From a virus, in the IMG/VR virus record IMGVR_UViG_3300027861_004304, positions 7,938-71,937 of that record: a DNA stretch of 64,000 nt, one strand, 5' to 3'. Below, one piece after another: positions 1-64,000 of the stretch (positions are counted from its first letter, which is position 1; each line of letters starts with the position of its first letter). The translations under genes were made by a program, and so were the position numbers. The notes under the pieces are model-generated. The model ran no database searches, was not told where the DNA came from, and saw only the letters and a list, made by a program, of their open reading frames with translations.

Positions 1-57
1 TAGTGTTCTCGTTAGAGATACATCGTTGGTTGAGAGTTGTTTAAATACGGTTGCCAT
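1..57 (-). CDS. 5' part of a probable virion structural protein (runs off the window; MATVFKQLSTNDVSLTRTL...)
   Basis: ATG at 57-55 with AGGA RBS upstream; open to the window edge; continues the structural operon. Confidence 0.6.
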   Translation of the reverse strand, partial: MATVFKQLSTNDVSLTRTL

Positions 58-98
58 TTTTTATCCTTTAAAATTTGTCTTTAATAAGTATATTGAGA

Positions 99-1073
99 CT
101 ATGGGATGCACTGATAAGCATCCTTTGCCCTCACATATCTAACTGGGACGTCAATTGTATATCCCGTTGTCATTCCAGTCACTCGCACTATAGAATCGAT
201 GAAATAACTATCAACCGGCCCGAATGTAGTTTTTGCAGCGTCGAATTCTCCGCCTAATTTTGTAAACAGACTGGTTGTGGTTTGCAGTTGTATGCTGGCT
301 TGGATTTGAAAACCAAATGTTGATCCGCGCCATCCGGCGATTGACTGTGCATTGGTGGTGTTGTTACTAACAACGGAGTTATCCTTAACAAACATGGGAT
401 CTCCTGTAGATGAAAAATAATATACGTCTATTCCGTCATCGTCCGTGAAAGAGGGATTGGCCAAAGTCGCGCCGTCAGCGCTGATAATCTGGCCGAAACG
501 CCCGTCCATTTCAATTCGATATTGATTTTCGTACATTTCAGAACTTACTTGGTTCGAGCCGGGTGGAACAAGAGAGTTGTCTATCCCTTGGTCAAGTCGG
601 CAAGCTGTTTGAATTTGAGATGGATCGTAGCCATACCAGATTCCTTCGTCAAGAGTTGCGTTGGTTCCGGCGGGGGCCCAACCACCGGTCTCGGTGAGGC
701 CACATGTTGTATTAAGATCTACTGCTACCAAAAAAGAATTAAATTGACTATTGATATTCTTTCCAGCTTCCAAGGTATTTAGCTTAATCACCGGCAAATA
801 CATAAGAGTGTGATTGTCTGTGTACGTCTGTAAGAAAGAATGCATCATGGAAGTATTATTTGTAAAAGCCTCCAAAATCGGAGTTTGCATGATTTCCAAA
901 TCTTCTTGGCCTGGATCTGCAAAACCGTCATATGTCCCATAATTAATTTCTTCGTCGCTCAGGGCAAATTTTACAATTCTAAAAGATCCATCGCCGCGAG
1001 CGAGTCTTTTTCTGCCGGTATCCGTCAAAACAGCATCTAAAATGATGTCGCCGCTATTATCTAAAAAAGCCAT
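99..1073 (-). CDS. Virion structural (tail/baseplate region) protein
   Basis: 324 aa; N-terminal F-x5-I-L-D-x2-L-T-x2-G-R-x2-L-x2-G...F...D-x2-I-x-Y motif shared with 7811..8884; GGGAG RBS; candidate late promoter upstream. Confidence 0.6.
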   Translation of the reverse strand: MAFLDNSGDIILDAVLTDTGRKRLARGDGSFRIVKFALSDEEINYGTYDGFADPGQEDLEIMQTPILEAFTNNTSMMHSFLQTYTDNHTLMYLPVIKLNTLEAGKNINSQFNSFLVAVDLNTTCGLTETGGWAPAGTNATLDEGIWYGYDPSQIQTACRLDQGIDNSLVPPGSNQVSSEMYENQYRIEMDGRFGQIISADGATLANPSFTDDDGIDVYYFSSTGDPMFVKDNSVVSNNTTNAQSIAGWRGSTFGFQIQASIQLQTTTSLFTKLGGEFDAAKTTFGPVDSYFIDSIVRVTGMTTGYTIDVPVRYVRAKDAYQCIP

Positions 1074-1094
1074 AAGTATTCTCCCTTCTCTCTA

Positions 1095-1102
1095 TAAATA
1101 GT
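1095..1102 (-). promoter_or_regulatory. Candidate late promoter ACTATTTA
   Basis: Recurrent motif, 21 nt upstream of the 1073 start. Confidence 0.55.
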
Positions 1103-1138
1103 ATTATATAATTTAAAATTACCATTCATTTTTCATTT

Positions 1139-4100
1139 TCATTTTTCATTTTCCACCTTAAAAGCGACATTTAAATCAAGTTTTTTGCCCGAACTCTTGG
1201 AAATCAGGCGAATTTTAATTATTTTTGGACTGTCTTCTTTTCCAAACAATTTTGGAACTGTCACCCCCAATGCGATACCGTCAGTTTTTCCCTTTTGTTT
1301 CGTCGCGCTGTCTACGATCTTTCCGTCTACGGAGAGTTCCGACTCTTCATAATTTATCATTTTTTGTGCGATGGCAGGAACAAGCTGCAAAAATTTCTTA
1401 AAGTTTTTTGTTTTTGTTTGTGGTTTCGGCTTGGGAACCAGGTCAATCACTCTAATAAGTGGGTAAATTGATCCGCCATCGTTAACCATTTGAACTTGGA
1501 AAACCGAAGAGGGGAAAGATCTCGCGCCGTGTACGTCAACTGCTCGCACCATATAATAATAGGTGGTATTTGGAACAATTTTGTCTTTGTACGCTGTATC
1601 CCATGCGTAGATATACTCAAAAGAGCTTCTTTGCAACGTCGATATTGAATCTCTGAATTTGCCGGTGAAATCTTCGTACGATGTCGGCTTCGTCTCGGTT
1701 CTGTAAATTTCAAAACCTGCCACAAGATCATCTGATTTGTAAGTTATTAGATCGTTTGGACCCAAGCCTCGGGCATTTCGAAGAGTATCAATGTAATCAG
1801 CATCGGTTGAGTCAAGTATAACCGCTCTGTTTTTGTATTCTCCAATTAGCGCCTGCATGCTCAAAGTTATTCTATTATCAATCCCGATGTATGGTATAAA
1901 GAAAACATCAGGTGCGATGGTCGGATCAGACACGATGGCGCCATCAAAATCAAAAAGGTGTGTTTCAATAAGATCAACAACTGGAGTCGTTATAACTTCT
2001 AAGATTATGGCTTCTATTGCTTCAATCTCCGGGTCTTCAAGCTCGGTGCCACCGCTCGGTGCGTCGGGTGTGTCATCGCCGCTGGCAGGGATTTTAGGGA
2101 GGTTAGGGAGGTACTCACCCTTGCCTGGAGTGGCGCCGTCGCCTCCCGGAGTGAGGCCGCCGGCAGTTTCACCAGTTTCTGTCTCGCCCGCTGTATCGAA
2201 GGTGGGCTTTCCGATTTTCCCCGTGGAGCCGGGGTTTGCGCCGCCGACGCCGCCGATACTGTTTGCCTGGTACCCCCCAAGATAATAACCTGCTCCAATA
2301 TTCCCACCGAAGGCCTGGCCTGCTGCGCCTGCTTCTTGGCCGTCATCGAAGGCGGGACCTTTTCCGCCTCCTCCGTTCCAATATTTTGCCGCCCCTTCGT
2401 AGCTGTCGCCGCCGTCTGGTGGGCCAGCAGTACCTCCGCCGTCGTCTTGGTTGACGTCGGGGTAAATCGTAGTGTCAAGCCTCACTCTATTGTCGACGTC
2501 GAAGTCCGGGTCGTTTGCGCAAATAGTAGTACCATTGCCGTCAGAATTAACCCTATATAGATGAGAGTGGGGATTCCCAGGGTCTGACTGGTGAGCACCG
2601 GCGCCGATGGAGGTTCCCGTCTGTCCATCAAGGGTGTAACCGGCTGGCGGTGGCGAGACAGAATCGGCGATGTATTCGTGCCGATGGATGTCGTCGTGGT
2701 TGATGGCGTTGCCGACGCTCCAATTTGTTATAGTGTGCTGATGATCATCAACAGGGAGCCCTTCTTCTCCTGCTGGAACAATTACTGGGCACCCTTTTTG
2801 AAGGCCCGCGACATCATAATAATAATCAGTGCTAACAACCATATTGTACGCAAACACGCTGTAAAAATAGTTTTTATTAAATTTTATTTGAGTGTCGATG
2901 TATTCGATCGGCAATTTGTCACTGTCTGGCTTGTTCGGGATCCAGAATGTTTGAATCGGTCTAAGCGAGTTCGGATCGGACCTTTTCTCAATTTTATAGA
3001 ACACTATTTTTGAGAAGCTCTTGGCGCCACTGTTAATCTCTTCAAAAGATCTCAAACCATTGTCTTCTGCTATTCGAGTTAAACCTTCTAATAGAGTCAG
3101 TGCTGAATCAATTCGCGGATCGGGGGTACCTATATTGTTGTCGGCAAACCCTATAGATACAAGTGAATTATTAGTTTTTGCTAAATATATTTTATTATTT
3201 GATGCCTTGCCAACTTGCCAGTCAATGATATTGACTACATCGTCTGCCCAAAGTCCAACATTAAGAAGAAATTTATTTTCTGTTGAATTAATTTTTTCTC
3301 CACCAATAGTTCTTTCTGTAATCTGAAAAGTCCTTTCCAGTGTGGGTAAATTTGATGTAACCCCCCTCGTTCCATATAACATCGTCGAGTTTATTAAAGC
3401 CAAATCTAAATTAGAATCATTTAAGACATTATAAAATCTATTGCTTCCCGGAGCGTTGTAGGGACTCACTATATTTTCGAGGGGATATAAATTCGCATAA
3501 ACATTGAGCGCCATGAGTTCATCGAGACTATCCATCGGAAAAATAACATTTTCGTATTGTGGGCGATCGGTGGGGAGCACTTTATTTATGTGATCCTCCA
3601 AAAATGAGCCGGCTTGTATAAGCTGCAAGTCATCATCGAGTAGGTCTCCATCGGCGTCGACGCCTTGAACTGTAGCAGAGTAGAAGTTAATGAGCGACAA
3701 CTCAGAAACCGAAGGATCGGAAGCGGCATCTTCGTATTTTTTCTCGGCGGCTGTTCCAAGAAAATTTATAAGAAATTCTTCATTAACAGAAAAATCATGC
3801 GCTGCTACGGGGTCAGTTGACGTTGAAAAATCTATTGTCACCTCTGGTATTTTATTTATGAATACAGTGTCTCTAAACCCGTTTGTCGTAGCAAGTGACG
3901 CAAGAAGATTTAGAGCATATTCCTCAAAGGTTTCTGAGACGACTGATGGGCCTCCGGAGTTGAGTGGATTTTTAAAGGTGTGTACCTTCGGAGTCAGCGT
4001 AATCCCCTGCTTTGTTTGGAGAGTGGCATGATCATAAACTTTCGGAGTATAAGAAATGTTAAGCAAGCTCGTATCGTTGGGAATACCGAGAAAATTATCG

Positions 4101-4171
4101 TCGACCCAGTAGGATCCGATATCTAGCCTAATTTGATCCGTGATATTTAAGACGTATGTTTTTTTAGCCAT
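1139..4171 (-). CDS. Large virion structural protein with an HxH/Gly-rich insert and FN3-like segments
   Basis: 1010 aa; YIDTQIKFNKNYFYSV and YKDKIVPNTTYYYMVRAVD resemble FN3-type strands; central His/Gly-rich insert; structural operon context. Confidence 0.55.
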   Translation of the reverse strand: MAKKTYVLNITDQIRLDIGSYWVDDNFLGIPNDTSLLNISYTPKVYDHATLQTKQGITLTPKVHTFKNPLNSGGPSVVSETFEEYALNLLASLATTNGFRDTVFINKIPEVTIDFSTSTDPVAAHDFSVNEEFLINFLGTAAEKKYEDAASDPSVSELSLINFYSATVQGVDADGDLLDDDLQLIQAGSFLEDHINKVLPTDRPQYENVIFPMDSLDELMALNVYANLYPLENIVSPYNAPGSNRFYNVLNDSNLDLALINSTMLYGTRGVTSNLPTLERTFQITERTIGGEKINSTENKFLLNVGLWADDVVNIIDWQVGKASNNKIYLAKTNNSLVSIGFADNNIGTPDPRIDSALTLLEGLTRIAEDNGLRSFEEINSGAKSFSKIVFYKIEKRSDPNSLRPIQTFWIPNKPDSDKLPIEYIDTQIKFNKNYFYSVFAYNMVVSTDYYYDVAGLQKGCPVIVPAGEEGLPVDDHQHTITNWSVGNAINHDDIHRHEYIADSVSPPPAGYTLDGQTGTSIGAGAHQSDPGNPHSHLYRVNSDGNGTTICANDPDFDVDNRVRLDTTIYPDVNQDDGGGTAGPPDGGDSYEGAAKYWNGGGGKGPAFDDGQEAGAAGQAFGGNIGAGYYLGGYQANSIGGVGGANPGSTGKIGKPTFDTAGETETGETAGGLTPGGDGATPGKGEYLPNLPKIPASGDDTPDAPSGGTELEDPEIEAIEAIILEVITTPVVDLIETHLFDFDGAIVSDPTIAPDVFFIPYIGIDNRITLSMQALIGEYKNRAVILDSTDADYIDTLRNARGLGPNDLITYKSDDLVAGFEIYRTETKPTSYEDFTGKFRDSISTLQRSSFEYIYAWDTAYKDKIVPNTTYYYMVRAVDVHGARSFPSSVFQVQMVNDGGSIYPLIRVIDLVPKPKPQTKTKNFKKFLQLVPAIAQKMINYEESELSVDGKIVDSATKQKGKTDGIALGVTVPKLFGKEDSPKIIKIRLISKSSGKKLDLNVAFKVENEK

Positions 4172-4185
4172 AAATTAATTCCTGT

Positions 4186-7100
4186 TTATCTTCTTCTCTG
4201 GACTGGGGCGATTGCCACGCCGACTGAACGTTGGACTCCTGGATCCTCATCTGTACGGCGATTTTGTTGGCGTCGTCGTGCTGGCGGCGCTTCCGTTGGC
4301 GGTCTCATAATTTCAAGGGAAGATTTGTTTTTTGTAATTAAAAAGTACATGTTTGTTTGAGTCATCTCCAAGCCTCGGGCTGAAATTAGTTCTTCGTCGG
4401 CCTGCCTTTCAACTCTACACAGAATAAACTCATGTGGAGTTCTATCATTTCTCAGATCTGTAAGCGCGCTTGACCAGTTTTTGGGAGATTTCCAAATTGG
4501 CTTCTTTACGTCGGCGCCTTCATAACCCATGAAAATCGTTACTTTTGCTAGCATGCCAACTCTGAATCTATCCTTTGGGGTTGCCGAATAAGTTTCCCTC
4601 TCTGATAAAGAGCCTATGTGTTTTCTAATCTGTGGCGGGACAGAGAGTGGCTCTTTTTCTATTCTTTTCATCATAGTCTCAACTCTCTCGTGGCTTGAGA
4701 TATCAGTTCTACGCGGGAACGTTTTGTTTATTAACCTCGGATTCCCATCTACCTGTTCAGTGACCCTATCCAAAGTAGCATTGGATGCCAGGATATTTAC
4801 AAACTCTTGAGTCACCGGGAGAGCCCAGTTTTGGTTTTTGTGCATTTCCAGCAGTAAAGAACTGTTGTCTGAGCATTCAGAATTGGTTAAAGCATTGGTC
4901 GTAAACTTTACTGTATCTATTGGCCCTAGAATCGTAGCCTCCGACACCAAATTTGTGTCCTTTCCTTGATTTAAGTTCAAATCAATCGCTACGTTTATCG
5001 GAGTCTTTGTCGCGATGACGGCAATACCCAGCGAGCCAAGTATTCTGTCTTGCATTGTCGAATCTCGTAACTGGGGGGGCTTCGCGGATATTTCTGCCGA
5101 GGTTGCGATTACTATATTTTGCATATCAATATATTGCTGCATTTCCTCAGCATTCTCATTTATGCTGGTTATTTTAATAGTTTTGGTCTCGGCGCCTTGT
5201 CTGGAATCAATAAGCCTTGGAGACAAATATAATGCCACTTCTTCTTCGGCTGGATTGTTGACGGTTGCTGCGCCATCTCTTTGCGATTCTTTTCTTTTCT
5301 CTTTTAATCTATCTATTAGCTTTTTGCGACGTTGTTTCTGTCGGTCAGAAAGATCACCAGAGATCTCCTCCACTGGCCCATCCGTCTGGCTTTCTGGAAC
5401 TTCTGCCATCATCTCCTCATCCATTATGACAAGTTCAAAATCTGATGCGGTTACAGCAAGAAGGCCTGCATTTACGTGGGCACTCAACTCTGTAAATTCT
5501 GTACCCCTCACGTTGGCGCCCGGATGTATAACTGTCTTAAAATTTCCTGACGTCTTCACATCAGTAACCAAGTCCGTTGAGAAGCCAATATAATCTGTGG
5601 CTGGTCGGTGCGAGTTCCGTGTATCAAATGGCTGATCGAAGGTTTCCTTTAAATTTAAAATAGACATCGCCGGGTTTTTGGATATGGCGTTCCCCTTGCC
5701 AGAGTTGGGCTGACTTTGTTGCTTGGACGAACCCATAGAGGAGCTTATTTTCTGATAAATGATTTCGAAGAGTGAAATAGCCTTGCTGACTGATCCCTGT
5801 GTGGCAGTATATGGATCTAAAAGACTTCGCATTCCGAAAAGAGAGTTATTTAAATCAAATCTTGGTATAGATTCTATATTTATTTTCTCTTTGGCGGCAG
5901 CATCATTCGTACCAGATTGTGAAGAATTTAAATATTTGAGCTTTTGTTGCGCGGTCGGACGCAGCATGGCGGGGCGGGAGGAGCCGTTGGTTGGATGGTC
6001 GGCGAAAAGTCCGCTTGAAACGGATTTAATGGTATCTCTGAAATACGCCGGCGCCAATATCCACGGATAGGGCATGTCATCAGCAGTCAGGTCGTCCACG
6101 GGAATTCCAAATTCCGTCAGCATGCGCGTCAAATTATTGAGGACGTTGGCGGTGTTGTTAGACGCGGTCGTTTGGGCGGATTGAAAGTTTTTAGTTATTA
6201 CCTGAACATTGCTGGTAGTTTGCAGGAAAGCACGATATTGAATTAAATATTCTATGATCACTTTCAGTCTTTTCAGCCTCTCGTTTAAGAAGGCTAGAGT
6301 TCCGTCCTCGATGCTAGCGGCAATGCCGTACTGATAAGACCCGTTGCTCAAGGCGCCACATGACATATCGGTAAACATAAGAACTCGATTTCCTTTTTGC
6401 AGATTCTTTAATTTAGTCATTTCCTGAATACTGCCGATTACATCGCCTGGTGTTCCCACCGCCATTCCCGGACCAATTGATTTAGCGGCTTCCAAAAATG
6501 CAAGGCCTGCTTTTGATGTTGTTTCGACGATAGTGACCACGTTTGGCTCTGATTGAATGACGCTCTCGTCTACTTGGATCTCGGTTCCAAGACGGTTATG
6601 GCCTCTTGCTCTTGTGATGAGTTTCTTTCTGATTATCTTTAAGTTTGTTATCATTGAATTTTTAAAAATTTTCTGTCTTGTTGTGCTCGGCAGTGAACTG
6701 TTTGTCAAGATTTTACCGAATTCGCTTTCTTGTGCTACAAAGCCGTAGTAATCAAAAAATATCAGCCCTCTACAATTGTTTTCCATATCTCTCGATAGAA
6801 AGGAGCGAGTATAAGAATTGGGAGATTTTATAGAGTTATTGAAGGTGTCTCTGCCTTCTATGGCCATGGCCCTGGTTGGCTCTAAATCATATTTTAAGTC
6901 AGGAACCTGTTTTGTAATCCTTAGATCTTGTATGACTGAATTTCTAACGGTGGCTTTTTCTAACTCCATGGGTGGGCTAGTTTCTTTCAAGCGCTGGACC
7001 CTGCGACTGGTGGTCCACCTGGCAGTCATCAGTTTTCCATCTTGGGTTTGTTTAACAGGACCTGTCCAATAAGAACCCTGCATCTTTCCCTGAGAAGAAA

Positions 7101-7758
7101 TGCGATAAACGGATGATTTGGTGTTAAGTTTCCCAGATTCTATGATTCTCTCGCCCGAGATTGGCCCGCCAAGGGCTTGCCTGGGTGGCATTTTTAAATT
7201 ATTTTTCTGTAACTTGTAGGGCGGCGAATCTGATTTTTTATGCACGTCATTGTCACCAATAGCTAAATAACAAGCCGAATAATAAGAAAGATGATCTTTT
7301 ACGTTTTCTGGACAGTCTTTTAGTTCAAATTGTATTTCCAAGCTCTTGCCATTTTTCAATCTCTTTGAGGCCATGGCTATTTTTCGAGGATCTACAAGAT
7401 TTGATAATAATCCCTGATAAATTATATCGTAATCGTCTTGATTATATAATTTTTGAAGATTTAAGCTATTGGATTTTTCCATGGTAGAAGAGAAATTCTT
7501 TTGTTTTGTTCTCACCACGACAACACCCAAGGATTTAAAAATTTTACTATCCATCGCAGAAAGACTTGGCTGTACTGTGAGGTTTATATGCATTTTTAGC
7601 ATTACTTCGATGCTTCTTTCCGAAAAATCCCTGAAATTTGACGTCCTATCTGGAATATCTAGCTCTATTTTATCAAAATGAGGAATTGGAACTGGAGATT
7701 CCCTATCGTCTTGGGATAATATTGTACCGTTATTCGTTCTGGTTAATTTTACAGCCAT
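4186..7758 (-). CDS. Large hypothetical (probably structural) protein
   Basis: 1190 aa ORF in the structural operon; no recognised domain. Confidence 0.5.
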   Translation of the reverse strand: MAVKLTRTNNGTILSQDDRESPVPIPHFDKIELDIPDRTSNFRDFSERSIEVMLKMHINLTVQPSLSAMDSKIFKSLGVVVVRTKQKNFSSTMEKSNSLNLQKLYNQDDYDIIYQGLLSNLVDPRKIAMASKRLKNGKSLEIQFELKDCPENVKDHLSYYSACYLAIGDNDVHKKSDSPPYKLQKNNLKMPPRQALGGPISGERIIESGKLNTKSSVYRISSQGKMQGSYWTGPVKQTQDGKLMTARWTTSRRVQRLKETSPPMELEKATVRNSVIQDLRITKQVPDLKYDLEPTRAMAIEGRDTFNNSIKSPNSYTRSFLSRDMENNCRGLIFFDYYGFVAQESEFGKILTNSSLPSTTRQKIFKNSMITNLKIIRKKLITRARGHNRLGTEIQVDESVIQSEPNVVTIVETTSKAGLAFLEAAKSIGPGMAVGTPGDVIGSIQEMTKLKNLQKGNRVLMFTDMSCGALSNGSYQYGIAASIEDGTLAFLNERLKRLKVIIEYLIQYRAFLQTTSNVQVITKNFQSAQTTASNNTANVLNNLTRMLTEFGIPVDDLTADDMPYPWILAPAYFRDTIKSVSSGLFADHPTNGSSRPAMLRPTAQQKLKYLNSSQSGTNDAAAKEKINIESIPRFDLNNSLFGMRSLLDPYTATQGSVSKAISLFEIIYQKISSSMGSSKQQSQPNSGKGNAISKNPAMSILNLKETFDQPFDTRNSHRPATDYIGFSTDLVTDVKTSGNFKTVIHPGANVRGTEFTELSAHVNAGLLAVTASDFELVIMDEEMMAEVPESQTDGPVEEISGDLSDRQKQRRKKLIDRLKEKRKESQRDGAATVNNPAEEEVALYLSPRLIDSRQGAETKTIKITSINENAEEMQQYIDMQNIVIATSAEISAKPPQLRDSTMQDRILGSLGIAVIATKTPINVAIDLNLNQGKDTNLVSEATILGPIDTVKFTTNALTNSECSDNSSLLLEMHKNQNWALPVTQEFVNILASNATLDRVTEQVDGNPRLINKTFPRRTDISSHERVETMMKRIEKEPLSVPPQIRKHIGSLSERETYSATPKDRFRVGMLAKVTIFMGYEGADVKKPIWKSPKNWSSALTDLRNDRTPHEFILCRVERQADEELISARGLEMTQTNMYFLITKNKSSLEIMRPPTEAPPARRRQQNRRTDEDPGVQRSVGVAIAPVQRRR

Positions 7759-7777
7759 ATTAAGTTTTCCACACCAT

Positions 7778-7785
7778 TAAATAGT
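7778..7785 (-). promoter_or_regulatory. Candidate late promoter ACTATTTA
   Basis: Recurrent motif, 19 nt upstream of the 7758 start. Confidence 0.55.
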
Positions 7786-7810
7786 TTATCATTAAAAGTA
7801 TTCATCTCTT

Positions 7811-8884
7811 TTATTCATCCTGGCATGCTGGATCTTTGGCGCCTTCCGCATATGGACTGATTGTTGTCGGAGAAGAAATAATATCTTCGCACTCAATTGG
7901 ATTATCAACATATATGCCTTTTGATTTAACTTCGCTAATGGATTCACAAATTGTTTTCTTATTTATTCTTGAGTCGACATTGATGTCAAAATAATATTCA
8001 ACGTAAGTATCATCAATATCTGGGTTAATTTCGGGGATTGTCTCGCTTATTAAGAGTCCATCGACGATATTGGTCGGCTCCTCTTTGAAAAATAGCGGAG
8101 TGTAAGACGCGTCGGGTTCAATTATGTAAACTTCAATTTCAAAATTTTCTTTTTCAAAAGTAACGCCGTTTTCCTCGACCATCAATAAGAGGTCTCTGTT
8201 GCCATCTTTAAAATTAACGTCAACTCTGGATCCATCCTGAAAAGTGATTGAACTCTCAATTGGATCTGGCTCATTGTTGTTTTTTACATTAAATTGATTG
8301 AGGATTGCTATGTTGGCTTCTTCTTCTATCATTTCGGCTGCTGTCAGAACTTTTGTGACGTATGTAACGTTCAGTGATATCTGTGGAATTTGAAGATCGG
8401 GATAAGATCCCACTATCGAAGGGAGCAAAGGATTGGAGCCGGTTAAAAAGAAAGAAGCTGTGTTCGCATATTCACCATCGAGGAAAACTATTTTCCAATT
8501 TGGGGCCATTCGTGATTGAAAGTCTGAATCGCCCATTGGATCAACCAAAGAAAAATGCTTTTCCGGAGTTGATTGAATACGAACCCTGTCCTCCTCTGGC
8601 AACTCAAGCCTCTCGTCATCTGTCATACTGTCAACAATAAGCGTATAATCTGTTGCTCTTCCAGAAAAAGCATGCTGCGTCTTTAATTGCGCCGTGTTTT
8701 CCTGAATTCTCCCTTCAATGTCGTTTTGTACCTCCGTAATCTCTCCGTGATCACCGTCATAAAGGATGTTGCTATCAAAAAAGGTGTAGTAAACTGGCTT
8801 AAATTTTCCAATTGACAGGAGTTGTTTTCCGAATTGCGTAAGTTGGATGTCTAAAACTTCTTCTTTTTTGTTAAAAAACGTCAT
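7811..8884 (-). CDS. Virion structural protein, paralog-like to 99..1073
   Basis: 357 aa; MTFFNKKEEVLDIQLTQFGKQLLSIGKFKPVYYTFFDSNILYD matches the N-terminal motif of 99..1073; ATGA overlap with the upstream gene. Confidence 0.6.
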   Translation of the reverse strand: MTFFNKKEEVLDIQLTQFGKQLLSIGKFKPVYYTFFDSNILYDGDHGEITEVQNDIEGRIQENTAQLKTQHAFSGRATDYTLIVDSMTDDERLELPEEDRVRIQSTPEKHFSLVDPMGDSDFQSRMAPNWKIVFLDGEYANTASFFLTGSNPLLPSIVGSYPDLQIPQISLNVTYVTKVLTAAEMIEEEANIAILNQFNVKNNNEPDPIESSITFQDGSRVDVNFKDGNRDLLLMVEENGVTFEKENFEIEVYIIEPDASYTPLFFKEEPTNIVDGLLISETIPEINPDIDDTYVEYYFDINVDSRINKKTICESISEVKSKGIYVDNPIECEDIISSPTTISPYAEGAKDPACQDE

Positions 8885-11800
8885 TTCTTATTCCGCCCCT
8901 TTTTGCTTTTCTTTTTCTTTGAAGTTGCCACTATCAATGGATCTTCTTTAATTTCTGCGACCTTTTGGTTGACTCCATCATCTTCAAGTCCTTTACCGAA
9001 GCCTATTTTCGCGTCAATATCGGCAAATTCAACCAAAGAGAAGAAATCATAGGGCCAGTTATAACTATATTGGAGTTGATCAGTCTTTTTACCAGTTTCC
9101 TTGGCAATTTTGCTAAAATAATTATTATTTGCTCTTTGTTTCACCTTAAAAACCATCCACTGCAAGCAATCCTCAATCTGTTCGTCTTCTCCGTTTCCAA
9201 AAGAACCCATTAGTTCATTAGAGAACAGCTTATGAGAGATCGAAGCCTCGGCTTCAGAAAAAGATACATCTTTAACCGGCGGATAAAGGTTTTGAGCGAT
9301 ATAAGCAAGATCATTCTGATCAAAGGTCTTATCAAATTCAAAAATGTACATCGCAAATGGAGTCACTGCACTCAGATTCGTGACAAAATCCATTCTTGGT
9401 GGAAAAACGTATTTCTTCATCTTGTTGACCATGTCTTTTATGGTCTGTGGGACTGTGGATGCTGTTTTCTCATCTGCCATTGCGCCGGCTGCTGCCCCTT
9501 CTGCTGCTGCCATGGCTGCCGCTCGGGCTCTCGCCTGCTTAACGTCAGCTTCGTTGTCAAAAAATTCTCCTGAGATTTTATCGAGTCCCTCGAGGGCTGC
9601 GCGAGCAGTATAAGAAGCCATGGAGACGGCTTTATCTGAGGAAATTGAATTTAATTCACCCAATGCTTTTCTAATTGTATCCGACGGGATTTCAAAATAT
9701 TGTCTTTCACCATTTCTAACCACAAAGGGTACTGCGACGACTGCTTCTGAGACAGTTAAAGACTCGGCCAAGTTGCCCATTCTTGTTTTGTTTGTCCCAA
9801 GCGGGCTGCTAAATCCGACCAGCTTGCTTAAATCTTCAAATTTTGGATTTTTATAGACGGTCATGTCAATTCCAGACAGCTTTTCCATATTGAATGTGCT
9901 GCTGGAGACTGCTCCACGGACCTCTCGCCAACCTTGCGGGATGGCGTCAATTTCATAGTAAACTCCCCTGTCCGCCTCAATCGATCCAAAATTAGGCCAA
10001 CCACCAATCGGAGTGCTCGCAGAGCCGATAAGGGGCAGGGTGGGCGCAGCATATCCAACACTATTTGTGTTGTAATTGAACATGGGTTTTTCATGTTTTG
10101 GTTGGATAACCCATTTATCACCCTCTTTGCCCAGTAGATTAAACGTTGCGTCAACCTGCATGGCGTACGCGTTTGCATATCGAGCGCTCATTGGAGTTGA
10201 AAAATCTTGGAAGGCGGTATTCTCATTTGTCGACCAAATGGCTTGTTGTCTTGGTGTCCCGTAGGTTGATCCAGAAAAGGTTCCAGTAGGTCCAGTTAAC
10301 AGATCATTTTCCAGCGGATCAATGCGCCAGTAATTACTAACACCCTGTGAAAATATCTCATCTATAGTTATTTTACCACTCGTTTTCGCTTTAAATACAA
10401 AATCCCACCAGCCCTCGCCACCGTGAGGGGCTGGTTGCCCGCACTCATTGTGACCAGTCAAGCAATCAGAGGCGAATGCATCCGTATTGTAGGCGGCGAC
10501 GAAAGGAATATCATCGAGAGTTGCATTTTCACCAACATTGGACGCGCGGTAGCCCAGATATGTAGTTCCCGCGACAGGAGGGAACCACGCCGATGGGTTT
10601 GTTGGGGCCCACGTAAAGGTTTCTCTAAAATCTTGCATTTCCCCCATCAAAATTCTAGGATCTTGGGGTACGTCGCCCCAGGGGATTACATTTCCAAGGG
10701 CGGAATAATCTAGCCACTGGCGAGGTTTGTTTGTTGTTCTATATACTTTCAATCTCATTCCGTAGGATGTTCCCGATGCGACTGTTAAAAAGTTGCCCTC
10801 TGGGACACTTTCCAGGCGGGAGTACTCTCCACGAGGCATAAAAAATTCTGTATGTGCTGCCAAATAATTTGACATAGCTCTAGAATACAATTTATCCCCT
10901 TCCCCATTCCAGTTTGCTACCACATCCAGGGAAGAACTTGGGGAGGGTTCCAGATCATAAATATCAATTTTTGCAGCATACTTTTCTGGCTCCACAAGGG
11001 ACTCGAAAGGAAGCCTGAAATCCCAGGAAGCGCTATAAAAAGTTGAATGCGGTGTGCTATAAGTTTTTTGGGTGCCCAGAGCAAACATGTTGCTATAAGA
11101 TCTCTGCAGTGCAGATCCGCTAGCCTGATATGTTACATAATTGATCACTTGGGGCTCGGATGACATTCCTGGATGATCTACCGCCATGCATGATTTTTCC
11201 ATATTAAAAAAGATTCCGGGGGAAAAGAATTGCGTTAAAAATGGGCGGAATCGCGCGTTTGTTAAACTGGAATCCAGTCCTGAATATGCTATATTCTTTC
11301 CGTAAGATTGGGAAAATAGACTCGCCAATTGCAGGCCTCGTTCAGCCGGGAAAAAACCGTCATAAGGCAAGAATTTTTTAAGGGCGCGGCATTTGAGAGT
11401 GATCGTTGTTGGATTTATTACGTCACCCTCGAGATCCTTCTTTATGAGAGAGAAGTTTTTCAGAAAATCGGTATGTGAATAAATCTCGAAGAAACCATCC
11501 TGGGTGCTGTCAACAATCGTCCCAGTAGCGCCAGGGATTGATAACCAATTATCGTTCTTGGCCAGGAAATCACCATTTTGCTTGTTCAGATAGAAGTCAA
11601 TCTGGTCGCTCATCCTGAACTCTGGCAAAATTGACTTATGCTGGTTCTTCAACCTCAGATTAATATTGAAATCAGAGTATGAATCATAAAACGGCTGTGA
11701 CGGAGAACTAACCCAGGCACCGTTTTTGATGTAACCGGCTTGGGTTCCGGCCTCCCAAAGCGCCTGGCCACCACATGTCGCGACTTTTCCAAGCGGATAA

Positions 11801-14800
11801 GGTTGAAATGTGCCAGTGAGACAGGAGCCGGCACCGCATGGAGGCTGGGGTGTTACTGAGGCGACCCAGTCCGCAAAGGCGCCGCTAGTTTGTGGAAGCG
11901 GAGTTGTAATTGTCCTATCTGAATAATCGGCCGTCGAAGGATATACTGCTTTCGGTGGCGCCCAACCGAACTGGCCGACAGAGAATGCGGATTGTAGGGT
12001 ATGTTTCCTGCTATAAAGGGGAGCGGCGATGAGATAATTTTTATCGGGCGGGAGATATCCAAAAGGGCACGGAGTCCAGCCGCCGGCGTTGTCACCGCTC
12101 GGGGTGATCCCCGAAGCAGAAAAGATCATATTAACATTTGCTGTGCCGGGACTCAAAGAAATATCCAAAACAGGATATCCGTCACCTCTGGAATAAAATG
12201 GGTTTCGGTAGTTGGCCGGGGTTCCAACTGGATAAACTCTAAGATCGGCGGGCCAATAGATGCCGACGGCATTAATCAAGCGCGCGACAGTCGGTGTGGT
12301 GACAGTTGTATCCGGATCCCAAGAAGCGCTGCCTCCATTCGTTGGTGGGCGCCCCGCATTGGCGGGGCCCATCCAGGCCGCGAAGGATGTGGCCGGATTG
12401 GCGGGTTCAGAGCCCATTCTGTACCAGCCAATTGGTCGAAGAGTGTAGTCATCGAATGTTGGTATGAAACTCATATTTGGAGGGCAGCCATCGTTATACA
12501 TTTTTTCAACCAAAGAGGGATTATAAGAGTGAATGGAATAATTGAAAAAACTAACCTCAGTAATATCCCCTTCAAAAACATTATTAATGAAATAGGAGTT
12601 TGTTGATGCGCCGGTAGTGCTTCCGGTGAGGGTCGCAATATCTGTATTGTAGGAGACATCGTGGCCAATGGCGCCGGTTGACGCATTGAGCGTCCCGTAA
12701 TAGGGTTGTGTTGTGGGCGTAGTTGTAATGGCACCCAAGGAAACCAGTGCTCCATTGATATAAAGCTTAATTCTATCGTCAGTTGACGCGTCCTCGCCGG
12801 GTGTTGTCGCATCATAGCAACACAAAATGTGGTACCAGCTTGAGCCCACATCAAGGCTTATACTCGAGGTCGCTGTGTCGACATGAAAACCAGCAGAAGT
12901 AGAAATTACTGTCTCTGTTCCAACGTACAGGTCCGCAGAGCTTGGGTTCGCACCGGTTAAAAACAAACGGACGGAACATGTTCCGGGGGTCGGCGTTACT
13001 GGTCGCGTATGGTCAGAAGAAGCGAATGAAATTATGTGGGCTTTCCTCGAATTACTTAAACCGGCCGGGGAGGACGCCGGCGCCTTCGGTCTAACCCAGG
13101 CCGAAAGAGTATAAGCATTTGGAACGCCAGAGGTAGGCGAACCATTACCAACCGCGTATTCGCCAAATTGTCGTGCGTTAAATCCCTTATTTTCATAAGT
13201 TCCACTATCAAGCAATTCATTATATAAAACCGCGCCAAAGAGCAAGGGAGCAATTGTGCCCGGATATGATGAGGGACCCTGATAGCTGCAACTCAACGCA
13301 TAACTTGATGAAAAGAGCGGGGCACTTGAAAAACATTGAGAATAATTGTTTTGAAGTTCGCCGGGGTGTCCGAGAGTAGAACCACCTAGGGTCCCGGATC
13401 CGGGCCCAACGACTGTTACTGAGAAGTCCAAATCATTTGAAACATAAATGGGGCCCGTTTCAAAATCGTCATTGGCATCCATAGCCCAGGCGCTCTGAAC
13501 CACAACTGGCTGCTGAACGGAATATGCGGCCGGATTTGGCTCAAAAGCCTGAATTCCCATAGAATTAAAGCCATAGGGGCCTGTGCCGGGGGGCAGGCCT
13601 CCTGGGACAAACACTGCTGTTGTAAGCGTCGAAAAGTCTATGAATTTTTTAGCACCTTGCAAGGTTCTTGCTGATCTGTCGGTTCTCCAAAATGTATTTG
13701 AATATTCGTTTCTCTTTCTATTCATGGAGCTAAATTTATTCTTTGGTGCGGGATATATGGGAGCAGAATATACCAGTTCCACGAGAGATTCAACCGGAGA
13801 ACTTGTGGAATCCATATTGTGAATCATGTCAGATAGGGGGCCATAACCCGTGTCCTCAAAAAGATCCGCCTCTTCGTATTTCACATCGCCATTTGGATCC
13901 AAATTATACTGACCCAGGGCTGTTTTGGCGATCATATGTGGCAACAAAACCGGTCTCAAATGATTTAATGCCGAAGCGCAAGCTTTCAATTGAGAATTGG
14001 CAAAAGAATAAGCATTGATCAGAGAGACTTCAAGATTGATAACATTTTCACTATCGATATCGGATGATCCAAACGCTTTGACGCCGAACATGGCGCCCAG
14101 CGGAAGGGACCGGGCTTGGACTGCTGGCTCACAGTAAAGAGTAGTTGATGTGCCGGCGACGGTGCGAGGGAATGTCTCATATGAGAAATTTACCAATCTG
14201 TCTTCTACACACCCAATAAAGTTGTTTTTCCTCAGATATCGCGAGGTGGAGGTTTCTCCGGATCTAAGCTGTTTCCAAGATGGGTATTGATAGGGTCCAT
14301 TTCTGTGAAGATTCAGGACGTTTAAGAGATCAGGCAGTCTGTTTCCATCGAATGGGCCTTTTCCGGCTCCACCTCCGGTGGCCGGGGTTGGAATGGCTTC
14401 ATAGCTTAAAATATCACCATAATCAAAATTTGAAGCTTCTGTTTTGTCTGCTTGGTTTATCTTTGGCACAGCAGACTTTTGTAATGGATAAAAGCACCTC
14501 GCAGATGTATATTGTTCCTGAATCGGCTCATATACGAGTTGGTTCATCCCCACAAAATCAACAAATCCGATAGCGGTTTTAGCAGAGGATCCAACTATGG
14601 CGAATGTCACCGGAGGAATTGAGGCGCTTACAGCCGAAGGGACATAAAAATCTTTTGGCCAATATCCGAAACCGGCTGGAGTTATGGACTCAAGAGACGC
14701 CGTGATCCAAGCATATCTAAGGTCTGTCGCCGGGATTGGATGCTGAACCCAATAATTATCACGTTGGGTGCCTGTGACAATAGATCCGTCTGCCAATTCT

Positions 14801-17800
14801 TGCATGACCATTCTGGAATTTCTGTTTACTTGATAGAAAGATCCCGTCCCAGAGTAATTTTGAGCGTTCACTGTCGAACCAGGAATCCCGAATTCAGGAA
14901 CGCCGCTATAATATCCAAACTGGTTAACGCTCGGAGTCAACATGAAGTCTCTCAATGGCCCTCGGACCATGCTATTTCTCCAGTTGAGTTGGTTATTCGG
15001 TGAGAATTCTGCTGCGTATCGGTCTAGACCTGGGCCGCCGTTGCTATCTCCCATGGTGCTGGGATCACCTGGTGCTGAAAACCTGGAAACCATTACATGT
15101 TCCGTGCGCCCTCTTTGAATTTTAGCAGCATCAAACATTCCTCCGACGAAAGCAGATGCAGACAAAGTTGTATCGCTCGGGTCGTTAAGCAAGCTCCAGG
15201 GGCCTTGACGCGTCCACGCTCTGTTATTTGATGTTCTGCCCGGCGCTTGAACGATTTCATAATCTTTTCTAAAGTTTCCGATATTGGAATGCAGGGTTCC
15301 CGAAACATAGCCTGTTGGCTGTCCAACGACTTGCTTAATATTTTGAATGTTTATGGGCCTCTTCGCCATGGGGGCGCGATATAAAGTTGCCCTGGGAAGG
15401 TTGAATGGCTGTGCCAGGATTTTCACAACCCCAGTTGATGAAGTAATTTGCCACGCTTCGGCTCTATTCGTGGCAGTATCGGCGCCGGTCTGGTTTAAAT
15501 CAGTGTGGCGGACCTGCATGCCTCCAACAAATTTCTCTGTGAATGGGCCTTGGAGGGGAACTAAGGAGTCAACGGTGTCAACATGAATTTTTGTCATGTC
15601 AACATTGTGGCCTAAATCTGCTGATATTTTCAGGGCGTATTTGTTGACGGTCGTGGTGGTCAATATGGTAAATGGAACAATTCTTTCGCCTTTGACGGAT
15701 TGATAATCAAACGAATCTGAAAATGTAGTTAAACTTCCTTCTGCCTTGAAGGCTGAATACTTAAGTTTTCTCTTTATTAATGGATTATCAGAAGTATTCG
15801 GGGCGTAGCTCTCAATATTGGCGGTTGTTAGATAAATGCCATCCGTGTCTCCGGTGATCGGTCTCACATGAGGAAGAGTGTTCTTTAAATAATCGTTATC
15901 CTTGTTGATATATGAATTCACTCCACCGTCAATAGGTTTATCCAGCATCATTCTGAGCGTTTCAACTGTGCGATGGCCTCCAGAAAGCCCTCGTTGGGAT
16001 TGGCGTCGATAAATATTTCTATTTGCATCCACTTCTGGATTTCCGGAAGAAATAGCTGGCGTGGCGCTATCGGCGAAGCGGGCCCACCAAGCACGGTTGA
16101 ATTCGGGGTCATCATTAACTGGGTGTCTGTTATTTTCATATGACTGGGCGAATTCTTGCGGAAGACTTTTCCACTTACCAGGTTGGAAAATTTCTTGCCC
16201 GCCCTTGCGCAGACCCGAATTATCATTGGAATCAAGATCTAGTTGATTAAACCCCTTGCCACTCATGCCAGTCTTGTCGGCTTCCCACGTTTCCAAGCAA
16301 TTGCCGGCGTCATCAAATTTCTGGCAACCTTCGTTGTTTTCCAGATCTGGTATCCGAGTTTCCAACGTTGGAAATTTGGTCCAGTACTTATTCCTTTCAA
16401 GAACATGGCTTTCTACCATATTTCTCATACTATCGGAAAACTTTGCAGAAGCAGGAATTAACTGATTTAGGAAATTTGATAAAGAATTGTCAATCCATTT
16501 ATAAAACTCAATATATCTGTCTAAATCTGGCTCATTTTGAACCCTTTCGAAGAAAAGTTGCCGCAATTTTGACAATTGTTTGTATTCTTGCCTATATCTA
16601 TTGACAGGATCACCGATTAAAGTGTTAAAATCAACAATTGTGGCAAAAACATTCAATATCTCTTCGGAAATATTCTGATACATGCTCTTTTCAATTGCGA
16701 AAAAGTATTCAATCGGGCGATTCACCAATTGATATACGTCGTCTGTTTCATCGATGTTTATCATATCAGCGCTTTGAATGTTCTCTGGAATTGTTTGCTT
16801 GCCGCTGTAAACAAATCTTGTATCCAAAACTTTGCTGCTGTCTGCTGGGAAGAAATCTGCCTTTCCTGGGTGTTGAGTGCCAACAACTTCACCCATCCAT
16901 CTATATCTGCTTTGCCTCTCGGTTGATCCGGACGACAAATCGGGAACAAAAAATTCTCCTGATGCGTCGGATCCCGTTAAAGTATCAAACTCCCAATTAA
17001 GAGCCAAAGTCTCCATTTCTGGGATTAGAACCCCAGAAAGGGGAGTTGAATATAGATATGTGCTTTCATAAGGATGAATGACCCCGTGATTTTCAGGATC
17101 TCGACTGTGAGCTTGAATAGCCTGATCATTTAAGTAAGATGTCCAATATCTGACGGATCCTAGCTTAACGTCCGTTTCTTCCAGGAGAGATCCAGTAAAA
17201 TTGGTTCTATGTGCGCCGGCATAAATTCTTTTTGGTTGATTTATAAATCCTAATCGGCTGGTGTAAGACACAGGTAAAGAAGCAGTTAAGAGAAATTCGT
17301 TCGCGACAATTCCAGCATCAGAATTGACGCCGTATAGTTCCAAAATGCGTGGTGGCGAGCTTGATCCGCTTACTAAGTCGAGGCCATAAACGCTTGGAGA
17401 GAACCTTACAGCAAAATTCCATTTTTGATTATCATAAACATCATAAAATAAAGAACTCGTTAATTGTCCGGTGCCTGCCGAAGAGCTATAGTTCATTTGA
17501 AAATGAACATTATCTGATTCAATTTCTTCTCTGATTGAGTATACTTGCATATTCCAATCGGAAGCTGGCCAAGTGTAATCGCCAGGAGATGATGTAAGGG
17601 CTGTATGGAAACCAAACAAGGAGGAGGTTATAAAATTTGTTGGAAAGTATTCTGGGTGGCTTTGAGTTAATTTTTTTGGAAAAATTGCTTCTGCTTCTAG
17701 AGTAAAAGAGGTGTTCCCTTCTCCACCACCCCCGCCCGAAGCGCTTATAAAAGATCTTGCATCTGAACCGGGGGAGCTTGCGGTATGTTGATAAACCGAA

Positions 17801-19725
17801 CCGCCAAATCTTGCTGTTTCATTAAAATCTACATATTTCTTGCGCGTTGAATTGACCTCGTAATTATCTCTGAATTGATATGTTGCATTGTCTCCGTAAA
17901 GATTGATTTTAACCAAGTCTGTATCAATGCCGTAGCACCTCATGAGGTTCCGAAAGGCCTTCATATTCCCTTTGGATTTGTAGATGTAAACAAGGTTGTT
18001 GTAAATATTTTTATAAATTAAATTCTTGATGTCTGTCAAATCAAGATCAAATTTCTTAGTCTCGTCTCTATTGGAAATCTGTTCTAAAATTGTTGAATCA
18101 ACAAAAATCTCAGAAGTTGACAGGCCAAAGCCCTCGAGCAGCTTATATGAGAAAGGAAGAGGCTTTGTTGTTGCTCCTGGATAGGTTACGTCCTTGAGTT
18201 TGGGATAATTTTCAATTTGAAGATAAAGAGTGTCCAAATAACTTGACAAAACTTGACTTAATTTTAATAATTCCTGTCCCGATTCATCATCTTCTTCAAT
18301 TATCCAGGTTGGCATCGTATAATAAAAGGAAGCATTGTTTGTTAGATCATAAGTTGATCCGGAAGATTCTAAAGATGTTCTTGTTGAGACAACGTCTGGG
18401 TGAAAAGAATAAATGATTGGATCTTTGAACTCGCTTTCTTTTCCGAGATACAGATCAATTGCCGATGAGGTTGATCTCGCTTCGGCGGAGTATCCAACCC
18501 ACGTTCCGTTTGAAATTCTGCCAGAATAATCAAGAGCGATAGAGTCGGTTGCGGCAATTCCGGTGATTCCTTCGTTGAACTTGAGATAAACACCAAGATC
18601 AGTATTCGCTTCGTCGTTGTTTGTCCCTCCGCCGTATTGAGTAAACCAATATCTGCCAATTTCTTCTGATGTTCTTGCTGTTTTCCAATAGCGGAATTCG
18701 TCAATTGAACCAGAAAGCTTTGCGGATCCTTCCGGAACTCCAATAAACCCGTCATAAGAAAATGGTCTTGTAGCGCCCAAGTTGGCGATCAAAGATCCGG
18801 TAACTTCGCCAATTGCATTGCCGGCGCTGATGGTTGTGTCTTTTAATTGACCGTCAAGATATGCCTTAGAGACGGCATCGCTTCCAGAATTTTGAAAAGA
18901 GATGGCGACGTGATGCCAATTATTATCAATAAGCTCACTAGTCGTTATCCCCGAATAGATATATATATCGCTTACAGTGCCGGAAGTAAAAGAGGCCACC
19001 AATGGGGTGTCTGATGCTCCCGAATTGCTTGTTAGAAAGAATATTTGGAGGGATCCCGAAGTATCTGTACCCGTTTCATCGTTTGTTAGGTGAAAAAGAT
19101 ATTCAACGTCCGAGGATGCTGTCGGAATAAGAGCTTCTTTCTTAATCCAAGTTTCAATTGTGACGCCCTGGTTGAAATCAAATTTTAAATTAGATTCACG
19201 ATTCTTATCTGGATCGTAAAAGTTGGAATTTTCAAAAGTATTTGAAAGATCTTTCCCAATCATACCAGAAGAAGCTGTATGTGGACCACCCACGATTTGA
19301 ATATATTCAACAATATCAGGGAGACCGATCGTAATAGAGCCCGATGTAACACTTGAATCCACCGAGCCCCATCCATTCGGGGAAATCGTCGCATAACCAG
19401 TCGTTCTTGGATAAACATTATCATAAATATACAAGTCAAGATAAGTGGAATTATTAAAAAATTCTGTTTGTTCTCTTAATGACCCATCATATGGGTATTG
19501 ATTAACAATTCTGTCAAAAGAGTCGCTGTAATATTTGACAGCGGATCCAAAATGAGCGAAGGTTTCTGGCCTGCTGTAATCTTTTTGAGGAATGAACCTA
19601 TTTTTTTCGATAATCTTCTGTTTAATGTTGCCAGATGACTCAACAGATTTGCCTAATTTTTCTAGATCCGTAGAAGATACAACAGATTGCGGTATTCTTT
19701 TATCAAAAAGTTTTCTAATACTCAT
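8881..19725 (-). CDS. Giant virion (baseplate/tail) protein with about three LamG/concanavalin-A-like domains
   Basis: 3614 aa; LamG signatures TIETWIK...WHHVAIS...YLDG...SGSIDEFRYW (~18680-19170), FTLEAE...KWNFAVRF...VRYW (~17100-17710) and YTLSAWVRP...WYHILCCYD...LYING...FEGDITEVSFFN (~12540-13120). Confidence 0.75.
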   Translation of the reverse strand: MSIRKLFDKRIPQSVVSSTDLEKLGKSVESSGNIKQKIIEKNRFIPQKDYSRPETFAHFGSAVKYYSDSFDRIVNQYPYDGSLREQTEFFNNSTYLDLYIYDNVYPRTTGYATISPNGWGSVDSSVTSGSITIGLPDIVEYIQIVGGPHTASSGMIGKDLSNTFENSNFYDPDKNRESNLKFDFNQGVTIETWIKKEALIPTASSDVEYLFHLTNDETGTDTSGSLQIFFLTSNSGASDTPLVASFTSGTVSDIYIYSGITTSELIDNNWHHVAISFQNSGSDAVSKAYLDGQLKDTTISAGNAIGEVTGSLIANLGATRPFSYDGFIGVPEGSAKLSGSIDEFRYWKTARTSEEIGRYWFTQYGGGTNNDEANTDLGVYLKFNEGITGIAATDSIALDYSGRISNGTWVGYSAEARSTSSAIDLYLGKESEFKDPIIYSFHPDVVSTRTSLESSGSTYDLTNNASFYYTMPTWIIEEDDESGQELLKLSQVLSSYLDTLYLQIENYPKLKDVTYPGATTKPLPFSYKLLEGFGLSTSEIFVDSTILEQISNRDETKKFDLDLTDIKNLIYKNIYNNLVYIYKSKGNMKAFRNLMRCYGIDTDLVKINLYGDNATYQFRDNYEVNSTRKKYVDFNETARFGGSVYQHTASSPGSDARSFISASGGGGGEGNTSFTLEAEAIFPKKLTQSHPEYFPTNFITSSLFGFHTALTSSPGDYTWPASDWNMQVYSIREEIESDNVHFQMNYSSSAGTGQLTSSLFYDVYDNQKWNFAVRFSPSVYGLDLVSGSSSPPRILELYGVNSDAGIVANEFLLTASLPVSYTSRLGFINQPKRIYAGAHRTNFTGSLLEETDVKLGSVRYWTSYLNDQAIQAHSRDPENHGVIHPYESTYLYSTPLSGVLIPEMETLALNWEFDTLTGSDASGEFFVPDLSSGSTERQSRYRWMGEVVGTQHPGKADFFPADSSKVLDTRFVYSGKQTIPENIQSADMINIDETDDVYQLVNRPIEYFFAIEKSMYQNISEEILNVFATIVDFNTLIGDPVNRYRQEYKQLSKLRQLFFERVQNEPDLDRYIEFYKWIDNSLSNFLNQLIPASAKFSDSMRNMVESHVLERNKYWTKFPTLETRIPDLENNEGCQKFDDAGNCLETWEADKTGMSGKGFNQLDLDSNDNSGLRKGGQEIFQPGKWKSLPQEFAQSYENNRHPVNDDPEFNRAWWARFADSATPAISSGNPEVDANRNIYRRQSQRGLSGGHRTVETLRMMLDKPIDGGVNSYINKDNDYLKNTLPHVRPITGDTDGIYLTTANIESYAPNTSDNPLIKRKLKYSAFKAEGSLTTFSDSFDYQSVKGERIVPFTILTTTTVNKYALKISADLGHNVDMTKIHVDTVDSLVPLQGPFTEKFVGGMQVRHTDLNQTGADTATNRAEAWQITSSTGVVKILAQPFNLPRATLYRAPMAKRPINIQNIKQVVGQPTGYVSGTLHSNIGNFRKDYEIVQAPGRTSNNRAWTRQGPWSLLNDPSDTTLSASAFVGGMFDAAKIQRGRTEHVMVSRFSAPGDPSTMGDSNGGPGLDRYAAEFSPNNQLNWRNSMVRGPLRDFMLTPSVNQFGYYSGVPEFGIPGSTVNAQNYSGTGSFYQVNRNSRMVMQELADGSIVTGTQRDNYWVQHPIPATDLRYAWITASLESITPAGFGYWPKDFYVPSAVSASIPPVTFAIVGSSAKTAIGFVDFVGMNQLVYEPIQEQYTSARCFYPLQKSAVPKINQADKTEASNFDYGDILSYEAIPTPATGGGAGKGPFDGNRLPDLLNVLNLHRNGPYQYPSWKQLRSGETSTSRYLRKNNFIGCVEDRLVNFSYETFPRTVAGTSTTLYCEPAVQARSLPLGAMFGVKAFGSSDIDSENVINLEVSLINAYSFANSQLKACASALNHLRPVLLPHMIAKTALGQYNLDPNGDVKYEEADLFEDTGYGPLSDMIHNMDSTSSPVESLVELVYSAPIYPAPKNKFSSMNRKRNEYSNTFWRTDRSARTLQGAKKFIDFSTLTTAVFVPGGLPPGTGPYGFNSMGIQAFEPNPAAYSVQQPVVVQSAWAMDANDDFETGPIYVSNDLDFSVTVVGPGSGTLGGSTLGHPGELQNNYSQCFSSAPLFSSSYALSCSYQGPSSYPGTIAPLLFGAVLYNELLDSGTYENKGFNARQFGEYAVGNGSPTSGVPNAYTLSAWVRPKAPASSPAGLSNSRKAHIISFASSDHTRPVTPTPGTCSVRLFLTGANPSSADLYVGTETVISTSAGFHVDTATSSISLDVGSSWYHILCCYDATTPGEDASTDDRIKLYINGALVSLGAITTTPTTQPYYGTLNASTGAIGHDVSYNTDIATLTGSTTGASTNSYFINNVFEGDITEVSFFNYSIHSYNPSLVEKMYNDGCPPNMSFIPTFDDYTLRPIGWYRMGSEPANPATSFAAWMGPANAGRPPTNGGSASWDPDTTVTTPTVARLINAVGIYWPADLRVYPVGTPANYRNPFYSRGDGYPVLDISLSPGTANVNMIFSASGITPSGDNAGGWTPCPFGYLPPDKNYLIAAPLYSRKHTLQSAFSVGQFGWAPPKAVYPSTADYSDRTITTPLPQTSGAFADWVASVTPQPPCGAGSCLTGTFQPYPLGKVATCGGQALWEAGTQAGYIKNGAWVSSPSQPFYDSYSDFNINLRLKNQHKSILPEFRMSDQIDFYLNKQNGDFLAKNDNWLSIPGATGTIVDSTQDGFFEIYSHTDFLKNFSLIKKDLEGDVINPTTITLKCRALKKFLPYDGFFPAERGLQLASLFSQSYGKNIAYSGLDSSLTNARFRPFLTQFFSPGIFFNMEKSCMAVDHPGMSSEPQVINYVTYQASGSALQRSYSNMFALGTQKTYSTPHSTFYSASWDFRLPFESLVEPEKYAAKIDIYDLEPSPSSSLDVVANWNGEGDKLYSRAMSNYLAAHTEFFMPRGEYSRLESVPEGNFLTVASGTSYGMRLKVYRTTNKPRQWLDYSALGNVIPWGDVPQDPRILMGEMQDFRETFTWAPTNPSAWFPPVAGTTYLGYRASNVGENATLDDIPFVAAYNTDAFASDCLTGHNECGQPAPHGGEGWWDFVFKAKTSGKITIDEIFSQGVSNYWRIDPLENDLLTGPTGTFSGSTYGTPRQQAIWSTNENTAFQDFSTPMSARYANAYAMQVDATFNLLGKEGDKWVIQPKHEKPMFNYNTNSVGYAAPTLPLIGSASTPIGGWPNFGSIEADRGVYYEIDAIPQGWREVRGAVSSSTFNMEKLSGIDMTVYKNPKFEDLSKLVGFSSPLGTNKTRMGNLAESLTVSEAVVAVPFVVRNGERQYFEIPSDTIRKALGELNSISSDKAVSMASYTARAALEGLDKISGEFFDNEADVKQARARAAAMAAAEGAAAGAMADEKTASTVPQTIKDMVNKMKKYVFPPRMDFVTNLSAVTPFAMYIFEFDKTFDQNDLAYIAQNLYPPVKDVSFSEAEASISHKLFSNELMGSFGNGEDEQIEDCLQWMVFKVKQRANNNYFSKIAKETGKKTDQLQYSYNWPYDFFSLVEFADIDAKIGFGKGLEDDGVNQKVAEIKEDPLIVATSKKKKSKKGRNKK

Positions 19726-21202
19726 TTAAACTCTCAATCCTAAATTTCCAAAGGTATGGCTGCTCAACATAAGAAGTTTCATCATAAAAGGCAACTTTTA
19801 TACCATAAGAATAGCCTGATTGTAGAATTCCCATGTCAAAATCAAAATAATTTCCACTCACATCGTAAGACATTTGTGTATAATTATCGCTGGATGTTCC
19901 ATAGGGAACGATAGATAAATCATCAACTATTCTAAAGATCTGGTACGAAGCACTCTCAATTATCGAAGTTTCTATATTTGAATTTGCTACAGTATAAATA
20001 GTAGGAGACCAATTTTTTTGCCGGGAGTAAAGTCTAAGTCGGACTTGCTCGTCCTTGGTATAAGACGGTTTAAGATTCGTAATATTGACAACATATTTTG
20101 GATTTGGATTATAAGCTGACGCAGCGTGTGATTTAACGCTTATCGTTCCCGTGTGATAGCAGGTTGCAAGCCCAGAGTCGTACCAGCGGTCGTAAACGGT
20201 CGTTAGCGCGGTTTCCAAGGCGAAGGAGGCCGAATACACCCCCGTTGAAACAAAGCCCCCTGTGACGGTTGTAGGAGTTAAATCTGTTCCAGCCGATGAT
20301 GAATCAAAGACTTTAACGTAGATTTCTCCGGTTCCCACTCCTGGGATATTTTTCAGTTTTCCACCGAAAATGTTATAGAGGTAAATTGTGTGAATATTAT
20401 CCGCTGCCGACAACAAAGAACTGCTCGCATAGAAATTTCCCCTGTCGTCTTTGAGAGCCGAATCCCAGCGCGCTTCAATATACGGGCGCTTGTAATAAAA
20501 TTCGGAATTTCTGCCAAAAAACTTCTTGGTATAAAAGCTGTATTGAGATCCACTTAAATTATTAAGTTCTCCGTCTGCTGAGTCAGCAGCAAATGAGCCT
20601 GAATAATATGCCTCTTGAGTTCCGGTCAAATGAACTCCGAATCCATAGTTGTCTTTTGTTCCCGCAACCCATTCTTCAATTAAGGGTGTTACATCAACCT
20701 CTAAATCCTCAATTCCTTTGTCAAAGTAATTGGTATAAATTGGAGAGGCGTGATAATCTCCACCCATTCTTGTCCACGCCGTCGTTTGAGATGCCGACAT
20801 CCAAGTCGAACCTTCGTTGTTTGGATATACAATGTCTGTATATCCATCCATGTCGAGGCCGAAGCCTTCCTCCCAAGATCGAGAGACCGCTGAAATATTC
20901 ATTGTAAATTTGCGGGGGACGGTTTGCGAGTGTCTTGCGTTTGACATTTTTAAATAGAATGAAACTCCGCCGGCGCTTGGCAAATCTCCGGTGGATCTGT
21001 CTGTGGTGATTTCCGAAATTGGGAATTTTATTAGGATTCTCTCCAATTCGGTTGATCCGGAAGAGGCTTGCCCATAAACAGAGAACACCTCTAGAACATC
21101 AGATGCTCCCATATTCGCGTTTGTTCCTCGGCTTGTCAAGCTTGGGCGAAATGCGTTTGTTATGGTGTTGTCTGCGTCTGAAAAATATCTCTTAATTGCC
21201 AT
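19715..21202 (-). CDS. Virion structural protein (DNRLRE-like N-terminal domain)
   Basis: 495 aa; DADNTI...ERILIKF...SWEEG...GGDY...DVTPLIEEWVAG...NYGF...RPYIE pattern; directly follows the gp6-like gene. Confidence 0.6.
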   Translation of the reverse strand: MAIKRYFSDADNTITNAFRPSLTSRGTNANMGASDVLEVFSVYGQASSGSTELERILIKFPISEITTDRSTGDLPSAGGVSFYLKMSNARHSQTVPRKFTMNISAVSRSWEEGFGLDMDGYTDIVYPNNEGSTWMSASQTTAWTRMGGDYHASPIYTNYFDKGIEDLEVDVTPLIEEWVAGTKDNYGFGVHLTGTQEAYYSGSFAADSADGELNNLSGSQYSFYTKKFFGRNSEFYYKRPYIEARWDSALKDDRGNFYASSSLLSAADNIHTIYLYNIFGGKLKNIPGVGTGEIYVKVFDSSSAGTDLTPTTVTGGFVSTGVYSASFALETALTTVYDRWYDSGLATCYHTGTISVKSHAASAYNPNPKYVVNITNLKPSYTKDEQVRLRLYSRQKNWSPTIYTVANSNIETSIIESASYQIFRIVDDLSIVPYGTSSDNYTQMSYDVSGNYFDFDMGILQSGYSYGIKVAFYDETSYVEQPYLWKFRIESLNEY

Positions 21203-22998
21203 TATGTAACTGCTCCCATGATATCTACGGATGGAAATCTAATTTCAAATGCCACATTGTCTGGAGCAGAAACGTATCTTCCATCTGGGGACATCAATTG
21301 ATCGATGCTGACGTAAACGTCAGAGTAAGATCCGCCATTCTTTGCGACAATTTTAACCTTCGTTACGTCAATGACTCCAACAACATCGTTTAAGTAATTA
21401 TAGACGTCCGTTATGTACATAGGTTCGCCAATAAGCAGAGGTTCTGAAAATTTAGATGCCAATAGGCTGACACACTCAGTTAAAATATCGTATTTATTGT
21501 AGTTTAGGTCATGAATTATCTCGAATTCGATTCCAAGGTTCACAACGTGAGCGTCTAAAATATCAACTGTATCATTAATCATCTTGTTTCTGTTCAGCCA
21601 TGTTCTCAAATTCTTTTTCAATGTAGAGCTAGCTTGGGTCAGATAGCCACTTGCGCTCTCTGATAATATATATAAATTTAAATTTCTCTTAAACGCGCTG
21701 GAATCTTGGTGAATGTTGCACCTCTTTACTGCGCCAAATTTGTGAGGCATTCTGTAAATCATAGCCTGATAGTCTTCCCTCGTTACAGCACGGTTTTGAG
21801 TCGCGAAGTAATCAATGGATCGCTGCCGAATCTCTTCGGATGATGGCGCAGAAACATCGCCGACGAGCGGCTCTGGGTTTATAATTTCTATTGAATTTCG
21901 AACCGAAACTACATTTGAAGAAATTAAACTTGAAAGATTTCGGAATGACCATAGTGCCGATGTCATCTGAGTTACCGTATTGGCAGCAGCATTGACGTTA
22001 TCGCTTGTGTTGACTCTATATGCGACTGTTAGCGTTGTATTCGTTGGCGAAATTCCGAATTTATCAGAAAAAATCAATTTTGATGGATCGAAGCTTTCTT
22101 CGCTTATGTAATTTTTTGCGTGAAATTGTAAGACGACGTTCGATGGATCTACCGGGGAGGCCTCGGCGATCTCACTATCTGATCCGTATCCAAATTGCAG
22201 AAAAGAGATAGAACCGATAGTTTCCACCGTAAATCTTCTTGGAACAGAATATGGCCTCAAAATAGACGGCACCACATTGCTATCTGCGGCTCGGTTTATG
22301 ACGTCTCTGTAAATTACGTCTTGAGACAGGTTTTCAACTTCGTAATATTCATTTCCCTCGGAGTCGAAAACGCTAATAACTTCGGCGGTGCGCGGAATTG
22401 AAAGCGCTAGTTTTCTAAATCTTTTATATTCCCCGACCGTAAAGGTTTCTTGCACAAATTTGCCTGAAATTATCTTGCCAGGAGCTTTTACTGCATAACT
22501 TGTCGGGACGCCGGTTGCCGAATTTATTCTAGCTGCGACAACCTCGTTCTGTGGATTTGAAAAATTAATATCGCTGTTCACAATAAAACTTCCACCTCCA
22601 GCCGAGGAGCAAGTGCTTCCTCTTTTGAGAATCGGGAGATAAGCTGAATCTGGACCCAACCCTTGAGCATTCGCTGGGACAATTATGAAAAAATTAACAA
22701 GACCTTCGGTGCTTGGGACTCCCTGATTTTTGTATCCCTGTTGGCGTGCTAAACGAATTACGTTATTATATTCGGCGGCTGAGTCAAGGAAGGACTCGTT
22801 CACTTGATAGTCCAAGTAAAAAGACAAGATATCTCCGACATAAGACACGGTATCCACCATCAATGACCCGAAAGATGCTTCACTAAAATCTCTATAAGAT
22901 TCTGGATAATATCTTTTCACGTATTCAAGCAAGTCTTCGCGAATTGAGGCGAAGTCTCTGCTTGTATACCTGACTGGTGTTCTTTTTTTATTGGCCAT
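21202..22998 (-). CDS. gp6: Baseplate wedge protein (T4 gp6 / baseplate-J-like)
   Basis: YTSRDFASIREDLLEYVKRYYP...DFSEASFG...SYVGDILSFYLD...ESFLDSA and C-terminal QNRAVTREDY motifs. Confidence 0.9.
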   Translation of the reverse strand: MANKKRTPVRYTSRDFASIREDLLEYVKRYYPESYRDFSEASFGSLMVDTVSYVGDILSFYLDYQVNESFLDSAAEYNNVIRLARQQGYKNQGVPSTEGLVNFFIIVPANAQGLGPDSAYLPILKRGSTCSSAGGGSFIVNSDINFSNPQNEVVAARINSATGVPTSYAVKAPGKIISGKFVQETFTVGEYKRFRKLALSIPRTAEVISVFDSEGNEYYEVENLSQDVIYRDVINRAADSNVVPSILRPYSVPRRFTVETIGSISFLQFGYGSDSEIAEASPVDPSNVVLQFHAKNYISEESFDPSKLIFSDKFGISPTNTTLTVAYRVNTSDNVNAAANTVTQMTSALWSFRNLSSLISSNVVSVRNSIEIINPEPLVGDVSAPSSEEIRQRSIDYFATQNRAVTREDYQAMIYRMPHKFGAVKRCNIHQDSSAFKRNLNLYILSESASGYLTQASSTLKKNLRTWLNRNKMINDTVDILDAHVVNLGIEFEIIHDLNYNKYDILTECVSLLASKFSEPLLIGEPMYITDVYNYLNDVVGVIDVTKVKIVAKNGGSYSDVYVSIDQLMSPDGRYVSAPDNVAFEIRFPSVDIMGAVT

Positions 22999-23024
22999 TT
23001 ATTGTGATTCCTTCATCTGTGCTT

Positions 23025-23432
23025 TTAAGTAAATAGCGGCAAAGTCAAAACATTTACCGAATCAAGAGCAAGTATTTTAAAAAGAATTTGTATATACATC
23101 GCGTTTGCGTCGGCAATCGTTAATTGATCTGATGCCTCGTTTGACCCGCCAGAAAATCTGATGTCCAAGACCTGAATTGAACTCATATATTTTGCGGCTT
23201 GTTGTTGGATTCTTTCTGTAATCTCTTGCTGAATTCCCCCATTATCCAATTCAAATAAATATTGTTTTATTCCCACGCCAAAGCCTGGATCCATCATTTT
23301 TTCACCAGGGTTTGTCAAGATAAGGTGCTTAAAGTTTTGTGTTATCGCTTCTTTAATTGTTTTTGTCAGGCGATAAGGGCCATCTAGCTGATCATAATCT
23401 AGGGGTAATGCTGGTGATATTCCTATGGCCAT
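23025..23432 (-). CDS. gp25: Baseplate wedge subunit (T4 gp25 / GPW family)
   Basis: QNFKHLILTNPGEKMMDPGFGVGIKQYLFE signature; adjacent to the gp6-like gene. Confidence 0.9.
   Translation of the reverse strand: MAIGISPALPLDYDQLDGPYRLTKTIKEAITQNFKHLILTNPGEKMMDPGFGVGIKQYLFELDNGGIQQEITERIQQQAAKYMSSIQVLDIRFSGGSNEASDQLTIADANAMYIQILFKILALDSVNVLTLPLFT
23030..23037 (-). promoter_or_regulatory. Candidate late promoter variant GCTATTTA within the gp25 3' end
   Basis: One-mismatch copy of the motif, 31 nt upstream of the gp6-like start. Confidence 0.35.
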
Positions 23433-26400
23433 TTAGTCATCCTCCTCTTCGCAGAGTTCGGCGGGCTTTGGAACTTGTAGCCTCCTTTGCCACCATTTAA
23501 TGTCCTTGTTGCTTGGAAGTTTTCTCTTAACTCTGAGTTTTTTTCTTGATTTTTCTTCATTTGTTTCTTCTTCTTCGTCCCTATATGATGCGTCTCTTGA
23601 ATTATAAAATCCCTCGAAAAGCCTTCTTAAATTCTTTCTTGTCTTCTTAAAATCAGGTTCCTTACTCCACCTCTTGAATTGGCTTCCTTTTTTTCCTCCG
23701 GGTCGTGGGTCGTCGTCTTTGTCAAGCCACTCGCTCCCAATCGACAACAGAAATGTCTCTATAACATAAATAGTTACAAATGAAAGTAAAGATGGCAAAG
23801 GAAGGCAATATTTAAAAAGAGTTTTATATTCCGGAGTTCCTATCAATTCAGAGATCATGCAGTTGAGGTCATACTCACCTATCAATGATTCGTTTAAAAT
23901 TTCATCACGACTTATTGGCACTTCGGCGATGGCGACTGGGACTACATATTTTCTGCTATCCTGACCTGATCCGAATTTTAATGATTTGATTTCCAAAACG
24001 TCAGCGTCAGAAATTGATGCATCAAAAGTCGCTGGATCTGGAATAAAATCATCTGGCATAATCATGGAAAGTCTCAAACCATAGCTCCATTCCCGATAAT
24101 TGTTTGATATAGGTACTCCTGCGGTTTTTTTACCTTGTTTTTGCAAAAAATCTTTCCAATAATCTAATCCGAAAATTTGAGGCCCAGGAGTAGAAGTGAA
24201 AGGTCCTGCAGGGTTATACTCTACTTTTATATATTTTTCTAGAATAAAGGGGAAAAATCCCTTCCCATATTCATCTGGAGTCAGTTCGTTGGCAATTTGG
24301 ATGATATCGATCGTTTCATCGTCACTGTCATTGAGCGGATCTTCTGAAACATCATCTGGCCCGCCGTCTTCAACTGCGCCTTTGGCCATCCATTCGCGTG
24401 ATCCCAAAACCCAACTCTCCAAATTGGAGACAGAGGGATCAAGAACTTCATTAAAAAGTTTTCCCACTTCAATTAGTTGCTGGGCAATATAATGATTTAA
24501 CAGAATTAAACATTCAGGCTCAACCGTTCGTATATAATAAAAGTACCAGTCCCTTCTTGTCCTCTTGGGTACTCCAATTCCGGATTCAAAAAATCCAAGG
24601 AATTGACGAGGAGGCCAGGTCTCTTGCACTGAATTGATTTTTTCCATGGCGTCAAGCTGCGCCTGAGTTGGCATAATTTCCCCTATGTCAACCTTCTTTC
24701 CAAAATTTTGAACCACCTCTTCTAAAAATGTATAATAATATCTTTCTTTACTGACTGGTTTTCTAAAATTTAATCCCGTATCCAACATTCCTTTTCTCAT
24801 TTTTGTGGCGATATAAGCAAGCAAGGTATCGTCATAAACATCTGGAAATTTTGGATTAAACATTGAAAACGACGGAAGGCCCGCCAAAAGAGCCTCTAGA
24901 ACATAAAGGCGCACTGTTGCCATAATTGCGCCATCTGTGCCGGCCAGGGAAGCGCGGGGCATCGCTCTGTCAAAAGGTCTTTCTGTGCCAATGGTACAAG
25001 CAGCGGGGAACTGCATGCGCGGGTCATCTTTAAGTTTGCTGTTATATTCGCCGGTTTGTTCTGCAATAGAATTGAAACTTGTAATTGATTTAGTTGTGCA
25101 ACCATCAGCAGGCGGTAATATTTTATCGTACAACGATATCATGCCAGTATGAACTGCGGGCTCAACATAGAAGGCGGGGTTCTTCGCCGTACCTCCGTAA
25201 ATTGTGTGATCTAACTTTACAATTGTATCTTCGGCATTTTCATCATATCCAAAGCTAAATGCTCTCGAGTTTTGTGAAATTTTAAGCGCGAACTTCTCAA
25301 CGATCTTGTTGGTTAAATATTCGAACATGGTTGTTCTAAAATATTCTTCGATGTCGGACGATTGATCGGTGGTATATTGAGCCCAACTGTCAGCAATAAG
25401 TTTTCCAAAAATATAGGCCTGATTTGGCACGTCGGTGGCGTTATTCGGAGAGACGGGTGAAGAACCGCCGAGAGATTCAATTTTATCAACAATAGACGAG
25501 CCCGGTGCTCCAGACGTGATTGTGTTATAAGAGTGAATGGCATCAAATTCAACGGGTGGGCCATATCCGTCGTCTGTTGAATAAAATTTTATATTTATTC
25601 TTGTGTCATCATCTTTTTGATAATTGTATTCAAATGTTATTTCTTTTGGTTTATCAGGGCCGAGGAGTTTATTGGCTTCGTCAAAGCTTGTGAATATTAA
25701 AGTTAAATTTGGATCTTTTGCGTTCCCAAATTCAACTTCCAGTGGATTATCGGAGGCGGCGGCGTCACCGGACAATATATCTCGAAGCCACGGGGCAACT
25801 TCATCCGGGTAGGTTCCGAAGGGGGCATTGGCGAACCAAGACTTACCATTAACCGGCTTGGAGGGCCCCTCGATATCTGCGTGACTACCAAGGGGCCCCA
25901 AATCTGAACCAAATGGCTGCCCAAACCGGTTAACCCAAAACTCATTATGCATTTTAAATCCAGCGCCTTTCGTGTCCGCCAGCATCATATTTAACATTCC
26001 GTCCTTCGTGGCCAACTCTGTTATAAATGAGATGTTGATAACCTCGTAATTGGAATCAAAAAAGTCCTGCGTAAGTTGTTTCGTCTCTGGATCTTCGGCT
26101 GGATAAATCCCCTCTTCCGGACAAAGGAGGCCTCCCTCTGTGTCAATATCTCCAAAATAATTCTCATTTAAAACATTCGCCAGATCATCAAAATCACACT
26201 TGGCGCGGTCTTTTAGTTTATCCAGTTGATCCTGACATTCAGCATCGGTAAGTCCCTTTTCTTTCAATAATGAACATCGCAAATCATCAAAATCTTTTTC
26301 GCAGATTGACGGACAAATAGGTTTGTCTGCCGAGGCTGCTATTCTATTTCGAAGGGCTCCTCTGTCGAACACTCTCCCCAAACCAACAAACAGATTTCTT

Positions 26401-29400
26401 ATGTCATCGTCTGTGGCAAGTACGGCGGCAAGATTTGGTATGCCATTGACAATTTGTCTGGCATATGCGACGGCTTGATCGGATGGGCGACCATCGAGAA
26501 AGTCAAGTAATTCTTGCTGTGTGAGGATCGCAGAGATGCCGTCCATAAAGACACCCATATCATCGTCTGTTGGCTTAGGAACGCCAGGAAGGCCCAAAGA
26601 ACCCAGCGAATCGTTAAGTTTGTTTAGGGCGCTGTTAAGTTCGGCGTCGTTGAGACTGTCGCCACAGAGATTGTTGGCTACAACACTCCTAAAATCAGAT
26701 CCTCCGATCAAATCTTTCGTTATGCCGGCTGTATCCTTTAAGATCTCACAGCTAGCATTTGCTAAAACTTTAAGTATTTTACTCAGAATTAGAGTCATCG
26801 CTTTCGCGACCAAGGCTTCAAGTGCTTCTTCGGCCGCCTCTATTAGAATTGTCTTTATATCTCCCAGAAAAGGTCTAACTGGGAATTTTGGAATCACAGG
26901 AAGTGTTATCGCGTAATGTCCTGCGCAGAAATCCAACTCCAATGTTTTTAAAATGTCATCGAGTGGTGGCGAAAAGAGAGGCGGAAGAGGGCAATCCAGA
27001 ACTCCGGTTACAGTATCTTTGAGAAGTGCGGCTCCTGGGATTTTATTTATACTCTCCATGAACGATTTACTCGAAATTACATTATTTTCTATTGATTCGA
27101 GCATTGCGTCTCTTAGAGCCTCAATGGTATTGTCTTGAACCCGGTCGAGTGCTGTACCAACAGAGCCAGCATGAGCAAATGGGCCAGCAAAGGAGCGTGG
27201 TCCGAGGCCAGGAACGGGCGCTACGCCCGTGGGGCTCGTAATTATGACTTGATTTCCATCCTTATCTAATATTGGATTTCCGTCACCATCAGTTAGCGGC
27301 ATATCCGTAAATGATTTGAATTTTTCTTTCTGTTCTTCTATCGTTGTCTTTGATCTTGCAACAAATCTCTTTAAATTACCCTCCGGTGTATCTCCGCTAG
27401 AATCTGGAGTTTTGGCTAGCCGTTCAGCTTGAGTTTCCTCTTTTCCCGTTAAATAATCCGTAGAATATTTAACTCCGGCACCCTGATAACTTCCAGGCCT
27501 ATATCCGGCCTCCCAGGGGAGCGGAAGAGAGGTGACTTGAAATACCGAGTCTCTAACAATCTGCTTAAGTACCGGATTAAATGTGAAGAAGATACCTTGT
27601 AGTTCTTTTTCCGTGGCATTCTGTATAAAAGCTTTTACAAGCATCTCCATGGAGAGTTCTATGTCCAAACCCTTCAAAATACACTTCAAAGCGGCTGAAA
27701 CAATGGATGCAAGACCGCAAACACCCAATTTGTCTAATATTTCCGTATAAAGTTCTTTGAGATTCCCGACTTCTTTTATAGTTTCGGGTAAATTTTCCAG
27801 AAGAAGGTCGCCTGCAAAGATTTCACGCAACTTAGCGTCAGCAAATCTCTGTTTGACGTCTTCAAGGGCGTTGTATTTTTCGTCCTGGCGCTCTTTTCCT
27901 TCTAAGGTTAAGCATGTTTCTTCGCCGATAGCGGCAGCGTACAGCTTTGGAAACGATAGAGCGGTACCCAGAACCTCAGATCCAAGAATGAGTGCAGGTC
28001 TTGTTAAATTAGCGGCCAGTTCGGCTGCATTACAGTCATTTTCATCGATAAACGCCTGCGTCATTGTCAATTCTTGACCTATATTCTCCGCGATTGGGGG
28101 GAAATAGTAAGTTTTCATGAACAAATCAACTGCTGGAGGTGCATCGGAGGTGACGCTGTCATACATTGATGGTATGTTGGCTACAAACGCCAGAGTTGTG
28201 GGGTGATTGGTTACGGATTTACTAGAAAAACTAAACCATCCTGGGCCGCCATCAATTCCGTTTGTGTTATTGCCAAGTTCTATTGCTTCACATCCGAAGT
28301 TGTTGGCTTTTATGTACTCAATTCCCTTATATTCTTCTTTAAAAGCTATTTCTACTGCTTCCAAGACACCGTTTTTCTTTCTAGTGGGGTTAAATTTAAA
28401 GTCTTGGTGGCGGAGCAAGTCTATCAATTCTTTTTTGAACTCTCTTAGACGCTGTGCTTCCTTTTTTAACAAAGTTCCCTTTGGTAATCCTGAAAATTGA
28501 CCTTTATAGGTCTCTATTTCTACTTGAACGGCGTATTTTCTGCCTATTGCTCGACTTACTAGGTTAAACATTGAACCTCTGCCGCGAATATCGGCGCCAG
28601 TTAAAACAACGTTCAGGGGAAAGTCTGCAGAATCCTCTGGTGGCTTGGGGGGTTTGTTTTCAACTTCAAAGACAACGCCAAATGGAAGTTTTACTAAAAC
28701 CTTTATTTTTGCTAGATTTCTAAAGCCAACAAAATAGTCTGTTGTGGCTTCGGAAATGAGAGATTGAATAGAGGTTTCCGATGATTCTTTTCCCAGCGAA
28801 TCTAAAATTAACGCTATTCCTGGGGAAAGATACTCACTCATTATGGTATCGATGCTTTCCCCATCCAATTTTTCATATTCGGTGTTTATTGGTACCCAGT
28901 ATTCACAAGTTCCTTCATTCAAGAAAGTAATATTAATCGGAGAAGTGGTCCAGTCAATTGGATCACAATCTTTTGGGATACAGGGAGGGGGACATTCTGT
29001 GATCGGGGGAGTGTAACACTCGATTGGTACTCCACAAGGGCCTTTTTCACCGCAATCGCCTGGATCAAAGAAATCATATTTAAGTTCGCCGCAGCCTTGT
29101 GCGGCTTCTGCTGCCTCGATGAAGCTTTTCCAAAAATTTAAAACATATTGGTATAGGCCATGGCCGGCTTGGGTACCAACAAATGCGCCACCAGAGGACT
29201 TTACATCTTCATCCAAGGCGCCGGCGCCGAAGACGGATGCGTTCACTTCAAAAACATTATTATTTTCCCAATCGGACTCATAGTTTTTAAGATCTGCCTC
29301 GTTGTCATCAATAAATGCTTTCAAATCCGCAATCATTTCACAAGAAAAAGACAAGAAAAATTCTCTCAAATCCTCAAGAGTGAGCGAAAAGCCTTCAAAA

Positions 29401-30266
29401 TAAAATGGCAGAATTGACTGGTACCATTCCAGTCTGGCGGTATTCCACTGCTTTCCCGCCTCAATGGTGATCTGATGTGTTCCGCCGCCAGAGACTTTGA
29501 CTGGGACGTCAAAGATCTCATCGGCAAGTGGGTGGTCGAACATTTTTGCAAACGACGCGTTTTTAGCCGCTTCGGGTTCAACATGATCTTTAAACAGACC
29601 TGCGACCATATTTGAGAATGGAGAAAATAAATAAAATTGTGTTGGCTCCAAAGTGGTTGAGGGAGAGTCAACATAGGGAGCAAAAAGTTCAGCATTTGGA
29701 TCAAACAATCTTTGAAGAGCGATTCCATAAAAGTAAAAAAGATCAAAATCAGTATAAGCGCTGGTGGTACCATTCGTGATACTACTATTTACATTAATCC
29801 AGATTACTTCAGAAGAGTCACTAATAGAAGAATAAAGCTCCTTCATAAAAAAGTCTTTGGCAAAATCTGTGTTAATTGCCGGAGGATTGACTCCCCCAAG
29901 AGCTTCGTGGGATTTGCCATTATATGCACCAACTGTATTCCTCAAATAATTAAGGTTATATTGCAGCATATTGCTAAAATCTGCTGCTGGCGGGCTGCTG
30001 ATACCTATTGTTTCGTCAAAATAATAATTGCCGGGCACCGGAACATTCGAGTTGGGCTCTGTGAACAACTGATTCGACCACTGAGCTTCCTTTTTCGGGC
30101 GATCTATTGAATTTCTGACATAATCTATCTGGTTCTGGTCGAGATCAAACGAGCCAACAATTGCGTCATCTGCGTTATCTTTACTAAAAATTTTATCCTT
30201 CACTTTTGCTAAGGCAAAGGGCATAACTAATGATAATTGTTGATAAGCGTCGTCGTAACTAGCCAT
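23433..30266 (-). CDS. Very large acidic hypothetical protein (probable baseplate/tail component)
   Basis: 2277 aa between the spike-like and gp25-like genes; largely helical character; Cys/Pro cluster near aa 390-435. Confidence 0.5.
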   Translation of the reverse strand: MASYDDAYQQLSLVMPFALAKVKDKIFSKDNADDAIVGSFDLDQNQIDYVRNSIDRPKKEAQWSNQLFTEPNSNVPVPGNYYFDETIGISSPPAADFSNMLQYNLNYLRNTVGAYNGKSHEALGGVNPPAINTDFAKDFFMKELYSSISDSSEVIWINVNSSITNGTTSAYTDFDLFYFYGIALQRLFDPNAELFAPYVDSPSTTLEPTQFYLFSPFSNMVAGLFKDHVEPEAAKNASFAKMFDHPLADEIFDVPVKVSGGGTHQITIEAGKQWNTARLEWYQSILPFYFEGFSLTLEDLREFFLSFSCEMIADLKAFIDDNEADLKNYESDWENNNVFEVNASVFGAGALDEDVKSSGGAFVGTQAGHGLYQYVLNFWKSFIEAAEAAQGCGELKYDFFDPGDCGEKGPCGVPIECYTPPITECPPPCIPKDCDPIDWTTSPINITFLNEGTCEYWVPINTEYEKLDGESIDTIMSEYLSPGIALILDSLGKESSETSIQSLISEATTDYFVGFRNLAKIKVLVKLPFGVVFEVENKPPKPPEDSADFPLNVVLTGADIRGRGSMFNLVSRAIGRKYAVQVEIETYKGQFSGLPKGTLLKKEAQRLREFKKELIDLLRHQDFKFNPTRKKNGVLEAVEIAFKEEYKGIEYIKANNFGCEAIELGNNTNGIDGGPGWFSFSSKSVTNHPTTLAFVANIPSMYDSVTSDAPPAVDLFMKTYYFPPIAENIGQELTMTQAFIDENDCNAAELAANLTRPALILGSEVLGTALSFPKLYAAAIGEETCLTLEGKERQDEKYNALEDVKQRFADAKLREIFAGDLLLENLPETIKEVGNLKELYTEILDKLGVCGLASIVSAALKCILKGLDIELSMEMLVKAFIQNATEKELQGIFFTFNPVLKQIVRDSVFQVTSLPLPWEAGYRPGSYQGAGVKYSTDYLTGKEETQAERLAKTPDSSGDTPEGNLKRFVARSKTTIEEQKEKFKSFTDMPLTDGDGNPILDKDGNQVIITSPTGVAPVPGLGPRSFAGPFAHAGSVGTALDRVQDNTIEALRDAMLESIENNVISSKSFMESINKIPGAALLKDTVTGVLDCPLPPLFSPPLDDILKTLELDFCAGHYAITLPVIPKFPVRPFLGDIKTILIEAAEEALEALVAKAMTLILSKILKVLANASCEILKDTAGITKDLIGGSDFRSVVANNLCGDSLNDAELNSALNKLNDSLGSLGLPGVPKPTDDDMGVFMDGISAILTQQELLDFLDGRPSDQAVAYARQIVNGIPNLAAVLATDDDIRNLFVGLGRVFDRGALRNRIAASADKPICPSICEKDFDDLRCSLLKEKGLTDAECQDQLDKLKDRAKCDFDDLANVLNENYFGDIDTEGGLLCPEEGIYPAEDPETKQLTQDFFDSNYEVINISFITELATKDGMLNMMLADTKGAGFKMHNEFWVNRFGQPFGSDLGPLGSHADIEGPSKPVNGKSWFANAPFGTYPDEVAPWLRDILSGDAAASDNPLEVEFGNAKDPNLTLIFTSFDEANKLLGPDKPKEITFEYNYQKDDDTRINIKFYSTDDGYGPPVEFDAIHSYNTITSGAPGSSIVDKIESLGGSSPVSPNNATDVPNQAYIFGKLIADSWAQYTTDQSSDIEEYFRTTMFEYLTNKIVEKFALKISQNSRAFSFGYDENAEDTIVKLDHTIYGGTAKNPAFYVEPAVHTGMISLYDKILPPADGCTTKSITSFNSIAEQTGEYNSKLKDDPRMQFPAACTIGTERPFDRAMPRASLAGTDGAIMATVRLYVLEALLAGLPSFSMFNPKFPDVYDDTLLAYIATKMRKGMLDTGLNFRKPVSKERYYYTFLEEVVQNFGKKVDIGEIMPTQAQLDAMEKINSVQETWPPRQFLGFFESGIGVPKRTRRDWYFYYIRTVEPECLILLNHYIAQQLIEVGKLFNEVLDPSVSNLESWVLGSREWMAKGAVEDGGPDDVSEDPLNDSDDETIDIIQIANELTPDEYGKGFFPFILEKYIKVEYNPAGPFTSTPGPQIFGLDYWKDFLQKQGKKTAGVPISNNYREWSYGLRLSMIMPDDFIPDPATFDASISDADVLEIKSLKFGSGQDSRKYVVPVAIAEVPISRDEILNESLIGEYDLNCMISELIGTPEYKTLFKYCLPLPSLLSFVTIYVIETFLLSIGSEWLDKDDDPRPGGKKGSQFKRWSKEPDFKKTRKNLRRLFEGFYNSRDASYRDEEEETNEEKSRKKLRVKRKLPSNKDIKWWQRRLQVPKPAELCEEEDD

Positions 30267-30269
30267 TTT

Positions 30270-31226
30270 TTATGTTGTCCTATTGGCGCGACTGCAAATA
30301 TATCTGCCGCCGTGTGGCGTTAAATAATTCGTTTTAAAACCGGATGCGTTTTTTTGTTGAGGCCACGCGAGCATGTTACAGTTAATATACTGTTTTATGG
30401 ATGAATCAAGAAAGGCTGGTGTGATAGAGATGAGATCTGGAATCGCAAGGGCGGCTGCGACAACCGGATGAGTGTGAAATGCGATGGCGCGGTTATAAGC
30501 GCTTTGGGCTTTGGCAAAATTATCAAGTCTGATAGATAAATCCATTATTTGGGTGACGATTTCATCTAAGGCATCAGTAAGATTATCTCCCTTCACCAGC
30601 GGCTGAAGAAAGTGGACCTTCTTGCCGAAATCGGGTAAACCAAATGGCTTTCCGAGCGCCTGTTGCGAATCATCATTGCCTGCGATAAGATCAATTCCAT
30701 ATGGCCGAGTGATTGGCATACCTTGGGAGTTCTTCGTCCATGTTTGTGTAACCAATTTTATTCCTTCGTTGCCGATGATTCTAACTGCATCTGCTTTTAT
30801 GGCTATTCCTGATTTTCCGATGGACTGTCCAACGTTGCCGGCAACTAAATCAAAATTATCATCTATATCGGTTTTTTGGCTGATATAAATTCTTGCGGCG
30901 TCCGATTTCATGTTGGGGCTAGCCCAGATATTTGATTTTGGACCGCCCTCGACGGAAGACATTCTTCCCACCACGAGATCAATCATGCCACACTGAGTGC
31001 CGCCGTTGGCGCCATAGCCGCTGCCTGGGACGCTGGCTCGGTCGCGACCTAAAACTATCCAAGAATTATTTTGATTTGAAAAAACAACTTCTCCGTCCGC
31101 TCTATTAAAAATAGGAACCGGTTCAACTGTGTTGGAGTTGTTTATACCCTGAGCATTGGGATTTTCTTCGATTATCTCTTTTTTGCGAGGGGGCAGACCT
31201 TCCAGGTCTATAATTTTTTTGCCCAT
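30270..31226 (-). CDS. Baseplate central spike-like protein (gp5 C-terminal/VgrG-like)
   Basis: 318 aa; short beta-strand repeats (SWIVLGRDR, IDLVVGR, ARIYISQKTDID, IAIKADAVRII), LVKGDNL and a C-terminal HTHP metal-binding tip motif. Confidence 0.55.
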   Translation of the reverse strand: MGKKIIDLEGLPPRKKEIIEENPNAQGINNSNTVEPVPIFNRADGEVVFSNQNNSWIVLGRDRASVPGSGYGANGGTQCGMIDLVVGRMSSVEGGPKSNIWASPNMKSDAARIYISQKTDIDDNFDLVAGNVGQSIGKSGIAIKADAVRIIGNEGIKLVTQTWTKNSQGMPITRPYGIDLIAGNDDSQQALGKPFGLPDFGKKVHFLQPLVKGDNLTDALDEIVTQIMDLSIRLDNFAKAQSAYNRAIAFHTHPVVAAALAIPDLISITPAFLDSSIKQYINCNMLAWPQQKNASGFKTNYLTPHGGRYICSRANRTT

Positions 31227-31273
31227 AAATTAGTTTCTCCGTTTATTCTGATTCTGATTCTCATTATACACGT

Positions 31274-32392
31274 TTATTTCTGTCCTGGCTCATATAACGT
31301 CGTCCCCGTGGGGCCATACCCATGCAAATATTTTTTCTCGCTGGAATTTTCTATATAATCAATATGCACATGGCCGCCTTTATTGACGTCATACCATATA
31401 AGCTGTCCTCGCCAGTCGATTTCTTGCTCAACAATCCATTGGGAAAATTCATATGCATCAGCGAATTTGGCAGGCTTTCTCATATCAGTCGTGTAGCCGA
31501 ATGTATGTTTGCTGTTCTTGACCCCTCCTGCTTTCTTGTTAACTTCTTCATTGCGAAAACCAGAGGTTATGTATATTTCTCCAAGACCCTGTTCGTTCAG
31601 TTTTGTCTGAATTGGGTCCAACACCTTTTCTACAAGCAATTGTAAGCTGTCAAATTGTTTATCATTCGGTAAGTTGGCAAGATTTCCACTATTTCTTAGC
31701 ATGTTCTCCAGGCTGAATTGTTCGGGAAAATTTGTATTTATCTCGCGACCAAACCAGCCGGCGCCAGGGCCAGGGCCTTTGTCTCCCACGTCCTCGGTTT
31801 GCCCGTCAAATAAGCCACTGAGGTTAAATGGATCAATTAATTTTGAGTGATCGATAATATTTAAGCCTTGTTGAACCACACCTACAAATTCTGCGTTTTC
31901 GAACTTTCCATCTTTAAACCTGACTAAAATAATATCGCCGGGATTGAGGCGAGCAGGAGTTGGACCTTCAGCCGATATCGGTATCCACAAATGTGGGTGG
32001 GCAGAAATCAACAATTCTTCTTCCGCTGCAGGCTCCAAGCAAGAAAGCCGGTTAGATCCAGTGTTGGACCCATTCAGGAGGCGATTCGGGCCCGGAATAA
32101 TAATATTTCGGAAAGATGGGGGCAGAGGAAGAAATTTGTGAAAGTCTGGTACTCTGAAATAGATCTTGTATTTTGGTGGCGACCAGCCGGGGGCGAGCAG
32201 GGGATCAGTGAAGCTGCCCGTCCAGGATGGGCCGGTGGGGCTAGCCACTGTCTTCAAGCTGGCATATAAGACTACAGCGTTAAAAGTTCCATCACCCAAG
32301 CCCGTACGAGATTGAACCTCCGAGAAAGCGCGCACTGTTTCTCTGAGTTGATAAAACGAATTATTTCTATTTGTTCTGTTGAACGCTCCCAT
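31274..32392 (-). CDS. Tail-associated lysin: N-terminal gp5-like region plus Peptidase M15A (Zn D-Ala-D-Ala peptidase) domain
   Basis: C-terminal ITSGFR...NKKAGGVKNSKHTFGYTTD...HVHID matches the M15A Zn motifs; baseplate context. Confidence 0.8.
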   Translation of the reverse strand: MGAFNRTNRNNSFYQLRETVRAFSEVQSRTGLGDGTFNAVVLYASLKTVASPTGPSWTGSFTDPLLAPGWSPPKYKIYFRVPDFHKFLPLPPSFRNIIIPGPNRLLNGSNTGSNRLSCLEPAAEEELLISAHPHLWIPISAEGPTPARLNPGDIILVRFKDGKFENAEFVGVVQQGLNIIDHSKLIDPFNLSGLFDGQTEDVGDKGPGPGAGWFGREINTNFPEQFSLENMLRNSGNLANLPNDKQFDSLQLLVEKVLDPIQTKLNEQGLGEIYITSGFRNEEVNKKAGGVKNSKHTFGYTTDMRKPAKFADAYEFSQWIVEQEIDWRGQLIWYDVNKGGHVHIDYIENSSEKKYLHGYGPTGTTLYEPGQK

Positions 32393-32685
32393 TAGTCAAC
32401 GTCGCCTCCGTTTTGTAGCATATCAAAAATATCCGCTTTGTCGTCTTCCGAAAGGCCGGTATCCTTCTTTTCTTCCTTTTGGACCAAAGATGCGACCTTG
32501 ACGAGTTGTTCGTTCGATCTCTGCAACGTCTCAACATATTTGGCGGCTGTCATGCCGACTTCTCTATGTCTTTCGTCGCTTTTGCTTAGATAAATCATCA
32601 CGTCATCGAGCAAACGACGGGTTATTTCCCTGTCTTTTCGGACATTGTCAATTGCTTCGGCGATGTATTTATCAATCTTTTTCAT
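32392..32685 (-). CDS. Hypothetical coiled-coil protein (start probably MKKIDKY at 32685)
   Basis: ORF 32392..32703; the ATG at 32685 overlaps the sigma-gene stop (ATGA). Confidence 0.6.
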   Translation of the reverse strand: MKKIDKYIAEAIDNVRKDREITRRLLDDVMIYLSKSDERHREVGMTAAKYVETLQRSNEQLVKVASLVQKEEKKDTGLSEDDKADIFDMLQNGGDVD

Positions 32686-33413
32686 AAGTCTCCACGGTCC
32701 CATTTTGTTTTGAAGATTTTATAACGGCCCCTCATTTTGTTTAAACAATTAACGACTTGTTTTGTGTTTAAACCCGTTATTTCTCTCATGTACAGATAAA
32801 TAGCCTTCTTATTGAAAATTTCTATATCATCTGGCGACTTTAACAAGATTTTTATGGCCTCAAGAACTTTTTTCTCATTGTCTCGAAGCTTCATTCTGTC
32901 CCATGTGTCTATTTCAGTCCACAAATGATTCCAGAACTCTTCTTTTTCCCTTCGCTCATCGCAATCCATCTCAACTGCGACGTATTTCATTTCCATCTCT
33001 TTTGAGAGGTCTTGAAATTCTATTTCCCTTTGCCGGCTTCTCTTATTTTTCTTAACTTTCTGGATAAACCAGTTTTTTGTTATGACAGAAAAGTAAGAAA
33101 AGGCTTTTGAGCCTTTTTCTGGTTTGAACTTATCAAGAACGGTTGTGAGCCAAACTTTACAGTCTTCTCTCAGGGTGTCAATATTTGGGAGAGTCGTGAA
33201 CTTATAGGTAAAGACAATTTTATCAACCATTTCGCTTAGCGGAGGCTGTATCAATGTCCTATAAAGATGTTCTCTTCGTTTTAGATCTGTCGAAGTATTA
33301 TATTCAATGATTGCGTTCTCATTGACTTTTGTGAAATAGTTTCTTGAATTTTTACTTCTTCTAATTCGGCGTCTTTTCTTTGGCGTAACTGGTGCGCTGG
33401 GCTTTGTCGTCAT
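32682..33413 (-). CDS. Phage-encoded sigma factor (T4 gp55-like late sigma)
   Basis: 243 aa; NYFT...AIIEYN, LDKFKPEKGSKAFSYFSVITKN (sigma region 2 F-x-P-x-K-x2-AFxYF pattern) and a C-terminal HTH-like YMREITGLNTKQV. Confidence 0.7.
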   Translation of the reverse strand: MTTKPSAPVTPKKRRRIRRSKNSRNYFTKVNENAIIEYNTSTDLKRREHLYRTLIQPPLSEMVDKIVFTYKFTTLPNIDTLREDCKVWLTTVLDKFKPEKGSKAFSYFSVITKNWFIQKVKKNKRSRQREIEFQDLSKEMEMKYVAVEMDCDERREKEEFWNHLWTEIDTWDRMKLRDNEKKVLEAIKILLKSPDDIEIFNKKAIYLYMREITGLNTKQVVNCLNKMRGRYKIFKTKWDRGDL

Positions 33414-33717
33414 TAATTAACTCCTCTGTTGTATCATCGTCGGAATATAAATTGTATTGATCAAACACCGAGGTCAAATCCTCAGCATGCTTGAGCAAGT
33501 GTCTCAAAGTCTCATCGCCATAGAAAGTTTCTAGCTCATAGACCGATTTTAAATGATTTTTGAAATTGCTGATAACTGTGATGTTTTCTGTTAATTCTTC
33601 ATCGTAGTACTTTACTTGCTTGAGTAAATTGATCATATACCAGATCGTTCCAACGTGAACCATGAAGCTCGCGAGCAGCGATAAAAGTAAAATGATCGTA
33701 ATTGTTGACCAACTCAT
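33361..33717 (-). CDS. Hypothetical protein with an N-terminal transmembrane helix
   Basis: 118 aa; hydrophobic TITIILLLSLLASFMVHVGTIWYMI followed by a coiled coil. Confidence 0.6.
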   Translation of the reverse strand: MSWSTITIILLLSLLASFMVHVGTIWYMINLLKQVKYYDEELTENITVISNFKNHLKSVYELETFYGDETLRHLLKHAEDLTSVFDQYNLYSDDDTTEELINDDKAQRTSYAKEKTPN

Positions 33718-33974
33718 GATTTATACTCCTTTTCTCTCAATTTTCTCTTCTCTTCGGAAATAGATTCCTTATTCTTCTTTATATACTCTTCGACAACGGA
33801 TCCAGTTTTTTTCTCGGAACTCTTGTTGAGCTTGTTTATATAAGTAGGAATAGACGGAACACGACGAAAGGCCTGGGAATCACAAATATTGCAATTCTCC
33901 AGGCTTTCCGACATGCCGTGTTTTATTTCGAAGTATTCATCGCAATCTTCGCAATGATAGTTATACCTCGGCAT
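33714..33974 (-). CDS. FmdB-family zinc-ribbon protein
   Basis: MPRYNYHCEDCDEYFE...CNICDS signature; true start at MPRY (33974). Confidence 0.85.
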   Translation of the reverse strand: MPRYNYHCEDCDEYFEIKHGMSESLENCNICDSQAFRRVPSIPTYINKLNKSSEKKTGSVVEEYIKKNKESISEEKRKLREKEYKS

Positions 33975-34155
33975 CTGTTTGTTCTTCGTCCTCTTGTTCG
34001 CCAAACTGGACGATTGGTGGGTTTTCCACCATTAATCCCTCTTCTGACTCTTTGAAAACGAATTCTTTGAAAACAGGAACAATATCTGATTGTTCCATCA
34101 ATGATTTTTGAAGCGCCATCATTACTGCGCCAATTGCTTGATTTGATAAATGCAT
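33961..34155 (-). CDS. Small hypothetical protein
   Basis: 64 aa; AGGAG RBS; perfect sigma70 promoter upstream. Confidence 0.7.
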   Translation of the reverse strand: MHLSNQAIGAVMMALQKSLMEQSDIVPVFKEFVFKESEEGLMVENPPIVQFGEQEDEEQTDAEV

Positions 34156-34175
34156 ATCTATCTCCTTATATATAT

Positions 34176-34204
34176 ATTATAACCCTTTATTCACTATTTG
34201 TCAA
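34176..34204 (-). promoter_or_regulatory. Sigma70-type promoter TTGACA-N17-TATAAT
   Basis: Perfect consensus, read directly. Confidence 0.85.
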
Positions 34205-34217
34205 GGATTAAAGTAAA

Positions 34218-34868
34218 TTATCTTAAAATTTTTCTTAATAATTGAAATTTTTCTGCGTATGCCAAGCCTACTTCTGCTCCCCACACCTGCATTAAATTGA
34301 TGATATTTTCTATGCTTCGGGTATGTGGAAAGTTTCTAAGTTCTTCTTCATAACACTCCTTTAGGACCTGGATTTTCTTATCCATTGTTTTATTAACGTC
34401 AAAATAAACATTTCCGTTAAAATTGGCCAAAGGATTATAATCTGTAGAGGACGGGACATAATAACTGTAAATCTCTTGATGGCGGCCGTATTGAGGGCGA
34501 AAAACTGTCAAAGTTGCGCGGGACACAATTGAGTGATCAATGTTGAGACAGCCTGGATGGTGGGTAAAAATTATATTGGGAGTGAAATTTACATTACTTT
34601 CTATGAATTTACAAACTTCCAACATAGAAACCGTATCCATCTTATTATCGGGAAAAGCACCACAAGAATAGTGGGCTATTCCCAATATATCACAAACCCG
34701 ATCAAGCTGCTTGCTTCTCCCAGAAGAAGAGTTGTTGCGGGCACCAACACCATCTGTAAAAGTTATCAGATTAATCTTGTGTCCCTCTTGCGAGAGTTTT
34801 GCTAATGTTGCTCCGCAGCCGAGAGTTTCATCATCTGGGTGCGCAGCCAATACCAAAATATCACTCAT
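34218..34868 (-). CDS. PIG-L/LmbE-family N-acetyl-sugar deacetylase
   Basis: LAAHPDDETLGCG, FTDG, IFTHH...DH, AEKF motifs. Confidence 0.9.
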   Translation of the reverse strand: MSDILVLAAHPDDETLGCGATLAKLSQEGHKINLITFTDGVGARNNSSSGRSKQLDRVCDILGIAHYSCGAFPDNKMDTVSMLEVCKFIESNVNFTPNIIFTHHPGCLNIDHSIVSRATLTVFRPQYGRHQEIYSYYVPSSTDYNPLANFNGNVYFDVNKTMDKKIQVLKECYEEELRNFPHTRSIENIINLMQVWGAEVGLAYAEKFQLLRKILR

Positions 34869-35506
34869 GTTGATCTTTTTTTCAATAAATATACATGTTG
34901 CTTGCGATTATTTCTCCCACTGGGAAGTGGATATTTTTCTTCCTTTAAAAGTTCCAAATTATCATGACTATTTAAATAAATAAGAGGAAAATTATCCGCC
35001 CAACACGCGTTCATCGTGCCCCTCCACTGGATCGCCACATTATCATCATGGTATAATTCACATCCCCAAATATAGCCGCCCTCCTTGACACACCGACAGA
35101 TTTCCTCAACAGCGGCCGCGATATCGTCGGGGCTAATGTGTATGAGCACTCCCGCTGTATAAACAACGTCAAAGAAGCTGTCTCTAAATGGCAGTTCCAA
35201 GGCGGACGATACTTGTGCATTTACATTTGGAACTCTTTCTTTTAATTTTTCAATAGCTTGCGATTGTATATCTATTCCATATAAATTTTTAAAACCATTT
35301 TGGTGGAGTACATGTAAATTTCTTCCGACATTGCACCCCACTTCTAAAATTTTGGCCTCTTTGTCTATAGATTCAAAATCTTTTAAAATATAAGAATTAG
35401 CATGAGAAATGTTAAATTTTTGTGTTCTCGGATTCCAATCATCATTACTTTTAGTATAACGCTCACCAACTTGCTCCCAAAATTTTATTTGTTCTGTTTT
35501 TTTCAC
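34865..35506 (-). CDS. Class I SAM methyltransferase (pseudaminic-acid-associated methylase type)
   Basis: TEQIKFW...G..Y..SN, ILEVGCNVGRNL, FDVVYTAGVLIHISP. Confidence 0.85.
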   Translation of the reverse strand: MKKTEQIKFWEQVGERYTKSNDDWNPRTQKFNISHANSYILKDFESIDKEAKILEVGCNVGRNLHVLHQNGFKNLYGIDIQSQAIEKLKERVPNVNAQVSSALELPFRDSFFDVVYTAGVLIHISPDDIAAAVEEICRCVKEGGYIWGCELYHDDNVAIQWRGTMNACWADNFPLIYLNSHDNLELLKEEKYPLPSGRNNRKQHVYLLKKRST

Positions 35507-35516
35507 TATTTATCTC

Positions 35517-36197
35517 CTATTTTTTTAATAAAATGTTTAAACTTAAATTGGGATTATCCACGGTTATACATTTATCCCAACGGGCATCGCGCTGGCCTGA
35601 ATTGATCGCGAATCTAATTTCTTCGCAACTTTTGAAGCCGGCCTGCTGCGCAGCTAGCCTAAGTTCTTCAAAAGAATAAAAACTAATAAGGTGGTTGTAT
35701 TTCCCGTGAGGATTTCCTTTTTTCATTTTTTCACTATGACAATGAAAGATGGCGGCTTGACCGTTCCCATCCAATATGCGAAATAAATTTTTCATCGCAA
35801 CATAAATTTTTGATTTATCTAGATATTGCATGCATGCTCCGGAGAAGGCCTTCGAAAAGGCGCCAGAGGGCAATTCAGATAAATCCGGGAAGCTGTCATT
35901 GAGGCATGTTACGTTTTTAACATTTACGTTTTTAACATTTCTTTGTGCTATTTTTACTTGACTTGGTGAATAATCAACCATGACCACTCCGTTAACGAGC
36001 TTGGAAACTTCTAGGGCGAGGCCGGCGCTAGCTCCCCCAATATCTGCTACATTATCTTTTTTATTAAATTCCAAAAATTTATTTAAAATTATGGCCATTT
36101 CGTTATATGACATCAACCCACTTCTAGCGGCGCTTTTATAAACATCAGATGTCGCTTTGTTGTTGTATAGGGTTCTCCAATATTCCTCTTGATTCAT
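35517..36197 (-). CDS. Class I SAM-dependent methyltransferase
   Basis: VADIGGASAG motif I, VDYS, MQY, FRILDGNG. Confidence 0.75.
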   Translation of the reverse strand: MNQEEYWRTLYNNKATSDVYKSAARSGLMSYNEMAIILNKFLEFNKKDNVADIGGASAGLALEVSKLVNGVVMVDYSPSQVKIAQRNVKNVNVKNVTCLNDSFPDLSELPSGAFSKAFSGACMQYLDKSKIYVAMKNLFRILDGNGQAAIFHCHSEKMKKGNPHGKYNHLISFYSFEELRLAAQQAGFKSCEEIRFAINSGQRDARWDKCITVDNPNLSLNILLKK

Positions 36198-36880
36198 TAT
36201 TCACCTCTTATAAGTTGTTGTGATTTTTCTGGGCCCTCATTAAACAGAAGATCCACTATAGACAAATAGGGAATGAATTCACCCCATTGCTGATTGTAAG
36301 TTGGATGTTCATAATCTTGAAAATATATTTCTATATTTTCATTTTCAAATTTCTCATTATCAACGTAATCTTTTCCCTGAGATCCAAAAAGGAAACTATT
36401 AGCTTTTCTTTTTTTACAAATATCAATTACTAAATCCTGTTTTTTGGATTCTACTTCCAAGGCGCTTAATTTGATAAAGCAGGTCTCAATATCTAATTCC
36501 TTGATAAAAAATCTAGTTGAATAGTCTGTTAAGTCGATTAATTTTTCCCAATTTTTCGCATACATATCCTCAAAAAAATCACTATATTGCGAAAAAAATG
36601 GCGCCCTTTTATAATTATTTAACAAAGTGAGCCAGTGCTTTTTTCTCCACTTACTTGTATTGTTTATCTTCATATCCAATATTGTTTTTTCGTGATAACC
36701 CTTTGTTAAAACGGGGACCGTTAACCAAGCGGGGCCGGACGACGTCTTAATTCTATTTCGATTAATAAAGCTATTTTTTTCAAACTGAACTTTGTCTAAA
36801 ATGATGTATTCGCTACTTAATATCATTTTTTGAAAATAGCCAAGCCATGGCAAATAGGCCGGCTGGTGTGCTGTTAACAT
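36197..36880 (-). CDS. wbqC: WbqC-family protein
   Basis: HQPAYLPWLGYFQKM...LDKVQF...NRNRI...WLTVPV...HPTYNQ...LSIVDLLFNEGP. Confidence 0.92.
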   Translation of the reverse strand: MLTAHQPAYLPWLGYFQKMILSSEYIILDKVQFEKNSFINRNRIKTSSGPAWLTVPVLTKGYHEKTILDMKINNTSKWRKKHWLTLLNNYKRAPFFSQYSDFFEDMYAKNWEKLIDLTDYSTRFFIKELDIETCFIKLSALEVESKKQDLVIDICKKRKANSFLFGSQGKDYVDNEKFENENIEIYFQDYEHPTYNQQWGEFIPYLSIVDLLFNEGPEKSQQLIRGE

Positions 36881-37323
36881 GATGGCGTGCCTCTCGTCTT
36901 ATAATATCCCTCTTTAACCCTATAGGGGTTTCCCACAATTAAAGAATAGGGGGGAATATGTCCCCCATTAATTAAAATAGTGCCGGCCGCGACGACTGAA
37001 TGGTGTCCTATATGAGTTTTTCCGCCAATAAAACTATGAGAACCCACGAACACGTTGTCTTCTAAAATTATTTCTCCACGCTCAATTTCATCATGTATAC
37101 CTATGCACAACTTATGAGAATCTGCTACGTTAATTGAGACAAAGGAGGCTATATCGCAATTATCTGACAGAACCACCTTCCCCTTTGTTGCATTAACTTC
37201 CGAATAAAATCCTACAAAAACATTTTTCCCTATTTCTGGAGATCCCTTAATATATACAAGCGGATGAAACTGATTGGGATATAGCCCCAGAAGTTTAACC
37301 AAGAGATTTTTAATTAATCTCAT
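36874..37323 (-). CDS. Hexapeptide-repeat (left-handed beta-helix) acyltransferase
   Basis: IGKNVFVG, IILEDNVFVGSHSFI, IGHHSVVAAG, IPPYSLIVGNP. Confidence 0.85.
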   Translation of the reverse strand: MRLIKNLLVKLLGLYPNQFHPLVYIKGSPEIGKNVFVGFYSEVNATKGKVVLSDNCDIASFVSINVADSHKLCIGIHDEIERGEIILEDNVFVGSHSFIGGKTHIGHHSVVAAGTILINGGHIPPYSLIVGNPYRVKEGYYKTRGTPSC

Positions 37324-38339
37324 TGTGAAATATCCTCATAAAGTATAATGTCGTCCTGTATTTTATCAACCTTTAAGATGCGACCAATAAGATCATCGAT
37401 CTTTTTAGGAGAAAGGCCTGTGCCCGGTCGCTTAAATGATAAATCACTCCTAGACAAAATATGACCCCTCGACAGTGGCTTGTTAGTGACAATACTTCTG
37501 CGAGCGATATCCCTCATCGATCGTTCTCTAATGGTAGGCACCAAGTCTGGAGATCCAAGAATGGCCTCTGTGCGGCGGATATCTAGTACTAACTTTTTCA
37601 TTTGGGATGGTGTGGCCGAGAAATGGTGGTCGGGGCCCGGAAGACTCGAATCGAGGGTGAAATGTTTTTCGACGACCTCGGCGCCTTGAGCGACTGCGAT
37701 TACAGATGCGAGTTCATCGCGCGTGTGATCTGAAAATCCGATTTTTACATTGAATTTTTTTTTAATTTCTAACATTTTTCTCATATTAACTTCACAATCC
37801 TCCGCAGGATATGAAGAAATACAATGTAAGACTGTCAAGTCCAATTGCCCCTCGCTCCTTATCGCAAATACAGCGTCTGCGATTTCCTCCTCGAAGGACA
37901 TGCCTGTTGAGATTATCATTGGTATTTTTTTATTTGCATAGTATTTCAGCAAATCTAAATTGGTTAAATCATCGGAGCCAACCTTTATCATTGGAGGATC
38001 AAAGATTCTCAGAATAAAATCCAAATCTGACTTATTTTGCGGAGTTGTGAAACAAACTATTTCATTTATGTTACAAAAATTGACTATTTCTAGCCATTCC
38101 TCATCGGAAAATTCATATCTTTTGAACATCTCCATTTGAGATTCTGTGATTTCTTTTCCTTGAGACTCATAGGTGTAAGTTAAGTCTGAATCTACTATGA
38201 ACTCCTCTGCTTTAAACGTCTGAAATTTGACTGCGTCAGCCCCGGCGTCCTTTGCTGCCTTAATTGTCTCTTTGGCCAAAGAGACAATTCCATTATGATT
38301 TATTCCTATTTCAGCTATGATAAAGCACCGGTTAACCAT
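37320..38339 (-). CDS. neuB: Nonulosonic acid synthase (NeuB/PseI/LegI family) with C-terminal SAF domain
   Basis: FIIAEIGINHNG, GADAVKFQT, IKVGS, IISTGM, LHCISSYP, GFSDHT, EKHFTL, GPDH, RRSIV, KRPGTG. Confidence 0.95.
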   Translation of the reverse strand: MVNRCFIIAEIGINHNGIVSLAKETIKAAKDAGADAVKFQTFKAEEFIVDSDLTYTYESQGKEITESQMEMFKRYEFSDEEWLEIVNFCNINEIVCFTTPQNKSDLDFILRIFDPPMIKVGSDDLTNLDLLKYYANKKIPMIISTGMSFEEEIADAVFAIRSEGQLDLTVLHCISSYPAEDCEVNMRKMLEIKKKFNVKIGFSDHTRDELASVIAVAQGAEVVEKHFTLDSSLPGPDHHFSATPSQMKKLVLDIRRTEAILGSPDLVPTIRERSMRDIARRSIVTNKPLSRGHILSRSDLSFKRPGTGLSPKKIDDLIGRILKVDKIQDDIILYEDISQ

Positions 38340-38526
38340 TCTCGGATAGCTCTTTTACCAACGTTGAGATTCGATTATCAAACTCATCGACTCTTGACAT
38401 CAATTTCCTTGCTTCATCTGGTGCGACCGTGAATACTAACCTCAAGATATCCATCCAATTAACGTTGTTTTTTGTTCTAATCTTCTCAATTTCATCAATA
38501 ATTTCTAGATCTGTTCGTTTTGACAT
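38332..38526 (-). CDS. Small hypothetical protein between neuA and neuB
   Basis: 64 aa; GAGGG RBS; translationally coupled to its neighbours. Confidence 0.65.
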   Translation of the reverse strand: MSKRTDLEIIDEIEKIRTKNNVNWMDILRLVFTVAPDEARKLMSRVDEFDNRISTLVKELSENG

Positions 38527-39215
38527 TTTCCCTCTCTTTGTGAATTTTCAAACATTTTTTCAGCTATTTCAAGCTGCCACTCATAATCAATATCCCAGCA
38601 TTCCTTTTCGCTCTCAACAACAAAAATATCCGGATCGAAGCGCCTACGGAAAGAACCCATATGTATATTTCTCCGTATGTCGGCTGTGGATCCCGCATAT
38701 AAGCAATGGGCCGCTTCATAAATTATATTGGCTTTTTTAGTGTCCAAGTGTGCCGTACACTGTTCTAATGGTGTGCCCCCCGAATCCCAATAAAATGTAC
38801 GTTTTTTTACAACTCCGAACAAGCCACGGTAATCAGATTGTAGATATTTTTTAATAAAACTCTCTATTGTTGTGGTTAATAGAAAAGGACAACATGCATT
38901 TATCTCTACAAAAAATTTGTGTGGAATATGGTCAACAATTTCATAAATCTCTCTGATGGTGGCAGTCTCTGAAATTGATGCGTCGGCTCTTTTGAAAAGA
39001 TTTATATCTGTATATTTCGAGGCGATATTTAATACTTCTTGGCCATGGCCTGCTACAAAAATTTGATCATTTGGGATTATTTTCGAGGCGAGTAATTTAT
39101 TTATTGCCACATCAAGAAGGGTAGTTTGAGAAAACTTCTTAAACATTTTTCCCGGAAGCCTCTCAGAATTAGACTTTGCCAATATCAAAAATGAAATATC
39201 TTTAATATTTTTCAT
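38505..39215 (-). CDS. neuA: CMP-nonulosonate synthetase (NeuA/PseF cytidylyltransferase)
   Basis: ILAKSNSERLPGK, INACCPFL, WDIDYEWQL motifs. Confidence 0.85.
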   Translation of the reverse strand: MKNIKDISFLILAKSNSERLPGKMFKKFSQTTLLDVAINKLLASKIIPNDQIFVAGHGQEVLNIASKYTDINLFKRADASISETATIREIYEIVDHIPHKFFVEINACCPFLLTTTIESFIKKYLQSDYRGLFGVVKKRTFYWDSGGTPLEQCTAHLDTKKANIIYEAAHCLYAGSTADIRRNIHMGSFRRRFDPDIFVVESEKECWDIDYEWQLEIAEKMFENSQREGKCQNEQI

Positions 39216-40099
39216 TATTTTTCATAACCCCATCTTTTAAGTTGTGGATGTAAAATTTCTGTTATATATGAGGGCAGGTCTTTTGGTAAACTTTTCCACT
39301 CTTCAAGAATGCCACTATTCATATGGTCACCATGAAGAGATAATCCGGTTTTATTTTTTTTATCCCACGATCTAAAATTTTGATGTAATCTAGTTTTTTT
39401 AAAATTATTCTCAAAAGAGAATCTTGATTTCAAATCTTCTCTTTTATCTTCCCCTATTCTTAAATCCCCGTCATAACCGTGAAATTTTAAAATTTCCCTA
39501 TTTTCTGTAGAATTAAAGAAGGCTTCGAATTTATCAAAGATCTTATTATAATCACTATAAAAATCTTCATATTTCAACAACAATACCCGATCTTTAAATT
39601 TTGAATTAATAAACTCAAACCCATTAATTTGAGGGATTACTTCTCTTTCGGCCAATAAGAATAATTCTTTTTTCGTAGGGAGAGTCGTGAAGGACTCTTC
39701 TTTGCAAATACCAAACATAGATAATCTCATTCGCCTCGTCGACAAAATAATATCTCTAAAATCTCGATACGTCACAATGATCGGACTCCCATTAGTTGGT
39801 GGTCGAAATAAATTAAATCTAGGTAACTTATAAAAATAGAGAATTTTATCGTAGTCAAAAATTTCTGACATCAACTGCTTCAATAAAGTAGATCCGCTCC
39901 TTGGAACAGAAAAATTGTATATAATTTCATCATAGTTGTTAATATCTGTGTTTCTTCTTCGCGACTTTGAATTGTCGAATTGATCGCCCTCTTCTAGATA
40001 ATTTAAGACTTTAGGATTGTCCGTTTCTCCCCAAAAGCTATGAGTGGGTCTGGTGTATTCAAGATATCTCATATACTTTTGAAATTTTATTGTTGTCAT
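39215..40099 (-). CDS. Sulfotransferase-family protein
   Basis: PAPS-binding SVPRSGSTLL, YRDFRDIILS, LLKYEDF, G..EEWK. Confidence 0.8.
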   Translation of the reverse strand: MTTIKFQKYMRYLEYTRPTHSFWGETDNPKVLNYLEEGDQFDNSKSRRRNTDINNYDEIIYNFSVPRSGSTLLKQLMSEIFDYDKILYFYKLPRFNLFRPPTNGSPIIVTYRDFRDIILSTRRMRLSMFGICKEESFTTLPTKKELFLLAEREVIPQINGFEFINSKFKDRVLLLKYEDFYSDYNKIFDKFEAFFNSTENREILKFHGYDGDLRIGEDKREDLKSRFSFENNFKKTRLHQNFRSWDKKNKTGLSLHGDHMNSGILEEWKSLPKDLPSYITEILHPQLKRWGYEK

Positions 40100-40107
40100 T
40101 TTTTACC

Positions 40108-41001
40108 CTATGTTTGAACATATTCTATAAAATTATTAAGAATAGTAAATTTATCTTCCACAATCGAATATATATTCATGTTTGTGTATTTTTTCCATTC
40201 AACCCATTCTTTCAAGTAGAATTCCTGAAATGACGAATCTTCGAAGATGCCGGCTGAATTTTTCGGATCATCCCAGCGGCCGCCAATTCCATCGAATCCG
40301 ACAATATAGACATTACTGGATCCGATATGGGCACAAACAGGTAGTGTTACCATGGTCATCTTGTTTTCAGTCATGTGCATAAATCCATACTTCTTTTTGT
40401 TGACATATGGAAACGCGCGGCCTTGCGAATATATATTTCTTAAATAAGGCTCTGCTGCTGGTGGATATCCAGAACTTCCAAAGATTATAATATTTTCTTC
40501 ATTATTAAATCTTAGGCTTGGTTGCCTAGAATTTTCTCCAAGACTAGCTAGCTTAGGATATTCTTCCGGATTCTGGTTTATACTCTTAATTGAAGTATAT
40601 TTTAAATCCTGCACTTCGGAAAACTTTGGGCGCGCCATTTGTAGATTTTCCCAAAATTCTGTCCAATATTTCAAAGGAAGGCGCACTGTATCTCCTGCAA
40701 AATATTTATTTAGAGTCTTGATATCGCCGATATGTGTTCCCTTTTCGTGATGAATTGTTAGTAATTTTGTTTTTAATTTTTTATGTTCAGTATATGTATC
40801 ATTAATTAATTTTAAAGTATCAAGAGCCGACGTGGGGTCAACGAAAAACCAATAATCTGGCTCAATTCCCCTTTGCAAGAATAGTTCCATAGAATTACTA
40901 TAACACATGATCTCAATATTGGGATCTTTAGAAAATCTTGCGAGATCATCCCACATTTTTAAGGTACTCTCACCGGTACCGACAAGTAATATGTTTTTCA
41001 T
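40108..41001 (-). CDS. Maf/DUF115-like (CMP-nonulosonate transferase-like) protein
   Basis: ILLVGTGES, CYSN, GIEPDYWFFVDP, IGSSNVYIVGFDG, and C-terminal NIYS pattern. Confidence 0.65.
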   Translation of the reverse strand: MKNILLVGTGESTLKMWDDLARFSKDPNIEIMCYSNSMELFLQRGIEPDYWFFVDPTSALDTLKLINDTYTEHKKLKTKLLTIHHEKGTHIGDIKTLNKYFAGDTVRLPLKYWTEFWENLQMARPKFSEVQDLKYTSIKSINQNPEEYPKLASLGENSRQPSLRFNNEENIIIFGSSGYPPAAEPYLRNIYSQGRAFPYVNKKKYGFMHMTENKMTMVTLPVCAHIGSSNVYIVGFDGIGGRWDDPKNSAGIFEDSSFQEFYLKEWVEWKKYTNMNIYSIVEDKFTILNNFIEYVQT

Positions 41002-42011
41002 AATTTAAATTCCGTGTGTAGCGGCAAATTTAGAATAGAAGAATGCACAAGCTCTAAATTAGGAAGTATTTGGCCGTTGCTAAAATATGAGGTTTTGTGC
41101 AACATCGGATAGTGTCTCGCTAATCTATTATTTAATATAACATCATTTGCCTTGATTGTCAAGGCCGTAGCGAAATAAAATGAAGATTTTTTATTGTGAG
41201 GTAATAGACACCCCTCAAATTTATCTAGCATTTTGAAATAATTCTCTTGCCTGATCTTCAAACTGTCCTCATATCGATCTAGTTGAACTAACCCCATTGT
41301 GGCGTTGAGATTGTTCATATAAAATTTGAAGCCTTCTTGAACTATATCATATGATCCTTCGCCTTGTTGTCTTCCAAAATTGCGATAAGATCTGAAATAT
41401 TCATCAGCACCGGGGTCATCTGTGGAAATCATTCCACCATCAGATGTACAAATTGGTTTATAGGGGTGGAAAGAGAAAAATATAAAATCACTTTTAATAG
41501 TTGGCGTGACACAATGAGCGGAGTCGACTACGACAATCTCGTCATCGCATTTTTCTTTATAAAAGGCATCAAAACCTTCAATGTTGCTTACCCCGCCGTA
41601 TAGAACTGGCATAACGACGCGAGGATTTGATTCCCAAAAAACGTCCCGCAATTTGTCGCGGCGAAGTTGCCTTTGTTTTTTATAATCTTTTATGCTAAAT
41701 TGAAGATTATCGTCAACATCAACAAAAATTAAATTATGGCCAAAATGTTTTGCTGCCCAAGCTGGGGATGTGAATCCCAGAGATGTAGTATATACATCGC
41801 ACACTCCATATTTTTCTTTAAGATAAGAAAAAATCATAAAAGCCGATGCGCTGGCTGAATTTGTTGCAATATTAAATTTTTTATTTGAAAAGGAAGCAAA
41901 CTTGTTCTCGAATAATGACACATTTTCGCCAAAACCTATATTCCCACTCAATAAAACCTCATTTATTTTACCAAGATCTTCTTTGCAAATTCTTGTTTCA
42001 AACATCTTCAT
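40998..42011 (-). CDS. DegT/DnrJ/EryC1/StrS PLP sugar aminotransferase (PseC-like)
   Basis: ATNSASA, VDSAH, FSFHPYKPICTSDGGMI, GFKFYMNNLNATMG. Confidence 0.92.
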   Translation of the reverse strand: MKMFETRICKEDLGKINEVLLSGNIGFGENVSLFENKFASFSNKKFNIATNSASASAFMIFSYLKEKYGVCDVYTTSLGFTSPAWAAKHFGHNLIFVDVDDNLQFSIKDYKKQRQLRRDKLRDVFWESNPRVVMPVLYGGVSNIEGFDAFYKEKCDDEIVVVDSAHCVTPTIKSDFIFFSFHPYKPICTSDGGMISTDDPGADEYFRSYRNFGRQQGEGSYDIVQEGFKFYMNNLNATMGLVQLDRYEDSLKIRQENYFKMLDKFEGCLLPHNKKSSFYFATALTIKANDVILNNRLARHYPMLHKTSYFSNGQILPNLELVHSSILNLPLHTEFKL

Positions 42012-42016
42012 TTAAA

Positions 42017-42985
42017 TTATTCCGCGATCTCGAGCCCAGACTTGATTAACTCAATTAATTGACAAACATCTTCGTTTAAATGAAGTGATGAATTAAATTC
42101 TTTTCCGGCATAGAGAACACTATAAGTGTGCTTCTTGTGAGTGTATTGAGGTAGCACGGCCAATAAATTATTTGATATTTCCATAGTGAAGGGAAGTTCT
42201 GTCTTAGCCAGCATATCTTCATGAAGCTTTTCCCCAGGGCGCATGCCGATAATTTTCACCTTTAAATCATCAATATTTGTTATTTTTTTAATAGAATCTA
42301 AAATGGTACCCATCGAAAAGGAATTAATCTTTGGTATAAAAACTTCTCCACCCTGAGCGCTCTCCAAAGAATTTAAAACTGTGTCAACTGCATCGTTGAG
42401 AGTAAATAAAAATCTACTACACTCCATAGAGGTGACAGTGATCTCTCGACCAGACTTAATTTGATTGAGCCAAAGAGGAATGAACGAGCCGCGAGAGGCA
42501 ATCACATTTCCATAGCGAACCGATGCAAAAATTGTGCTACTTGAATTGTAATCAAAATTTGTAAAAATACGTTCTGCTATGAATTTTGAAGAACCATAGA
42601 CGTTGACCGGTTGACACGCCTTATCTGTTGAGATAAGAATGCACTTTTTAACATCGTTATTAAGCGAGGCTATTGCTACATTCTCACTACCTTTAATATT
42701 TGTTTTAACGCACTCGTCTGGATAAAATTCCATATCTTCTATTCTTTTTAGAGCACCAGCGTGAATAACATAATCTGGTTTATGTAGCCTCATTGTTGTG
42801 TCGAGTTTTTTATGATCTCTCACATCTCCGATGACACACTTGATTCTTGGACGACCCTTGAACGAAACCGCTTGTTTTCCCTCGTCTCTGCTATAAACAA
42901 TTATTTGATTCTTGGGATCTTTCAGAAGCTTTTTGATGAGTGCTTTACCCAAAGATCCTGTACCGCCGGTAATAAAATATTTCAT
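42017..42985 (-). CDS. pseB: UDP-GlcNAc 4,6-dehydratase (PseB/FlaA1/FnlA family)
   Basis: ITGGTGSLG, YSRDEGKQ, HAGALK, STDKA, YGSSK, RYGNVIASRGS, RPGEKLHE. Confidence 0.85.
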   Translation of the reverse strand: MKYFITGGTGSLGKALIKKLLKDPKNQIIVYSRDEGKQAVSFKGRPRIKCVIGDVRDHKKLDTTMRLHKPDYVIHAGALKRIEDMEFYPDECVKTNIKGSENVAIASLNNDVKKCILISTDKACQPVNVYGSSKFIAERIFTNFDYNSSSTIFASVRYGNVIASRGSFIPLWLNQIKSGREITVTSMECSRFLFTLNDAVDTVLNSLESAQGGEVFIPKINSFSMGTILDSIKKITNIDDLKVKIIGMRPGEKLHEDMLAKTELPFTMEISNNLLAVLPQYTHKKHTYSVLYAGKEFNSSLHLNEDVCQLIELIKSGLEIAE

Positions 42986-45018
42986 TATAATTTTACTCTT
43001 TCAATTGTTTTTGGTGCAGGATTGATAGAGGAAACTATTTTTAAAGTTGTGCCTCTTTTATTTAACCAATCTGCCCAATTAGTGATTGCATCAGTCGTGA
43101 TCTCGGCCTCATGCTTGAGGGTGGCCACTGCGTCTGGATTATCTGATACTTTATTTTGCTGAATGAACTCTTTCTCATTATAATTAGACCCTTCTTTGTC
43201 ATAAAAGTGCGTCTTAGACGGATCAGGGCTTATCAATTTATTATCCCACCCGACAGTTATAATCTCTGATACTCCTAAATGCTGGGCTAAATAGAATACT
43301 GATTCATACATAATTCCGGGCCCATAGGGTCTGGTATTGGTTTCTTTGTCATATGTCCAAGAGTCGAAATCGTGTGTTTTGGAAACAGAATTGTTAAAAT
43401 CCCTTTCTCTAATAAAGAATTTTAAATCATTTACCCCCAAGTTCCACGGAGTCGTAGATGCCTCAACCGCAATTGGATTGTGGGTTGAATAATCATAATT
43501 CTTAAAATTGGCGCAGTTATATGTATGAAAATCTACATATTCTCCAAACAAGTCAAAGGCTTGCTTTACTGAAATTACAACGTTGTCTTTAAGAAGATCT
43601 TTTAATTTTCCTTCGTCGTGGTCCGTTAAGGTCGGCCCGCATGATAAAATATAGCATTTCTTTCCCTTGAAAGAATCTTTCAACAACTCAATTTTTTCTG
43701 TCTGAGAGTTGAGGTTTCTTACTGCGCTTTTAAGGGCTTTTGACCTTTCTTTCACATTTTCAATTTCTAAAATTGAATCTTTGACGGTCGACAAATTCTG
43801 GACATCTTTAATGCCCGGAAGAACCTCTTCCGCAAACTCATTATATATTTTTTCTTCTGTGAAATTCTTTACAAGATATTTCTTCAATTTTGCAGCGTTT
43901 CTTTTGAACCTGGAATATTCACCCCGGACTTCTCGGAGCCTCCTCTTAAAGCTGGCTTCTCTCGGAAAGGCCCATTGAGAATCCGCCTGGATAACATTCT
44001 CCCAAACGGCCTGCTTCTGGACGTCCTGTAAATCATAGTCTACGGACGCAAACATGGGCTTCTTTTTCCCTTTTCTCTTTGGATCAGGCATGTAAAGGAA
44101 GTCACAGTGACCTGACCAGCCAGATACGATCACTGGAAGACCATTATAAGCTGCCTCAAATAGAGGAAGACCAAAGCCTTCTCCGTGAGCCGTCGAAACA
44201 AGCGCTTTAATTTTTGGATGTTGATATAAACCGGTCATTTCTTCCGGTGTCAAATCTCCGTGTATCAGATAAACTTTACACTTACAGGTTTCCCCTCCAA
44301 AGGTGCGCAGGAGAGATTGGAGTCTGCTTTGAGTGTGGCCCCGATCAATGATGCAATTGCTCTTAACAGAAGTTTTAAGAACAAGGCCAACTTCTTGATC
44401 AAAGTTTTCTTCCAGAAACCATTTGACGAGATTATCAAAGTTTTTCCTTGGACCCCATTGAGAAACGGCAAGGTAATTGAAATCATAATCGAGTTTCAAG
44501 TTGAGCTTCTCTTTCTCAAAATGACGAACTGGATAATTAACTGCCGCAATCGGAGTCTGACAAGTCAAGTGAACAGTTTCGCCTGTCTGATTATTCTGCC
44601 CTTGATAGTTTGTTGTTTCAAAGACGCCCTTAGAGTGGTTTGAGACAACGACAATTCTATCCATCTCGTTTGCTTTTTGAAGCCAAACTGGTGCAACCTT
44701 CGTTGTTTCAATTCCCGCTGTATATCCAATGTTAATTGGTGCCAGTTTCTCCCATTCGTTGGGAATTGTTACTTGCAATGACATGTCAAATTGTCCACCC
44801 TGCTGAGTAAAAATATGCGTCTGTGCGATTCTCTGATCTGTCCAAGTTCGTTCTTCGCACGCATCGCTAACCCAGCCAGTTTGGCCCCATGCGGTCGGAA
44901 TAACATAAATATCAAAGATGTCTTCCCTTGATCTGAGAGCCCTCAAAGCAAATCTTGCCTGTTCTCCATATCCAGATTGTGAAAGGACTGGCCCCCTTAC
45001 TACGATTTTTTGTCTCAT
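42985..45018 (-). CDS. GT4 glycosyltransferase fused to a C-terminal Maf/DUF115-like domain
   Basis: N-terminal SGYG, RKN, HGEGFGLPLFEAAYNGLPVI (GT4 E-x7-E); C-terminal LKDSFKGKKCYILSCGPTL...YLAQHLGVSEIITVGWD...HFYD; start likely MRQKIVV (45018, ATGA overlap). Confidence 0.85.
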   Translation of the reverse strand: MRQKIVVRGPVLSQSGYGEQARFALRALRSREDIFDIYVIPTAWGQTGWVSDACEERTWTDQRIAQTHIFTQQGGQFDMSLQVTIPNEWEKLAPINIGYTAGIETTKVAPVWLQKANEMDRIVVVSNHSKGVFETTNYQGQNNQTGETVHLTCQTPIAAVNYPVRHFEKEKLNLKLDYDFNYLAVSQWGPRKNFDNLVKWFLEENFDQEVGLVLKTSVKSNCIIDRGHTQSRLQSLLRTFGGETCKCKVYLIHGDLTPEEMTGLYQHPKIKALVSTAHGEGFGLPLFEAAYNGLPVIVSGWSGHCDFLYMPDPKRKGKKKPMFASVDYDLQDVQKQAVWENVIQADSQWAFPREASFKRRLREVRGEYSRFKRNAAKLKKYLVKNFTEEKIYNEFAEEVLPGIKDVQNLSTVKDSILEIENVKERSKALKSAVRNLNSQTEKIELLKDSFKGKKCYILSCGPTLTDHDEGKLKDLLKDNVVISVKQAFDLFGEYVDFHTYNCANFKNYDYSTHNPIAVEASTTPWNLGVNDLKFFIRERDFNNSVSKTHDFDSWTYDKETNTRPYGPGIMYESVFYLAQHLGVSEIITVGWDNKLISPDPSKTHFYDKEGSNYNEKEFIQQNKVSDNPDAVATLKHEAEITTDAITNWADWLNKRGTTLKIVSSINPAPKTIERVKL

Positions 45019-46280
45019 TTTGTAATCTCCGTGAAAGCCCAAGGCTTATATCCTTTCCGTGTTTCCCAGGAACCGTGGTTCTCGACGACTGAATCAATCA
45101 AATCAATCCACTGCTTCTGGAAGTTCTCAAAATTATAGTTTTTTGCGACGTGTTGACGGCCTTTGATTCCCAGAAGTTTCCTTTCATCGCGACTCATCAA
45201 AAAAACGTCTCTCAGAGCCCGTATGAAGTCTTCCTTAGAAACCCTGTCTTCGTAGATGTATGGAACCTGTTGAGAGCCTATGATGGCCTTTGAGGCCGGT
45301 GTAAGGCCTATTCCAAACCAGTCCTTCCCGTCAGTGACTTGTTCCTGCAGGCCGCCGGTCATATTGACGATAATCGGGGTCTGGCAAGAGAGGCTTTCAA
45401 GCGTTGCCAGCCCAAATCCTTCTGCGTCTGAAATATTGATCGTACAGTCGGCCATGTTGTACATCGCTGCAAGGGCTTCAGGGGCAATTTTGTTTGTCGA
45501 AAGAACAATGCGGCCGTCTGTTGCTTCAAGATTATTTAGAATGACCTCGAGGTCTTGACCGTTTGGATCCTTCGGGTCCGTATGCATGATGAGACGAACT
45601 TTATCTGTCCCCACCTCTTCCGCAAATTCATTAAACCAGTGAACAAGCGAGCCGCTCATCTTCCGGCGTGCGTTTCTGTTATTCCAGAAGAATGTCACCC
45701 TTTTGTCTTCGTCGCCATCAAAGTGGTTTGCTCGAAGGCTCGCGATATCTTCATCTGAAAATGGTCGGAAGATTCCAGTATCAACTGCGTGAGGAATATA
45801 ATGGTTTTCGACATGCGGAGAAACTTTATTGACAATATCGTGGGTTACCTTTGAGATTGACGCGATGACGTCTGTTGAGCTATAGAACTTATCATTAAAT
45901 TTTGGAAGAGGATAATTGTCCCAAACGTGATAATAGACCATTGGAATATGTTTTCGCACTTCATTTTCAATGGACCACAACCAGCCGTAGAAGCGAGGGT
46001 CTGTCATAAACCAAAGCATATCTGGCTTTTCATTGAAGATGACTGAACGGACCATTTCTGGGGTTCCATAGCCCTTAACTGGATATACGATCCAATCTTC
46101 GTCCCAGCCTTCTACTTTTTGTGGTTTGTAATCTTTGTGTGCGACGGCGCCGCCAAGACAAATGAATTTGTATTTGCCTGTTTTTAGCAGTGTCTCAATA
46201 ATGTACTTCGTTTGAGTTCCAACTCCCGACGGAGCCATGGGGTGATCTGCAATCACCAAAATCTTCTTTTTTTCTGTCAT
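45015..46280 (-). CDS. GT4 (GT-B) glycosyltransferase
   Basis: SGVG, IPHAVD, NRNARRK, YNMAD, AEGFGLATLESL, TGGLQEQV. Confidence 0.92.
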   Translation of the reverse strand: MTEKKKILVIADHPMAPSGVGTQTKYIIETLLKTGKYKFICLGGAVAHKDYKPQKVEGWDEDWIVYPVKGYGTPEMVRSVIFNEKPDMLWFMTDPRFYGWLWSIENEVRKHIPMVYYHVWDNYPLPKFNDKFYSSTDVIASISKVTHDIVNKVSPHVENHYIPHAVDTGIFRPFSDEDIASLRANHFDGDEDKRVTFFWNNRNARRKMSGSLVHWFNEFAEEVGTDKVRLIMHTDPKDPNGQDLEVILNNLEATDGRIVLSTNKIAPEALAAMYNMADCTINISDAEGFGLATLESLSCQTPIIVNMTGGLQEQVTDGKDWFGIGLTPASKAIIGSQQVPYIYEDRVSKEDFIRALRDVFLMSRDERKLLGIKGRQHVAKNYNFENFQKQWIDLIDSVVENHGSWETRKGYKPWAFTEITK

Positions 46281-46288
46281 TTAAACCT

Positions 46289-47050
46289 CTATGGACATTC
46301 GGGGGATCGGCAAAAATCGCACTTTGCGCAAGACCGCTTGTCCTTAATATAATTCTTTCTTTTAATGTTGAAAAGAGCCTTTTTTAGAAGGCTGCTTGCA
46401 TTTTCCATCTTTTTGTTTCCGCTTGTTACGCGAAAGATTTCAACTCTTGATTTTTTTGCTGTTCGTTTAAGAAGAGCAAAGTGTGTCTCAATATTTTTCA
46501 AGTCGATTCCGTGCTTCTGCGCAAAGAAAATCTTGTATAATGTCAACTGATAGGTCACCATTGGATCAGATCGTTTTCGCATATCCCATCCCCAAGAGCA
46601 GGACTTCCAATCAATAATGTGATATTTTCCGTCAGGGGTCTTGACGACAGCGTCGATATATCCCTTGAAGTTGTAATCTTCATTGTCAATTTTAACCATG
46701 AGTTGTTCTTCTGTTGAGAACACTTCGTATCCTTCCTTAAAATACTCGGTGACGGCTGGAATAATCGCTGGGAGGATCCCCATTGCTTGGACGGCCATAT
46801 TCTCCAAGTCTTCTCGGAACTCGATGTCGCTATCCAATGCTGCCAAGCACTCCTCGAATCTCTTCATAAAGTATTCTGGCGGCTCAAATTTCTCTTCTAA
46901 CAATTTCTTCTCACAAACGTCGTGAATGGCAGTTCCAAAGGCAGTATATTCGTTTCCCCTAAATCCCTTGAGCTTATCAATATAAGTCAATTTGTGATAG
47001 AAGGGACAGAAATTCCAATTTTTCAACTCAGAAAAGGATATGTGTGGCAC
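46289..47050 (-). CDS. PD-(D/E)XK nuclease, Cas4/AddB-like with Cys cluster
   Basis: SFS...CP, GTAIH, GYIDAV, IIDWKS, QLTLY, C-terminal CAKCDFC...C. Confidence 0.88.
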   Translation of the reverse strand: MPHISFSELKNWNFCPFYHKLTYIDKLKGFRGNEYTAFGTAIHDVCEKKLLEEKFEPPEYFMKRFEECLAALDSDIEFREDLENMAVQAMGILPAIIPAVTEYFKEGYEVFSTEEQLMVKIDNEDYNFKGYIDAVVKTPDGKYHIIDWKSCSWGWDMRKRSDPMVTYQLTLYKIFFAQKHGIDLKNIETHFALLKRTAKKSRVEIFRVTSGNKKMENASSLLKKALFNIKRKNYIKDKRSCAKCDFCRSPECP

Positions 47051-47053
47051 TTG

Positions 47054-47458
47054 TTACTCTTTTGATGGTAAAGTTTCTTCTTGTATATATATTATAACAT
47101 CTTCAGGAGATTTGTCAAGTGTTTTTTTCACTTTTTTCACTTTTTTTATGGTTTTAACTGGTTTTTTCTTAATTGGGGCTGATTTTTTAACTTGAGGGGG
47201 TGGCTCTGGCAGGACGGGTGATTTTTTAGGTTTCTCAAAGACCCATTCTCCAGATAAATATTTATGCCCAGACTTGTTTGTAACCATATCTGATGAGGGG
47301 CTTTTCAGGCATGCTCCAACTTCCACTTCTTGCTGTGAAAGATATTTCATGACATCTTTATGTAAAATCTTTTCCCTGACCTTATTTTTTCCTTTCAATG
47401 GGGCGACACTCACCAAGACTGATATTGTGTCGTCACTTTCATTTATTTTAATCTTCAT
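47054..47458 (-). CDS. Lys-rich hypothetical protein
   Basis: 134 aa ORF with GAGGAG RBS. Confidence 0.55.
   Translation of the reverse strand: MKIKINESDDTISVLVSVAPLKGKNKVREKILHKDVMKYLSQQEVEVGACLKSPSSDMVTNKSGHKYLSGEWVFEKPKKSPVLPEPPPQVKKSAPIKKKPVKTIKKVKKVKKTLDKSPEDVIIYIQEETLPSKE
47091..47118 (-). promoter_or_regulatory. Sigma70-type promoter TTGACA-N16-TATAAT with extended -10 TG
   Basis: Inside the 3' end of 47054..47458; points into the nuclease and glycosylation cluster. Confidence 0.7.
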
Positions 47459-48146
47459 ATTCGTGTAGCTCCTCTACTTTTTTATAAAGCTGCGGACATA
47501 TTTTGGCAAGATACGAGCGCTCGTCTAGAAAATAATATTCAAATCCATTTGCAAAATACTCTCGCAATGATGTTGCGCTGTATGCAGATGTAAAAATTCC
47601 ATATGATGAGCAGATAAAGTTGAGGCGGTCATATCCAACGTCCTCATACAGATACATATCAAGTTCTTTTGAATAATCTGGATCCATAAACATCTTTAAG
47701 CTTGGATCTAGCCCTTCTGCTTTTAGAATTTCGTATAATTGTGTTCGTTTGGCCAAGAATTCTTTTTGAAGTTTCCCGTCTCCGTAGATAAAATATCCCT
47801 GTGGGGATTCCAGCGAGTGGGCGATTTCGTGAACGATGTCATCCACCATGTCTTCTTCGTTGCTTTGGTCGTTGGTCACATATATCGCGCCGTCTTTGAA
47901 CATTGCGTTTGTTTCCATTTCTTCAAATTCTTCGAAGATTCCAACAAAAATAGAATCAATTTCTGAAATGAGATGAGATGGAATAACAGTGCTGATTTTC
48001 TCCATAACGTTGCGGACGTCTACTTCTCTGGTAAGTGGATCTTTTATATAGAGATTTATTTTTTCATTCAAATAAAATTCCCTCTGCTGTTCTTTGGATT
48101 TTTTAACAGAAGTCTGCAAGTACTCAACAATATAATTATTGGTCAT
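47448..48146 (-). CDS. Putative zincin metallopeptidase
   Basis: HEIAH motif plus downstream YSATSLREYFANGF (lethal-factor/MtfA-like third ligand). Confidence 0.6.
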   Translation of the reverse strand: MTNNYIVEYLQTSVKKSKEQQREFYLNEKINLYIKDPLTREVDVRNVMEKISTVIPSHLISEIDSIFVGIFEEFEEMETNAMFKDGAIYVTNDQSNEEDMVDDIVHEIAHSLESPQGYFIYGDGKLQKEFLAKRTQLYEILKAEGLDPSLKMFMDPDYSKELDMYLYEDVGYDRLNFICSSYGIFTSAYSATSLREYFANGFEYYFLDERSYLAKICPQLYKKVEELHEYED

Positions 48147-48417
48147 CTTTCGTTTCTTTTTCTTTAATTAGTTCTGAAGTCACTTCTAGCGACGACTCAA
48201 AATCTTGCAATCCTTGACTGTATCCTCTGAAGAAATTCTCTTCCGCCAGTACGAGGACCAATTCTGGGAAGTCTTTTGCCAAAACTTCGATGACCATTTC
48301 TATAGTCACTTCCTCATTCTCTGGGCTTAATTTGTCTCCCACATAATCTACGATGAAACTTTTAAGTTCACCTTCTTTGGAAACTGTTTTATCCAATAAT
48401 TCTCTTTCGTCAAACAT
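48136..48417 (-). CDS. Acidic hypothetical protein
   Basis: 93 aa; GGAGAGG RBS and promoter upstream. Confidence 0.7.
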   Translation of the reverse strand: MFDERELLDKTVSKEGELKSFIVDYVGDKLSPENEEVTIEMVIEVLAKDFPELVLVLAEENFFRGYSQGLQDFESSLEVTSELIKEKETKDDQ

Positions 48418-48438
48418 GGCCTCTCCCCTAATATCTTA

Positions 48439-48467
48439 ATTATAACCGTTCTAACTACAAAAGTCAA
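48439..48467 (-). promoter_or_regulatory. Sigma70-type promoter TTGACT-N17-TATAAT
   Basis: Read directly in the intergenic gap. Confidence 0.75.
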
Positions 48468-48473
48468 GTAAAA

Positions 48474-49802
48474 TTATAATATTTCTGCTGCCAAAGTGGC
48501 TATTTTAGATCTTTCACCCTTTTTCAAGGTGATGTGACCCGTTAGCGACGTGGCTTTAAATTTTTCGACGGCATGAACCAAACCACTTGATGTCTCATCT
48601 ACATAAACATTGTCAATTTGCTCAATATCCCCAGTCAATACGAGCTTGGTGCCCTCACCAACTCTGGTCATAATTGTCTTAATTTCATGCATAGAGAGGT
48701 TCTGGGCCTCATCAATCACGATAAAGGCGTTTGAAATGGATCGACCACGGATATAAGTCAGAGCTTCAAGTTCTATGACCCCCTGAGACATATAATCCTC
48801 TAAGGTGACCTTGTCATTCCCCATAATATATTGCAAGTTATCCTGAATTGGCATCAACCAAGGGCGCATTTTGTCTTCCATAGAGCCCGGCAAGAAGCCA
48901 ATGTCTTTCCCCATTGGTTGAACTGGTCTTGAGACAACAAGCTTTTTAAAAAGTGGAGAATTATTTGCAAAGGGGTCTCTTAAAACTTGAGAGATTCCTG
49001 CTGCGATTGCAAGCAAGGTCTTTCCACTTCCTGCTTTACCGACAAGGCTGACAAACGGAATATTTGGATCCAGCAACAAATCCAAAGCGAAAGCTTGTTC
49101 TTTATTCCTTGGGCTGACGCCCCATAGGCCCTTTTTGCCGATATCATAAAGCTTTCTAAGGGGGTCATTATTCGAGATATATCTTGCCAATGCAGTCTTT
49201 TTTTCCGTAGACGAAGATACAAGCATTATAAATTGATTTGGATATAGAGACGATGTTTTTTCCAAATATACTTCTTTTCCATCGTAAAATTGATCAATGA
49301 TTTGGTCGTCAACAAGGATTGTCGTGAAGCCATCGTAGAGGCTCGTGTGGTTTTCAATAACTTTATCGAGGTTATATCCTTCTGATATTATTCCCACAGA
49401 ATCGCAGATAACTCGCATGTTTATATCTCGCGAGACCAAAATCGTTTTTCTGCCAGAATTTTCGTGATGTTCAGACAAAGCTGTTGAGATGATCAAATGA
49501 TCGGCAATTAGCGGATCTAAATCTTCTGGAAGCAATGTTGCGTCACCGGAAGCGACCTTAAGAATTCCTTTTCCCTTCCCTATCCGAACTCCTTTTTGGA
49601 GACTGCCTTTTAAACGAAGAGAATCAAAAGATCTAATGATGCTTCTTGCGTTTGCACCAACAGAATCTTGTCTTTTTTTGTGTTGGTCAATCTCTTCTAA
49701 GACTTTTAAGGGAATTACAATATCATTATTTTGATATTTATTCAAGCAAGATGCGTCAGTTAAGCAGACGCTTGTGTCTAGAACATATGTTTTTTTAGCC
49801 AT
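48474..49802 (-). CDS. phoH: PIN-PhoH (PhoH2/YlaK-type) ATPase/RNase
   Basis: PIN: YVLDTSV, VLEEID, DHLII, SRDINMR; PhoH: GKAGSGKT, IGFLPG, YIRGRS, IDEAQN, TGDIEQID. Confidence 0.95.
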   Translation of the reverse strand: MAKKTYVLDTSVCLTDASCLNKYQNNDIVIPLKVLEEIDQHKKRQDSVGANARSIIRSFDSLRLKGSLQKGVRIGKGKGILKVASGDATLLPEDLDPLIADHLIISTALSEHHENSGRKTILVSRDINMRVICDSVGIISEGYNLDKVIENHTSLYDGFTTILVDDQIIDQFYDGKEVYLEKTSSLYPNQFIMLVSSSTEKKTALARYISNNDPLRKLYDIGKKGLWGVSPRNKEQAFALDLLLDPNIPFVSLVGKAGSGKTLLAIAAGISQVLRDPFANNSPLFKKLVVSRPVQPMGKDIGFLPGSMEDKMRPWLMPIQDNLQYIMGNDKVTLEDYMSQGVIELEALTYIRGRSISNAFIVIDEAQNLSMHEIKTIMTRVGEGTKLVLTGDIEQIDNVYVDETSSGLVHAVEKFKATSLTGHITLKKGERSKIATLAAEIL

Positions 49803-49822
49803 TTATAACCACTTTATATCCT

Positions 49823-49830
49823 TAATTAGT
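49823..49830 (-). promoter_or_regulatory. Candidate late promoter ACTAATTA upstream of phoH
   Basis: Recurrent motif 20 nt upstream of the start; a TATAAATA lies just upstream (49832-49839). Confidence 0.5.
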
Positions 49831-49838
49831 TTATTTAT

Positions 49839-49866
49839 AAAAAGAAAGCCACCAAATTGGTGACTT
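49839..49866 (-). terminator. Intrinsic terminator
   Basis: AAGTCACC/GGTGGCTT stem followed by TCTTTTT, just after the 49872 stop. Confidence 0.65.
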
Positions 49867-49871
49867 AATGT

Positions 49872-50117
49872 TTAAATATAATTTTTATTAATCCAAACGA
49901 TTGTTTGGGCTCCGTCGTGAGAAACAAGAGTCTCTACACTATTTGCCCGAGTTACAACTGCAATTAGATTTTCATCAGCACATTTCCAGTTCTTTTTTAT
50001 TTCAACGTCCTCGTCTGTGGCGAAACAGGTACAGCCGTGAAAATCTATAACTGGATAGATCTTGTCGTTTTTCCCCTTTTCAGAAACAAAGCATGGAGTC
50101 CCAGCCTTGATCTTCAC
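49872..50117 (-). CDS. Hypothetical protein
   Basis: 81 aa, abuts the upstream gene. Confidence 0.55.
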   Translation of the reverse strand: MKIKAGTPCFVSEKGKNDKIYPVIDFHGCTCFATDEDVEIKKNWKCADENLIAVVTRANSVETLVSHDGAQTIVWINKNYI

Positions 50118-50303
50118 TTAAAATCCCAGCAATTGCCAAGTATTCGTCAATAAATATTGAACAAAGGCAATAGCATACAATGCCAACCACACTCCAACAC
50201 CGAGACAGATTATATAATAAGCCACGGACAAACCGGTTCGGACAGGATCCTTGATAGATCTAATCGCAACTTCTTTAGTTTTTTCTAGCATTTTACTCTC
50301 CAT
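50118..50303 (-). CDS. Small membrane protein
   Basis: 61 aa with a long hydrophobic segment. Confidence 0.55.
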   Translation of the reverse strand: MESKMLEKTKEVAIRSIKDPVRTGLSVAYYIICLGVGVWLALYAIAFVQYLLTNTWQLLGF

Positions 50304-50313
50304 TCTAAAAATC

Positions 50314-50565
50314 TCACCTATTTCTTAACAGTACTCCAAAATACTCTTCGACCGCTTCCTCAATTATGGATGCGCAGGGCCTCTTTTGACCCCTCTTTTT
50401 ATGATATTCAACTACAAATTCGTGCGGTATGACGTACATCAATCCGTAAGGGGCCTCCATCATCCCAGGTGCCATTGAGCAGCGCCCGACACCGTTCTGG
50501 CCGGGTTCTATTATCTCGTCGCCCTCAATTATACTCTCTTTTACTACATATAAGAACCAGTTCAT
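50314..50565 (-). CDS. Hypothetical protein
   Basis: 83 aa ORF in operon context. Confidence 0.55.
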   Translation of the reverse strand: MNWFLYVVKESIIEGDEIIEPGQNGVGRCSMAPGMMEAPYGLMYVIPHEFVVEYHKKRGQKRPCASIIEEAVEEYFGVLLRNR

Positions 50566-50573
50566 ATCAATAA

Positions 50574-50738
50574 CTATGTTTCTAAATTATCATTTCTTAT
50601 TTTTTCTCGTAAAATTCCATAATATAAAAAATTAGAAAAAACGAAACCTGACACCAAAGACCAATATCCAATATGAAAAGGCATTTTGACTGCTTTTTTG
50701 AGGGCACCGATTCTTCTTTTTTTAGAAAAACATCGCAC
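50574..50738 (-). CDS. Small putative membrane protein (GTG start at 50738)
   Basis: Non-overlapping part of ORF 50574..50819; one hydrophobic helix. Confidence 0.4.
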   Translation of the reverse strand: MRCFSKKRRIGALKKAVKMPFHIGYWSLVSGFVFSNFLYYGILREKIRNDNLET

Positions 50739-50740
50739 GA

Positions 50741-51175
50741 TTAACCCACAGTATGTCCATCGTGGGTTGCCTCTACCAGTTCGGATGACGACTGGATTTT
50801 CTGTCCTCCGATATTCCACAGCATTTTAATTCCAAGCTCTTCACAAACTGTTTTTTCTGGTGTATTTGTTGAAGTTCTGTCTCCACCGTTGGCGAAGTAA
50901 GTCGGCGTTAAGTGCCTAAGTGCAGAGCATACGGTGCCATCTTTATCATCTACGGGAATAACCTCTATGACTCCCTTGATCGCCATGAGGATCTCTTTTC
51001 TTTCGTTGAACCCCATGAAATTATAGCCCTTCTTTCGAAACAGCCAATCATCTGAGTTGGCGACAACAATAACATATCCATGTTCTGCTGCTTCACGAAT
51101 CATTCGGATGTGTCCGACGTGAATCGGATCAAACCCTCCAGATACCATGACTGTTTTATATTCTCCCTTTTTCAT
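50741..51175 (-). CDS. HIGH-family cytidylyl/adenylyltransferase (TagD/RfaE-like)
   Basis: VSGGFDPIHVGH, NSDDWL, ER, FANGGDR, KIQSSS. Confidence 0.9.
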   Translation of the reverse strand: MKKGEYKTVMVSGGFDPIHVGHIRMIREAAEHGYVIVVANSDDWLFRKKGYNFMGFNERKEILMAIKGVIEVIPVDDKDGTVCSALRHLTPTYFANGGDRTSTNTPEKTVCEELGIKMLWNIGGQKIQSSSELVEATHDGHTVG

Positions 51176-51338
51176 TCCTCTTCTCCTCCAAACATTCTGT
51201 AATGCTTAAAATTTCCTCTAAATCTGGATTACCATACGCTAGCGACATTATCACCCAAGATAATGTCGCAGCGATGGCCGAGCCAACTATGATTCCCGCC
51301 CCAAAGACAAAGTAAGATTTTATTATTCTTTTTATCAT
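51156..51338 (-). CDS. Small membrane protein
   Basis: 60 aa with one TM helix; starts 5 nt after the tRNA CCA. Confidence 0.55.
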   Translation of the reverse strand: MIKRIIKSYFVFGAGIIVGSAIAATLSWVIMSLAYGNPDLEEILSITECLEEKRNEKGRI

Positions 51339-51343
51339 CTAAA

Positions 51344-51419
51344 TGGTGCCTCCGACACGATTCGAACGTGTAACCCTCGGCTTAGAAGGCCGATGCTCTA
51401 TCCGTTGAGCTACGGAGGC
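51344..51419 (-). tRNA. tRNA-Arg(UCU), CCA encoded
   Basis: Acceptor GCCTCCG/CGGAGGC, D arm GCTC/GAGC, anticodon arm TCGGC-CTTCTAA-GCCGA, T arm ACACG-TTCGAAT-CGTGT, ACCA end. Confidence 0.97.
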
Positions 51420-51884
51420 TCAATCTGTAATCTCCAGCGACCCCAATGGGTGATCAACTTGAATATTCCAACCGGCCAATTCAAAATCCGCCATTTCAGA
51501 AACGACACCAACTGTTGTTTCCAGAAATGTAGAAACTGTTGTGAAACCCCTCTTGTGGTCGTATTTTTCTGTTGAAGTTTCAATCCAGTCGTATTCTTGC
51601 CAGTTTTTAGCAACTACTTCCGAAACAAAATCTTCGAAGCCGTCACTTCCTCGTTCATAATCATCCAAGAGGCCGTTCGCCCTCATTTCTTGAAGGACGT
51701 GGTTATTCCCGAGAGATGGATTAATCGCCATTTCACTTAGATGATTTGCGATGCAGGTACCCCCAACGGCGTATGATTCATAATCATCGTGACAATGCAC
51801 TACGTCTAGACCATCCTCATATTTGAGCATAACCCTAGTATTCGTAGCTAGATTCGCGTCTTTTAGTTTTTGAATTTTTGACAT
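51420..51884 (-). CDS. Hypothetical protein
   Basis: 154 aa; its stop directly abuts the tRNA 5' end. Confidence 0.7.
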   Translation of the reverse strand: MSKIQKLKDANLATNTRVMLKYEDGLDVVHCHDDYESYAVGGTCIANHLSEMAINPSLGNNHVLQEMRANGLLDDYERGSDGFEDFVSEVVAKNWQEYDWIETSTEKYDHKRGFTTVSTFLETTVGVVSEMADFELAGWNIQVDHPLGSLEITD

Positions 51885-52098
51885 TTTTTTCCTTTTTTGT
51901 TCTAGTTTTTTGGTTGTCGGCTACTGCCTGTTTCATAAGTCTAATTCGCTCTTTAACAGCGCCCAGGTCTTTTCCAAGGCGCTCGTCGAGAACTTTTAAT
52001 TGTTGATCGGGCGTAAGTTTCCCCCTCTCAGTTTGTCGTTCCAAAGCTTCCTCCATCCGGATTTCCCTTGGTGTTGCGGTTCCATTTGGACATCTCAT
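51835..52098 (-). CDS. Basic hypothetical protein (start MRCPNG at 52098)
   Basis: AGGAG RBS before 52098 and a promoter upstream. Confidence 0.6.
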   Translation of the reverse strand: MRCPNGTATPREIRMEEALERQTERGKLTPDQQLKVLDERLGKDLGAVKERIRLMKQAVADNQKTRTKKEKNVKNSKTKRRESSYEY

Positions 52099-52122
52099 AT
52101 AATCTCCTTTGACTATATATAT

Positions 52123-52151
52123 AATATACCACGATATCAACCTGTTGTCAA
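52123..52151 (-). promoter_or_regulatory. Sigma70-type promoter TTGACA-N17-TATATT with extended -10 TG
   Basis: Read directly. Confidence 0.7.
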
Positions 52152-52586
52152 GTCTTTTTTATAATAAGTTCCAAAAACTTTGTCAATAAACGGCATTGTT
52201 CCTGAAAAGTTGTGTTTTATGGACTTTCTGTGGTGGGTATAATGGTGACTCGAGCATTTTCCAGTCTTATCATCGTTGTGCATTTTGTGATGTAACCATT
52301 CGTAATAAAAGGCGTAACAAATATATCCGACTGCAAAAGAAACTGAAAATAGGGATATCAGCAAGAATGCCAGAATAAACGAGATCTTTGCCCAGAGTGG
52401 TAAGAGCAGGTGATCATTTCTTTTTTCATTGTAATCGTTTCTGTGGTGGATCAGGTGGAGTCTTTTTATGTTGCGAAGGAGAGGTAGTTTTCCAAGGGGA
52501 CCGTGTCCCACAAATCTATGATTCAAATAAAACATCAAAGAAGTAAAAAAAAATCCAATAATCCCCAAACCTATCTCAAAAAGCAC
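52137..52586 (-). CDS. Fatty-acid hydroxylase / sterol desaturase superfamily membrane enzyme
   Basis: His boxes HRFVGH, HLIHH, YEWLHH, HHYTHH; NFS...DKVFGT; TM helices. Confidence 0.85.
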   Translation of the reverse strand: MLFEIGLGIIGFFFTSLMFYLNHRFVGHGPLGKLPLLRNIKRLHLIHHRNDYNEKRNDHLLLPLWAKISFILAFLLISLFSVSFAVGYICYAFYYEWLHHKMHNDDKTGKCSSHHYTHHRKSIKHNFSGTMPFIDKVFGTYYKKDLTTG

Positions 52587-52616
52587 CGTTAACCTCGTCT
52601 ACCTATAACTATAATA

Positions 52617-53285
52617 TTATTTTTCTTTTTTCAAGAAATTTCTCAATCTTACGACACCATTGTTAATCTCGACGTAAGTTGCGTGAGAAACCCAGTCTCC
52701 AGAATTGACATATGTTTTTATTTTTTCGTTCTCGTCAATCCAAATAACTGCTTCTGGGATATGCGTATGCCCTATTATAAGGACGTCAACATCATTATTT
52801 AAATCAATGATATCCCACAATCTTTTGATTTTTCTTCTGTTTATTCTGAGATTGTTGAACCAAGTAGAAACATCTAGATTAAAATATCTTTCTAAAAAAT
52901 CTTGAAACACTGAAATTATTTTCATTACAGTTCGATAATGGACAATTCCTTTCTCATATTTATCTCCGTGTTCTACTCTAAATTTCCTTCCGTTCTCTTC
53001 AAATTCATATTGGTTCATGAATCTGATTCCAAATATTTCTTTTCCTGCGAAGTTTGCCAAGGCTCGATCGTGATTCCCGATAATATAAATGATTTCTTTA
53101 TTGTAGTCGACAATCTTTAAAACGTTCATTGCCCATTTGGTGAACGTTGGTATTTTTAAAAATTCAATTATGTCGCCATTTAAGATAAGTTGATCATATT
53201 TCGCAGACGATAAAAATTCACAAAGCTCTTCTTCTTTATAAAATTTTGATCCTATATGCGTATCGGAAATGATCAGCCTTTTCAA
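52617..53285 (-). CDS. Calcineurin-like metallophosphoesterase (LpxH/UDP-2,3-diacylglucosamine hydrolase-like)
   Basis: ISDTHIG, LNGDIIE, GNHD, EHGD, GHTH, NSGDWV. Confidence 0.85.
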   Translation of the reverse strand: MKRLIISDTHIGSKFYKEEELCEFLSSAKYDQLILNGDIIEFLKIPTFTKWAMNVLKIVDYNKEIIYIIGNHDRALANFAGKEIFGIRFMNQYEFEENGRKFRVEHGDKYEKGIVHYRTVMKIISVFQDFLERYFNLDVSTWFNNLRINRRKIKRLWDIIDLNNDVDVLIIGHTHIPEAVIWIDENEKIKTYVNSGDWVSHATYVEINNGVVRLRNFLKKEK

Positions 53286-53551
53286 TATATTAAATCCTCC
53301 AAATCAGGATCTTCCTCATAACTATAAATAACAATTGTCCTCATTTCATTATAATTTGGCGGAAGGTCTTCACGCAACATCTTCGCGCTATCTTCCCCAT
53401 CGACAAAAAATTCTATAAGGCGCCCTCCGTCATCACTTGAAACTTTTATTTTTAGATTTGCTGATTTAGGTAATCGGGGCGTATATTCCGAATATGCTAA
53501 ATCAACAATTTCTTTTAGCGTCAAGGCGACCAACATGTCCTTGTGTAACAC
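53282..53551 (-). CDS. Hypothetical protein
   Basis: 89 aa, GTG start. Confidence 0.55.
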   Translation of the reverse strand: MLHKDMLVALTLKEIVDLAYSEYTPRLPKSANLKIKVSSDDGGRLIEFFVDGEDSAKMLREDLPPNYNEMRTIVIYSYEEDPDLEDLIY

Positions 53552-53581
53552 AAATACTCTCTCATTTTTTTATTTTTTTTT

Positions 53582-53735
53582 AAAAAAGGAAACAGAAGAT
53601 GTTGGTTTACTCGCATGGCCAACATGCTATCCTCTCGTTAATTTTGGTGCTTAAGAAGCTTCCCCCTCATCCACGGTTCGTAAGAGATATTGAACCACCT
53701 ATGTTAATAAAATAAATCCTTCTTCTATTTCCTAT
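53582..53735 (-). ncRNA. Candidate structured ncRNA (~150 nt, 6S-like architecture)
   Basis: Own promoter; 13-bp 5'/3' closing helix AGGAAAUAGAAGA/UCUUCUGUUUCCU followed by a U-tract; further internal helices; no ORF. Confidence 0.65.
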
Positions 53736-53741
53736 GTCTTA

Positions 53742-53771
53742 ATTATAACACTTATTTAGGCTCTTTGTCAA
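53742..53771 (-). promoter_or_regulatory. Sigma70-type promoter TTGACA-N18-TATAAT with extended -10 TG
   Basis: Predicted +1 (~53735-53733) coincides with the start of the ncRNA closing helix. Confidence 0.75.
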
Positions 53772-54120
53772 CAAAATAATCATCCAAACCAAACTTTTTT
53801 CTCAAAATATGAAAGGATTGCTCCTTCAAACCAAGAAAACGCATTGCTTCCGCCTGTGTTCTTGTGGCAGAGAATGCGTATTTGAAGACAGCGTCTTGTA
53901 CAATGGCATGCAGGGAACTCCAAATGGGAAATCCATACATTCGATTTGAGACAGGCTTCGTTGACAGTTCCAATTTCAAGGCTATTACTTCTTCCAAGGT
54001 TAGACTGGAAAGCATAATTTCAAACTCTTCGTTAGACCGTCGTTCTTTTTTGAGTTTGCTGCTCATACTATAATTTTTATTTTTTCCATTATAGTTTTTC
54101 TTTCTCTTCCAGGAAATCAT
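53752..54120 (-). CDS. Putative DNA-binding protein with a Fis-like C-terminal HTH
   Basis: AVFKYAFSATRTQAEAMRFLGLKEQSFHILRKKFGL resembles the Fis HTH. Confidence 0.55.
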   Translation of the reverse strand: MISWKRKKNYNGKNKNYSMSSKLKKERRSNEEFEIMLSSLTLEEVIALKLELSTKPVSNRMYGFPIWSSLHAIVQDAVFKYAFSATRTQAEAMRFLGLKEQSFHILRKKFGLDDYFVDKEPK

Positions 54121-54128
54121 GTTAACCC

Positions 54129-54240
54129 GTGTTAGTGCGATTAGTGTGTTTAGTATGATTATATATTAGAGTGTTAAGAGTGAATAGAGTGAATAGCTTG
54201 TTTAGAGTGTTTAGAGTGATTAGAGTGAATAGCTTGATTG
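54129..54240. repeat. Tandem degenerate 9-bp repeat array, unit TAWWCA(CT/AG)C on the minus strand
   Basis: Eight in-phase units caatcaagc-tattcactc-taatcactc-taaacactc-taaacaagc-tattcactc-tattcactc-ttaacactc plus about three degenerate units. Confidence 0.9.
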
Positions 54241-54248
54241 GTATTTAT

Positions 54249-54277
54249 AATATAACAGAGTTTTAGAATCTTGTCAA
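54249..54277 (-). promoter_or_regulatory. Sigma70-type promoter TTGACA-N17-TATATT with extended -10 TG
   Basis: Directs transcription through the repeat array into the HTH gene. Confidence 0.7.
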
Positions 54278-54295
54278 GGAAAAAGATGTAATTTT

Positions 54296-55213
54296 TTATA
54301 ACTCTAAATCAAGTTCTTCTTCATTTTCAAAGTCGACGTCGCCTGGTGAAGCTATAGTGACATCTGTAATTGGATTTTCATTAAAATATTCATTATTATA
54401 TCTTCCCGCCCACGACAAAACATTTACTTTATAAAATATTTTAAATAAATCTCGTTCTGTTAACGAGCCGGCTGGATATACTATATCTTTTCTTTCAGAT
54501 TCTGGAATAAATACGTTGTTTGTCGTATCAAGTACAATATCGTCTTCAATTGAGTTATCCTTAAATAATTGGTAATAGTCAATTAAAGCGGCGCCAATTG
54601 GTGCGTATGCCCTTTCAGAATAATTTTTTAATTCTTGGTTTTCATCTTCAATTTCATCTTCAATTTCTATTCCTTCACCGCTTTCTCCGAGAGTAAACTC
54701 CTCTTCATCGTCCTCGATGACTGGAGCGGTGTCCGCTGCTAGATCCCCACCAGGAATATCTCCTACTGAAACTGTTATGGTATCGTCCTCGGGTTCTTCA
54801 ATTTCTATTTCACTCTCTTCTTCCTTCTTTTTAGGACCTTTTTTAATGTCTTCTATATCTTCTCCAGCATCTATTGCATTCATGGTTTCCTTTGAAAAAT
54901 CTAAAATAAATTCTACAAATGTTTCGCGATCAGCAGAATTTGAGACTAAATCAATGAAAGATTCCTTGAAAGCAAATTTACCGTCACTTCTTTTTGGATC
55001 AGTAGAGCCATAAACACTCGACATCATATGGCCCAGTTGGTTGAGGGAATCATATTGATATCTGGGTGTAGTGGCTTCTTCTTTGATAAGATGGCGAACA
55101 ATTGTGCGAACATAATTTTCGTCTTTATTGTGCCTATTTTTTACAATTTTAATTGCTTTGCGAATGTTTTCTCTGAGAAGTTGCTCTTCCAGCATGTTTT
55201 GTCTATCAATCAT
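54296..55213 (-). CDS. Highly acidic hypothetical protein (possible scaffold/internal head protein)
   Basis: 305 aa, E/D-rich; N-terminal EQLLRENIRKAI...HLIKE. Confidence 0.55.
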   Translation of the reverse strand: MIDRQNMLEEQLLRENIRKAIKIVKNRHNKDENYVRTIVRHLIKEEATTPRYQYDSLNQLGHMMSSVYGSTDPKRSDGKFAFKESFIDLVSNSADRETFVEFILDFSKETMNAIDAGEDIEDIKKGPKKKEEESEIEIEEPEDDTITVSVGDIPGGDLAADTAPVIEDDEEEFTLGESGEGIEIEDEIEDENQELKNYSERAYAPIGAALIDYYQLFKDNSIEDDIVLDTTNNVFIPESERKDIVYPAGSLTERDLFKIFYKVNVLSWAGRYNNEYFNENPITDVTIASPGDVDFENEEELDLEL

Positions 55214-55237
55214 TGAAATAAGACTCCAGTTTGCTTA

Positions 55238-55245
55238 TAATTAGT
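55238..55245 (-). promoter_or_regulatory. Candidate late promoter ACTAATTA
   Basis: Recurrent motif 24 nt upstream of the 55213 start. Confidence 0.55.
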
Positions 55246-55249
55246 TTGG

Positions 55250-57358
55250 TTATGAGCTTCTAGTATAAATATTTATACCTTTCACTTTTGGACGACGAGA
55301 GGGAGCCGGAGCCAGAGCCACACCTCCGCCGCTCGAGCTAGATATTTCTTCAAGATCTTCTTCTTCTAAATCCATCACGCTGTGTGCGTCACTACAAGTA
55401 TCGTAACAAGCTTTTTGTTTTCCTGTTTTGTGACTAATGACAGCACAATTTCCAGACTTTCGTTTTCCTGATTTGGTTTTTGATTTTTTCTTACACGGTT
55501 TTTTTACGGCTCTTTCTAAAATAGCTTCTTCAATCATTTCATAAATCATTTCTTGAATTTCAGTATTTATTTCTTCTTTTTCTTCTCCGCCAAGAATATT
55601 ACAAATTTCATTTGCTCTATCAGCAGCAAATTCGGGAATAAAAGCCTCAAAACCTTCTTTTTCCTTAATGGCTTGACGGAAATTGGTAGCACTCAAAGCA
55701 CAGGACCGGTCCTCATCTGGACACGCAGAAACCATTACCGGGGTTACTTTTAGATTCGCGAAACCGCCCAGAGTCGCTTTTGCAATGGCATCATAATTCT
55801 CATCTTTATCACTATATACTATTCCAATATTATTTTTATTCCCAGGAACATTTTTCTTTATCCACTCCCAAGGGTTCGTACTCATGGACTTGGATCCATC
55901 TTTTTTGATCAAATCTTCTCCTTCTTTATTTGTACGCACGATGGGTTCGTCGACTTTGATCAATTCAATATTATCCAAACCTGATTCTTTAATATAGATA
56001 TTCCAGACTTTTTCAGCCTGGTCTAGCGTAACACCCTCTCTTGGTACTTTTCCGCTCACGATATAAATTGGAACACCTGGGTGTTTTTCTGCCGCATTTT
56101 GAACCATACTCCAGTGTCCTCTATGTGGAGGCTTAAAACCACCAGGGAGATATATGGCGTCAAGTTTTTCCTCTTTCTCTTTCAAAAGTGTATCAATGAC
56201 TTCGTTGATAAAGTTTTCGTCGTATTCTTTTGACTCTCTAAAATTTGTTCCCATACCACCAAGAATGAAATCTCCTGTAATTTTAACTGGCTTTTGACCA
56301 AAATTTTTGTGCCGGATTACCACTCCTTCGTGGTCTGTAACATCACCCATCGGGCTAGTTAAAGCTCTTAAAATATCATTTCCAAGCATCCGGGTCGCAT
56401 GATAAAAAACAGCACCAGCTATGGCAGGCTTAACGTCTTCTTCTTCGGAAACAAAAGACGTAATGGCTTTTCCGCCTAAAATATTTGTATAAACTTCTTT
56501 ACTCAGGGCGCCTATTTTTTTACCATCTATCTTTTTAATAAATTTGTGCCTTGGATTATCAACTTCTTTTAACCAATCTTCGAGGGATTGGGTTACCTCG
56601 TCTTCTTCGCTAAAAACTACAGTAAACGGCTCTTTTAGAGTGTCTGAAAAATTAATTTCTGCCTCTTCTTTGAAAGAAGTCGGAACGGTAGTGTAAATTT
56701 CAAAATCATATTTTTTGGCAAAAGGTTCAACTTTATCCGTTAATTTTTGTAGCGCCTCGGGATCATACGCTATTTCCACACTTGGATCTTTGATCGGGAC
56801 TTCCTTTTCTTTGTCTGGATCCCATATTGTAGGGCGCTCTAGACCTCGACGCTCAACTCCTGTTCTAGAATTTGTTTTTTCATAAAATTGATTAACGCCG
56901 TGAATAGCTAAAAAATTATGATCATATTCAGTTACGTTTGTTGTCCCTGCAACATATTCAGTATTTAGAAATACGGCGGGATTATCCCACATTCCTAATT
57001 TCTTTAGTTCTGGCTCAATTTTTGGTAGAGCTTCATTAAAAATAGTAAGAAGGGTTTTAATCGCGCCCCTCATACCGTGGCCTACTTTTGGAAACCTTTC
57101 ACTAACGCGATCTATGGAGACTCCTTCAATGTCAATTGGTTTTGTGCTTCCTCGATCGACAGCAAATTCCTTTCGGCCTTTCTCGTCTGAAATAAGTTTA
57201 AAACTTACATTGACACCATCAATTTTAACTGCTTGAGACTTTTTCACCACCTCACCAGCCTTCTCAAAAAAGTCCCTTAAATCTTCGCCATTTTTTACAT
57301 CCGACAAATCAAAAGGGTGCTGCATGTGACCGCCAGCGCCACCTTCTTTTAAGAACAT
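55250..57358 (-). CDS. Fusion of an ATP-dependent ligase-like domain and a HIGH-family nucleotidyltransferase
   Basis: Start MFLKEGGAGGHM (TAATG overlap at 57358); KIDGVN, NTEY, EGVVIR, KPVKITG; then PGGFKPPHRGH...LSATNFR. Confidence 0.6.
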   Translation of the reverse strand: MFLKEGGAGGHMQHPFDLSDVKNGEDLRDFFEKAGEVVKKSQAVKIDGVNVSFKLISDEKGRKEFAVDRGSTKPIDIEGVSIDRVSERFPKVGHGMRGAIKTLLTIFNEALPKIEPELKKLGMWDNPAVFLNTEYVAGTTNVTEYDHNFLAIHGVNQFYEKTNSRTGVERRGLERPTIWDPDKEKEVPIKDPSVEIAYDPEALQKLTDKVEPFAKKYDFEIYTTVPTSFKEEAEINFSDTLKEPFTVVFSEEDEVTQSLEDWLKEVDNPRHKFIKKIDGKKIGALSKEVYTNILGGKAITSFVSEEEDVKPAIAGAVFYHATRMLGNDILRALTSPMGDVTDHEGVVIRHKNFGQKPVKITGDFILGGMGTNFRESKEYDENFINEVIDTLLKEKEEKLDAIYLPGGFKPPHRGHWSMVQNAAEKHPGVPIYIVSGKVPREGVTLDQAEKVWNIYIKESGLDNIELIKVDEPIVRTNKEGEDLIKKDGSKSMSTNPWEWIKKNVPGNKNNIGIVYSDKDENYDAIAKATLGGFANLKVTPVMVSACPDEDRSCALSATNFRQAIKEKEGFEAFIPEFAADRANEICNILGGEEKEEINTEIQEMIYEMIEEAILERAVKKPCKKKSKTKSGKRKSGNCAVISHKTGKQKACYDTCSDAHSVMDLEEEDLEEISSSSGGGVALAPAPSRRPKVKGINIYTRSS

Positions 57359-57636
57359 TATTCGTCTCCTCGACTTTCTTCTAGAATTTGAAGCTTTTCT
57401 GTGAGTTGCTGATTTTCTTCTGTTAAAATTGCATTTCGCTCTTCTAACTTCCGGCAATCTCTTCTCAAATGAGCCAAATTCTCCAAGGCCACCTCAACTC
57501 GCTGACGCTCTTTAATTGTTCTCAAATTGAGACTTTCGAACACTTCTCTAATCGCTTGAGCGCGCGCCAAGGATGAAATACCCTCCTGCTTCCACTCCCC
57601 CAGGAGAAATTTTCTTGTGAGTTTGTTAAAATCCAT
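57358..57636 (-). CDS. Coiled-coil hypothetical protein
   Basis: 92 aa with GAGGA RBS. Confidence 0.65.
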   Translation of the reverse strand: MDFNKLTRKFLLGEWKQEGISSLARAQAIREVFESLNLRTIKERQRVEVALENLAHLRRDCRKLEERNAILTEENQQLTEKLQILEESRGDE

Positions 57637-57639
57637 AGT

Positions 57640-57897
57640 TTATTCCTCTTTCTTTTTTCTGAACCGACCTTTCTTTGCCGGCGCCTTTGCTTTTTTGGAA
57701 ACGCCCTTCAAAGGACCATCCACTCTTTCTGGCGCAGCTTCGGCTCTCTTTTTTGACACTTCGGCAACCACAAGCTTTTCTGCCTTTGGCGCTTCAACAA
57801 CCTTCGGTGCCTCTATTTTCGCTGCAGTGGCTTTCGCAGCGGCCTCTTTTCTCTGTTGAGCCGCTCGTCGGCATGCTCTTCTTCTTTGTTTTCCCAT
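57640..57897 (-). CDS. Small Lys/Ala/Arg-rich basic protein (possible DNA-binding/condensing)
   Basis: 85 aa; AGGAG RBS; candidate late promoter upstream. Confidence 0.6.
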   Translation of the reverse strand: MGKQRRRACRRAAQQRKEAAAKATAAKIEAPKVVEAPKAEKLVVAEVSKKRAEAAPERVDGPLKGVSKKAKAPAKKGRFRKKKEE

Positions 57898-57920
57898 TTT
57901 ATTGGTACTCCTTTACAGTA

Positions 57921-57928
57921 TAATTAGT
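57921..57928 (-). promoter_or_regulatory. Candidate late promoter ACTAATTA
   Basis: Recurrent motif 23 nt upstream of the 57897 start. Confidence 0.55.
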
Positions 57929-57963
57929 ATTTCCCAGTTTAAAAATCCAAGTAACTTGCCAAC

Positions 57964-58881
57964 TTATGATCCAGTACAATAAGTAGCAACACTTCCAGAT
58001 GGTGTAAATATTGTATTATCCAGTCTCAAACCTAATCTATCTTTGGTACCCAAGCTAAATGGAACTTGATCGGTTCTTCTGTCTCTTCCGCCTGAGAGGT
58101 TTTTATAATTATTGATCACAAATCCACTTCCAAAATAACTTTGAGAATTTCCGGTTTCAGGCTGTATACAATCACCCGGCGGCGGCGGATTTAATACATC
58201 GTTGAGACATGCCGTAGAAATCTCCTCAACCTCCCCACCGGATAGTGCGCGGTCCCAATATGCGATATCTGTCAATCTCTCGAAAGCTTTTTTATAGCCT
58301 CCCATAGTCGGCTCGTTATTTATATAGCCCATTCCCTGGGCAACACCATTAAATGGATTGCATCCCGCATTTAATGTTATAGTTGTGACTAAAGACCCAT
58401 CTAAATAATATTTAGCATTCGGCGTTACTCCCCCACCAGAACTGCCAGATATAACCATAGCAAGGTGATGCCAAGTATCGGCAGATATATTGCTCCTCAA
58501 ATCGTAACCACTATCAGTAATTGTGGCGCCAAAACAATCCTGCCTAAATGCTATATTACCAGTATTGAGAATGAAAAAAGGATCGTGGTGGCTATTCATC
58601 CTAAACAACCAAACCTGATCCGCAGTCGTTGTTATATTATATGCCCACAAAGACAAAGTAAAGCCGTCATCACTATTAAAAGGAATAATCCCCGCCGTAC
58701 TTATTTCCAAATAAGAAACTGGCCCTGGACCTTCCTGCGGGAAAGTGAAATATGACCCACACTTATTATCACCGACGCTGCTAGTTGAAGCATTATTTTG
58801 TAGTATTAGATCATAACTACCAGTAGAATCCGTGTTATCGAATGCTCGGTACCAAGCTATTAAATTATCTGTTAAGTCCAT
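57964..58881 (-). CDS. LamG/concanavalin-A-like domain virion protein
   Basis: LIAWY, FTLSLW, TWHHLAMV, YYLDG, DIAYWDRALS..EV. Confidence 0.85.
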   Translation of the reverse strand: MDLTDNLIAWYRAFDNTDSTGSYDLILQNNASTSSVGDNKCGSYFTFPQEGPGPVSYLEISTAGIIPFNSDDGFTLSLWAYNITTTADQVWLFRMNSHHDPFFILNTGNIAFRQDCFGATITDSGYDLRSNISADTWHHLAMVISGSSGGGVTPNAKYYLDGSLVTTITLNAGCNPFNGVAQGMGYINNEPTMGGYKKAFERLTDIAYWDRALSGGEVEEISTACLNDVLNPPPPGDCIQPETGNSQSYFGSGFVINNYKNLSGGRDRRTDQVPFSLGTKDRLGLRLDNTIFTPSGSVATYCTGS

Positions 58882-59364
58882 TTATTTTATTCTCGCGAGC
58901 AATTTACCGTACAGTCGCTCACGGCGTTCATTTAAAGAATTCGCAAAAGCTCTGTTCGTTTGCTTATACTTATCTTCCCAATCACGAAAACACATATTTC
59001 CCCTGAGATAAGCATCTTCTTCCATTTTTCTCAGGTGATCATCGGTCTGGGCATAGCCCTCCCCCATTGCTCCCATATTATCAAATTGCCCATCGCAGTT
59101 CTGCGTATGATGAACAAGCTCGTGAGAAAATGATCTCATAATATCTTTTGGATGGCGATCATCAACAAAAACAGTAATCGTCATAGAGGCAGGTTCATAT
59201 TGAGCCGTCTTGCCTAAAGTTCTTTTAGCATTCTCAGGATCTGATTCAAAGGAGATGTTTGGCTCTTTATCAAATTTAAGGCGCTCTTGTGCGAATGGCA
59301 TAAAATTTTCAAGCATGCTTATTATTTCTGAAATATTACGATTTGAGTTGTTTTTTATTTCCAT
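58882..59364 (-). CDS. Putative HEXXH metallopeptidase-like protein
   Basis: GKTAQYEP, RHPKDIMRSFSHELVHHTQ, MEEDAY. Confidence 0.65.
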   Translation of the reverse strand: MEIKNNSNRNISEIISMLENFMPFAQERLKFDKEPNISFESDPENAKRTLGKTAQYEPASMTITVFVDDRHPKDIMRSFSHELVHHTQNCDGQFDNMGAMGEGYAQTDDHLRKMEEDAYLRGNMCFRDWEDKYKQTNRAFANSLNERRERLYGKLLARIK

Positions 59365-61274
59365 TAAATGTTAAACCTTTTTAAGAGTTTTCTATATCTT
59401 TGTTCATTTAGTCGTCTTTTTAATTCTTCCAACCTTTCCGGGGGCCTCAAAGTCCCAGGTGGCAACTTACTCTTTTTCGGCCGAGTCATAGCTCTCCGTC
59501 CCATTCCTGCGGGCACTGCTGGAGATGGAGGCAGTTCTGGCGCTTTCGGATTTCGTGTCGTCTCTTCTTCTGCTTTTTCATCTCCAACCATCTTCTCAAA
59601 CCACGAGTATACATCCCCAATCTTTTCCAGTCCCTCACCGGCGAAAGAAAGTCCTGCGTCGATCAGCGAATCAAAGGCGCGCGGGATATCGTCAACAAGT
59701 TTATCAGATTCCTTAAAAAAATTAATTAGCGTTTGCTGAAAAGCGGTACCCTCTTTTGTCATACATTTTTTATATTCGTTATCAATAGCTTCTCTTTTCA
59801 TCGTGCGATACTTCTTAAGGGCCTCTCTGTATTCTTCCTCGGTTTTACCGTCCCGAGACGGCGCTCCATCGGCGAGGGTCTTATAAGTATTCTGAATTTT
59901 CTGTTCCAGCGCTGTGGTCAATGCTTTTGCGGCGGCTTTCGCCGTAGCTTCATCTACCCCAGCGTCGACCATTTTGGCTACAAGTGATTCTGTTAATCCC
60001 TCGGCTCCTTTTTCGGCGAGACTGGACGACGCGCCGCTTAGAGTCTTGGCTAATTTTTTAATTATTTCGGATGAAGATTCACTCCCAGTTTTTGCTAGCT
60101 TCATTCCGAGCTTACCCAAGCCCTTTGCAGCATATTTTCCCCACGGAATTAAACCAATGGCATCAATGGCGGCTTTTTTTGGTTTTCCAGAAAATAGATC
60201 TGCCACAACCGCGACACCTGCTGCCTGTCGAGCAACAATTTCAGCACCGCCAGCGACAATGATTGCACCAGGGCCGGCCGGAGGGAAAGAAGCACCAGCA
60301 GCCATTGCTGATAAGGCCACGGCATCGGCAGAAAAACTAATATCATTCGCAAGATTTGATAAAGAACCGGCCACAGATTGATCGAACTTTAAATCATCAA
60401 AAAGCTCAGGATTTGATTTTTTTAGCGCGCCTAAAAGATCCGAACAGTATTCTTTATCCCCAACACTATCTTTGGGCTTTTCTTCGTCTCCGGATCCTTT
60501 TTCTGGAGTTTCTCCTGCGAAATCCTCATCATCGGCGCCGATCGGTTCTCCCATTGTTTTATTGAGGCCTTTTTCATCCCATTCTTTTTCTTTTGCAGCC
60601 AACTTTGCTTCCCTATCATCAACACTGGGCTCTTCATCAGCCCACAATTGGATTTTCTCTGCTGGAGATTCGAATCTAACAGTGTTCATTCTTCCCCATA
60701 GATTTAAAACACGCAGTAATTTTTTACCAACATCTTTATTTAAATTGAAGCTTGCAATTGCATGCAATAATCCCGTTGTAGCCTTCAAATCAAAAACTCT
60801 TTGTTTCTCACCCCGGTCGCCAGAAAGTTGTTCTTCAAGTTGGGGAACACGTCCAGTTCGTGCCAGTTCAATAATTTTTCTTATGAGATCTTCGATTTGG
60901 TCAGCGTCTAAAGGTTTGTGCTTTAGAAGAAGACTTTTTAGAGAATCTGGATTACTTGTAGAATTCAGACCCCAGATGAGCTTCTCTTCTCCGTCTTGAT
61001 CCCTCTTTGCACATTTAATTGTTGTAGGATCTTCTCCTCTGTCTATAGTTCTTTCTTCCCAGTCCTCTTTGGAGCACCCAGAAGCAGAAAATTCTTCGAA
61101 GTTGGGCATTGTTCTATCGTCCTCTTCTTCTGAAGATTCACGACCAAGAACAGCAAAATCAGTTTTTTGTTGAGAGTTGGTACCCCAAAATTTACGTCCC
61201 GATTCTTTTAGTTGATTTTCTTTGCGTTCTTTTAACTCTTCGCGTAAGAATTGTTTGAAAAGCTTAGTATCCAT
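59364..61274 (-). CDS. Hypothetical protein with an internal Gly/Ala hydrophobic hairpin (possible ejection protein)
   Basis: 636 aa; AVALSAMAAGASFPPAGPGAIIVAGG...AIGLIPWGK segment. Confidence 0.55.
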   Translation of the reverse strand: MDTKLFKQFLREELKERKENQLKESGRKFWGTNSQQKTDFAVLGRESSEEEDDRTMPNFEEFSASGCSKEDWEERTIDRGEDPTTIKCAKRDQDGEEKLIWGLNSTSNPDSLKSLLLKHKPLDADQIEDLIRKIIELARTGRVPQLEEQLSGDRGEKQRVFDLKATTGLLHAIASFNLNKDVGKKLLRVLNLWGRMNTVRFESPAEKIQLWADEEPSVDDREAKLAAKEKEWDEKGLNKTMGEPIGADDEDFAGETPEKGSGDEEKPKDSVGDKEYCSDLLGALKKSNPELFDDLKFDQSVAGSLSNLANDISFSADAVALSAMAAGASFPPAGPGAIIVAGGAEIVARQAAGVAVVADLFSGKPKKAAIDAIGLIPWGKYAAKGLGKLGMKLAKTGSESSSEIIKKLAKTLSGASSSLAEKGAEGLTESLVAKMVDAGVDEATAKAAAKALTTALEQKIQNTYKTLADGAPSRDGKTEEEYREALKKYRTMKREAIDNEYKKCMTKEGTAFQQTLINFFKESDKLVDDIPRAFDSLIDAGLSFAGEGLEKIGDVYSWFEKMVGDEKAEEETTRNPKAPELPPSPAVPAGMGRRAMTRPKKSKLPPGTLRPPERLEELKRRLNEQRYRKLLKRFNI

Positions 61275-61303
61275 TTGAGGGCCCTCTTGTAGTTGTACTT
61301 CTA

Positions 61304-61311
61304 TAATTAGT
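61304..61311 (-). promoter_or_regulatory. Candidate late promoter ACTAATTA
   Basis: Recurrent motif 29 nt upstream of the 61274 start. Confidence 0.5.
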
Positions 61312-61540
61312 CTAAAACTCTGGAAAGATTCGTCAAATTCGTAAGCAATATATCAATCCTTTGATCTTCACCCATAATATAAACATTCGCGCAGGGGAAT
61401 TCCCGATCACCAGACTCTTTTGAGAATACTTTAAGGATAATTCCGGTTTTGTCCTCAACCAACTTCTTCCAGCCAACCAAATCTCCAATGCCAAACTTCT
61501 CTAAAAGCTCCTTGCCAATAATCGGCAGGCTGCTACTCAT
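61307..61540 (-). CDS. Small SH3/KOW-like hypothetical protein
   Basis: FGIGDLVGW...TGIILKV pattern. Confidence 0.5.
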   Translation of the reverse strand: MSSSLPIIGKELLEKFGIGDLVGWKKLVEDKTGIILKVFSKESGDREFPCANVYIMGEDQRIDILLTNLTNLSRVLD

Positions 61541-61898
61541 CGTACATGTTGGGATAAGTCATTCCTGGTGATCCAGTCTTAATTCCAGGACCTTTTATGG
61601 CTTTTAAAGATGAAACACAATAATTTAGAGTATCCTGCAATCTCATATTAAGCTGATCGTCAATCAAAAAATTAACGTCAGCATCGTTCAGTGTGTCAGT
61701 TTCGTAATCGGCAGATACTTTTCTGACCATTTGATCAAGGAGAACCTTGGTTTGCTCAATAAACTGAGAATAAATTCTTAGTCTTTCCTTTCTCGCTGTC
61801 GACTCGTCATTCGCAAGATAAGTGTATTGCTCCCCAACCAACTCTTCGTTTGATTCTTTTACAATTTTCTCAATGTCTTCTTTTGTTAAGTCTTTCAT
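61533..61898 (-). CDS. Hypothetical protein
   Basis: 121 aa, coupled to its neighbours. Confidence 0.6.
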   Translation of the reverse strand: MKDLTKEDIEKIVKESNEELVGEQYTYLANDESTARKERLRIYSQFIEQTKVLLDQMVRKVSADYETDTLNDADVNFLIDDQLNMRLQDTLNYCVSSLKAIKGPGIKTGSPGMTYPNMYDE

Positions 61899-62503
61899 AA
61901 TAATAATCCTTCCGTCAATACGTGTGTCGCGCTAATAAATAGTTTTCGTTTCGCATCTTTTTTAAAAGTATTCAATTTCATCCAGACATCTTGAACATTT
62001 GCCTCGGAATCATCGAGAAAATACACTTTATTGATCGAGGGATTTATTTTGACGATTTTGGTCAAATAATCACCTTTCGACTCGCCGGCCAGACCCGTGA
62101 TAATCAGACTGCTTGTATCAATTCCCAAAAAATTTAAGTATGAATGAATAGAGTCTTCTGCTTTCTCTGCTCGTGACGTAACCACCATTACTTGAGAATT
62201 TGGGTTTTTAATAAATTCTTTCATCTTGTTTGTAATATTCTTTTTTTCTTCTGCGTCTCCAACATCGTCGAACTCGGAAAAGTCAAACTCTTCATCTTCT
62301 CCTGGCTTTTCTGTGTCTAATTGCGCCTGGCTAAGTCTTCGCACGGGCGCGCCAGTTCCTTTGACGCGAACGACTGTTTTCGCATGAGTATCCGCAATTG
62401 TTTCATCAAAATCAAAGACGGCTAATATCTTTTTTTCAATATCCGCTGGGATGACATCTTCTTCTTTTATAAACTTTCGCCAATTTTCAAGTAGGAGTTT
62501 CAC
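61895..62503 (-). CDS. HAD-superfamily phosphatase with an MKLLLENWRK leader
   Basis: VFDFDETI (motif I), VVTSR (II), K (III), FLDDSEAN (IV). Confidence 0.8.
   Translation of the reverse strand: MKLLLENWRKFIKEEDVIPADIEKKILAVFDFDETIADTHAKTVVRVKGTGAPVRRLSQAQLDTEKPGEDEEFDFSEFDDVGDAEEKKNITNKMKEFIKNPNSQVMVVTSRAEKAEDSIHSYLNFLGIDTSSLIITGLAGESKGDYLTKIVKINPSINKVYFLDDSEANVQDVWMKLNTFKKDAKRKLFISATHVLTEGLLL
62478..62502. repeat. 25-bp exact repeat, copy 1 (encodes the KLLLENWR leader)
   Basis: cgccaattttcaagtaggagtttca, identical to 63836..63860. Confidence 0.95.
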
Positions 62504-63861
62504 GCGGCCGCTCCTTTAGATATATCTACAATAATTTTTACGGGAAATCCTTCGTACCCCGTTCTGGCTCTTAATCCAAAAACCTTTCGAATTATAGTAT
62601 ATAACTTTTGATCATTTTTTGAGTCTGTAATATCAGAAAAAAGTTGTGCTATTTCTTTGAGTATGGGCGCCGTAGATTTTCCCTTACTAAAATCATACGG
62701 GTCTCCTGCCCCCCCTACCTCATATATTCCATCTCCAATCTTCGTTACATTCGTTTGCCCCAATGTCCTCTTAAACTGTACCGCAAAATCCTTAGTCATA
62801 ATTGGGTCAGCGCGCTCCTGACTAAAACACCATGACGGAATGGAGCCCTCCCCATCACACTTCGCCATATCAGCACCAGATTTTGTATCAAAGTTTGTTG
62901 TTTTGACTGCGTCATCGGCCGACGCGGCATTATCCCAGGTATCATAATCAACATTTACTTTTTCCTCTAACCCATTTTCAGTTACTTTAATTACAAAGTC
63001 TTTTAAAAAACCACTCTCTTGAGAGCTAAGATCTTTTTCCGTTAAAGGAGACTCTGAACCGGCTAAATATTTCAGGCCGGCCCTGATATCAATCCCCGCT
63101 TCATCCTTAAGTGCCCTGGAATTAAATATTTTTTCTATATGACTTGTTATAGCTTGAAAGGGTTGCTGATCTAAGCCGATCCCGGTACCGATTTGGTCGC
63201 CGGCGGATATCAAGTCTTGAGAAATTTGATCGGATAATTGTTTTATTTCTTCCATTCCTGGTATGTCAGATACGGCGGCAGACATGCGAGATATTATCTC
63301 TTTCTGGTCTGAAATAAAATCACCGGCCACGTCTGGCGTGATATTTTGTGCAACATCTATTACATCTTTGGCTAGAGTCGCATCGATATTTTGAAGCGCC
63401 GAGGATAAAGCTTGGATATCTAGGCCCACCCCCTGACTAACCACATACGCAGCCGTAGCCGCTAATAGCCCCTTTATAGTGATTCTGACAGCTTTTGACG
63501 TCTTGGGATTTTTTTTCTCAAACTGATTAAGTTTTTTAACTACGCTTATTACTTTTTCTGCGCCCTTACTCTTAAATTTTTCTAAAACCATCCACGCCTG
63601 AGTAGACAAATACAATATGGGATCCCCCACCATATCAGACGTAACATCCTCATTTAATTTCCCAACCTGATAATCAACCGACCGCTCCCAATTTTCTAAA
63701 AATATGTTTATATCACCTTCTGATTCTAATAATATATTAATTGTATCATAAAACGAGAATTTAGATGCTGTATCATTATCAAAGACATAAAAATCTCCGT
63801 AATGATTATTTCTCTCACTTTCATTCAAATACTTCCGCCAATTTTCAAGTAGGAGTTTCAT
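62500..63861 (-). CDS. Hypothetical protein with an MKLLLENWRK leader
   Basis: 453 aa; same N-terminal decapeptide as the HAD protein. Confidence 0.7.
   Translation of the reverse strand: MKLLLENWRKYLNESERNNHYGDFYVFDNDTASKFSFYDTINILLESEGDINIFLENWERSVDYQVGKLNEDVTSDMVGDPILYLSTQAWMVLEKFKSKGAEKVISVVKKLNQFEKKNPKTSKAVRITIKGLLAATAAYVVSQGVGLDIQALSSALQNIDATLAKDVIDVAQNITPDVAGDFISDQKEIISRMSAAVSDIPGMEEIKQLSDQISQDLISAGDQIGTGIGLDQQPFQAITSHIEKIFNSRALKDEAGIDIRAGLKYLAGSESPLTEKDLSSQESGFLKDFVIKVTENGLEEKVNVDYDTWDNAASADDAVKTTNFDTKSGADMAKCDGEGSIPSWCFSQERADPIMTKDFAVQFKRTLGQTNVTKIGDGIYEVGGAGDPYDFSKGKSTAPILKEIAQLFSDITDSKNDQKLYTIIRKVFGLRARTGYEGFPVKIIVDISKGAAA
63836..63860. repeat. 25-bp exact repeat, copy 2
   Basis: Identical to 62478..62502. 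Confidence 0.95.
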
Positions 63862-63867
63862 ATACAG

Positions 63868-63875
63868 TAATTAGT
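63868..63875 (-). promoter_or_regulatory. Candidate late promoter ACTAATTA (leaderless transcript?)
   Basis: Only 6 nt upstream of the ATG at 63861, with no SD. Confidence 0.55.
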
Positions 63876-63883
63876 TATTTTTT

Positions 63884-64000
63884 CTAATTAAAGCCAATAT
63901 CTTGAACATATTCGAGAGGAATAAACAAGAAGTTGCCACTTGAAGATTTTACAACGACTTTATCGTTTTCATCTGGCATCGAGATCTGAACAACTTCGGT
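63884..64000 (-). CDS. 3' end of a hypothetical protein (...TEVVQISMPDENDKVVVKSSSGNFLFIPLEYVQDIGFN*)
   Basis: Open frame from the window edge to TAG at 63886-63884. Confidence 0.55.
   Translation of the reverse strand, partial: TEVVQISMPDENDKVVVKSSSGNFLFIPLEYVQDIGFN

Follow-up and report, generated by a model that had tools for sequence, protein, structure and literature searches.

A conserved, covarying RNA with two pseudoknots behind a small gene of large uncultured marine phages

The stretch of DNA analysed here (the window) is a 64-kb portion of a 71.9-kb IMG/VR virus record that is rated 22% complete. Nearly all of its long open reading frames (ORFs) lie on the minus strand, and there, between an ORF of 122 amino acids and one of 89, is an RNA element of about 154 nt whose parts are listed in Table 1. 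A tRNA-Arg(TCT) gene lies on the same strand 2.2 kb downstream of the element. Elsewhere the minus strand carries an ORF of 3,614 amino acids (8881-19725) and a sugar-modification cluster (36000-46300) comprising a NeuB-type synthase, several group-1 glycosyltransferases, and an MptE-like domain. Neither the DNA of an 801-nt region nor the 122-aa protein shows similarity to GenBank phages, and a PhoH-like neighbour stays below 40% identity with every cultured phage, which leaves no annotated relative as a guide. The source phages are large uncultured marine phages.

The upstream 122-aa gene is widespread in phages and has no counterpart among Pfam or PHROG families. Its product has a basic N-terminus and a putative C-terminal helix-turn-helix, and the nearest named clusters in the Atlas are HTH_8/NinH, at 0.81-0.83. 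An AlphaFold model is of middling confidence (pLDDT 66.8); Foldseek matches to it all have E > 3, with Fis chains recurring among them, and a PDB profile search gave chance matches only. A Fis/NinH-type helix-turn-helix is thus a possible assignment, and a weak lead. The downstream 89-aa ORF likewise has no match in Pfam or PHROG. It is found by tblastn in 55 of 112 syntenic loci, just after the position of the element in all but one of them (L030), and a search of viral contigs with the 89-aa protein found no loci.

Table 1. Parts of the RNA element and its neighbouring genes, in window positions
Feature	Coordinates	Strand	Remarks
Upstream 122-aa gene	53752..54120	minus	always directly upstream of the element; heads the tmRNA/tRNA cluster
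-35 box TTGACA	53771-53766	minus	within the final codons of the upstream 122-aa gene
Extended -10 box TGnTATAAT	53742..53750	minus	TATAAT 53747-53742, TG 53750-53749; 12/12, spacer 18 nt
RNA element, window copy	roughly 53735 to 53582	minus	about 154 nt
P1 5' strand AGGAAAUAGAAGA	53721..53733	minus	pairs with 53599-53587; 13 bp, one G-U
J1/2 linker	53697..53720	minus	AU-rich, single-stranded; semi-conserved UAUAAAC-like stretch in relatives (alignments)
P2 hairpin GGUUC/GAACC	53675..53696	minus	53696-53692 with 53679-53675; 12-nt loop AAUAUCUCUUAC
PK-A 5' strand UCUCU, in P2 loop	53683..53687	minus	faces GAGAG 53635-53631
P3 variable arm	53646..53674	minus	0 to about 70 nt in relatives; G-rich, Shine-Dalgarno-like run
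J3/B AAAAUUAAC and PK-A 3' strand GAGAGG	53631..53645	minus	near-invariant in 57 sequences
P4 hairpin GCAU/AUGC	53613..53627	minus	53627-53624 with 53616-53613; loop holds PK-B 5' strand GUUGG 53623-53619
L3 GAGUAAA and PK-B 3' strand CCAAC	53601..53612	minus	L3 53612-53606, PK-B strand 53605-53601; covariation, RNAalifold
P1 3' strand UCUUCUGUUUCCU and T6 tract	53582..53599	minus	P1 strand 53599-53587, T6 53587-53582; read from sequence
Downstream 89-aa ORF	53282..53551	minus	follows the element in the window's clade
tRNA-Arg(TCT)	51344-51419	minus	

Homologues of the 122-aa gene were the source of all related loci (L002-L032, L150-L229). With the 122-aa protein as query, viral contigs gave 31 loci; nhmmer with the window element found a match just after the gene in 13 of these, and about 16 had a common core when their intergenic sequences were read. 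A first covariance model (R1) was seeded from three close copies (alignment A4) because MAFFT alone failed to register the strands of P1. It gave 15 matches among the first 100 sources and two among 49 further pattern-scan loci, L138 and L143, the latter at E 0.95 and left out of the copy count. A loose two-block DNA pattern scan of the viral contigs returned 117 stretches, almost all noise, in which L138 was the only new true copy by model score and L098 was the same contig as L014. Metagenome contigs scanned with an alignment of the 122-aa protein yielded 80 loci, 53 of them matched by R1 at E <= 0.1. A second model (R2; 55 sequences, alignment A8) added L014, L020, L013, and L021, together with the cut copies L158, L176, and L223.

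About 70 phage or metagenome loci carry homologues, behind the same small upstream gene, and the distinct full-length copies number 57, with lengths of 110-191 nt. The neighbouring protein is only 41-98% identical across the relatives that keep the RNA element. A strict pattern for the P2 hairpin had no match in a set of bacterial and archaeal genomes that covers 185,579 species, one genome per species. A copy of the L017 type at L016 (786-932) has an internal deletion that removes the 5' strands of P1 and P2, which makes it a copy in decay or else a variant of the assembly.

A promoter of the form TTGACA-N18-TATAAT, pointed out in the initial annotation, is present on the minus strand ahead of the element, with the additional TG of an extended -10 box, and is the sole 12/12 match between 51000 and 56000. 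Promoter-like sites as a class number 21 in that interval, against 16.0 +/- 4.1 in shuffles. This count alone is not above chance; the real evidence for the promoter is its conservation in homologues: a match of at least 10/12 lies upstream of 47 of the 57 distinct copies, and one of at least 11/12 upstream of 44. A TTGAC(A/G) box recurs 16-18 nt ahead of the -10 box; among the 57 copies the end of the -10 box lies 13-65 nt upstream of the reference point, which is set four bases into the model match. Throughout the window's clade the -35 box falls inside the last codons of the gene. From the spacing, we infer that transcription starts near A53735-A53737, 2-4 nt ahead of P1. Two further near-consensus sigma-70 promoters on the minus strand, each 11/12 with TG, precede the 122-aa gene (54277-54249) and an ORF at 52140 (52151-52123); what they mark looks like an early region read by host RNA polymerase.

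At the other end, the run of T residues noted earlier directly follows the closing helix, and in the window the promoter, P1, and the U-tract exactly frame the fold. Termination at this U-tract is the most likely outcome in the window phage. A T-rich tract (at least 6 T per 7 nt) abuts P1 in 25 of the 57 distinct copies and is absent from the other 32. As regards an independent small-RNA gene, then, the copies have a promoter motif of 10/12 or better in 47/57 and a U-tract after P1 in 25/57, and most copies must be the 5' part of a longer transcript, given how few have the tract. In L017 and L023 a U9 tract separates the element from a tmRNA gene, and no promoter is seen in the 14 nt between the two, which implies partial or conditional read-through, a feature of an attenuator.

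The fold was assessed by counting pairs in the 57-sequence alignment (A10) over 35 pairs, with 500 shuffles and the sliding of one partner by 1-3 columns as controls. Paired cells make up 89.6% of the total against 73.6% in the shuffles, none of which reached 89.6%, and the slid controls pair at 39-53%; the alignments were fitted to models that hold P1-P4, so that these counts lean towards those helices. Covariation among homologues, which the initial annotation had named as a test of its RNA, is extensive: 27 of the 35 pairs change on both sides. Pair statistics in the 55-sequence alignment are similar. PK-B is absent from both covariance models, so its support is independent of model fitting; all five of its pairs change on both sides, and 97.9-98.5% of its cells are paired. 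A model-free check with MAFFT and RNAalifold on 11 short-form copies gave P1, P2, P3, and PK-B, with 13 of 24 pairs compensated. Folding of the window copy as a single sequence, also suggested at the outset, gave -40.4 kcal/mol (z -2.77), only mildly better than shuffles, 2 of 200 being as good. The strand is well defined, in that wobble (G-U) pairs are frequent and the window copy scores 155.5 bits against 9.4 bits for the opposite strand. What these results show is an RNA domain that is conserved, covaries, is specific to one strand, and contains two pseudoknots.

The 13-bp closing helix with its single G-U pair stands as first annotated. All 12 of the modelled P1 pairs change on both sides among the 57 sequences and 91% of cells are paired, while the sequence of P1 is itself not conserved; MAFFT and RNAalifold recover the inner part of the helix independently. 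Inside it the picture has changed. The "upper helix" that had been drawn between GGUGGUUCAA and UUAAGCACC is paired in 46.6% of cells among 11 close homologues, within the 31-48% of its slid controls, and a proposed UCUCUUA/UGAGGGG helix reaches 79.7%, where a shift of 1-2 columns still leaves 75%, and covaries no more than shuffles do. The latter is best described as a pyrimidine run facing a purine run that makes no defined helix. In place of these internal helices, covariation backs the GGUUC/GAACC hairpin, P2, in which 98.6-99.2% of cells are paired and three of five pairs change on both sides. The AU-rich 5' segment described in the initial annotation is real and corresponds to J1/2, although it joins P1 to P2 and faces no second single strand; no partner strand for it was found in alignments A8 and A10.

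Nowhere is the family more conserved than in the P2 loop. Its UCUCU forms PK-A with the downstream GAGAG: the five pairs are almost always pairable and only two show a double change, so that the sequences support the pairing mostly by conservation, both sides being changed in the distant copies L020 and L013. In P3 the outer three pairs all covary, and RNAalifold gives an inner hairpin in the short forms. The 3' end had been drawn as a 7-bp AUGUUGG/CCAACAU hairpin, the two outer pairs of which are paired in only 25% of cells; the alternative offered with it, GCAU/AUGC with a GUUGG/CCAAC pseudoknot, is the version that the pair counts back. In P4, covariation is strong at the first two pairs (GC 26, AU 23, GU 8; GC 30, CG 20, UG 5) and weaker at pairs 3-4. 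P4 and PK-B, in which a hairpin loop pairs with a 3' strand and covaries with it, form an H-type pseudoknot. Roughly 15-20 unpaired nucleotides are conserved in the family, many of them at junctions. Taken together, the alignments describe a branched, compact double pseudoknot. AUG-initiated frames occur in P3 or at P4 in some copies, with varying length, frame, and presence; coding by a small ORF inside the element was set aside, the frames being inconsistent between copies when judged by eye.

At the gathering threshold, Rfam 15 finds only tRNA in the whole window. At E <= 10, the region 53400-53900 gives six chance-level rows, none of them a 6S RNA, YrlA, riboswitch, or ribozyme, and at E <= 0.5 the only rows in 14 relatives are tRNAs, true tmRNAs, and rows overlapping those. 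Neither 6S RNA nor YrlA, the families first named for comparison, has a match on the element in Rfam 15. For YrlA (RF02553) this holds in the window at E <= 10 and in the 14 relatives at E <= 0.5, sub-threshold rows appearing only on or between tRNA genes away from the element (L171, 1825-1887; L010, 5058-5157). The glutamine riboswitch (RF01739) and Downstream-peptide (RF01704) families are likewise absent from the rows of both searches, the window region at E <= 10 and the 14 relatives at E <= 0.5. ARAGORN found no tmRNA in the window, and in the 14 relatives RF00023 matches the neighbouring true tmRNAs only, never the element. Sub-threshold rows for permuted tmRNA (RF04321) were considered and rejected: they come from the 5' part of a true tmRNA and skip the element as a 113-nt insertion. 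Inside the phage tmRNA gene of L014 (1419-1513) there is a sub-threshold match to the wcaG RNA motif, at 33.1 bits (gathering 42). By these searches the element matches no catalogued RNA family and appears to represent a new one. The hedge in the initial annotation, that this might be an unrelated new class of noncoding RNA, has thus fared well, the element being a conserved, covarying RNA with its own promoter motif and no Rfam match. We found no description of this RNA in the literature. It may be among the 8,495 unnamed candidate structured RNAs from IMG/VR that the accessible text of PMC10690425 reports; a 2026 preprint on coevolutionary mining deals, in its accessible part, with other elements.

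What follows the element differs between relatives. Besides the 89-aa ORF, it can be a tmRNA gene, 11-35 nt downstream in L014, L017, L021, L023, L199, L203, and L204, or a lipoprotein-like ORF, as in L138, and the element is independent of the downstream gene. Two complete 190-kb relatives with the element beside the 89-aa ORF have their tmRNA about 23 kb away, and in a third relative, 92% complete, no tmRNA was seen. Relatives of the 122-aa gene without the element have tmRNA directly behind the gene, or a hairpin and a Flp-pilin-like small ORF followed by tmRNA. In eight loci (L186, L187, L206, L213, L214, L217, L218, and L220) the hairpin that, with the pilin-like ORF, replaces the element before tmRNA is GC-rich; the ORF has a Flp/Fap-pilin-like N-terminus, M.TF.KDESGATA.EYG. 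In five others (L207, L209, L212, L221, and L224), short TAACTAAC / TTAAGT-type repeats form long runs between a promoter-like box and the pilin-like ORF, about 150-200 nt beyond the TTGACA box of the gene. The tRNA genes of relatives (L002-L010, L164, L168, L171-L173, and L201), usually tRNA-Met(CAT) and tRNA-Arg(TCT) and sometimes tRNA-Asn, lie 0.4-2 kb downstream of the element.

Where present, P3 holds a G-rich run such as AAGGAGG, AAGGAGGUGA, or GGGGGUGAU. At least 6 nt match the Shine-Dalgarno consensus in 25 of the 57 copies, against about 6 expected from shuffled P3, a figure that is not a probability, as the copies are related. The P2 loop, for its part, resembles the rRNA tail that is complementary to the Shine-Dalgarno sequence. 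The phage's own genes use such sites (29 of 43 starts, versus 57 of 172 control windows), and a simple "ribosome sponge" would therefore hit the phage too.

We tentatively favour, with rather less than even confidence, the view that the element is an autonomous, stable, early phage RNA of a new family that acts in trans. Host sigma-70 RNA polymerase would read it from the near-consensus early promoter, and we infer that the transcript begins 2-4 nt before P1 and ends at the U-tract abutting that helix, giving a discrete small RNA. P1 ties the two ends together, with the AU-rich linker and then P2 following. The CU-rich loop of P2 pairs with the conserved GAGAG about 50 nt downstream, and the P4/PK-B pseudoknot would stack beside PK-A, just before the 3' strand of P1. 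Such an RNA would belong to the stable-RNA module of the phage, with tmRNA and tRNAs, and would probably have a protein or the small ribosomal subunit as its binding partner; it would not regulate one particular downstream gene. With the U-tract in no more than 25 of 57 copies, however, most must come as the 5' part of a longer transcript, which a cis-acting leader would explain just as well, and riboswitch aptamers and ribozymes, too, typically have many conserved unpaired nucleotides at their junctions.

A cis-acting leader, then, is the alternative with the most weight, in our view only somewhat less probable than the trans-acting RNA. In such an attenuator or riboswitch-like element, P1 and the U-tract would be a terminator whose strands are brought together by the folded core, and a ligand or factor, perhaps one tied to translation state, would set the run-on into tmRNA or the 89-aa ORF. 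The element is always first after a strong promoter, its U-tract, where there is one, abuts P1, and its conserved junction nucleotides with one variable arm are aptamer-like; the arrangement in L017 and L023, with U9 ahead of tmRNA and no visible promoter, points the same way. Against these stand the 32 copies without a U-tract, in which no overlap of P1 with the ribosome-binding site of the next gene was seen, the lack of relationship among the downstream genes, and the rarity of a closing helix that doubles as terminator stem. Known phage riboswitches are shared with hosts, whereas the P2 pattern is missing from all the bacterial and archaeal species searched. A partial precedent is the glutamine riboswitch beside the tmRNA gene of Melnitz-type myophages, as presented in the accessible text of PMC9004378. 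A more specific version, which we judge improbable, makes the element a phage-only sensor RNA: P1 would serve as terminator stem, and a mimic of Shine-Dalgarno and anti-Shine-Dalgarno pairing would lie inside, with the CU-rich P2 loop set against GAGAGG and a second, exposed run of the AAGGAGG or GGGGGUGAU type in P3. What binds the element would be free 30S subunits or some other read-out of translation capacity, and binding would decide between a stop that leaves the small RNA and run-on into phage tmRNA and neighbouring genes. If true, this would be a new class of ribosome-responsive attenuator.

The remaining readings are much less probable than the trans-acting RNA or the cis-acting leader. 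The fixed position just after an early promoter, whatever follows, and the untranslated genes (tmRNA, tRNAs) downstream in many relatives recall processivity RNAs such as HK022 put and the Bacillus EAR element, in which the nascent fold modifies its own RNA polymerase; downstream untranslated RNA genes and ORFs would then be read without termination. We regard such antitermination as quite improbable, since there is no Rfam family match, a U-tract right behind the element's own closing helix is odd for an antiterminator, and a scan of the stretch from 53582 to the tRNA gave no terminator-like site. A self-cleaving ribozyme, whose cut in the early transcript might for instance free a downstream tmRNA precursor or mRNA, seems a shade more doubtful still. 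The element is like small ribozymes in its size, its double pseudoknot, and its conserved unpaired nucleotides (roughly 15-20), and several relatives appear to transcribe it together with tmRNA, but twister, pistol, hatchet, hammerhead, and HDV models gave no match (Rfam, E <= 10), no conserved candidate cleavage dinucleotide was found, and the 5' end of tmRNA is normally made by RNase P. Least probable is the 6S-like decoy of the initial annotation, which would bind host sigma-70 holoenzyme as an open-promoter mimic. Its appeal lay in a small early RNA behind a strong promoter, its ends paired, with a single-stranded segment that is AU-rich. The layout of closing stem, central bubble, and terminal stem has given way to P2, P3, P4, and two pseudoknots in a branched arrangement, the upper helix on which it drew fails the pair count, and no 6S model matches. 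The RNA and the neighbouring phage genes moreover use consensus sigma-70 promoters, so early sequestration of the sigma-70 enzyme would hurt the phage.

Large marine phages carry tRNAs and tmRNA of poorly understood regulation and purpose, and the element sits in that module. The biology of phage takeover would gain a new RNA class whether the element proves to be a trans-acting RNA directed at host translation or RNA quality control, a ribozyme, or an attenuator specific to phages. The family suits structure probing, being compact, with two pseudoknots and with natural minimal (110 nt, L204-type) and expanded versions.

Among known systems, the accessible text of PMC9004378 offers a close parallel in Melnitz-type marine myophages, where a glutamine riboswitch (glnA RNA) lies beside the tmRNA gene, downstream of an early promoter. 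Both are pseudoknotted RNAs near a marine-phage tmRNA, after an early sigma-70-type promoter, and the presence of either varies between relatives, with or without tmRNA (PMC9004378, same text). The element is two to three times longer than glnA RNA, has another helix plan, belongs to another phage lineage, and has a P2 pattern that was not found in bacterial genomes. With 6S RNA it shares a length of about 150 nt, paired 5' and 3' ends, and its own strong promoter; 6S RNA is a rod with a large two-sided central bubble, whereas the element consists of P1, a hairpin, a variable arm, and two pseudoknots. YrlA has a tRNA-like module and a sequence-conserved Ro-binding stem, and P1 of the element is not conserved in sequence. 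The tRNA gene cluster of phage T4 includes small stable RNAs of unknown function, which resemble the element in being phage-encoded alongside tRNA-type genes; the phage lineage is unrelated, there being no GenBank phage match. From tmRNA the element differs in having neither a tRNA-like end nor a tag frame. It resembles the pseudoknot domains of tmRNA in its H-type pseudoknot with an A-rich third loop, and it fills the slot where relatives carry tmRNA, with which it is apparently sometimes co-transcribed.
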